DNA of 32,686 nucleotides from Bacteroidia bacterium (lineage in GTDB: Bacteria > Bacteroidota > Bacteroidia > NS11-12g > UBA955). Positions 1 through 32,686 of the stretch are shown one piece after another. Below the pieces are notes generated by a model. That model worked only from the letters and a program-made list of their open reading frames with translations, searched no databases and was not told the origin of the DNA. The position numbers and the translations under genes were made by a program. How positions within the stretch are numbered: the stretch's first letter is position 1; each line of letters begins with the position of its first letter. The stretch is from positions 2,659-35,344 of the forward strand of contig JALQWO010000003.1 of the NCBI GenBank assembly GCA_023258655.1, given 5' to 3'.

Positions 1-299
1 GCCCCTGTAAAAATCCTGACGGCTTGATTGGGGGCGGGTCTCGGCCCTGCCTCGGCCGCCCCCGCTGCCACCTCACCCACAATTTGTAACGCGCCAAATT
101 GCTGGTATCCAGCCCATGAAAACGCATACCCATCCATGGCACTCTGCGCAAAACCCGGCATACTCACAGGAGAAAATATATCCTCAGACAAACACAGACC
201 CAAGGCATCGCGCAGCAACATCCGTGAAGGAGCCAAAGCAACCACACGGTCCTTGATCAAAGCCTTCGCTTCATCCACAGAAATGAAAAAATGGGACAT
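1..299 (-). CDS. moeA: Molybdopterin molybdenumtransferase MoeA, N-terminal part (3' end lies outside the window)
   Basis: Hand translation of the minus strand from ATG (rc of 297-299) gives MSHFFISVDEAKALIKDRV...FSPVSMPGFAQSAMDGYAF...QAVRIFTG. The SAMDGYA and RIxTG motifs are typical of the MoeA N-terminus. It starts 18 nt after the moaA stop. It is not in the ORF track because it is truncated. Confidence 0.8.
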   Translation of the reverse strand, partial: MSHFFISVDEAKALIKDRVVALAPSRMLLRDALGLCLSEDIFSPVSMPGFAQSAMDGYAFSWAGYQQFGALQIVGEVAAGAAEAGPRPAPNQAVRIFTG

Positions 300-317
300 A
301 AAGGTGCAATTTACAGA

Positions 318-1304
318 CTATCCGCCAATGGTAATCATACTGCGATTCACAATGCTGTTGGCATCAATGTTCTCCAAATCCGCCGCAAACTGTCCGCCCA
401 ACGCCAACGCCTTTTCCATCACCGTTTGTTGGATCAGGGCCGACAAAGACTCACCCCTTCTCAGCGCACCCAGCAAATCAGTTTCCCCCTTGCTGAACAG
501 ACAATTTTTCATTTTGCCATCCGCCGTCAATCGCATCCGATTGCAATCGCCACAAAATGGCGCACTCAACGTACTAATTACAGCAAAAGTACCCTTTCCG
601 CCCACCACGCGATACTGTTTCACCGTTTCATGCGGTTGTCGCGGCAATGGCTCAATCCCAGCACCATAGGAATTTCTTACCACCTCCAACATTTGTTGCC
701 AAGTCACCACCTTTTCCTGTTCCCAGCGATTCCCTTCAAACGGCATGAACTCAATGAACCGGATATCCAAGGGAGCCTCTGCACTCCATCGAACAAAATC
801 CAAAATCTCTACATCGTTTATACCGCGCATCACCACCGCATTCACCTTCACCTCAAACCCGCGCTCCAACAACAACCCAATGTTCTCCTTTACGCGATCA
901 AATAGATCTCGCTTGGTCAAAAACAAAAACGTATCTCGGTTGAGGGTGTCCAAACTCACATTGATTTTCTTCATATCCACCGCCTGCATCAAGTCCAGAA
1001 ACTCATGCACCCTTGTAGCATTGGTTGTCATGGTCAACGCTACCCCCAAACCACTCAATTTTTCGATGATCTGGGCGGCATCTTTGCGAACCAATGGCTC
1101 ACCACCCGTAAGTCGAATCTTCGTCACACCCGCCTCAACAAACGCCTGGGCGATGGCCACCACTTCGTCGACCTGCATCAACCGACTGGCTGGCGTAAAA
1201 TCGTAATCCTCCTCCGGCATGCAATACGAACAACGCAAATTGCAATTGTCCGTCAGCGAAATCCGCAAATAATTGTGAACCCTATGAAAGGAATCAATGA
1301 GCAT
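318..1304 (-). CDS. moaA: GTP 3',8-cyclase MoaA (radical SAM, molybdenum cofactor biosynthesis)
   Basis: 328-aa ORF with an ATG start. The radical-SAM cluster motif is CNLRCSYCMP, and a C-terminal second-cluster region reads APFCGDCNRMRLTADGKMKNCLF. Length is typical of MoaA. Confidence 0.93.
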   Translation of the reverse strand: MLIDSFHRVHNYLRISLTDNCNLRCSYCMPEEDYDFTPASRLMQVDEVVAIAQAFVEAGVTKIRLTGGEPLVRKDAAQIIEKLSGLGVALTMTTNATRVHEFLDLMQAVDMKKINVSLDTLNRDTFLFLTKRDLFDRVKENIGLLLERGFEVKVNAVVMRGINDVEILDFVRWSAEAPLDIRFIEFMPFEGNRWEQEKVVTWQQMLEVVRNSYGAGIEPLPRQPHETVKQYRVVGGKGTFAVISTLSAPFCGDCNRMRLTADGKMKNCLFSKGETDLLGALRRGESLSALIQQTVMEKALALGGQFAADLENIDANSIVNRSMITIGG

Positions 1305-1830
1305 TCCCCGTTTTGGCTGAATCCTTTGCCGCTTTTTGCAAAATATAATTCATCTGAGCCTCTGGAGTCGTCAACCCCAAATTGAGCATATCAATCATCA
1401 CGACGGCCTGCTTACCCACCTCTTCATTCCCAAACTCCTTGGCCAAACGCTGATAGTATTTCAAGGCTTTGTCCAAAGCACCGCCCTGCTCGTAGTAATG
1501 AGATGCCACCACCAACATTTCCATCAGGGGCTTGCCCGTGGGTTTAAACTGTTCGATATAGTATTCGCTATACTCCGCCGCTTTGAAAACCATACCTTGC
1601 CGTTCTGCAATCTTGGTGCACACATACACAAAATCACTGCTGTGCTTGTATTCTGGATGGGCCTTGGCAAAATTCATCAAGGGCGCCGCAGCCGAATCAG
1701 GCAATTGATCCCACTGAACTTTGGGAACAATCATCGCCTCGTAAGGAGCCACCTTGGCCAAATCTTGATCAAATTTCGAGGTGCAACCCGAAATCATCAA
1801 AAGCACACCCAACAATCCGTACCATTTCAT
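1294..1830 (-). CDS. Hypothetical lipoprotein (helical, TPR-like C-terminal half)
   Basis: The internal ATG at 1830 gives MKWYGLLGVLLMISGCTSKF, a signal peptide with a lipobox Cys. The longer tracked ORF (to 2292) runs antisense into parE and is rejected. The stop overlaps the moaA start by 11 nt. Confidence 0.7.
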   Translation of the reverse strand: MKWYGLLGVLLMISGCTSKFDQDLAKVAPYEAMIVPKVQWDQLPDSAAAPLMNFAKAHPEYKHSSDFVYVCTKIAERQGMVFKAAEYSEYYIEQFKPTGKPLMEMLVVASHYYEQGGALDKALKYYQRLAKEFGNEEVGKQAVVMIDMLNLGLTTPEAQMNYILQKAAKDSAKTGNAH

Positions 1831-1902
1831 GTTGCGAAAATAAGTGAAGGATGTGAAAAACTCGGGCATAGTGGTTAATATCCAAGCATTAATATTGTAT
1901 TT

Positions 1903-3798
1903 ATGAGCGAACAGGCCAGGTATACCGAAGACGAAATCAGGAGTCTCGATTGGAAAGAACACATCCGCCTGCGTCCCGGGATGTATATCGGGAAATTGGG
2001 CGATGGAACCGCCGCCGATGATGGCATTTACGTATTGGTAAAGGAGATTGTCGACAACTCCATCGACGAGCACGTGATGGGCAATGGTAAGAAAATTGAA
2101 ATTACCATCGATGACAAACGGGTGACCATTCGTGACTGGGGTCGGGGTATTCCCCTGGGCAAGGTGATTGATTGCGTCTCCAAAATCAACACCGGGGGAA
2201 AGTACGATTCTAAGGCCTTCCAAAAATCTGTGGGTTTGAATGGCGTGGGTACCAAAGCCGTAAACGCACTGTCCAATTATTTCGTGGTACAAAGTTTCCG
2301 CGATGGCCGAACCAAACGGGCCGAATTCGAACGCGGTGAACTGATTGTGGATGCGCCCGAGTCAGAAACCACGGAGCCCAACGGAACCATGATGGTCTTT
2401 GAACCCGATGCCAGCATCTTCAAAAATTATCGCTTCATCAACGAGTTCCTGCGCGAACAAATCAAGAACTACACCTACCTCAACGCAGCGCTCACCATCA
2501 AATTCAATGGCGAGAGTTATGCGTCGCGGCGAGGCCTCCTCGATTTGCTCGAACACAAGGTTACTGCCGAAGCCGCACTCTACCCCGTCATTCACGTGAA
2601 AAACGACGATGTAGAACTCGCTTTTACCCATACCGATTCCTACGGAGAAGAATACTATTCGTTTGTAAACGGACAGTACACCACCCAAGGAGGAACCCAC
2701 CTCGCGGCCTTCCGCGAAGCCTTTGTGAAAACCATCCGCGAATTCTATAAAAAGGAATTTGACGCTACGGATATCCGCGCCTCCATTACCGCCGCCATCA
2801 GCATTCGCATCATGGAGCCGGTATTTGAAAGCCAAACCAAAACCAAACTCGGTAGCGCCGATATGGGCCCCGATGGTCCCAGCATCAAAACGGCGATGCT
2901 CGATTTCGTCAAGAAAAACGTTGACGACTACCTCCATAAAAACCCCACCGCGGCCGACGCCCTGCTGAAAAAAATTCTGCAAAACGAACGCGAGCGGAAA
3001 GACATGGCAGGCGTGCAAAAATTGGCCAAAGAACGCGCCAAACGCGCCAACTTGCACAACAAAAAACTCCGCGATTGCAAAACCCACCTCAGTGATGCCA
3101 AATCCGATGTGCGCTTCGAAACCACCCTGTTCATCACCGAAGGAGATAGCGCCAGTGGATCCATCACCAAAAGTCGCAATCCCAACCTTCAAGCCGTTTT
3201 CAGTTTGCGCGGTAAACCCCTAAACTGCTATGGCCTGAAGAAAAAAATCGTCTACGAAAACGAAGAGTTTAACCTCCTTCAGCACGCCCTCGACATCGAA
3301 GAAGGACTCGAAAACCTGCGTTACAACCGCATCGTTATTGCCACCGATGCCGACGTTGATGGTATGCACATTCGATTGCTGCTGATGACCTTCTTCCTGC
3401 AATTCTTCCCAGATTTGGTGAGAAATGGCCACCTCTACATCCTTCAAACCCCCTTGTTCCGGGTGAGAAATAAAAAAGAGACCATCTACTGCTACTCCGA
3501 CGAAGAAAGACGGAACGCCATCGCCAAATTGGGCAACAAACCCGAAATCACCCGATTCAAGGGATTGGGAGAGATATCGCCCGACGAATTTGCTGGATTT
3601 ATCGGCCCCGACATCCGCATCGAGCCCGTGATTCTGAGCCAAGAATCGAACATTGAAAAATTACTGAATTACTACATGGGGAAAAACACCCCGGAACGAC
3701 AGGAATTCATCATTGACAACTTGGTGGTAGAAAAGGACGATGAGCCAGAAATTGTGAACACTGTGTTGGAGACCGACGTCGTTTTGGCGGAGGAATAA
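1903..3798 (+). CDS. parE: DNA topoisomerase IV subunit B (type IIA topoisomerase ATPase subunit)
   Basis: 631 aa. The N-terminus [29 protein letters not shown]...[11 protein letters not shown] is the GHKL ATPase. The TOPRIM region is [12 protein letters not shown]...[12 protein letters not shown]. The short length and this N-terminus fit Bacteroidota ParE better than GyrB. Confidence 0.85.
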
Positions 3799-3816
3799 CC
3801 CCGTGAATCCTATCGC

Positions 3817-5295
3817 ATGGACAGCCCATCAAACCCAGTGATCACGGTAAAATCTCGGTGGCTGGGTCGCTATGGCGAAGGCCTAATTTGGCCCCTTTGG
3901 CTGTTTGTAGTTTTTCATTTGGGCGAGGTGCGCTGGTTGCATACCGACAGTGCGTACACCCTTTTCCGCATTCTCAATCACCAGTCGCTGTTCTATGATC
4001 GATTTGCTTGCGAGCTGATTGTATGGCCAGGACAGCTCCTCACCGCCATGGGTGCACCGGCCTTCTGGGTGTTGCAGGGACTCAACCTCATCCTACCCAT
4101 CATGGCCTGGATGTTTTGGATACTGTTTGCCCAAAGTACACACCGATGGATGCTCTTTTTTCTCATTCTCGCCGGGGGAAATGAACTGTTTTTCATTGGC
4201 TACAGTGAAATCGGACTGAGCACATTGGCCTTTCTCACAAGCTGGCTACTCATTGAGCAACACAGTCCAACTGACAGCCTCCGATGGTCTTGGGCCACAC
4301 TATCATTCACGCTGCTGGTAACCCTGCTATCCCACCCCGCTGGATGGCTGTATGTGCTCATCATCGCGGGTTTTGCCCTGGTTTCGATCTCGAGGAAGCA
4401 AAGCCTTTACCTATTCCTTACAGTGCTCCTTGTGATGGGATTAAAAATGGCCCTCTTCCCCAGCAATTCTTATGATGCCGGCCTCTACCAAACTTTGATA
4501 AATTCCCAAACTTGGCAGCATTTCGACCAATTGTGGAGCCTACAATACCTATCACATGCCTCGTGGTTTTTCATTCCCAGCGTCACTGCTGTCGCTTGTT
4601 TTTTATTGGGACTCACCAAACCGTGGCGCGGCTTATCCTTGGCCTTTTTTGCCCTGTGGATCATTGAGGTTGTTGTCTGTTTGATCATTTACTCCCAAGG
4701 CGATGCCCACATCAACATGGAAAAGTTCTTCTACCCGGTGGCTGTTGTGGCGATGCTATCCATTCCGATGTATTTGTGGTCGAGCCAGCGTCCAGAATTT
4801 GGCCATTATCGACTAAAATTCGTCACGGCCAAACAGCGTGATTTTTCGCGAAATATTGTGGGTATACTGCCCTGGTTCATGGCGTTGAGCCAGCTGCTGG
4901 GCATTCAACAACATAGCCCAACCTACACCAACCGCTATCAGCAACTCCATGCGTTGATCACAGCGATGCCCAACGACAAAATGATTGCCCATTACGATAG
5001 TCTATCGTCTCGCGTTCATCCCGGATCGTTGTGGGGATTGAGTTACGAAACAGCTTTGACATCGGTATTGAATCAGGAAAGAACTGGGCACAATGGGCCC
5101 GTTAAATCCATGAAGGCCATGTCCACGGAAGAAATCGCAGACTGGGATGAAACACAAAAACGGATTGGGGACTCTTTGCTGATCGGCGCTCCATTCGAGA
5201 TGCCGCAGCGCATCGACCGGTTGAATCGACGCTATTTTCAATTTGTGCAGGGCACCACCTATCGATTGTGGAACCCTGCTACAAACCGCAATTGA
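3817..5295 (+). CDS. Polytopic integral membrane protein of unknown function with a soluble C-terminal region of roughly 100-130 aa
   Basis: 492-aa ORF, 18 nt downstream of parE. It has about 9-11 hydrophobic segments and a hydrophilic tail from about residue 365. I recognise no catalytic motif. Confidence 0.7.
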   Translation: MDSPSNPVITVKSRWLGRYGEGLIWPLWLFVVFHLGEVRWLHTDSAYTLFRILNHQSLFYDRFACELIVWPGQLLTAMGAPAFWVLQGLNLILPIMAWMFWILFAQSTHRWMLFFLILAGGNELFFIGYSEIGLSTLAFLTSWLLIEQHSPTDSLRWSWATLSFTLLVTLLSHPAGWLYVLIIAGFALVSISRKQSLYLFLTVLLVMGLKMALFPSNSYDAGLYQTLINSQTWQHFDQLWSLQYLSHASWFFIPSVTAVACFLLGLTKPWRGLSLAFFALWIIEVVVCLIIYSQGDAHINMEKFFYPVAVVAMLSIPMYLWSSQRPEFGHYRLKFVTAKQRDFSRNIVGILPWFMALSQLLGIQQHSPTYTNRYQQLHALITAMPNDKMIAHYDSLSSRVHPGSLWGLSYETALTSVLNQERTGHNGPVKSMKAMSTEEIADWDETQKRIGDSLLIGAPFEMPQRIDRLNRRYFQFVQGTTYRLWNPATNRN

Positions 5296-6609
5296 TTAAT
5301 ATCTGTATGTATCCTTTTTGAAAGGACCGTTCACGTTCACACCGATGTAATCGGCCTGCTCTTGTGTTAATTCGGTCAATTCCGCACCGATGTGTGCCAA
5401 GTGCAATTTTGCTACTTTCTCATCCAAGTGCTTGGGCAACACGTAAACCTCATTCTTGTAGCTGGCGTGGTTGTTCCACAACTCAAGCTGCGCCAAAGTT
5501 TGGTTGGTGAAACTGTTACTCATCACGAAGCTGGGGTGACCCATAGCACAACCCAAGTTTACCAAACGACCTTCGGCCAATACAATGATTTCATTGCCTT
5601 TCAAGTTATATACATCCACTTGGGGCTTGATGGTGTATTTGGTATTGCCATAATTCTTGTTCAACCAAGCCATGTCGATTTCGTTGTCGAAGTGACCAAT
5701 GTTACAAACGATGGTCTTGTCCTTCATCGATTCAAAATGCTTCGCTGTAACGATGTTGCAGTTACCGGTAGCCGTTACTACGATGTTCGCCTGGGGAATG
5801 GCTTTGTCGATGTGTACCACATGGTAACCATCCATGGCGGCTTGCAAGGCACAAATCGGATCGATTTCTGTCACCATCACACGGGCACCGGCACCGCGCA
5901 AAGAATCGGCAGAACCTTTTCCTACGTCGCCGTATCCACAAACCACAGCTACTTTACCGGCCATCATGACGTCGGTAGCACGACGAATCGCATCCACCAA
6001 ACTCTCTTTACAACCGTATTTGTTGTCGAACTTGCTCTTGGTAACACTGTCGTTCACGTTGATCGCAGGAATGTGCAAGGTACCTTTGGCCATACGCTCA
6101 TACAAGCGGTGAACCCCGGTGGTAGTCTCTTCACTCAATCCTTTGATACCCGCAATCAACTCGGGGTATTTATCAAACACCATGTTGGTCAAATCGCCAC
6201 CATCGTCGAGAATCATGTTCAACGGCTGTTGGTCTTCGCCGAAGTGCAAAGTTTGCTCAATACACCAGTCAAACTCTTCTTCATTCTGACCTTTCCAAGC
6301 GTATACAGAGATACCGGCAGCAGCGATGGCCGCAGCGGCATGGTCCTGGGTTGAGAAAATGTTGCAAGAGCTCCAAGTTACCTCGGCACCCAATTCAACC
6401 AAGGTTTCAATCAAAACCGCTGTTTGGATGGTCATGTGCAAGCAACCCGCGATGCGCGCTCCAGCCAGGGGCTTAGAGGCACCGTATTCAGCACGCAAAG
6501 CCATCAAACCGGGCATTTCTGCTTCCGCCATTTTGATTTCTTTTCTACCCCATTCAGCCAATGAGATGTCTTTTACCTTGTAAGGAATGTATGAAGATTG
6601 TGTTGTCAT
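5296..6609 (-). CDS. ahcY: Adenosylhomocysteinase (S-adenosyl-L-homocysteine hydrolase)
   Basis: Matches AhcY over its full length: [29 protein letters not shown] and the NAD site [13 protein letters not shown] chose the start at 6609 (MTTQSS...) because a perfect TAATTTTG box (6624-6631) lies between it and the upstream in-frame ATG at 6636. Confidence 0.92.
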
Positions 6610-6623
6610 TGTCAAATTTTGCG

Positions 6624-6631
6624 CAAAATTA
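6624..6631 (-). promoter_or_regulatory. Bacteroidota -7 promoter box TAATTTTG upstream of ahcY
   Basis: Perfect match to TAnnTTTG on the minus strand, 14 nt upstream of the ATG at 6609. Confidence 0.55.
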
Positions 6632-6740
6632 GGCATCCGCGGGCAATTTACCCCTACGCTACACCAACAAAGATGTATCGCTCACCGTCATTTCCTCAGA
6701 AAGTTGAACAAGTTAATCGGTTAATTGTCAGACGGTAGGA

Positions 6741-6890
6741 TCAGAACCCACAGTTGCAACCGGTATTTTTTGCCTTCACGCGCCCATGCTTGGCACTGCC
6801 ACATCCCGTGGTTGACAAGGCGATGCTGGCCACACCGAAAACCAACACAAGACCCAGAAGGCGCGACAGTAAACGAGGATTTTTTTGCAT
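6741..6890 (-). CDS. Candidate small Cys-rich lipoprotein (49 aa), absent from the ORF track
   Basis: Hand translation gives MQKNPRLLSRLLGLVLVFGVASIALSTTGCGSAKHGRVKAKNTGCNCGF*. It has a positively charged n-region, a hydrophobic core and a lipobox-like TTGC. A perfect TATATTTG box lies 6 nt upstream of the ATG. Confidence 0.4.
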   Translation of the reverse strand: MQKNPRLLSRLLGLVLVFGVASIALSTTGCGSAKHGRVKAKNTGCNCGF

Positions 6891-6896
6891 TTATTA

Positions 6897-6904
6897 CAAA
6901 TATA
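6897..6904 (-). promoter_or_regulatory. -7 promoter box TATATTTG upstream of the 49-aa ORF
   Basis: Perfect TAnnTTTG on the minus strand, followed by the spacer TAATAA (6 nt) and then the ATG at 6890. Confidence 0.5.
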
Positions 6905-6957
6905 CAGCAACCCATGACAATCGCATCAATGGCTTGTTGTAAAATTGCAGTATCAAT

Positions 6958-7608
6958 ATGACAGTCCTTTCCATCATAGATTTTGCCAAAGATTGGCTCC
7001 TTCACCTCGACGATAAACTGCAGTATTTGGTGAGTGAATACAAGCATTTGACGTATTTGATTTTGTTTGCCATTGTTTTTGTAGAAACGGGATTGGTGGT
7101 AATGCCTCTGTTGCCTGGTGATAGCTTGCTGTTTGCGGCGGGATCGATCGCGGCGATGGACGGGCATCCGTTGAATGTTTTCATCTTAATACCCTTGCTC
7201 ATTGTGGCTGCGCTGTTGGGGGACAATACCAACTATTTCATCGGTTCAAAAATTGGGGTTAGGGTGTTTGACCTCAAATGGAAGTTGTTAAAACGGGAAT
7301 ACTTGGAAAGAACAGAGGCTTTTTATGAGAAACACGGTGGATACACCTTGATCATGGCGCGGTTTGTACCCATCGTGCGCACATTTGCCCCGTTTGCGGC
7401 GGGTTTGGGCACCATGAAGTATGGCAAATTCTTGGGTTATTGTATCGCGGGCGCGGTTTTGTGGGTAAGCAGCATCACTACTTTGGGCTATTTGCTGGGC
7501 TCGATTCCCTGGGTTCACGACCATTTTGAAACCGTGGTTTTCGGCATCATTGGATTGTCGCTGTTGCCCATCGTGTACAACGCCATCAAGGCAAAAATTT
7601 CGAAATAA
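6958..7608 (+). CDS. DedA family (VTT/SNARE-associated domain) inner membrane protein
   Basis: 216 aa. Contains FVETGLVVMPLLPGDSLLFAAG and RFVPIVRTFAPFAAG, the signature re-entrant-loop motifs of DedA proteins. Confidence 0.9.
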   Translation: MTVLSIIDFAKDWLLHLDDKLQYLVSEYKHLTYLILFAIVFVETGLVVMPLLPGDSLLFAAGSIAAMDGHPLNVFILIPLLIVAALLGDNTNYFIGSKIGVRVFDLKWKLLKREYLERTEAFYEKHGGYTLIMARFVPIVRTFAPFAAGLGTMKYGKFLGYCIAGAVLWVSSITTLGYLLGSIPWVHDHFETVVFGIIGLSLLPIVYNAIKAKISK

Positions 7609-7638
7609 GTCAACGGAAGATTTGGCAATTCCAGGCCC

Positions 7639-8427
7639 ATGAAGGAGACAAAGGCATTTCGATTGGGGTTGTTGGGTCACCCCGTATCTCACTCTAAATC
7701 GCCGGAGATTTTTGGTCGTTTCTTTGCAGAATCAGGCCTAAACCGATGCAGTTATGAACTGTTCGACCTCAACGAAATCGCGGATTTTCCGTCGTTCATT
7801 CGTACAGAATTAGACAGAGACCTGCCACTTCGGGGGTTCAATGTAACAGTTCCTCACAAGGCAGATATCATACCGTACTTGGATCATCTTTCAGCAGAGG
7901 CCCGCGCCGTAGGCGCGGTCAATACCGTGTTGATCGTGGGATCCAACAACCACTATCATCTACAGGGTCATAATACCGATGTGATTGGATTCTCCCAGAG
8001 TTTACAAGTAGCACAAACAGCCCTTCCAAATCCCATTTCCAATGCCATCATTTTTGGCAATGGCGGTAGCGCCAAAGCCGTAAAATACGCCCTCCAAAAC
8101 CAAAACATCAACTTTCATATTTGGCACCGCAACCGCTGGATCAATGAAACGCATGAATGTGAGAACCCCGCAAAATACATTCAACCCAACACCCTGTTCG
8201 TTCATACCACACCCCTAGGCATGTGGCCCAACACAGTAACCGCCATCGAATGGCCTATGAATTTGATCGCGCCAACCCACCGCCTCATTGACTTGGTGTA
8301 TAACCCATCGGAAACAACCTTGATGAAACGATTTGCAGAACGGGGCGCCTGGGTCATGAATGGTGCGCACATGCTTGAGCAACAAGCAGTGGCCGCATGG
8401 ACACTTTTCCAAGAGAACATCGATTAA
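7639..8427 (+). CDS. aroE: Shikimate 5-dehydrogenase
   Basis: 262 aa. Contains GLLGHPVSHSKSPEIF, NVTVPHK, GAVNTV, GHNTD and a GNGGSAKA Rossmann motif. Confidence 0.9.
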   Translation: MKETKAFRLGLLGHPVSHSKSPEIFGRFFAESGLNRCSYELFDLNEIADFPSFIRTELDRDLPLRGFNVTVPHKADIIPYLDHLSAEARAVGAVNTVLIVGSNNHYHLQGHNTDVIGFSQSLQVAQTALPNPISNAIIFGNGGSAKAVKYALQNQNINFHIWHRNRWINETHECENPAKYIQPNTLFVHTTPLGMWPNTVTAIEWPMNLIAPTHRLIDLVYNPSETTLMKRFAERGAWVMNGAHMLEQQAVAAWTLFQENID

Positions 8428-8546
8428 GCAAGGGACTTGGTTCGTTCAAGAACTGATAAAAGTCAGTGTTTCCAAACCAAAACACGCCGATTTTCGCACT
8501 CTGAATTTGGCATAAACACCCCGTTTTATGGCATTCTTCACAATCA

Positions 8547-8578
8547 TTTGTTTGTTATTTAAAATCATTCTAAATTTG
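8547..8578 (+). promoter_or_regulatory. feoAB promoter: TTTG (-33) N20 TAAATTTG (-7)
   Basis: TTTG at 8547-8550 and a perfect TAnnTTTG at 8571-8578. The feoA ATG at 8585 follows after 6 nt. Confidence 0.55.
8554..8572. promoter_or_regulatory. Possible Fur-box-like operator overlapping the feoAB promoter
   Basis: Two AATCAT hexamers (8542-8547 and 8563-8568). The segment 8554-8572 matches about 13 of 19 positions of GATAATGATAATCATTATC when aligned on AATCATT. This is a weak match. Confidence 0.3.
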
Positions 8579-8584
8579 CGCATC

Positions 8585-8827
8585 ATGGAAGCCACCGCGG
8601 ATCTTCTCAAAGAGGGAGAAAAAGCCAAAATTGCCGGACTGAAAGAAGGGCAATTCTCGCTGAAACTTGCGGAAATGGGTTGTGTCCCAGGTACTGAAAT
8701 AATCCGTTTGTATGAGTCGGCCGGTGGAAACACCATCGCCTATCGCATCGACACCTATTTGTTGGGATTGCGCAAAGAAGAAGCCCGTCTCATTGAGGTA
8801 GAACCCATTGAAGTAACAATAGCATGA
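8585..8827 (+). CDS. feoA: Ferrous iron transport protein A
   Basis: 80 aa from the ATG at 8585: MEATADLLKEGEKAKIAGL...LAEMGCVPGTEI...IAYRIDTYLLGLRKEEARLIEV, an SH3-like FeoA domain. The stop overlaps the feoB start (ATGA). The tracked start at 8528 adds a hydrophobic 19-aa extension and lies upstream of the promoter box. Confidence 0.8.
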   Translation: MEATADLLKEGEKAKIAGLKEGQFSLKLAEMGCVPGTEIIRLYESAGGNTIAYRIDTYLLGLRKEEARLIEVEPIEVTIA

Positions 8828-10794
8828 GTCTTCCCAAACGCATTGCCTTTGTGGGTAATCCCAACTGCGGAAAATCCACGTTGTTCAATCGTTTGACCGG
8901 CCTTACCCAAAAAACCAGCAACCTCCCAGGAACCACCGTGGAGGCATCTAGCGGTCAAATTATAATCAATGGTGAGAAGATAGAACTCATCGACCTCCCC
9001 GGAATTTACAGTTTGTTTACCCAATCGGATGACGAGCGATTGGTGGTAGAACATCTCGCTGGGTTTGGAGAAACAAAACCAGAAGCCCTTTTGCTTGTCA
9101 TTGATGCATCTAACCTGCGTCGGAATCTCTTGCTCTATTCACAGGTTGCCGAATTGGGAATTCCAGCAGTTTGCGTACTTACCTTGAGCGACTCGGCCAA
9201 GCGCAGGGGCGTTAAAATCGATGCGGAAGCACTGTCCCAAGAACTTGGTATACCCTGCCTATTCTTCAATCCCCGCAGAGAAAAAAACATCGAACCCGTC
9301 AAACAATTACTCACTGCTTTTGCGAAGCCCAAACTGATTGGACAGTCGACCGAATTGCCAAACCGACTCCAAACTTATTGGAATCAGGGCAAGTTACCTG
9401 GACTCAGCGAAGAAACATTGCGTCGGTACATAGACATTGAAAAAGTCATACAACGCACCACCACGAAATTTCCGGTGGGACTGAAAAGCATCACCCTCAA
9501 GTTGGATCATTATTTCACGCACAAATGGATGGGCTATGTTTTATTCGCCATGATCATGATGGTGCTGTTTCAGGGTGTTTTTAGTTTGGCAGCGAAACCC
9601 ATGGAATGGATTGAAATGGGCTTTCAGTATATCAGCCAAGGCATTGAACAACTGCTGCCCGCGGGGATGATAACCAATTTTATCACGCAGGGATTGATTG
9701 GTGGTCTTGAGGGCGTTGTGGTCTTTGTTCCGCAAATTTTCATATTATTTTTCTTGATTGGCATTTTGGAAGACTCGGGCTACATGGTGCGCGCCTCCTT
9801 TATCACGGACAGAATCATGCGCAAATTGGGTCTGAATGGCCGAAGCATCATCCCCATGATTGGGGGATTTGCCTGTGCGATACCCAGCATCATGGCCACC
9901 CGGAGCATCAAAAGCAGAAAGGAGCGTTTGGCCACCATGCTGGTTGTTCCTCTCATGAGTTGTAGCGCCCGTTTACCCGTTTATGTATTGTTGGTGAGCA
10001 TTGCCATACCCTTTGCTGAATTTTGGGGACCTTTTCATGCACAGACCTTTGTGATTACCGCCGCCTATATGGCTGGTATTGTAGTAGCCATACTGTTGGC
10101 CTTTGTATTTCGACTTTTCCAGCGTTCCGCTGCACAAAGTGAATTCATCCTAGAGCTGCCCGCTTACCAGCGTCCCCGACTTCAAACGGTGATTCACCAA
10201 GCTTGGCTCAAATGTCTCAGCTTTTTATCCGAAGCCGGAAAAGTGATCGTCATCATCAGCATGGTGCTGTGGTTTTTATCGAATTTCGGTCCCACCGAAT
10301 CCATGAAAAAAGCCGAAACAGAGGGGGTGATTTTGGTACAATTAGATCCCAGTCACGCGGGTGAAATCAAATCCAATTTGCGTTTGGAGGCTAGCTATGC
10401 TGGCCATTTGGGCAAAGCCTTCGAACCATTCATTGAACCATTGGGCTACGACTGGAAAACAGGCATTGCGTTGATTACAAGCTTTGCAGCGCGAGAAGTG
10501 TTTGTGGGCACAATGGCAACCTTATTCCAATCCACGGAAGACGATGAGTCGGGGATCCGACAAAAAATGCAATCACAGGTCAATCCAAAGACGGGAAAAC
10601 CACTTTACGGACTCCCTTACGCACTGAGTTTGATTGTGTTTTATGCCTTTGCCCTACAGTGCATGAGCACGATGGCAGTGATGAAACGCGAAATTGGCAC
10701 CTGGCATTGGCCGATCGCATTGTTCTTCATATACGGACTGATTGCCTATGTGGGTGCTTATGTGACTTTTACACTCGCCAATCATTTCTCCTAA
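8824..10794 (+). CDS. feoB: Ferrous iron transporter FeoB (G-domain plus permease)
   Basis: 656 aa. The G1 motif is GNPNCGKSTLFN and G3 is DLPG. Multiple TM segments and gate motifs follow. Confidence 0.95.
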   Translation: MSLPKRIAFVGNPNCGKSTLFNRLTGLTQKTSNLPGTTVEASSGQIIINGEKIELIDLPGIYSLFTQSDDERLVVEHLAGFGETKPEALLLVIDASNLRRNLLLYSQVAELGIPAVCVLTLSDSAKRRGVKIDAEALSQELGIPCLFFNPRREKNIEPVKQLLTAFAKPKLIGQSTELPNRLQTYWNQGKLPGLSEETLRRYIDIEKVIQRTTTKFPVGLKSITLKLDHYFTHKWMGYVLFAMIMMVLFQGVFSLAAKPMEWIEMGFQYISQGIEQLLPAGMITNFITQGLIGGLEGVVVFVPQIFILFFLIGILEDSGYMVRASFITDRIMRKLGLNGRSIIPMIGGFACAIPSIMATRSIKSRKERLATMLVVPLMSCSARLPVYVLLVSIAIPFAEFWGPFHAQTFVITAAYMAGIVVAILLAFVFRLFQRSAAQSEFILELPAYQRPRLQTVIHQAWLKCLSFLSEAGKVIVIISMVLWFLSNFGPTESMKKAETEGVILVQLDPSHAGEIKSNLRLEASYAGHLGKAFEPFIEPLGYDWKTGIALITSFAAREVFVGTMATLFQSTEDDESGIRQKMQSQVNPKTGKPLYGLPYALSLIVFYAFALQCMSTMAVMKREIGTWHWPIALFFIYGLIAYVGAYVTFTLANHFS

Positions 10795-10867
10795 AAGAAT
10801 TGGCATTTGTTAAACAAAACCTTGGGGAGTTGTCAAATTATCCCAAAATCAATTGAACTTTATTTTG

Positions 10868-10875
10868 TATTTTTG
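10868..10875 (+). promoter_or_regulatory. -7 promoter box TATTTTTG upstream of rpoD
   Basis: Perfect TAnnTTTG, 54 nt upstream of the rpoD ATG. Confidence 0.45.
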
Positions 10876-10929
10876 CAAGGCTGAATTTATATCAGTCACT
10901 GAAGTAAAAAAGAATAGCAAAAAGCACAC

Positions 10930-11793
10930 ATGAGGCAGTTAAAAATTTCAAAACAGTTTACCAACCGCGAGAACAAATCGCTTGACAAGTACCTTAACGA
11001 AATCTCAAAAGTGCCGATGATCGACGCCCAAGAGGAAGTGGAATTGGCCCGTAGAATTCGCGAAGGTGATCAAGCCGCGTTGGAAAAATTGGTGAATGCC
11101 AACTTGCGTTTCGTCGTGTCAGTTTCCAAACAGTACCAAAACCAAGGACTAACCCTGGGTGATTTGATCAATGAAGGAAACATGGGTTTGATCAAAGCTG
11201 CCAAGCGTTTCGACGAAACCCGTGGTTTTAAATTTATTTCATACGCAGTATGGTGGATTCGCCAGAGCATTTTGCAGGCGTTGGCCGATCAAAGTCGTAT
11301 CGTTCGATTGCCCTTAAACAAAGTAGGAAGTTTGGGTAGAATCACCCAAGCCTCGGCCCGATTGGAGCAAGAACTAGAGCGTGAACCAACACCCCAAGAA
11401 ATTGCTGAATCTTTAGAGATTTCTTTGTCGGAAGTAGAAAATGCTTTGCGTTCTTCAGGCCGTCATTTGAGCATTGATGCCCCATTGGCAGAAGGTGAAG
11501 ACAACACATTGTTGGGTGTTTTGGACCAGAACGACGAGCCCAACCCTGACATGCCCTTGTTGAATGAGTCTCTGCAGAATGAAATCAACCGGGTTATTTC
11601 TACCCTGTCTGATAAGGAGCGCGATGTATTGAAATACTATTTTGGATTGGATGGCAATGCCGCTCACACCTTGGAAGACATTTCAGAAAAAGTGGGCCTT
11701 ACCCGCGAGCGCGTGCGTCAGATCAAGGAAAAAGCGCTCCGTCGTTTGCGCAAATCAAGCAAAAGCAAAATACTAAAAACGTACTTAGGATAA
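10930..11793 (+). CDS. rpoD: Primary RNA polymerase sigma factor (Bacteroidota sigma-A, RpoD family)
   Basis: 287 aa. Contains [34 protein letters not shown] (region 2) and [18 protein letters not shown] (region 4.2). The short form without region 1.1 is typical of Bacteroidota. Confidence 0.95.
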
Positions 11794-11825
11794 GGGGGAT
11801 CCCCCAATTGCTCGGTCGATAAATA

Positions 11826-11856
11826 AGAGGGGCCCCGTCTGCGACGGGGCCCCTCT
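11826..11856. terminator. GC-rich hairpin between convergent rpoD and the adhesin gene (probable bidirectional terminator)
   Basis: Perfect 14-bp stem AGAGGGGCCCCGTC / GACGGGGCCCCTCT with loop TGC. The minus-strand side is followed by TTATTTAT. The T-tract on the plus side is poor. Confidence 0.65.
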
Positions 11857-11893
11857 CGTTATACCCCCCATTCGAGGGGACATTCAACAAACC

Positions 11894-14800
11894 TTATTTG
11901 ATGATGGTCACAGTGCCCTTGTAGGCATGCATCACGCCATCAATGTATCGGAAAGTAATGGCGTAGGCATAGACACCTTCCATCACAGGATCACCTTTGG
12001 TATCCAACCCTTTCCATCCTACATTGGGATCCTCAGTATAGAACAACACTTCACCCCAACGGTTCATTACTGTCATTCGATACTTCGACATACCGAAAGA
12101 CTGGAATGGCTTAAAGTCCTCATTCAATCCATCCACATTGGGCGTAAACGCGTTCGGCAAATGGAACAACAATTCTGGCTTCAAGAAAATATTCTTCCAC
12201 AATGTATCAGAACAACCACTGGCATTGCTCGCAATCAACATTGTTTTGAAATCTCCAGTACCAGAGAAAGTCATGAAGAACGGCACACCAGACGTTGAAG
12301 TCTGTCCATCCTGAAACAACCAATTATAGGTATCGGTATTTTTTCCAGTAAATGTGAATTTCCAATCCGTTTCCAGACCCCTAGACAGCAAATATTCCCC
12401 TGTGAAATCAGCCACAGGCTTGGGCAACACATTGATGGGCAGCGCTGTAGAAGTCGTAGAACAACCCTTGTCGGAAACCACAGTCAATGTCACATTGTAA
12501 CTACCATCCGTACTGTAAGCCTGGAGTGGATTGGCGATATTTGACGTAAAGCCATTTCCAAAGTTCCAACTGTAGGATGCAATACTTCCGCGATTCACCT
12601 TGGCATTAGATCCAAATTGAATGGGCACTTCTGCACAGGCGTTCATACCCGTGATGCTCACTGTAGGATGCTCATTGACGCGCAACACCATGGTTTTTTC
12701 AGTACCGCATCCTTTGTCGGACACCACCCGCAATTTCACCGGATAATCACCCGTATCGGGCAAGGTTTGGGCAGAAACCGTTTTCACATTCGCGAAAGGC
12801 ACCCCTTTTACCAACCATGTGTAGGCAACGCCCGTGGCGGAATTCTCAGCAGTAATGTTGCTCACCACAAACGAATTCCCTTGCAAACATTGCTCGGCAT
12901 TGTTGACAGCAAAATTCGCAACAGGCACAGGCCAAACATTCACAGATTTGGTAATAGAATCCTTACATCCCGTACCTGAAGTCAATACCAGTTTGACATC
13001 GAACTTCCCGGCGGACAAATATGCTTTGTTGGCAACATTCTTCAGTGTTGATTTGGTTCCATCACCCAATGTCCAATCGCTTGTATAGGTAGAACCAAAT
13101 ACCGTATTGTCTGTAAACGTAAATTGATGGCCTCCCAAACACGCTGTATCCTTGCTCGTTGTAAATGAAGCCTTGGGTGAAGGCACAACATCCACAACTC
13201 CTGACGTTGAATCAAAACAACCATCATTCGTGGTAATGCTATGGAAAACACGATACTTGCCCATCGCCGCAAACGACCTCACCAAAGAATCCCCTGACCC
13301 TGTACCTCCGTCCGAAGTCTTCCAAACGTGGGTAGGATTGGCCCCCGTCCATGGGTATTGTTGTTTGAATGTAAACTTGTTACCTGCCAAACACTGTTGC
13401 TTACCGATCCCCGCTATATCTGCTTTTGGCATATCAAACACCTCAACTTCACGTTGGAATGAGTCTTTACAGCCCAATGTAGTTGTTGCAATGATCCGTA
13501 TCCAATATTTACCCGGAGAACTAAAGGTCTTGTTGGGAACAATCTTCGCATAATTGTAGGTCCCATTTTGGTATTTCCAATCCGATTTCGAATTCAACAC
13601 CGCATTGGCAGGCACCGTGCTCGCATCAGACAAATTGAAGAAGTGACCCTGAAAACATTGAGAGGAGTCTGTTACTTGGAAATATGCCTTGGGCTCAGGA
13701 GCGACGTACACCCGCATGGTATCTTGATCTACACAACCGTAATCAGATGTGTTTTTGATGATTACTTTGTGCCATCCTGTATCGGTAAATTTAACCGCTT
13801 TGATGGAAGAAGTCGTGGCCGTCTGATTGTTCTTGTATGTCCACAGCGTAGAATATGTACCCGCCGTGATGCTTGACTGATCCGTAAAATCAAATTCATT
13901 CGTCTTGAAACAGAGACTTATCTGATTGATGTTTACTTTGTTTATTGGCGCCGGTCGCACCACAAAGGTAGAGTCCACGGTATCTCGACATCCAAAAGGT
14001 GTCACCGTAATCAATTTCACCTTGAATGTCCCCTCAGTGGTAAATTTATACTTGGTGGTGTAAGGCAAAGATGTATCCTTGGTACCGTTGCCAAAATCCC
14101 AAATCGAAGAGCCCACACCTTCTTTACTTTGTGAACTATCAGTGAAAGTCACTTCTGCATTTTGGCAGAAATACGTTGAAGAAGCCGCCAATTTTGCCAG
14201 AGGATAAGGATATACAATCAACAAAGTATCTAGTGTATCTCGACAACCTTTTCGCGATTCCACGATGTACCGCAGTTTGTTGGTACTAAGAGAGTCGAAT
14301 GTATACCTAAACACCAAGCTATCCTTGTTCACAAACATTTTCTTGTAATCATCAAACAATCTCCAGCGCGAAATTTTGAGCGCATCATTGTTAAAGGTTG
14401 TGCCATCCCGCATCACAAAGCGATTGGTCTTGTAACACATATCCAAACTATCAAATTGGATTTTGGCATTCAACGCATCCGCCCTGCGCACCCAGGTAGA
14501 ATCAATGGTTACACAATTCGTGGAAGTATCCAAAACGCGCAACCAAACCCGGCCTTCTTTCTGCATGGTGAAGGTTTGCAATTTGCTAGAATCTTGCCAT
14601 TTGTACAAAAACTTATTGGAGGTTGGACCTGTAAACAATTGTTTCACAGCAGAAGCACACTGGGTGGTAGTATCTGGGAAATCAAAAACAGGGCCTTGTT
14701 TGATGGTAATAATTTTGCTTCGGGTAACTGTATCTACTTGACCGCAGTCCGCTGTGATAGGAATCTTCACAACCACATAATAAGTTCCAACTTTCTTGAA

Positions 14801-16402
14801 TTTGTGGAAAACGATTTGTCCCGTATCACTTGTACCATCGCCAAAATTCCAACGATATCCTTTGATTTTTGGCTTGCCCGCCACAACCGCTTCGATTTTT
14901 ACGTCTTCACCCGGACATTGGGTCTTACGGGTTACTTTGATATCATAGTCCACGTTCTCGAAGACCGCACCGGCGGAATAAGAATAACTTTCATAGGGAC
15001 CAACACCGTAAGCAACACAAACAAATCCACTATCACTTTGAATGGTATTTGCGCTGGGGTTATTCACTTTCACCTGGGCATAGGCATACTTAGTACCCAC
15101 GTTGGTAAAAGTAGAAGCAAGCATGGAAATACCATTGACTTTTACCGAACTCTTGGCAGTTTGTCTCACCAAAATATTCACCCAATGTTGGTTCATATTG
15201 CTTGTTGTTGCTGTACCCACAAGGGTTTTAATCAATTGTTGATTCACATCAGGTGAGATGAAAATCGCGGGATCCCCGTTGGATCCAGACAACCCTGAAC
15301 AAACCCCATTCTTCATGTATTGAACCACATAGGCCGGTTTATCTGTTGAAATGGAGGTAGCCACCGCTGTGGTGATGTGTCCATATATCCACTCTCCCTT
15401 TTTAAGAATGGTATTGGAAAGTGTCCCATTAACATAAACCTTCGTCGTATCCTTGGCCGCAATCACCTTGTATGCATACCCGCCCGTTTGTCCCGCAAAT
15501 GGCATCAACACATAATCTTTTCCCAACGCAGCTGTGGGCAATACCTGCGTGTACAAATGGTCTCGTCCATTGATACCACCACCGCAGTTTCCTTTGGTTA
15601 CGTGGCTAGAACGAGCCCCCGAGAATACATTGATCTTCCCGCAACCCTCAACTACCCTCACACGTGTTCCTGTCAAATCACCCGCCTTCGCGCCTGTTGT
15701 TGACCAAGAAGTTGCCGCAGGATCTGTATTGTTTGTTCCATCAGTGCTTTGTGACTGAACCTCATAAACCTGCCCCCTGGCGAGGGTTACCGTAAATGGT
15801 GTACCCGCTGTTTTGCCCCCTTTTGTGGTTGCTGTAGGCGTTATTTCTACCTTCACGTTGGCATCCATACCTACAACAACAAATTCACTTTCAGCCCAAC
15901 GATTTGAGGTTGGAAAACCAGAAGTTCCCGCATTGTTAGGGAAACTCGCTACAAAAAATTCCGGTGCCGAAGGTATACTCTCGTAAGGCAACACAAACGT
16001 GGCATCAGAACGGTTGATTTCCAAATTCAAACAATAAACGTTCACTGGATCCTTGGCAACGATACGCAGACCTTTTTTGCTGTTGACATCTGTGGCTGGA
16101 AATTCAGAACCCACGGGATAATAATACGTCCTATCAACCTCAATTCGGTTCACCTTGCCTGCCGTGATGTTGACTGTTTGGTTAGATCCCGCTACACGAG
16201 GATTGTCGAGCACCAACGTTGTATTGACATCAGACGTCACAAACAACAACAATGTATCGGGCAATCCTCCACTTCGCGTTTCCATTTCCATGAAGCTCAT
16301 GTAAAATGTCTTCCCAGTAGATGTAATTTGAGCGTGCAATTTGTTGCCACTTGCAAAAAATAAAACCAATAAAACAAGGGCAATTCTTTTAAGTATTTTC
16401 AT
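11894..16402 (-). CDS. Large secreted cell-surface adhesin-like protein: N-terminal domain of about 500 aa, about 9 or more PKD-like repeats, and a type B T9SS C-terminal sorting domain (gliding-motility-associated CTD)
   Basis: The start at 16402 gives the signal peptide MKILKRIALVLLVLFFASGNKLHAQ. Repeats have WxFGDG/WDFGNGT...GxYxVxL...GCxD signatures. The last 91 aa (11897-12169) read LPNAFTPNVDGLNEDF...MNRWGEVLFYTED...WKGLD...GVYAYAITF...GTVTIIK, matching the TIGR04131-type CTD. Confidence 0.9.
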   Translation of the reverse strand: MKILKRIALVLLVLFFASGNKLHAQITSTGKTFYMSFMEMETRSGGLPDTLLLFVTSDVNTTLVLDNPRVAGSNQTVNITAGKVNRIEVDRTYYYPVGSEFPATDVNSKKGLRIVAKDPVNVYCLNLEINRSDATFVLPYESIPSAPEFFVASFPNNAGTSGFPTSNRWAESEFVVVGMDANVKVEITPTATTKGGKTAGTPFTVTLARGQVYEVQSQSTDGTNNTDPAATSWSTTGAKAGDLTGTRVRVVEGCGKINVFSGARSSHVTKGNCGGGINGRDHLYTQVLPTAALGKDYVLMPFAGQTGGYAYKVIAAKDTTKVYVNGTLSNTILKKGEWIYGHITTAVATSISTDKPAYVVQYMKNGVCSGLSGSNGDPAIFISPDVNQQLIKTLVGTATTSNMNQHWVNILVRQTAKSSVKVNGISMLASTFTNVGTKYAYAQVKVNNPSANTIQSDSGFVCVAYGVGPYESYSYSAGAVFENVDYDIKVTRKTQCPGEDVKIEAVVAGKPKIKGYRWNFGDGTSDTGQIVFHKFKKVGTYYVVVKIPITADCGQVDTVTRSKIITIKQGPVFDFPDTTTQCASAVKQLFTGPTSNKFLYKWQDSSKLQTFTMQKEGRVWLRVLDTSTNCVTIDSTWVRRADALNAKIQFDSLDMCYKTNRFVMRDGTTFNNDALKISRWRLFDDYKKMFVNKDSLVFRYTFDSLSTNKLRYIVESRKGCRDTLDTLLIVYPYPLAKLAASSTYFCQNAEVTFTDSSQSKEGVGSSIWDFGNGTKDTSLPYTTKYKFTTEGTFKVKLITVTPFGCRDTVDSTFVVRPAPINKVNINQISLCFKTNEFDFTDQSSITAGTYSTLWTYKNNQTATTSSIKAVKFTDTGWHKVIIKNTSDYGCVDQDTMRVYVAPEPKAYFQVTDSSQCFQGHFFNLSDASTVPANAVLNSKSDWKYQNGTYNYAKIVPNKTFSSPGKYWIRIIATTTLGCKDSFQREVEVFDMPKADIAGIGKQQCLAGNKFTFKQQYPWTGANPTHVWKTSDGGTGSGDSLVRSFAAMGKYRVFHSITTNDGCFDSTSGVVDVVPSPKASFTTSKDTACLGGHQFTFTDNTVFGSTYTSDWTLGDGTKSTLKNVANKAYLSAGKFDVKLVLTSGTGCKDSITKSVNVWPVPVANFAVNNAEQCLQGNSFVVSNITAENSATGVAYTWLVKGVPFANVKTVSAQTLPDTGDYPVKLRVVSDKGCGTEKTMVLRVNEHPTVSITGMNACAEVPIQFGSNAKVNRGSIASYSWNFGNGFTSNIANPLQAYSTDGSYNVTLTVVSDKGCSTTSTALPINVLPKPVADFTGEYLLSRGLETDWKFTFTGKNTDTYNWLFQDGQTSTSGVPFFMTFSGTGDFKTMLIASNASGCSDTLWKNIFLKPELLFHLPNAFTPNVDGLNEDFKPFQSFGMSKYRMTVMNRWGEVLFYTEDPNVGWKGLDTKGDPVMEGVYAYAITFRYIDGVMHAYKGTVTIIK

Positions 16403-16519
16403 TTCAATGTGATTCTTCCGGTTATGTACAAAGTACATAACGCACAAAACGTCATTTTCGTTGCTTGGCCTTGCAATTTTGTGACATTATTTAGACGGGC
16501 ATGGACAAAACCCATATCC

Positions 16520-17707
16520 TCAAGCAATCGCTCCGCTGAAAACAATTTCATCGTGCCAATAAATCGCCACAAATTGTCCCGCGGTTACTGCTTTGTCTGG
16601 CGCAGAAAATACCACTTGAAATCCACCATTTATTGCTAATAATTTACAACCCACCAAGGCTTGTCGGTATCGAAATCTGCATTGCAATTCATGTGAATCC
16701 AGCACGGACTCTTTCATGCTCGGCCTCACCCAATGCGCCTCTTCCTCACGCACGAACAACCCAGATGAAATCAATCCCCAGTGATTTTCGCCTTGGCCCA
16801 CATAAATGACATTTTCTTCCACATCTGTCTGCAATACAAAAAGCGGCAATGGCTTACCACCGATTTGCAGCCCTCTCCGCTGTCCACGCGTGTAAAAGTG
16901 AGCTCCGTTGTGCTTGGCGATCACCTTGCCATCAGCCCGCTGAAATTTCGCATGCCACACACCGGGATTGTCGATTCCGTCGCCCCGCAACACCCTTTCT
17001 TTATGTGCCAATACTGCCGGTGCATCTCTCTCAATTTCAATGATATCGCCTTGCTTTACCTTCAATTGTTGTTGCAAAAATTCCGGCAAACTCACATGAC
17101 CAATAAAACACAGACCCTGACTGTCTTTTTTTCCCGCAGTGACCAATCCCCCCGCTTCGGCCAATCGCCGAACTTCACTTTTTTCCATATCCCCAATGGG
17201 GAAAAGGGCCTTGGATAATTGAAACTGGTTGAGCTGACACAAAAAGTAACTCTGGTCTTTGTTAGGGTCTTTTCCGCTCATCAAACGAAATTCAATAGCC
17301 CCATCAACCAACACCTCTTCTTTGCGCACGTAATGCCCCGTTGCCACAAAGTCTGCACCCAACTTCAACGCCTCATCCAGAAACACATCAAACTTGATTT
17401 CTCGGTTACACAGTACATCCGGGTTGGGCGTTCTGCCCTTGCCGTATTCCTCAAACATATAGTCCACAATTCGCTCCTTGTAAAGGGCGCTCAAATCCAA
17501 AACCTGAAACGGAATCCCCAAGTGCTCTGCCACCAACATGGCATCTCTACTATCGTCGATCCACGGACATTCATCCTCCAAAGTCACACTGGCATCATTC
17601 CAATTGCGCATGAACAATCCGATGACCTCATGACCCTGCTGCTTGAGCAACAACGCCACAACGGAGCTATCAACCCCGCCACTCATGCCAACGACAATTC
17701 TCGCCAT
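16520..17707 (-). CDS. mnmA: tRNA 2-thiouridine(34) synthase (tRNA-specific 2-thiouridylase)
   Basis: 395 aa. Contains the PP-loop VGMSGGVDSSV, NPDVLCNREIKF and DSQGLCFIG with the catalytic cysteines. Confidence 0.95.
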   Translation of the reverse strand: MARIVVGMSGGVDSSVVALLLKQQGHEVIGLFMRNWNDASVTLEDECPWIDDSRDAMLVAEHLGIPFQVLDLSALYKERIVDYMFEEYGKGRTPNPDVLCNREIKFDVFLDEALKLGADFVATGHYVRKEEVLVDGAIEFRLMSGKDPNKDQSYFLCQLNQFQLSKALFPIGDMEKSEVRRLAEAGGLVTAGKKDSQGLCFIGHVSLPEFLQQQLKVKQGDIIEIERDAPAVLAHKERVLRGDGIDNPGVWHAKFQRADGKVIAKHNGAHFYTRGQRRGLQIGGKPLPLFVLQTDVEENVIYVGQGENHWGLISSGLFVREEEAHWVRPSMKESVLDSHELQCRFRYRQALVGCKLLAINGGFQVVFSAPDKAVTAGQFVAIYWHDEIVFSGAIA

Positions 17708-17733
17708 GGGGCAAAGTTCGGGATTGTGATTGA

Positions 17734-19779
17734 TTAATACTTACCCAAATAACGACGGATCGACCATTCCGCACCCAACAGCACGACAATGGCCAACATC
17801 CACCCCCACAAATCCCACCAATGCACATTGTGTGATTGAGATTTCATCACCGGCTTCGCCAAAACGGTTCTCGCCAAAACGGTAGACAACGAATCACCAT
17901 TCCTGAGGGGTAAAAAAGCACCCGATGATTGATCCGCCAGCTGTTTCAACAATTTGTGATTGGCTTGTGTACTCAATATTTCCGCAGGCTGATCCACTAT
18001 GGCAAAGGGCAATTCCGTTTTGAATTTACCTCCCATCGATTGTGCTTGCAAAATATATCTTCCCGCATTTAACCCCGCCAAACTCGCCATCCAACCCTGT
18101 TCTCCTCGCGCAAGATTCACACTCCGCGACCTTCCTTTTTCATCCACCAATTTCAACTGTCGCTCCGCGTCATCATCCATCATACCACTTTTGTCTCTAC
18201 AAACCACCCGCGCATATACCCGATCACGCAAGTCCCATGTGTTGGTAGACAATACAATTTCCAGGGGTTTTTTCGCCGCTGCCGCAGAGGAAATCAATCC
18301 TATCGTTCTTCGCACCCAAGCATCAAAGGCCAAAGCATCGCCATACTGAGACTTTTCTTGCATCCGCCAACGCCAAATTCCTTCTCCATAAAATTGCGCC
18401 ATGGCCGCCGATTCCTTGCGCCAATACACCAACAAAGGCAATTGCGTATTCACACCACTCCAACGCTGATACAACAGGGCTTCACCACCTGCAGGCACCC
18501 ACTGTTTCGACACAGGTGCATAGACAGGGGGAAAACCCAGCCATCGAGCCGATTCCTTTTCATCCAACCCCCAAATGGCTTCATTGTTGTTCCAATGGGG
18601 CTGAACCTCCTGCCAGTTTCTGAGCGATACCGTCTCACCTGACTGTCCCAAAGCCTTTCCCAATCCTGAAACATTCTGTCCATCAGTAGAAAAAATCCAA
18701 ATGGCCTTCCCCGCCACAATCCAATCTGACAGTTTTTTCAGTTCTTGTTGCGATTGAAATTTCCAACCATGAAGCACAAATACATCGGCATCTTCCATGC
18801 TTTGCGACCGGGACAATGATTCCACCAAGAATTGACCGCCCATCTCCAAGGCTATTTTCATGGCGGCAATGTCGGGGTGTGGAGCCCCGTAAATCAGGGC
18901 AACCTTTTTTCGTTCGTCTATTACTTTGATGTATTTGGCGCGCTGATTATTGATGCTATTTTGATCACCTTTGGCCCCAATCACTGAAATCGAAATGGGC
19001 ATCATCCCCTTGGATGTTGGTCGTATTTCAAAAGCCATGCGTTTCCAATCTTGTTCGCTGCTGGGCGACCATAACTGTTCCCTTACTTCTTTACCTGCAA
19101 CCAATTGAATCCTCAATGGCTGTCCTTTTAATCGTTGGCTTTTCACAGAAACTTCCACAGAAAATGTGTTCCCCAGAAATGCTTCATCATTGCATTGCAC
19201 AGATTCAATGGACGCATCGATTTGTGGCTGTGGATCTCCTGCGCCAACCAAAATCAATGGTATTCCCGAGGCCACAGGTTCAAATTGGGGATTTCTGCCT
19301 TCGTTGTTAATACCATCCGACAGCCAAACCACCCCCGCAACCGCCGTATTGGCCGCAATCCCGTTTGCGTGCTGAAGCACGGCAGACATATTCGTATGGT
19401 ACACATCCAACCCTTGCAACGGCCCACCCATCAACACCTTATCGGCAAATTGATATTCCTGCACTTTCACACCTTTGGTCCTTCTCACCCCCTCCAGCAC
19501 TTCTGACCACCGTTGCTTCTCAGACTCAGAAACCGATTTGCTCACATCGCTATAAACCAACAACACCGGATCTTGTACCCACTGCCGAACACGAATCCAC
19601 CAAGGATTGAAAAACAACAAAATCAACAAGAACATCGCAACGAAACGACAAGCAGCAGCCCAAATCCAAGGGGACTTCCATCCGCCCTGAGCACGAATAT
19701 TCCTGAAGTAATGAAACACTGCCAACAAGGCAGACACTAAGAATGCGATTACCCAACCTAAAACTGGAACGCCGAGCAT
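17734..19779 (-). CDS. vWA-domain membrane protein (N-terminal double TM, MIDAS motif, C-terminal TM anchor; BatA/BatB-like architecture)
   Basis: 681 aa with two N-terminal TM helices. The beta-strand plus DxSxS is PVLLVYSDVSKSV (D78). VVWLSDGINNEG supplies the S/T-DG motif. The C-terminal anchor is WWDLWGWMLAIVVLLGAEWSIRRYLGKY. Confidence 0.75.
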   Translation of the reverse strand: MLGVPVLGWVIAFLVSALLAVFHYFRNIRAQGGWKSPWIWAAACRFVAMFLLILLFFNPWWIRVRQWVQDPVLLVYSDVSKSVSESEKQRWSEVLEGVRRTKGVKVQEYQFADKVLMGGPLQGLDVYHTNMSAVLQHANGIAANTAVAGVVWLSDGINNEGRNPQFEPVASGIPLILVGAGDPQPQIDASIESVQCNDEAFLGNTFSVEVSVKSQRLKGQPLRIQLVAGKEVREQLWSPSSEQDWKRMAFEIRPTSKGMMPISISVIGAKGDQNSINNQRAKYIKVIDERKKVALIYGAPHPDIAAMKIALEMGGQFLVESLSRSQSMEDADVFVLHGWKFQSQQELKKLSDWIVAGKAIWIFSTDGQNVSGLGKALGQSGETVSLRNWQEVQPHWNNNEAIWGLDEKESARWLGFPPVYAPVSKQWVPAGGEALLYQRWSGVNTQLPLLVYWRKESAAMAQFYGEGIWRWRMQEKSQYGDALAFDAWVRRTIGLISSAAAAKKPLEIVLSTNTWDLRDRVYARVVCRDKSGMMDDDAERQLKLVDEKGRSRSVNLARGEQGWMASLAGLNAGRYILQAQSMGGKFKTELPFAIVDQPAEILSTQANHKLLKQLADQSSGAFLPLRNGDSLSTVLARTVLAKPVMKSQSHNVHWWDLWGWMLAIVVLLGAEWSIRRYLGKY

Positions 19780-19801
19780 GGTATCTCCAGTAAATTGGGG
19801 C

Positions 19802-20482
19802 TTATTGACGCACGAAGCCTACGCGGCTTATACCCTTTGGCGTTTCAAGCAACAAAGAGTAAACCCCGGCCGACAAATCGGAGACATCCAAACGGCCTTC
19901 GGTAATTGTAACGGCCTTTACAACAGCGCCTTTGGCATCCAACAATTGGGCTTGACTTGACTCAACACCCAATACCTGCAACACATCCTTCACAGGGTTG
20001 GGATAAACCGTAGCCATCTCCACCATCCATGATTGGGTATTCGCACCCCAACGGATATAAATATTCCAAGTAATGGTATCCCGATCTGTGGGATTATCAA
20101 AATCCCAAATGGCGTATTTCACCACCGCCGTATCCGCCTTCCCGTTGGGGAAAACCGTAATTTTCAATGATGCCTCCGCATTGGGAGCCACCTTTGACAT
20201 GGTATCATTGTTCAAAAATGTGGCATAACAGTTACGATTGTCGCAAAAAGAAACATCCCAAGCCGAGGGATAATCAATGCTCACCTTTTCATAAGCAAAA
20301 ATGATGGCCGTTTTCTTCAAATTTTTGAAATGAATTGGACAATCAACAGGCTGGGTGGCATCTGGATAAAACGTGTGCTCTGCCTTTCCGTTTTCCAACT
20401 CAAAACCTTGGGCTTTTGCTACTCCAATGCCGGCAAACAACATCGCCAACACAACCAAACTGCGATTTATCGTACGTTTCAT
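19802..20482 (-). CDS. Small secreted protein with a type A T9SS C-terminal sorting domain (Por_Secre_tail); N-terminal domain of unknown function
   Basis: The start at 20482 gives the signal peptide MKRTINRSLVVLAMLFAGIGVAKAQ. The C-terminus is VYPNPVKDVLQVLG...LLDAKGAVV...LDVSDLSAGVYSLLLETPKG. A perfect TATTTTTG box lies between this ATG and the tracked upstream ATG at 20500. Confidence 0.85.
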   Translation of the reverse strand: MKRTINRSLVVLAMLFAGIGVAKAQGFELENGKAEHTFYPDATQPVDCPIHFKNLKKTAIIFAYEKVSIDYPSAWDVSFCDNRNCYATFLNNDTMSKVAPNAEASLKITVFPNGKADTAVVKYAIWDFDNPTDRDTITWNIYIRWGANTQSWMVEMATVYPNPVKDVLQVLGVESSQAQLLDAKGAVVKAVTITEGRLDVSDLSAGVYSLLLETPKGISRVGFVRQ

Positions 20483-20487
20483 GATAG

Positions 20488-20495
20488 CAAAAATA
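20488..20495 (-). promoter_or_regulatory. -7 promoter box TATTTTTG upstream of the type A T9SS cargo gene
   Basis: Perfect TAnnTTTG on the minus strand, followed by the spacer CTATC (5 nt) and then the ATG at 20482. Confidence 0.5.
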
Positions 20496-20517
20496 CACAA
20501 AAGTCAGCACAAGGCGA

Positions 20518-21234
20518 TTACAAATGGGCAAAGGCCATCAAATCATCAACCACACCGCCATACAACGCATGCGATTCTTCGCGATGTACTTGTCCTCTGC
20601 GATACCAATAAGTAAAGATCCCCGCTTGCAATCCACCCACAACATCTGTATCCCAAGTATCTCCCAAATAAACAGCTTGATTTGCTTCGCAGCAGGCCAT
20701 CGACAATGCTTGGGTAAAAAATGCTTCCGAGGGCTTGGCCACCCCCAACGATTCCGATGTTACCATGAATTGTATCAGAGGCGCAATCCCCGAGCAGCGA
20801 ATTTTTGTTTGTTGTGTCGCCTCAAATCCATTAGTCAACAACGCAACATTGTATCGCTGGCTCATCACCTGCAAGGCCTCCAATGCTTGGGGCATCATTT
20901 GTGTCATGAGCGGACATATGTCCAAATATTCCTGCCAAACATTGGCGGGCTGAAGTGCAGCAGGCACCCCCATGGCATCAAAAGTGTCTGTAAAACGCGC
21001 CGTCCTTAACACCTCCTTGCTCACCTCACCGCGCTCATAGCGCTTCCAATATGCCGCATTCACATCTTGATACAACGCCACAAACTGATCTACATGGTAG
21101 TCCGAATGCAAATGCAAATTGTGTCTGCGATAGAGTTCTTTCAATGCCTCATTGGCATTGGCATCAAAGTCCCACAAGGTATTGTCAAGATCCAAAAAGA
21201 TCCATTCCACCGTTGAGGGAAAGGGTTTCATCAT
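20518..21234 (-). CDS. HAD-superfamily hydrolase (subfamily IA, YjjG-like nucleotidase type)
   Basis: HAD motif I is FLDLDNTLWDF, motif II is LLTNG and motif IV is YLGDTWDTDVVG. The start MMKPF at 21234/21231 sits directly after the adk stop (21236-21238). Confidence 0.85.
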   Translation of the reverse strand: MMKPFPSTVEWIFLDLDNTLWDFDANANEALKELYRRHNLHLHSDYHVDQFVALYQDVNAAYWKRYERGEVSKEVLRTARFTDTFDAMGVPAALQPANVWQEYLDICPLMTQMMPQALEALQVMSQRYNVALLTNGFEATQQTKIRCSGIAPLIQFMVTSESLGVAKPSEAFFTQALSMACCEANQAVYLGDTWDTDVVGGLQAGIFTYWYRRGQVHREESHALYGGVVDDLMAFAHL

Positions 21235-21235
21235 C

Positions 21236-21808
21236 TCAGAGTGAATCAATGTGGGCGCACAAAGCACCAAAAATATCTTCCACTTCGCCGATACCGTTCA
21301 CACCGTGGTATTTACCTTGTGATTGGTAGTAACCCTGCAACGGTAAGGTTTTGTTTTGATACTCCTGAAAACGGTTGCGAATGGTGGACTCGTCTTGATC
21401 ATCTGCCCGACCACTGCTTTGCCCACGCAACAGCAAACGCTTCACCAATTCATCCTCATCCACCTCCAAACCCAACACAATGGAAATCCCAGTCTGAAAC
21501 TCTTTCAACATCACATCCAGGGCATCCGCCTGGGGTGTGGTGCGAGGGAATCCGTCGAAAATAAACCCGCCGGCTTCGGGATGTGACAACATGAAATTCT
21601 TCACCATGCCAATAACAACAGTGTCTGGCACCAGCTCTCCCTTGGAAATATACTCATTGGCTTGATTGCCCAGCTCAGTACCGGCGCTGCGCTCTGCCCG
21701 CAATAAATCACCTGTTGAAATGTGCTGCAGTTGATATTTACTCAACAGTTTCTCGCTTTGGGTGCCTTTGCCCGCGCCCGGAGGGCCAAAAATGATCAAA
21801 TTCAGCAT
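21236..21808 (-). CDS. adk: Adenylate kinase
   Basis: The start at 21808 gives MLNLIIFGPPGAGKGTQ (P-loop). Also contains ISTGDLLR and FIFDGFPRT. This is the short-lid form. Confidence 0.95.
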   Translation of the reverse strand: MLNLIIFGPPGAGKGTQSEKLLSKYQLQHISTGDLLRAERSAGTELGNQANEYISKGELVPDTVVIGMVKNFMLSHPEAGGFIFDGFPRTTPQADALDVMLKEFQTGISIVLGLEVDEDELVKRLLLRGQSSGRADDQDESTIRNRFQEYQNKTLPLQGYYQSQGKYHGVNGIGEVEDIFGALCAHIDSL

Positions 21809-21864
21809 AATGTGTGGTCGCAAAGAAACGACATACCCCGAACTTCACCAACCTTGATTTTCTT

Positions 21865-21872
21865 TACCTTTG
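21865..21872 (+). promoter_or_regulatory. -7 promoter box TACCTTTG in front of the nonulosonic-acid operon
   Basis: Perfect TAnnTTTG, followed by the spacer AAAATC (6 nt) and the ATG at 21879. The tracked TTG start at 21870 lies inside the box. Confidence 0.5.
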
Positions 21873-21878
21873 AAAATC

Positions 21879-22619
21879 ATGTACGCGTTTATCCAAGCCC
21901 GTATGGGCTCTTCGCGATTGCCAGGCAAAATGTCTATGACCTTGCCCGATGGCAAAACCCTGCTCGAAGCGGTGATTGGTAGACTCGCGCCCCATGATGT
22001 AACACCCGTACTATTAACCACAAAGCAGCCGGCCGACGACGCCCTGGCATCCATGGCCGCACGCTACAACCTACCCGTATTCAGGGGTGATGAAGAGGAT
22101 GTTCTCAGTCGATTTGCCGAAGCCAGCGAAGTGTTCAACGTTCCAGAAAACGACTTCGTGTTGCGCATCTGTGCCGACAACCCCTACCTGAGTCATTACA
22201 TCATTGATCAAACCCTACGCACTTGCCAGCAATTGCCAGAAAATGACTACATCACTTTGGGCCACGGAGGCAAGCCAGGCATCAAACACCATACGGGTAT
22301 TTTTGTTGAAGCAGTCAAGCCAAAAGCGCTGAAAACACTCATGCCACTGCAAAACGACTGGTACAATGAGCATGTTACCATCGGGCTCTATGAAAACCCC
22401 AACAAATACAAGATTCTGATTCAAGAAATTCCAGCGGAATGGCACCCCGATTTTGAGAAAATTCGGTTAACCATTGATGACATAGATGATTGGAATTTTT
22501 GCCTAAAGACCTACCCTTCATTGGCTCCTCTCGACTTCCCTCAACAGCGAAAACTGCTGCTAAGTGAAAAAAGTTGGGTAACTTTGATGGAAAATCAAAT
22601 CAACAAATACCAGAAATAA
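21879..22619 (+). CDS. SpsF-type cytidylyltransferase (CTP_transf_3 family); candidate CMP-nonulosonate synthetase
   Basis: Contains MYAFIQARMGSSRLPGKM, RGDEEDVLSRF, ICADNPY and IRLTIDDIDDWNF, the pattern of SpsF-like acylneuraminate cytidylyltransferase-family proteins. It lies immediately upstream of the NeuB homolog, as in the B. subtilis spsE/spsF pairing. Confidence 0.8.
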   Translation: MYAFIQARMGSSRLPGKMSMTLPDGKTLLEAVIGRLAPHDVTPVLLTTKQPADDALASMAARYNLPVFRGDEEDVLSRFAEASEVFNVPENDFVLRICADNPYLSHYIIDQTLRTCQQLPENDYITLGHGGKPGIKHHTGIFVEAVKPKALKTLMPLQNDWYNEHVTIGLYENPNKYKILIQEIPAEWHPDFEKIRLTIDDIDDWNFCLKTYPSLAPLDFPQQRKLLLSEKSWVTLMENQINKYQK

Positions 22620-22622
22620 CGC

Positions 22623-23672
22623 ATGTCGCAACACCAGCATACTTATATCATCGGAGAAATCGGACAGAACCACAACGGATCCGTAGACATTGCCAAACTC
22701 ATCATCGATGCTGCGGCAAGACCCGTTCGCGACGACCTGTTCGATATGGACTTGCCTCGCATGGACGCCGTAAAACTCACCAAACGCGATTTGGCACAAG
22801 AATTATCGGCATCCCAAATGTCGCGCGAGTACAACTCTCCCCATTCCTTTGGCAAAACATATGGTGAACATCGCGCCAAATTGGAATTGAACGATGAACA
22901 ACATTTTGAATTATACCAATATGCAAAGTCCCATGGACTGGATTTTGTAGAGACGCTGTGTGCCATCGGATGCCTGAGCATGACCAAATATTTCATGCCA
23001 GACCGTCTCAAAGTAGCCAGTCGCGACCTAACCAATTTACCCTTACTCAGTGCATTGGCAGAAACCAAAATACCCATCATTTTATCAACAGGAATGGGCG
23101 GGTACAAGGAAATCGACGATGCGTTGGCAACGATCACGCGCTACCACAACCACATCTCCATTTTGCACTGCGTTTCCGAATACCCAACGCGACCCGAAAA
23201 CGCCAATCTCTTGTCGATCAAGGCATTGCAAAAGAAGTACCCTGAATACAGCGTAGGCTATTCTGACCATACTGTAGGCATCAGCGCGCCCGTTTCCGCC
23301 GTGGCCATGGGGGCAAAAATCATTGAAAAACACATCACTCTCGATCGTCGCATGAAGGGCACCGACCAAGCGGGATCCCTGGGTGTAGAGGGAATTCAAC
23401 GCATGGTGCGTGACATTCGATTGATTGAACGATCCATGGGTGTTGAAGATGTATTTATTGCCGATTCCACAGTGTCAGCCAAACACAAATTGGAGCGCTC
23501 CATTGCAACAAATCGAGAAATCAAAGCTGGCGAAATTATCCAAGCATCAGATTTACATTTATTGTCGCCCGGAGACGGTTTCAAGTGGCATGAAATAGAC
23601 AAAGTGGTTGGCAAAAAGGCATTGGCTCCTATTCCCGCCGATGAAATCATCTACCCACAACACATTTCTTAA
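22623..23672 (+). CDS. NeuB-family nonulosonate synthase with a C-terminal SAF domain; resembles the 9-phosphate-forming (NANS / KDN-9-P synthase) branch
   Basis: Contains IIGEIGQNHNGSVDIAK, YNSPHSFGKTYGEHRAKLELNDEQ, ILSTGM, GYSDHT, IEKHITLDRRMKGTDQAGSL and a SAF-like tail. Several of these resemble human NANS as I recall it (EIGQNHQG, SWGKTYGEHK, KGSDHSASL). Confidence 0.88.
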   Translation: MSQHQHTYIIGEIGQNHNGSVDIAKLIIDAAARPVRDDLFDMDLPRMDAVKLTKRDLAQELSASQMSREYNSPHSFGKTYGEHRAKLELNDEQHFELYQYAKSHGLDFVETLCAIGCLSMTKYFMPDRLKVASRDLTNLPLLSALAETKIPIILSTGMGGYKEIDDALATITRYHNHISILHCVSEYPTRPENANLLSIKALQKKYPEYSVGYSDHTVGISAPVSAVAMGAKIIEKHITLDRRMKGTDQAGSLGVEGIQRMVRDIRLIERSMGVEDVFIADSTVSAKHKLERSIATNREIKAGEIIQASDLHLLSPGDGFKWHEIDKVVGKKALAPIPADEIIYPQHIS

Positions 23673-23687
23673 TTCACTTTACAATAG

Positions 23688-24208
<521 letters not shown>

Positions 24209-24209
<1 letters not shown>

Positions 24210-25144
24210 TGCTGCAAAATTTGTTTCAATCGGCCCTCACAATAGGAAAAATCCTGGTCAAAAGCCAATTTGGCCTTCCCCAATTCCGTGCTCCTGAAAA
24301 ATCGGTGGTGGTTATCGCGAACGGGCCTTCTGCTCGATCTTTCATCGATCGGTGTGAGGAAGAGGGAATCGAATCGTTGAAACAAAAAGGATTGGCGTTT
24401 TTTGCCGTCAACAAATTCAGCTGTCAGCCCGAGTTTTTTCAGTTAAAACCCAAGTATTACCTCATGTTGGATATGTACTTCTTCGAATTCTCCAAAGAAG
24501 TATTCGAAAAGCCGTCCTTGCATCCCATCGCCCAATACAAACCCGATTTTGAAAAAACACAGCGGATGATCAATGAGACTTGGGAAGCCCTACAAAAAGT
24601 GGATTGGCCCATGGTTTTTTTCGTACCCCAACTGTATCGGAAAAGTTACATCGTTAACAACCTAAACAACCCAAATATCCAATTCGTCACATACAATTAT
24701 ACAGTAATCAAAGGTGCTGAAACATTCCGTAACCGCATGTATGATTGGCGTCTGGGTAGTCCACAGTGTGAAAACGTGGTGAATTCATGCATCTTCAACG
24801 CGATGCAAGCTGGATTTGAAAACATCTACATCACGGGGGTAGACCACGACTTCCACATCAACATCATGGTAGACTCAGACAACACCATCATCCGAACAGA
24901 GTCGCACTTTTATGCCGATGAAAACAAGAAACACCCCTTGTTGAAACAAGAACCCGATGGCACCACCGGCAAAATTCGATTGCATGAACTATTTCTTAGT
25001 TTGGTGAAGGTGCATACCGGTTATGATGAAACGGCCCGCTACGCCAAACACAGTCAGAAACGAGTTGTAAACCTCACCGAAGGGGGATACGTGGATGCCT
25101 TTGAACGAATGTCGCTGGGCGATTTCTTTCGTCAGTTTTCCTGA
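24209..25144 (+). CDS. Uncharacterised protein; candidate CMP-nonulosonate transferase (GT42 CstII-like or Maf/DUF115-like motifs)
   Basis: 311 aa. The start overlaps the previous stop (TAATG). VVVIANGPSARSF, FAVNKF and LKPKYYLMLD resemble the GNGPS...KPDY..D pattern of CstII and MptE-like/Maf proteins. GFENIYITGVDHDF resembles GYKEIYLSGIDFY of CstII. I am confident it is a real CDS. The function is inferred, at about 0.4. Confidence 0.8.
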
Positions 25145-25160
25145 AATCCTCCAACTATCA

Positions 25161-26669
25161 TCAATCTTTTAGCTTGAACCCCAAGGGCAACAGCATTTTC
25201 TTGACCATGCTGTAAACATCTTCGCTCAGTCTAAATCGCAGTATGACAAACAATGTTGACCCCATCAAAACCAGGGTTTTTAGGCTAGCGGCGAGAAGGA
25301 CGTGGGTTCCGCTTGACAGTACCCAACAGTGATTCAGCAGAAACACAAGACCAAAGAGTAACACGCTTAGAAGCACCCCACGGGTGATGGGCTGCATTCC
25401 ATAAACACCGTAAATGAGGATGGCCATGACGATGCCTGATGCCAGCCATACCCCCCCAGTGGCCAACGCCGCACCGTTGATACCGTAAATGGGAATCAGG
25501 TATTGATTGAGCAAAACCCCCACCACAATGGAAATACCATTGATCAACAACGACAAATAATACCGCTTAGAGAAAATCAACATCGCCGAAGAATTGCCTT
25601 GCAACAACACGCACAACTTGCCAATCCCCAGGTAAAAAACGGCCCACTTCCCTGTTTCATACAACTTCCCATTGGGCATGTAGTGGTAAAACACATCGAT
25701 ATTAATCCAAATCAAAAGGAGTGCAAGTGCCCCCAAGATAAACTGATTGAGACTGGTCTTTTGGTACAACCTTTCTATTTCTGCTCGATCGCCCACATGA
25801 ATGGCTTCCGACAATTTTGGATTGGCAATCTGAAGTATGCTACGGGTAGGTATTTCTATCAAGACAGCCATATTCACTGCGATGGCATAGATGCCTGTAT
25901 CCGCGGACCCTTTCATGGAACTTACCATCAAAAAGTCCATGCGTTGCAACACCAACATGGCCACATAGGTCAGAAACAAGTATCCGGTATATCGATAAAA
26001 CTCACTTTTGAGTCCTTCCTGCTCGCGAACAAACTGCATATCGGGCTTGAAACTGAGCGATGTTTTCCGCAAGAGATAAGACACATTGAGCAACATAACC
26101 ACCCCATAAACGGCCGAGATGGAATACATGGTTTGGTCAAAATCTACTACACCAATATAGTAACACCAGCCCAAGAGTCCCAGCAGGATGCGTACCACAT
26201 TCTCCCGCAAAAAGGAAGAATACACGATGTTGCCAAGTGCCGCCAAAAAAATCTCAAAAACCGTGTTGAAAACGAAGAAAAAGACAAATGGAATCAGCCA
26301 ATAATAATAAGGCAGAAAATCTGCACTGTTCTCAATGAGGTATGTCACCACCCATGGCTGTCCCCACAAAAGGAGCATGGTAACGAGCAAAAATCCCAAA
26401 ATGGGAATGACCAACAACCAGAATCCCGCTCCGTGATGCCCCCCATCATTCTTGAATCGAGGAAAGAACTTCCAAATTGAATATCCCGTACCCAATTGCG
26501 CCACACCAGCCAGCAAAGCCCCCATTTCTATAAACAGCCTAAAGACCCCATTTTCACTGGCAGTAAACACCAACGGAAAGAGATAAAATGTGGTAAATAA
26601 TCCCACAACACTTCCACTATAGTTAACAATGGAAGCCCAAAAACTATTCTTGGCAATTACCCCGGACAT
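25161..26669 (-). CDS. Wzx-like oligosaccharide flippase (MOP/polysaccharide biosynthesis protein family)
   Basis: About 502 aa with roughly 12-14 TM segments and a length and topology typical of Wzx. The start is ambiguous: GTG 26675, ATG 26672 or ATG 26669. I chose 26669 because the TACCTTTG box occupies 26675-26682. Confidence 0.8.
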   Translation of the reverse strand: MSGVIAKNSFWASIVNYSGSVVGLFTTFYLFPLVFTASENGVFRLFIEMGALLAGVAQLGTGYSIWKFFPRFKNDGGHHGAGFWLLVIPILGFLLVTMLLLWGQPWVVTYLIENSADFLPYYYWLIPFVFFFVFNTVFEIFLAALGNIVYSSFLRENVVRILLGLLGWCYYIGVVDFDQTMYSISAVYGVVMLLNVSYLLRKTSLSFKPDMQFVREQEGLKSEFYRYTGYLFLTYVAMLVLQRMDFLMVSSMKGSADTGIYAIAVNMAVLIEIPTRSILQIANPKLSEAIHVGDRAEIERLYQKTSLNQFILGALALLLIWINIDVFYHYMPNGKLYETGKWAVFYLGIGKLCVLLQGNSSAMLIFSKRYYLSLLINGISIVVGVLLNQYLIPIYGINGAALATGGVWLASGIVMAILIYGVYGMQPITRGVLLSVLLFGLVFLLNHCWVLSSGTHVLLAASLKTLVLMGSTLFVILRFRLSEDVYSMVKKMLLPLGFKLKD

Positions 26670-26674
26670 CATCA

Positions 26675-26682
26675 CAAAGGTA
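26675..26682 (-). promoter_or_regulatory. -7 promoter box TACCTTTG upstream of the flippase gene
   Basis: Perfect TAnnTTTG on the minus strand. The ATG at 26669 follows after 5 nt. Confidence 0.45.
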
Positions 26683-26796
26683 ATGTTGCTGTCAATACTT
26701 TCGCTTTTTAGACAAAATCAATCGCTGGGAAATTGGAATTGAGGGCGAAATGGTGTTAATTCGCTTTTCAACTATTTAGAACAATTAATAAACCCT

Positions 26797-27735
26797 ATGA
26801 AAAAATTACTTCTATTGGCCGTTGTTGCTGCAAGTTTTGCAGGAATAATGCAGAGCTGTAAGCCCGACAATCCAGATGGTGGAAACGGCGGCGCTTCTTT
26901 GTCAGTGACCAACAAGCAGCGTTCATTCGTTGTGTATCACACTGCTACTTGGTGTGGTCCTTGTGGTCTGTACGCCATGCCTGAGTTCAAAAAATTGGTA
27001 ACCAACGCCAACCCTGACAACATCGTGGCTGTGGATTACCATTCTTCAAACTCTTCTAAGTTGGTTCCTTTGTGGATGAAGCCCAACAACGACACTTTGT
27101 TCATCGCACCTTTCGCATTCGAGTTGTTGACCACCGTGTCTAACATCAACACTTCTGGACAGTACTCTATCCCAACCTTTTGGTTGAATAACTCTTTGTT
27201 GGGAACTAGCACTGTGAAGTCTACCGACATCGAGAATGCTTCTGTTAGCGCAAACCAAATTGCCACTGAAGTGGGTGTTGCTGCGAGCGCTACTGCTAGC
27301 GGACAAACTTTGAACATCAAATACAAGTTGAAGGCATTTGCTCCTGAAGCGGGTGACTACTATGTATCAGTGTTCGTTGTAGAAAAGAAAGTTAACTGCT
27401 TACAGACTGTATCAGGTGCTGGTGATGTTGCCACAGACCACGAGCACGTAATCCGTGCTTCTGCTCAAGCCGATGCTTCTGGTAAGCCTGTAGCTTTCTC
27501 GACCTCTGCTATCATGAGCAGCCCTGCTGCCAACGCAGAAGTTGAAAAGTCACTTTCTTGGACTTACAGCGCAATTCCTCAAGCCGTAAAAGACAAATAT
27601 GCTACTTTCGGTTTGCCTTGGTGGAGCTGGAACCCTGCCAACACAGGTGTGGTTGTAGCTGTTTGGAGAAAAGTTACCGACAACCCTACAAAGCCTTGGT
27701 TCTTGATCAATGCTACTTGGGCTGACGTGAAATAA
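26797..27735 (+). CDS. Lipoprotein with a thioredoxin-type WCGPC motif (possibly Omp28-related thioredoxin-fold family)
   Basis: MKKLLLLAVVAASFAGIMQSCKP is a signal peptide with a lipobox. YHTATWCGPCGLYAMPEF contains a canonical Trx active site. Codon use is strongly biased (TCT, GCT, GGT, TTG, CCT, AAC, TTC), and a strong terminator follows. Confidence 0.85.
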   Translation: MKKLLLLAVVAASFAGIMQSCKPDNPDGGNGGASLSVTNKQRSFVVYHTATWCGPCGLYAMPEFKKLVTNANPDNIVAVDYHSSNSSKLVPLWMKPNNDTLFIAPFAFELLTTVSNINTSGQYSIPTFWLNNSLLGTSTVKSTDIENASVSANQIATEVGVAASATASGQTLNIKYKLKAFAPEAGDYYVSVFVVEKKVNCLQTVSGAGDVATDHEHVIRASAQADASGKPVAFSTSAIMSSPAANAEVEKSLSWTYSAIPQAVKDKYATFGLPWWSWNPANTGVVVAVWRKVTDNPTKPWFLINATWADVK

Positions 27736-27755
27736 TTTCACCGATAAAAACCTTT

Positions 27756-27796
27756 AAAAAGAGAGGGCCTCGTCTGCGACGAGGCCCTCTCTTTTT
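27756..27796. terminator. Bidirectional intrinsic terminator
   Basis: AAAAAGAGAGGGCCTCGTC / TGC / GACGAGGCCCTCTCTTTTT forms a perfect 19-bp stem (14-bp GC-rich core) flanked by an A-tract and a T-tract. It lies between the convergent lipoprotein and enoyl-CoA hydratase genes. Confidence 0.88.
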
Positions 27797-27867
27797 ATTT
27801 CATACAAACCATCAATCAGGACAGGACATACAGCCCAACGCCACTAAACCATTGGCACTGGAATCGT

Positions 27868-28647
27868 TTATTTTCCTTTGAAATCTGCTTTGCGCTTTTC
27901 CACGAATGCCGCCATTCCCTCTTTCTGATCTTCTGTGGCAAACAACATATAGAAATTCTTGCGCTCAAAATACAACCCTTCCTGCAAGTGACTATCGAAC
28001 GCCTTTAACACACTCTCCTTGGCCATTTGCACTGCGATGGGCGACTTACCCGCTATGTCAGAAGCCAACTTGATCGCCTCATCCAAATACAATTCTACAG
28101 GCACGATTTTATTGATCAACCCGGCTGCCTTCGCCTCCTCCGCCGTGATAAACTTTCCTGTCAACACCATCTCCATCGCCCTTACCTTACCAACAGCACG
28201 CGTCAATCGCTGTGTTCCACCCGCACCTGGCATCACGCCGATGTTGATTTCGGGCTGACCAAATTGCGCCGTTTCACTGGCCACAATCATATCGCAGAGC
28301 ATACACAACTCACAACCGCCACCCAAGGCAAAGCCCGATACCGCAGCCACAATGGGTTTCTTTGTTTTGCGAATGCTATCCCAAGTACTGAACTGATCGA
28401 TTTTCAACATATCGATGGCCGTTCTTCCTGCCATCTGTTTGATATCAGCACCCGCTGCAAAAGCCCGCTCATTGCCAGTAATCACAATGGCTCTCACCGA
28501 ATCGTCGTTGTCTAAAACCTGCAACGCATCGCGAATCTCTCCCATCAACTGCAAATTGAGCGCATTCAATTCTTTCGGACGGTTCAACTGAATCTTCGCA
28601 ACGTAAGGAGCCACTTGGGCATCCACCAAAATAAATTCGTACGACAT
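27868..28647 (-). CDS. Enoyl-CoA hydratase (crotonase family)
   Basis: 259 aa. Contains LNRPKELNAL, ITGNERAFAAGADIKQM and GFALGGGCELCMLCD. Confidence 0.92.
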   Translation of the reverse strand: MSYEFILVDAQVAPYVAKIQLNRPKELNALNLQLMGEIRDALQVLDNDDSVRAIVITGNERAFAAGADIKQMAGRTAIDMLKIDQFSTWDSIRKTKKPIVAAVSGFALGGGCELCMLCDMIVASETAQFGQPEINIGVMPGAGGTQRLTRAVGKVRAMEMVLTGKFITAEEAKAAGLINKIVPVELYLDEAIKLASDIAGKSPIAVQMAKESVLKAFDSHLQEGLYFERKNFYMLFATEDQKEGMAAFVEKRKADFKGK

Positions 28648-28666
28648 GTCGCGAAGTTACTAGTTT

Positions 28667-29239
28667 CTATTTGTTCATCACACCACGTGGAAGCAACTGC
28701 TTCTCAAAAACCCAAACCATGCACCATGCAATCCCCAATCCCAATAACGCACCGAAAAACACATCCCCCACATAATGCACTCCCAAATAGACCCGAGAAT
28801 AGGCAATGGCCGAGGCCAAATACATCAATCCCAAACGCCAACGACGGCCCAACCCCAACAGGGTCATGGCTGTGGCAAACACGGCAAATGCATTGGCGGC
28901 GTGACTGCTCACAAAACCAAATCTACTCCCCGGAGGCCCATCTGGAAGGCGAGGGTTTAACGATTGCTCAAAGGCTGGTCTCACCCTTGCAAAGCCGGGT
29001 TTGAGAATGCGCGAACTGATACTATCGGCCAAACCAAAAGAAGCCAGAGTTAGCAAAATAGGCATCCAACAAGCCTTGCCAAATCGCTTGACAAACAGCA
29101 TCAAAAACAAAAGATATAAAGGCACAAATGCCCATTTACTGCTCAAAAAAATCATCAGTCGATCCATGGCAGGGAACGCCCAACGCTGATTGATCAGCAC
29201 AAACAGATCACGGTCGATAAAATCCAACAGAAACAACAT
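28667..29239 (-). CDS. PAP2-family lipid phosphatase (phosphatidic acid or undecaprenyl-diphosphate phosphatase type)
   Basis: The three PAP2 motifs are ILKPGFARVRP, SFVSSH and SRVYLGVHYVGD. The tracked start at 29242 is TTG, and the next codon (29239) is ATG. Confidence 0.88.
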   Translation of the reverse strand: MLFLLDFIDRDLFVLINQRWAFPAMDRLMIFLSSKWAFVPLYLLFLMLFVKRFGKACWMPILLTLASFGLADSISSRILKPGFARVRPAFEQSLNPRLPDGPPGSRFGFVSSHAANAFAVFATAMTLLGLGRRWRLGLMYLASAIAYSRVYLGVHYVGDVFFGALLGLGIAWCMVWVFEKQLLPRGVMNK

Positions 29240-29251
29240 CAATGGCGAAGA

Positions 29252-29977
29252 TCAACTTTTCTGGGAAATCACCACAATGCGCGGCGAAGTTTTCGCTTCA
29301 AACACACCCAATTGGTCGTCGCCAAAAACATCCAACACTTGCAATCCCGCCTGAACATGCAGTTGCAATAGCGTTTCACTATCGAATATTCTCACTTGCT
29401 CTTGAAATACATGGGTTTTGTCGCCATCCGTCACCACGATGTCTTTAATGATATGGCTTTCTGTGCGATGTTTTCTCGTTTTGAATCCATAGCCACCGCG
29501 CTCCAAAGTTGCCACTTGTGGCAAATCGTCGAGCACCGAAGCTGCGTTCAAATAATCTTGTACCACATAACCTCCCGGCTTGCAGGCCGCTGCCATGTTC
29601 CTCAAAACTTGAGCATCCTCGGCGGGATCGTCGAAGTACCCAAAGGACGTGAAAACATTGAAAACTGCATCCATGCCGGAAACGGGAAAGGGCTGTCGCA
29701 TATCATGAACCAAAAACTCAGCCCCTTCAACACCCAGACCATTGGCGATACCGACGCTGTTCTCGCTCAAATCAAATCCGCAAACGCGCAAACCACGGGC
29801 GGCCAAATGTGCACTGTGCCTACCTTTGCCACAAGCCACATCCAATACATTCATCCCAGAATCGAGCTTCAAATGCGCCAACAATCGATCAATAAATGCC
29901 GCAGCATCAGCATCATTGCGATGCTGGTAAAGGGCGTGATAGTAAGACGTATCAAACCAAGATTCAAACCATTTCAT
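29252..29977 (-). CDS. Class I SAM-dependent methyltransferase
   Basis: VLDVACGKGRHS is SAM motif I, and there is an acidic loop DLSE. I chose the start at 29977 (MKWFESWFDTSYY) because a perfect TACCTTTG box (29999-30006) lies downstream of the tracked ATG at 30022. Confidence 0.85.
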   Translation of the reverse strand: MKWFESWFDTSYYHALYQHRNDADAAAFIDRLLAHLKLDSGMNVLDVACGKGRHSAHLAARGLRVCGFDLSENSVGIANGLGVEGAEFLVHDMRQPFPVSGMDAVFNVFTSFGYFDDPAEDAQVLRNMAAACKPGGYVVQDYLNAASVLDDLPQVATLERGGYGFKTRKHRTESHIIKDIVVTDGDKTHVFQEQVRIFDSETLLQLHVQAGLQVLDVFGDDQLGVFEAKTSPRIVVISQKS

Positions 29978-29998
29978 ACCCACATTCAAAATATTTAT

Positions 29999-30006
29999 CA
30001 AAGGTA
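29999..30006 (-). promoter_or_regulatory. -7 promoter box TACCTTTG for the methyltransferase / PAP2 / enoyl-CoA hydratase unit
   Basis: Perfect TAnnTTTG on the minus strand, 21 nt upstream of the ATG at 29977. Confidence 0.45.
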
Positions 30007-30007
30007 A

Positions 30008-30034
30008 TGTAACTTTAGGCATCCCTTTCGCGTA
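30008..30034 (+). promoter_or_regulatory. Candidate ECF-type autoregulatory promoter TGTAAC-N17-CGTA
   Basis: TGTAAC at 30008-30013, a 17-nt spacer and CGTA at 30031-30034, 15 nt before the sigma-factor ATG. It resembles the AAC-N16/17-CGT architecture of group IV sigma promoters such as B. subtilis SigW and SigX. Confidence 0.4.
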
Positions 30035-30049
30035 TTAACAAACAGCTGC

Positions 30050-30541
30050 ATGACGGTATCGGAATATAACAAGTGCGTGGATCTCCACAGCAGTGCGGTT
30101 TTCCGATTCGCGCTCAAACAGTTACGCAACCCCGATGACGCGAAAGAAATTGTACAAATAACCTTCGAAAAACTTTGGATGAAACGCAACACAGTTAACA
30201 TCGATACCGCCAAGAGCTATCTGTTCACAACGGCCTATCACAGCATGGTGGACACTTGGCGCGGACAAAAACCCACAGAAGACATTGACAATTTGTCACC
30301 CGCAAAACACCCCACCACCGAAGCTTCAGCGTACACCGGTTTGATGGAATCCTTGGAAAAAGCCCTGGAAGAAATCAGCCAAATTCAACGGACTGTGATT
30401 TTGTTGCGCGATTATGAAGGCTATTCTTATTCAGAAATTGGGGAAATCACCGGCCTCAATGAAGCCCAAGTCAAAGTAAACATTTTTCGCGGGCGTCAAG
30501 CACTCAAAGAAATCATTGGCAACCCAAACAACCTCATTTAA
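30050..30541 (+). CDS. ECF (group IV) RNA polymerase sigma factor
   Basis: 163 aa. Region 2 is AVFRFALKQLRNPDDAKEIVQITFEKLW...YLFTTAYH. Region 4 is VILLRDYEGYSYSEIGEITGLNEAQVKVNIFRGRQALK. Confidence 0.92.
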   Translation: MTVSEYNKCVDLHSSAVFRFALKQLRNPDDAKEIVQITFEKLWMKRNTVNIDTAKSYLFTTAYHSMVDTWRGQKPTEDIDNLSPAKHPTTEASAYTGLMESLEKALEEISQIQRTVILLRDYEGYSYSEIGEITGLNEAQVKVNIFRGRQALKEIIGNPNNLI

Positions 30542-30546
30542 ACACC

Positions 30547-31398
30547 ATGGAACCATCGAAAATCTCCGAAGAGCAAGAATGGCAATTGTTTGAATTGTTG
30601 GAAGGCAACCTATCTGAATTTGCCGCAGCGGAATTACACCGAACACTGCAGCATGATGCAACACTCAAGGCACATTACAACGCTTTGGCCCAAACCTATT
30701 TGAAACCCAGCATCACCCATTACCCCGATGCCCCTTCCTTGAAAAAGCAGCATGTAAACCGCAAGGTTCTATTCTATGTATCTTTTTCAGCCGCAGCCGC
30801 ATTGGCCATACTCTGGATTTTCCGTCCAACCGTTTCTACACACATCCAGACCCCTCATAACATCGCTACGCATGCTGCCAACCCGTCCTCCGATAAATCC
30901 ACGCCCAGAACCTCCGAATCTCAACCTTGGACCGTAGATCACGATCGCCAAGAAAACAAAAAAGGTCGCGCAATATTGGCACAGCTTTCAGAATCGACCC
31001 AAAATGGAAATTTGGCAGGCCTAAAACCGGAGGAGCACAACGAAAACGGGGTACATCCCTTGATTTTGGCCACAGAACCCATTCGTAAAGTTAAGAATGT
31101 CAACGACAGCAGCTTCCGAAGAGGCACTGAAATATTGGCCACACAAAACAACGCCAACACCAGCAACAAACCGATTACTCACGAGGAGATCCAAACAGCC
31201 ATCGCCCAGCGCACACCCAAAACCAAAAAAGAATTGTTGAAATCCTTCTATCAGGACGCAAGAAGAATGGTCGAAAACGGTCATCTCCCCCATATCAACG
31301 TGAAAACAGTGAACAAAGACCAAGATTGGATACCTGAATTCCAAGTGGGACTCACCCTGGAAAACAACGTCATTTTAACCTCATTTAATCCCGAATAA
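30547..31398 (+). CDS. Putative single-pass anti-sigma factor (no zinc-finger motif) with a low-complexity periplasmic region
   Basis: It starts 5 nt after the sigma gene. It has an N-terminal helical region of about 55 aa, one TM segment (VLFYVSFSAAAALAILWIF) and a polar tail rich in N, T, P, K and E. The assignment rests on position and topology only. Confidence 0.55.
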   Translation: MEPSKISEEQEWQLFELLEGNLSEFAAAELHRTLQHDATLKAHYNALAQTYLKPSITHYPDAPSLKKQHVNRKVLFYVSFSAAAALAILWIFRPTVSTHIQTPHNIATHAANPSSDKSTPRTSESQPWTVDHDRQENKKGRAILAQLSESTQNGNLAGLKPEEHNENGVHPLILATEPIRKVKNVNDSSFRRGTEILATQNNANTSNKPITHEEIQTAIAQRTPKTKKELLKSFYQDARRMVENGHLPHINVKTVNKDQDWIPEFQVGLTLENNVILTSFNPE

Positions 31399-31408
31399 TT
31401 CAAATCGT

Positions 31409-32329
31409 ATGATACAAAAAACCATCATCGCAACCCTGTTGGCCTTTCTCAGCGGAACACCCTTGCTGCGTTCCCAATCCATTGACACCGTCCATGTTGA
31501 CACCCTCCTTTCGGTCACCGATAGTCTGATCTCAGCGGTGATTGAGGAAATCAAAAAAGAAATCAAAGACGAAGCGGCGGAAATGAAAATCGACATCAAA
31601 GACGGCATGAACGACATTCACATTGAAATTATCGATCGCGACACCTATCACATCGTAAGACGGCCTCGCAAACCCAAAGCCACCATCGAAGAAACCAGAC
31701 AGTATTGGGGTTATAATTCCCAAATGACTGACCCAGGCAGTATGATAATCACACCCAATCAGTTGGGCGTTCAATCCAACTATTTGCCCGAATTGGACAA
31801 TGCGAAGAGTATCCATTTTGGAATCGAACAACTGTGGGGCTTTAACCTTATTCGAGGCAAAGTGCGGATTTTCACTGGGGTGCGCTACGACATACACAAC
31901 TACCGTTTTCAAAACGAGTTCACCCGAATCACAGAGAATCAACCCGAGTTTACCGCCATTCAAGTGGGTGGTCCACTGATTGATCCCATTCCCGTAGAAA
32001 AATCCAAATTGGTGGTAAACTACATCGGGGTACCCGTGGCCCTCGGATTCCAAGATCGTCCGGGCGACAATTCAAAATTTAGCGCCAAAGTGGGTGTGCA
32101 TACCGGATATAGGGTTAGAACCCACACAAAAATCAAAGAAACAGGAGGCAACGTAGAAAAACAGTTCGACGATTTCAATATGAATGACTTTTATATGTCG
32201 CCCTTCGTCAACATCAATTATGGCGATGTGGGACTCTACCTGCGTTACCCCATGACAGACCTATTCAAAAAAGACCAAGGGGCCAGCACCCAATCCTTAC
32301 AATTTGGCATCACGCTGAAGATGAGCTAA
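31409..32329 (+). CDS. Putative outer-membrane beta-barrel protein (OMP_b-brl_2 / PorT-like) with a charged helical N-terminal segment
   Basis: The signal peptide is MIQKTIIATLLAFLSGTPLLRSQ. A K/E-rich stretch reads EEIKKEIKDEAAEMKIDIKD. Alternating amphipathic strands follow (VNYIGVPVALGF, KVGVHTGYRV, VNINYGDVGLYLRY, LQFGITL). Confidence 0.65.
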   Translation: MIQKTIIATLLAFLSGTPLLRSQSIDTVHVDTLLSVTDSLISAVIEEIKKEIKDEAAEMKIDIKDGMNDIHIEIIDRDTYHIVRRPRKPKATIEETRQYWGYNSQMTDPGSMIITPNQLGVQSNYLPELDNAKSIHFGIEQLWGFNLIRGKVRIFTGVRYDIHNYRFQNEFTRITENQPEFTAIQVGGPLIDPIPVEKSKLVVNYIGVPVALGFQDRPGDNSKFSAKVGVHTGYRVRTHTKIKETGGNVEKQFDDFNMNDFYMSPFVNINYGDVGLYLRYPMTDLFKKDQGASTQSLQFGITLKMS

Positions 32330-32370
32330 GACATTCCACATAGGCTATTTATGTTGGTTTAACCGATCAG

Positions 32371-32396
32371 AGCCCCGTCGATGACGGGGCTTTTTT
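32371..32396 (+). terminator. Intrinsic terminator after the ECF module
   Basis: AGCCCCGTC / GAT / GACGGGGCT forms a 9-bp stem followed by TTTTTT. Confidence 0.85.
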
Positions 32397-32420
32397 CGTG
32401 AAACACCCGCGCGTTTTTCG

Positions 32421-32428
32421 TATCTTTG
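32421..32428 (+). promoter_or_regulatory. -7 promoter box TATCTTTG upstream of menB
   Basis: Perfect TAnnTTTG, 17 nt upstream of the ATG at 32446. Confidence 0.5.
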
Positions 32429-32445
32429 CAGTAATCAAAAAAGCC

Positions 32446-32686
32446 ATGAGTCAACGTCAATGGACCCCCATCAAAACCTACTCTGACATCCTGTTTGAAC
32501 AGCACGGAAACATCGCCAAAGTCAGCATCAACCGCCCCGAAGTGTACAATGCCTTCCGTCCACAAACGGTCATGGATATGCTCGATGCCTTTGATGTGTG
32601 TCGCGAACGGGCCGACATCGGCGTGGTCATCCTCACCGGTGTGGGAGACAAAGCCTTCTGTTCAGGCGGGGATCAAAATGTAAAAG
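32446..32686 (+). CDS. menB: 1,4-dihydroxy-2-naphthoyl-CoA synthase, N-terminal part (runs off the window end)
   Basis: Hand translation gives [80 protein letters not shown], a typical MenB N-terminus. It is not in the ORF track because no stop falls inside the window. Confidence 0.9.

Follow-up and report, generated by a model that had tools for sequence, protein, structure and literature searches.

Results

Genes at the locus

The window (the whole stretch of DNA analysed, 32,686 nucleotides from a Bacteroidia bacterium) contains a plus-strand operon that faces a membrane protein gene on the other strand. The genes concerned are as follows.

21870..22619, plus strand: operon gene 1, cytidylyltransferase, candidate CMP-KDN synthetase (PF02348 CTP_transf_3, E 3e-17)
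22623..23672, plus strand: NeuB + SAF nonulosonate-9-phosphate synthase, candidate KDN-9-P synthase (PF03102, E 3e-64, and PF08666)
23694..24209, plus strand: KDN-9-phosphate phosphatase, HAD-IIIA (NCBIfam equivalog NF058599, 260.8 bits against a cut-off of 180)
24209..25144, plus strand: target gene, 311-aa single-domain protein, candidate CMP-KDN:acceptor KDN-transferase
25161..26675, minus strand: 504-aa polytopic membrane protein, candidate Wzx-like (MOP superfamily) flippase, convergent with the target

According to the listing of open reading frames and its translation, the target is an ATG-initiated frame of 311 aa. The motif strings quoted in an earlier, sequence-only reading of this DNA are genuine: VVVIANGPSARSF lies at residues 33–45 of the translated protein, FAVNKF at 65–70, LKPKYYLMLD at 79–88, GFENIYITGVDHDF at 202–215 and ESHFYADENKKH at 231–242. 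The phosphatase frame ends at 24209, and at the junction GGATAATGCTG its TAA stop shares one base with the target ATG, which fits the translational coupling that had been suggested. Since the next frame, 16 nt further on, is read from the minus strand, the target does close the operon. It is also the only glycosyltransferase candidate of the locus, as was claimed, because a Pfam scan of the approximately 29 window frames revealed no further glycosyltransferase family. Scans for promoters and terminators around the operon gave results no better than shuffled sequence.

For the upstream genes, the listed start of the cytidylyltransferase is a TTG, with an ATG three codons further on (N-terminus LKIMYAF...). 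The synthase scores under the NCBIfam cut-offs of both the NeuB and PseI equivalogs and is 65–68% identical to the synthases in Bacteroidales KDN cassettes. T9SS-type surface proteins are also encoded nearby in the window.

A conserved family of hypothetical proteins

The target is a real gene rather than a chance reading frame, because it has 50 homologues (E 4e-207 to 5e-21), its family profile matches 5,842 representative clusters (50% identity) at E<=1e-3, and relatives were retrieved from 555 species genomes by two sequence patterns, one of them the DAFER signature described below. All of these genomes belong to Bacteroidota, and the hosts include abundant gut Bacteroidales as well as freshwater Flavobacteriales. 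Nevertheless, the protein is without a name in every source checked, an NCBIfam search assigned it to no family, and its relatives are all labelled “hypothetical protein”. A literature search on DUF115, MptE-like and PF01973 proteins in Bacteroidota likewise returned nothing on this family.

Homology to PF01973 and GT42

Among Pfam families the closest is PF01973 (MptE-like/Maf_flag10/DUF115), though the target itself remains below the gathering threshold (25.1 bits against 34.6, E 1.7e-5, residues 135–216 only). All 37 aligned relatives match PF01973 at E<=1, with a best E of 8.7e-11, and many homologues carry a precomputed PF01973 annotation. Because the target is sub-threshold while all 37 relatives match, we regard it as a divergent branch of the PF01973 superfamily, to which the sequence-only reading had pointed.

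The second family proposed there, GT42 (PF06002), is more distant. Direct hmmscan of the target against PF06002 gave no match at E<=1, and only 3 of the 37 relatives matched, the best with E 0.049. When the single target sequence was searched against PDB sequences with phmmer, nothing was found even at E<=10; the family profile had CstII and CstI as its best matches (E 0.014–0.04). With the shallow 37-sequence alignment, hhalign paired 18 columns with one CstII sequence (Prob 64) and 78 columns with a 31-sequence GT42 alignment (Prob 86). A clear result required the deeper family alignment, and the decisive comparison was that of 193 family sequences with 111 GT42 sequences. It gave Prob 97.0–98.2 over approximately 210 columns, with E 7.8e-11 (local) and 2.2e-13 (global), and paired target residues 30–304 with CstII 1–227 at about 14% identity. 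Controls with a reversed and five column-shuffled GT42 alignments stayed at Prob <=0.6% (E 0.09–0.98). The suspected motif likeness to CstII is therefore beyond chance, and the GT42 relationship appears at 97–98% probability in profile–profile comparison with the deeper alignment, direct hmmscan being marginal. In fact, some bona fide GT42 proteins are annotated with both PF01973 and PF06002. We conclude that the target represents a new single-domain branch of the GT42/DUF115 superfamily and is distant kin of sialic-acid transferases.

Predicted fold

The AlphaFold2 model (pLDDT 89.2, pTM 0.88) is built of about seven main strands that alternate with helices, plus a single disordered lid. In Foldseek searches it resembled viral MptE-like proteins (E 2e-7 to 1e-5, prob 1.00, TM 0.42–0.52). 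No PDB entry matched below E 1e-3; the best solved structure was that of the archaeal 6-hydroxymethyl-7,8-dihydropterin pyrophosphokinase (HPPK) MptE (8sd5, prob 0.99, TM 0.31/0.42, identity about 9–10%), the namesake of PF01973, and the other PDB matches listed were noise (TIM barrels and alpha/beta hydrolases, TM<0.3). Thus the modelled protein is of the MptE-like fold class, and no competing unrelated fold appeared. The structural part of the earlier expectation stood in this respect but not for CstII, since CstII and Maf are absent among the 50 PDB matches listed; therefore only the MptE-like fold class is claimed, not the CstII fold.

The sole solved structure found by Foldseek and the name of the Pfam family would both suit an enzyme other than a glycosyltransferase, namely a nucleotide-dependent kinase or pyrophosphokinase of the MptE type, or else one that works on an intermediate of the pathway or on some unrelated substrate. 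MptE itself is an ATP-dependent kinase of pterin synthesis, whereas the target adjoins CMP-sugar/nonulosonate and flippase genes, with no pterin or folate genes nearby. Moreover, the KDN pathway is complete without an extra kinase, the family profile is significantly similar to that of GT42 transferases, and the fusions to a CMP-sugar synthetase and to PseH, together with the linkage to two nonulosonate pathways (see below), speak against such an activity, which we consider very unlikely.

Conserved residues and predicted active site

Conservation was counted over the 193 family sequences, and five segments stand out.

24320..24331, plus strand: N38-G39-P40-S41, predicted nucleotide (CMP)-binding loop, resembling CstII N9-G10-P11-S12; 97–99% conserved
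24407..24412, plus strand: V67-N68, resembling CstII C30-N31 (CNQ motif); N68, aligned to N31, in 191/193
24836..24847, plus strand: G210-V-D212-H213, resembling CstII G152-I-D154 (ribose-binding Asp); G 193/193, D/E 193/193, H 182/193
24839..24988, plus strand: residues ~211–260, probably a mobile lid with N225 and H233-F234-Y235; the only region with pLDDT 50–72
25094..25108, plus strand: D296-A-F298-E-R300 (DAFER), C-terminal family signature without GT42 counterpart; D 192/193, F 185/193, R/K 193/193

The NGPS loop was paired with the GNGPS motif of CstII by both hmmsearch and hhalign, and G210-V-D212-H213 is the best-aligned segment in every comparison. The order of motifs is common to the target and CstII/CstI: GNGPS, (C/V)N, G-x-D after a (G)YK/FE-x-IY(L/I)-x-G strand, and then a mobile lid with a conserved His. 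The lid, in which N225 (98%), H233 (98%), F234 (96%) and Y235 (95%) are conserved, was aligned by hhalign with CstII 155–188, a stretch that includes His188. However, the His188 column falls on H259, which is conserved in 130/193 sequences, while the conserved H233 pairs with CstII N177. The catalytic assignment is for this reason uncertain, and H233 is a candidate general base. None of the GT42 invariants R129, T131, Y156, Y162 and H188 has a counterpart that aligns clearly in the target, and for CstII R129, Y156 and Y162 clear equivalents were not seen in the alignments; the target family has invariants of its own, namely W133, N163, N189, N225, HFY233–235, N288 and DAF(E)R296–300.

It is conceivable that the target is inactive or plays an accessory part, for instance as scaffold, regulator or CMP-KDN hydrolase, that it simply accompanies nonulosonate cassettes, and that the true transferase, perhaps a TagB-like GT-B enzyme, is encoded elsewhere. 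The Pse/Leg transferases of Tannerella forsythia are indeed GT-B/TagB-like (PMC5420450), and Bacteroides thetaiotaomicron BT1713-15 adjoin BT1716, a member of the CDP-glycerol glycerophosphotransferase family (PMC10434189). On the other hand, the nucleotide-binding and candidate catalytic motifs are 94–100% conserved in 193 diverse sequences, which argues for an active enzyme, and there is no TagB-like gene in the window. We hold this alternative to be extremely improbable.

The TagB-like enzymes, T. forsythia Tanf_01245 and TFUB4_00887 and B. thetaiotaomicron BT1716, belong to the same phylum as the target and have the same presumed job: they are encoded beside CMP-nonulosonate genes and would cap surface glycans with Pse, Leg or KDN (PMC5420450, PMC10434189). 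They differ in their unrelated GT-B fold, their D/E-D/E-G and HP motifs and their length of about 445 aa (PMC5420450), and the target has no GT-B/TagB domain match in Pfam or NCBIfam. Both homology of the target to the T. forsythia Pse/Leg transferases and its orthology to the gene beside BT1713-15 were rejected, on account of the GT-B/TagB-like nature of the former and the glycerophosphotransferase family of BT1716. The two kinds of transferase would be analogous, not homologous, solutions.

Linkage to nonulosonate genes and domain fusions

The sequence-only reading, which put the protein forward as a candidate member of a new nonulosonate transferase family, suggested checking for co-occurrence with nonulosonate synthesis genes, and this co-occurrence is strong. 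In the clade of the window's gene on a neighbour-joining tree, 17 of 19 loci contain a gene for a NeuB-type synthase or a KDN-9-P phosphatase. The accompanying cassettes are for KDN, of two kinds, or for pseudaminic acid, usually with a Wzx-like flippase gene. By unbiased clustering of neighbours, NeuB is the commonest neighbour of all, being present at 22/86 loci, where about 0.5% would be expected of a single-copy gene within ±10 kb. The same four-gene set was found at 11 Flavobacteriales loci, and in another order at five complete Bacteroidales loci and on one truncated contig.

Two natural domain fusions add to this support. First, the target domain is joined to a CTP_transf_3 cytidylyltransferase in protein P0063, encoded on three contigs with NeuB+SAF and then the KDN-9-P phosphatase downstream. 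Second, in a related genome a full PseB-PseC-PseF-PseG-PseI set occupies the syntenic site in place of the KDN cassette, and the homologue there is fused to a PseH-like GNAT (acetyltransferase). The linkage to two chemically different nonulosonate pathways and both fusions fit a step after CMP activation. This context evidence is stronger than that from homology and fold.

The association is not uniform over the family. A close homologue (L018) has kept its Wzx-like neighbour with no KDN genes nearby, and in the largest Bacteroidales clade, judged from the tree and its loci, nonulosonate genes within 10 kb are rare. This large sister clade, which adjoins glycine-lipid genes, may have a different role.

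The candidate flippase neighbour and the proposed acceptor

The 504-aa membrane protein beside the target has no direct Pfam match. By BLASTP it is 35% identical over 437 aa (E 7e-84) to a PF01943 protein of another locus (L006), whose gene immediately precedes the target homologue, co-directionally and 12 nt upstream, and its orthologue at a further locus (L007) matches PF01943 with E 1.8e-4. At 16 fetched loci and in the window, a Wzx-like homologue is encoded no more than 10 kb from the target or its homologue. For the 475-aa and 515-aa membrane proteins of the Bacteroidales operons and an SDR-like protein there, no useful Pfam match was obtained.

In one Bacteroides sp. (L075) the insertion of the target-KDN cassette has metG-wzx-GT2 on one side and GT4-GT2 on the other, a layout known as the LFG protein O-glycosylation locus (PMC12871550). 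We considered a general tie to the metG-wzx LFG locus and rejected it; the embedding is clear in L075 only (L048 and L085 show it partially) and hence is an example, not a rule.

These neighbourhoods bear on the route by which KDN would reach its acceptor. Members of the closest Pfam family, PF01973/Maf_flag10, include Maf proteins, which move nonulosonic acids, even Kdo, directly to Ser/Thr (bioRxiv 10.1101/2020.06.03.131540). The target could in the same manner be a direct protein glycosyltransferase that places KDN on Ser/Thr of, for example, T9SS cargo or a gliding-motility adhesin, with no lipid-linked intermediate. The T9SS-type proteins in the window would suit this, as would minimal cassettes such as L088/L089 that have neither a flippase nor another glycosyltransferase alongside. 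However, the target corresponds to the central domain only, without the N-terminal and C-terminal domains found in Maf proteins of ~600 aa. Both the Wzx-like gene that recurs beside it and the LFG insertion favour a lipid-linked route, and O-glycosylation in Bacteroidota is described as en bloc and periplasmic (PMC12871550). Direct transfer to protein is thus unlikely.

A lipid could also be the acceptor itself. The target would then be a glycolipid synthase that attaches KDN to the hydroxyl of a serine-glycine aminolipid or a ceramide, and the ganglioside-like KDN-lipid would be flipped by the adjacent MOP-family protein. KDN-sphingolipids do occur in a haptophyte (PMC6200933), and the window cassette consists of a single transferase and a flippase with no other glycosyltransferase. 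In Bacteroidales, GlsA and GlsB are neighbours at 15/86 and 14/86 loci, respectively (unbiased clustering; more under looser criteria), and on one strand we found target-CMP synthetase-NeuB-phosphatase-GlsA-GlsB at one locus (L077) and a tightly packed GlsA-GlsB-515aa-lipocalin-like-dehydratase-ATP-grasp-NeuB at another (L003). Yet MOP/Wzx proteins are associated with polyprenyl-PP-linked substrates, and target homologues of the clade to which the window's gene belongs have no gls genes near them. Proteins adjacent to gls genes fall into a clade of their own, about 30% identical to the target, so that inherited synteny may explain the adjacency. The probability of a glycolipid product is small. 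A wider form of this idea, that the family comprises Bacteroidota-wide minimal nonulosonate/ulosonate transferases acting on membrane lipids, with KDN placed on lipid in the window's clade and the glsAB-adjacent clade decorating or building Ser-Gly lipodipeptides (lipid 654 class), is similarly doubtful; one biosynthetic step of these lipodipeptides is still unassigned (PMC12746155).

Discussion

Proposed function and mechanism

The aforementioned profile homology, MptE-like fold, gene linkage and fusions together support the family membership proposed from the sequence. The best explanation overall, to which we give a probability of roughly 0.7, is that the target is a cytoplasmic single-domain CMP-KDN-dependent KDN transferase with a cell-surface product. 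We infer catalysis from the homology, fold class, conserved motifs, linkage and fusions, which are direct observations, and the KDN donor from the operon; our assignments of catalytic residues, acceptor and flippase role are likewise predictions.

The upstream enzymes would convert Man-6-P and PEP via KDN-9-P and KDN to CMP-KDN, and the target protein would move KDN from CMP-KDN onto an acceptor hydroxyl. Its fold would be the modified GT-A/Rossmann-like one common to GT42 (CstII, CstI), the Maf_flag10 domain and archaeal MptE. If CstII is a guide, the CMP moiety would be held by the N38-G-P-S41 loop, N68 and G210-x-D212, while the mobile lid (about residues 211–260) would close over the donor. 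The transfer would be inverting and metal-independent, with a lid histidine, most likely the 98% conserved H233, as its general base. The operon itself does not encode the acceptor; our preferred guess is a glycan linked to lipid at the cytoplasmic side of the inner membrane, such as an LPS/CPS unit or the outer glycan of the system for protein O-glycosylation in Bacteroidota. Export of the KDN-bearing lipid-linked glycan would then fall to the dedicated Wzx-like flippase encoded next to the target.

Comparison with known systems

The GT42 enzymes CstII and CstI of Campylobacter jejuni (PF06002; PDB 1RO7, 2P2V) are single-domain proteins of similar size (about 290–310 aa), and they and the target are expected alike to use a CMP-nonulosonate as donor and, as acceptor, a glycan anchored to lipid on the cytoplasmic side of the membrane. 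They differ in donor, which is Neu5Ac for CstII/CstI and would be KDN for the target (Pse in other clades), and in hosts, which are Campylobacterota/Pasteurellaceae for GT42 and Bacteroidota for the target. The target also lacks the C-terminal membrane-association tail of CstII.

Maf proteins (PF01973; Magnetospirillum magneticum Maf, PDB 5MU5) have a central domain that is reportedly structurally related to CstII, and the catalytic residues of the M. magneticum protein are E324 and D415 (bioRxiv 10.1101/2020.06.03.131540). Their genes are linked to Pse/Leg/Neu5Ac cassettes, with CMP-nonulosonate (or CMP-Kdo) donors, and the target is likewise nonulosonate-linked. However, Maf proteins are multi-domain (N-terminal, Maf_flag10 and C-terminal; about 600 aa), flagellin-specific and found in flagellated hosts, whereas the target is a 311-aa core domain only, from non-flagellated Bacteroidota and with a flippase neighbour; flagellar genes were found neither in the window nor in related loci.

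Significance

Little is known about the transferases that handle bacterial nonulosonic acids (PMC5420450), and no bacterial KDN transferase was found in the literature searched. KDN synthesis in B. thetaiotaomicron was shown in 2008, and the structure of its capsular polysaccharide is described as uncharacterized in a 2025 review (PMC12413058). The locus offers a compact module of three donor-synthesis genes, one candidate transferase and one flippase candidate. Moreover, natural versions with the donor swapped at one chromosomal site (KDN, a second NeuB type, Pse) make up a series for donor specificity. If the activity is confirmed, the protein would found a new glycosyltransferase family joining GT42 and Maf and would be a tool for enzymatic synthesis of KDN-glycosides. 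It would also reveal the destination of KDN on the surfaces of Bacteroidota, a point that bears on host sialic-acid mimicry.

Operon organization and surroundings

The 311-aa target lies in a four-gene set, which is followed by a convergent gene:

21870 (start), + strand: cytidylyltransferase (PF02348)
upstream in the operon, + strand: NeuB+SAF synthase, reaching neither the NeuB nor the PseI equivalog cut-off
23694..24209, + strand: phosphatase, passing the NCBIfam KDN-9-phosphate phosphatase equivalog (260.8 bits, cut-off 180)
24209..25144, + strand: target, ATG start in the ORF listing
25161..26675, - strand: convergent neighbour, 16 nt beyond the target

The final A of the phosphatase stop codon TAA is the A of the target ATG (…GGATAATGCTG…) and the next gene is convergent; therefore the sequence-only reading was correct in describing the target as the last, translationally coupled gene of the operon. 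The peptide strings it quoted are all present in the translation, in the same order. It had also called the target, if a transferase, the only glycosyltransferase of the locus, and a Pfam scan of the ~29 window ORFs indeed revealed no recognizable glycosyltransferase. The cytidylyltransferase ORF is listed from a TTG (21870-21881, LKIMYAF...), and the ATG three codons on, at ~21879, is the more likely start.

The surroundings are Bacteroidota chromosome with housekeeping and T9SS-type genes, and the closest genomes, in which the target protein is 82-85% identical, are freshwater Bacteroidota/Flavobacteriales MAGs. Several sizeable window ORFs, 17734-19779 (-), 3817-5295 (+), 1294-2292 (-) and 30547-31398 (+), have no Pfam match; the 681-aa one among them keeps its position in 11 related loci.

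Family size and remote homology

Every source names the members of the target family "hypothetical protein". A word-indexed search returned 50 homologues; an exhaustive one gave 5,842 representative clusters with E<=1e-3, of which 1,099 reach E<=1e-30. The family is represented in 555 species genomes; the 80 that were fetched are all Bacteroidota. No NCBIfam family and, in a single-sequence search, no PDB sequence matched the target.

The resemblance to CstII (a Campylobacter jejuni GT42 sialyltransferase) and to Maf (flagellin nonulosonate transferases) suggested earlier was supported by family profiles. The target itself matches PF01973 (MptE-like, formerly Maf_flag10/DUF115) only over residues 135-216 (E 1.7e-5), its 25.1 bits falling short of the 34.6-bit cut-off, and it is not GT42 by family HMM. 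However, PF01973 is matched by all 37 aligned family members (best E 8.7e-11), and PF06002 (CST-I) weakly by three of them. Some genuine GT42 proteins carry both annotations, so the two Pfam families overlap. With the 37-sequence profile, CstII and CstI were the top PDB sequences (E 0.014-0.04), the alignment covering nearly all of CstII. A deeper alignment of 193 sequences (Neff 4.9), compared by hhalign with 111 GT42 sequences, gave a probability of 97.0 (E 7.8e-11) locally and 98.2 (E 2.2e-13) globally, whereas one reversed and five column-shuffled GT42 alignments stayed at or below 0.6% (E 0.09-0.98). The match spans target residues 30-304 and CstII 1-227. It upholds the proposed CstII-like motif order, pairing NGPS with N9-G10-P11-S12, V67-N68 with C30-N31 and G210-V-D212 with G152-I-D154.

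Predicted structure and conserved residues

The AF2 model, built with an alignment, is confident (pLDDT 89.2, pTM 0.88) and shows about seven main beta-strands with alternating helices; its sole weak segment is residues ~211-260 (pLDDT 50-72). Foldseek against PDB placed archaeal MptE (8sd5) on top (prob 0.99, TM only 0.31/0.42), with no match below E 1e-3. Against viral predicted structures, the top 17 matches, mostly annotated "MptE-like", reached E 2e-7 to 4e-4 with prob 1.00. Because of these matches, the predicted fold class is MptE-like/PF01973. CstII is not among the 50 PDB matches listed. The link to CstII comes from the profile comparison and from the published resemblance between the PF01973 domain of Maf and CstII (bioRxiv 10.1101/2020.06.03.131540).

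Conservation across the 193 sequences is highest at N38-G-P-S41, V67-N68, P81, W133, N163 and N189 in the first half and G210-x-D/E212-H213, N225, H233-F-Y235, Y272, N288 and D296-A-F298-x-R/K300 in the second. The low-confidence segment corresponds to CstII about 155-188, a mobile lid that holds the catalytic His188. This His188 is aligned with H259, kept in 130 of the 193 sequences, and the 98% conserved H233 is aligned with CstII N177. H233 is our preferred candidate for the catalytic base.

Linkage to nonulosonate genes

An unbiased clustering took in every ORF within 6 kb at 86 loci and ranked the neighbours as follows.

Neighbours of target homologues (loci of 86)
NeuB: 22
SDR-like protein: 18
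Cytidylyltransferase: 18
Wzx-like membrane protein: 17
KDN-9-P phosphatase: 16
GlsA: 15
Unannotated 475-aa membrane protein: 15
GlsB: 14

An NJ tree shows three clades, defined by gene context. In clade I (the window, Flavobacteriales, Cytophagales-like), 17 of 19 loci have a nonulosonate gene, usually along with a Wzx-like gene, and clade II (Bacteroidales) has KDN cassettes. The large clade III (Bacteroidales) mostly neighbours SDR-like genes and glsAB, with NeuB only sporadic. In clade I, the co-occurrence anticipated for a nonulosonate transferase is present, with both KDN and Pse cassettes.

The four-gene set recurs in 11 Flavobacteriales loci (L005, L008-L012, L014-L017), again with the convergent 500-aa membrane protein gene behind it. 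The cassette varies across related genomes at one syntenic site, between adk/HAD and the membrane protein / Omp28-like / enoyl-CoA hydratase genes:

window 21870-26675: KDN type, NeuB+SAF
L019/L020 7894-12682: second type, with NeuB lacking SAF (31% identical), cytidylyltransferase, KDN-9-P phosphatase equivalog and another gene order
L007 2129-10844: complete pseudaminic-acid set
L018 6658-12466: no cassette, a T9SS CHU_C protein in its place

In L007, PseB, PseC, PseF and PseI pass their own equivalog cut-offs, the fifth gene's best match is PseG, and the target homologue is fused to a PseH-like GNAT. The transferase-like and flippase-like genes remain while the cassette changes, and the site looks like a donor-swapping hotspot.

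In a separate Bacteroidales clade, the genes run target-cytidylyltransferase-NeuB (65-68% identical)-phosphatase (L040, L046, L062, L075 and L077; L068 is a truncated contig). Moreover, the homologue P0063 (L088 2943-4562; L089 2815-4434) is a natural fusion of a target-family domain (residues 11-286) and a CTP_transf_3 cytidylyltransferase (residues 293-504). An assembly artefact is unlikely, since three contigs show the fusion. Its gene is followed by NeuB+SAF and the KDN-9-P phosphatase equivalog amid unrelated flanking genes, a mobile-looking three-gene KDN module.

Three points together place the target one step downstream of CMP activation of a nonulosonate: its family is linked to two nonulosonate pathways that differ chemically, is fused to the CMP-activating enzyme and has a transferase-type fold. 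Within the limits of computation, homology, fold class, gene linkage and fusions support the transferase interpretation, and we give it a probability of roughly 70%.

Homologues beside glycine-lipid genes

Clade III homologues, about 30% identical to the target, adjoin glsB/glsA (glycine-lipid genes) in many Bacteroidales (L001, L003, L024, L025, L036, L038, L039, L041, L044, L051, L052, L055, L074, L077, L083, L084, L087). The layout is divergent as a rule and co-directional in L077 and L083; upstream there is usually a degenerate SDR-like gene and the unannotated 475-aa polytopic membrane protein. The serine-adding enzyme of glycine lipids is still unidentified (PMC12746155). A lipid acceptor for the target is possible, and the adjacency may be functional or merely synteny. 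In L003, a Barnesiella MAG, aminolipid and nonulosonate genes seem to belong to one operon (70-6956, -), where GlsA, GlsB, a 515-aa protein (no Pfam match), a lipocalin-like 155-aa protein, a PseB-like dehydratase, an ATP-grasp protein and NeuB are encoded head to tail with gaps of -1 to 45 nt.

Proposed acceptor and putative flippase

The 504-aa neighbour (25161..26675, -) has no direct Pfam match. To a PF01943 protein directly preceding the target homologue in L006 it shows 35% identity (E 7e-84), and its L007 orthologue matches PF01943 weakly; we read it as a putative Wzx-like MOP flippase. Adjoining the Wzx-like gene in 10 loci is a conserved 312-aa protein (window 26797-27735, +) that weakly matches thioredoxin-like proteins in its N-terminal part and Omp28 in its central part.

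In L075 (Bacteroides sp. C.10_2, 7455-18772), the target-KDN cassette lies between metG-(DUF1016/YhcG nuclease gene)-wzx-GT2 and GT4-GT2. These surroundings agree with the arrangement published for the LFG locus (PMC12871550), where the outer glycan for protein O-glycosylation in Bacteroidota is assembled. Such embedding, found in L075 only, predicts a KDN-capped O-glycan in this species. Based on it and on the Wzx-like neighbour, our tentative best guess is that a lipid-linked glycan would receive KDN at the cytoplasmic face and would then be flipped. Direct transfer to protein, as by Maf, is also possible. The window encodes a 1,517-aa surface protein (11894-16447, -) that combines an IgGFc-binding-like domain and about six PKD repeats with a type IX secretion signal of CHU_C type. 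A second such protein, a small one with Por_Secre_tail, lies at 19802-20500. If KDN reaches T9SS cargo, either could be a glycoprotein substrate.

Relation to known transferases

In its proposed mode of action the target is like the GT42/Maf-type CMP-nonulosonate transferases, but it lies outside GT42 by family HMM, scores below the PF01973 threshold, and lacks the Maf architecture and flagellar context as well as the pterin context of MptE. Nor is it related to BT1716 or to the nonulosonate transferases of T. forsythia, which are GT-B/TagB-like (PMC5420450). In B. thetaiotaomicron BT1713-BT1716, the characterized KDN genes adjoin BT1716, a CDP-glycerol glycerophosphotransferase-family (TagB-like) gene, rather than a target-family member (PMC10434189). 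Bacteroidota thus seem to have two non-homologous candidate KDN transferases for one step. Our literature searches found nothing on the target family, nor on any bacterial KDN transferase.

That the target should be a KDN transferase is unsurprising in principle. The description that fits it best is that of a candidate CMP-KDN transferase, founding a new branch of single-domain proteins in the GT42/PF01973 superfamily. It offers a direct way to test what becomes of KDN in Bacteroidota and how specific nonulosonate transferases are.
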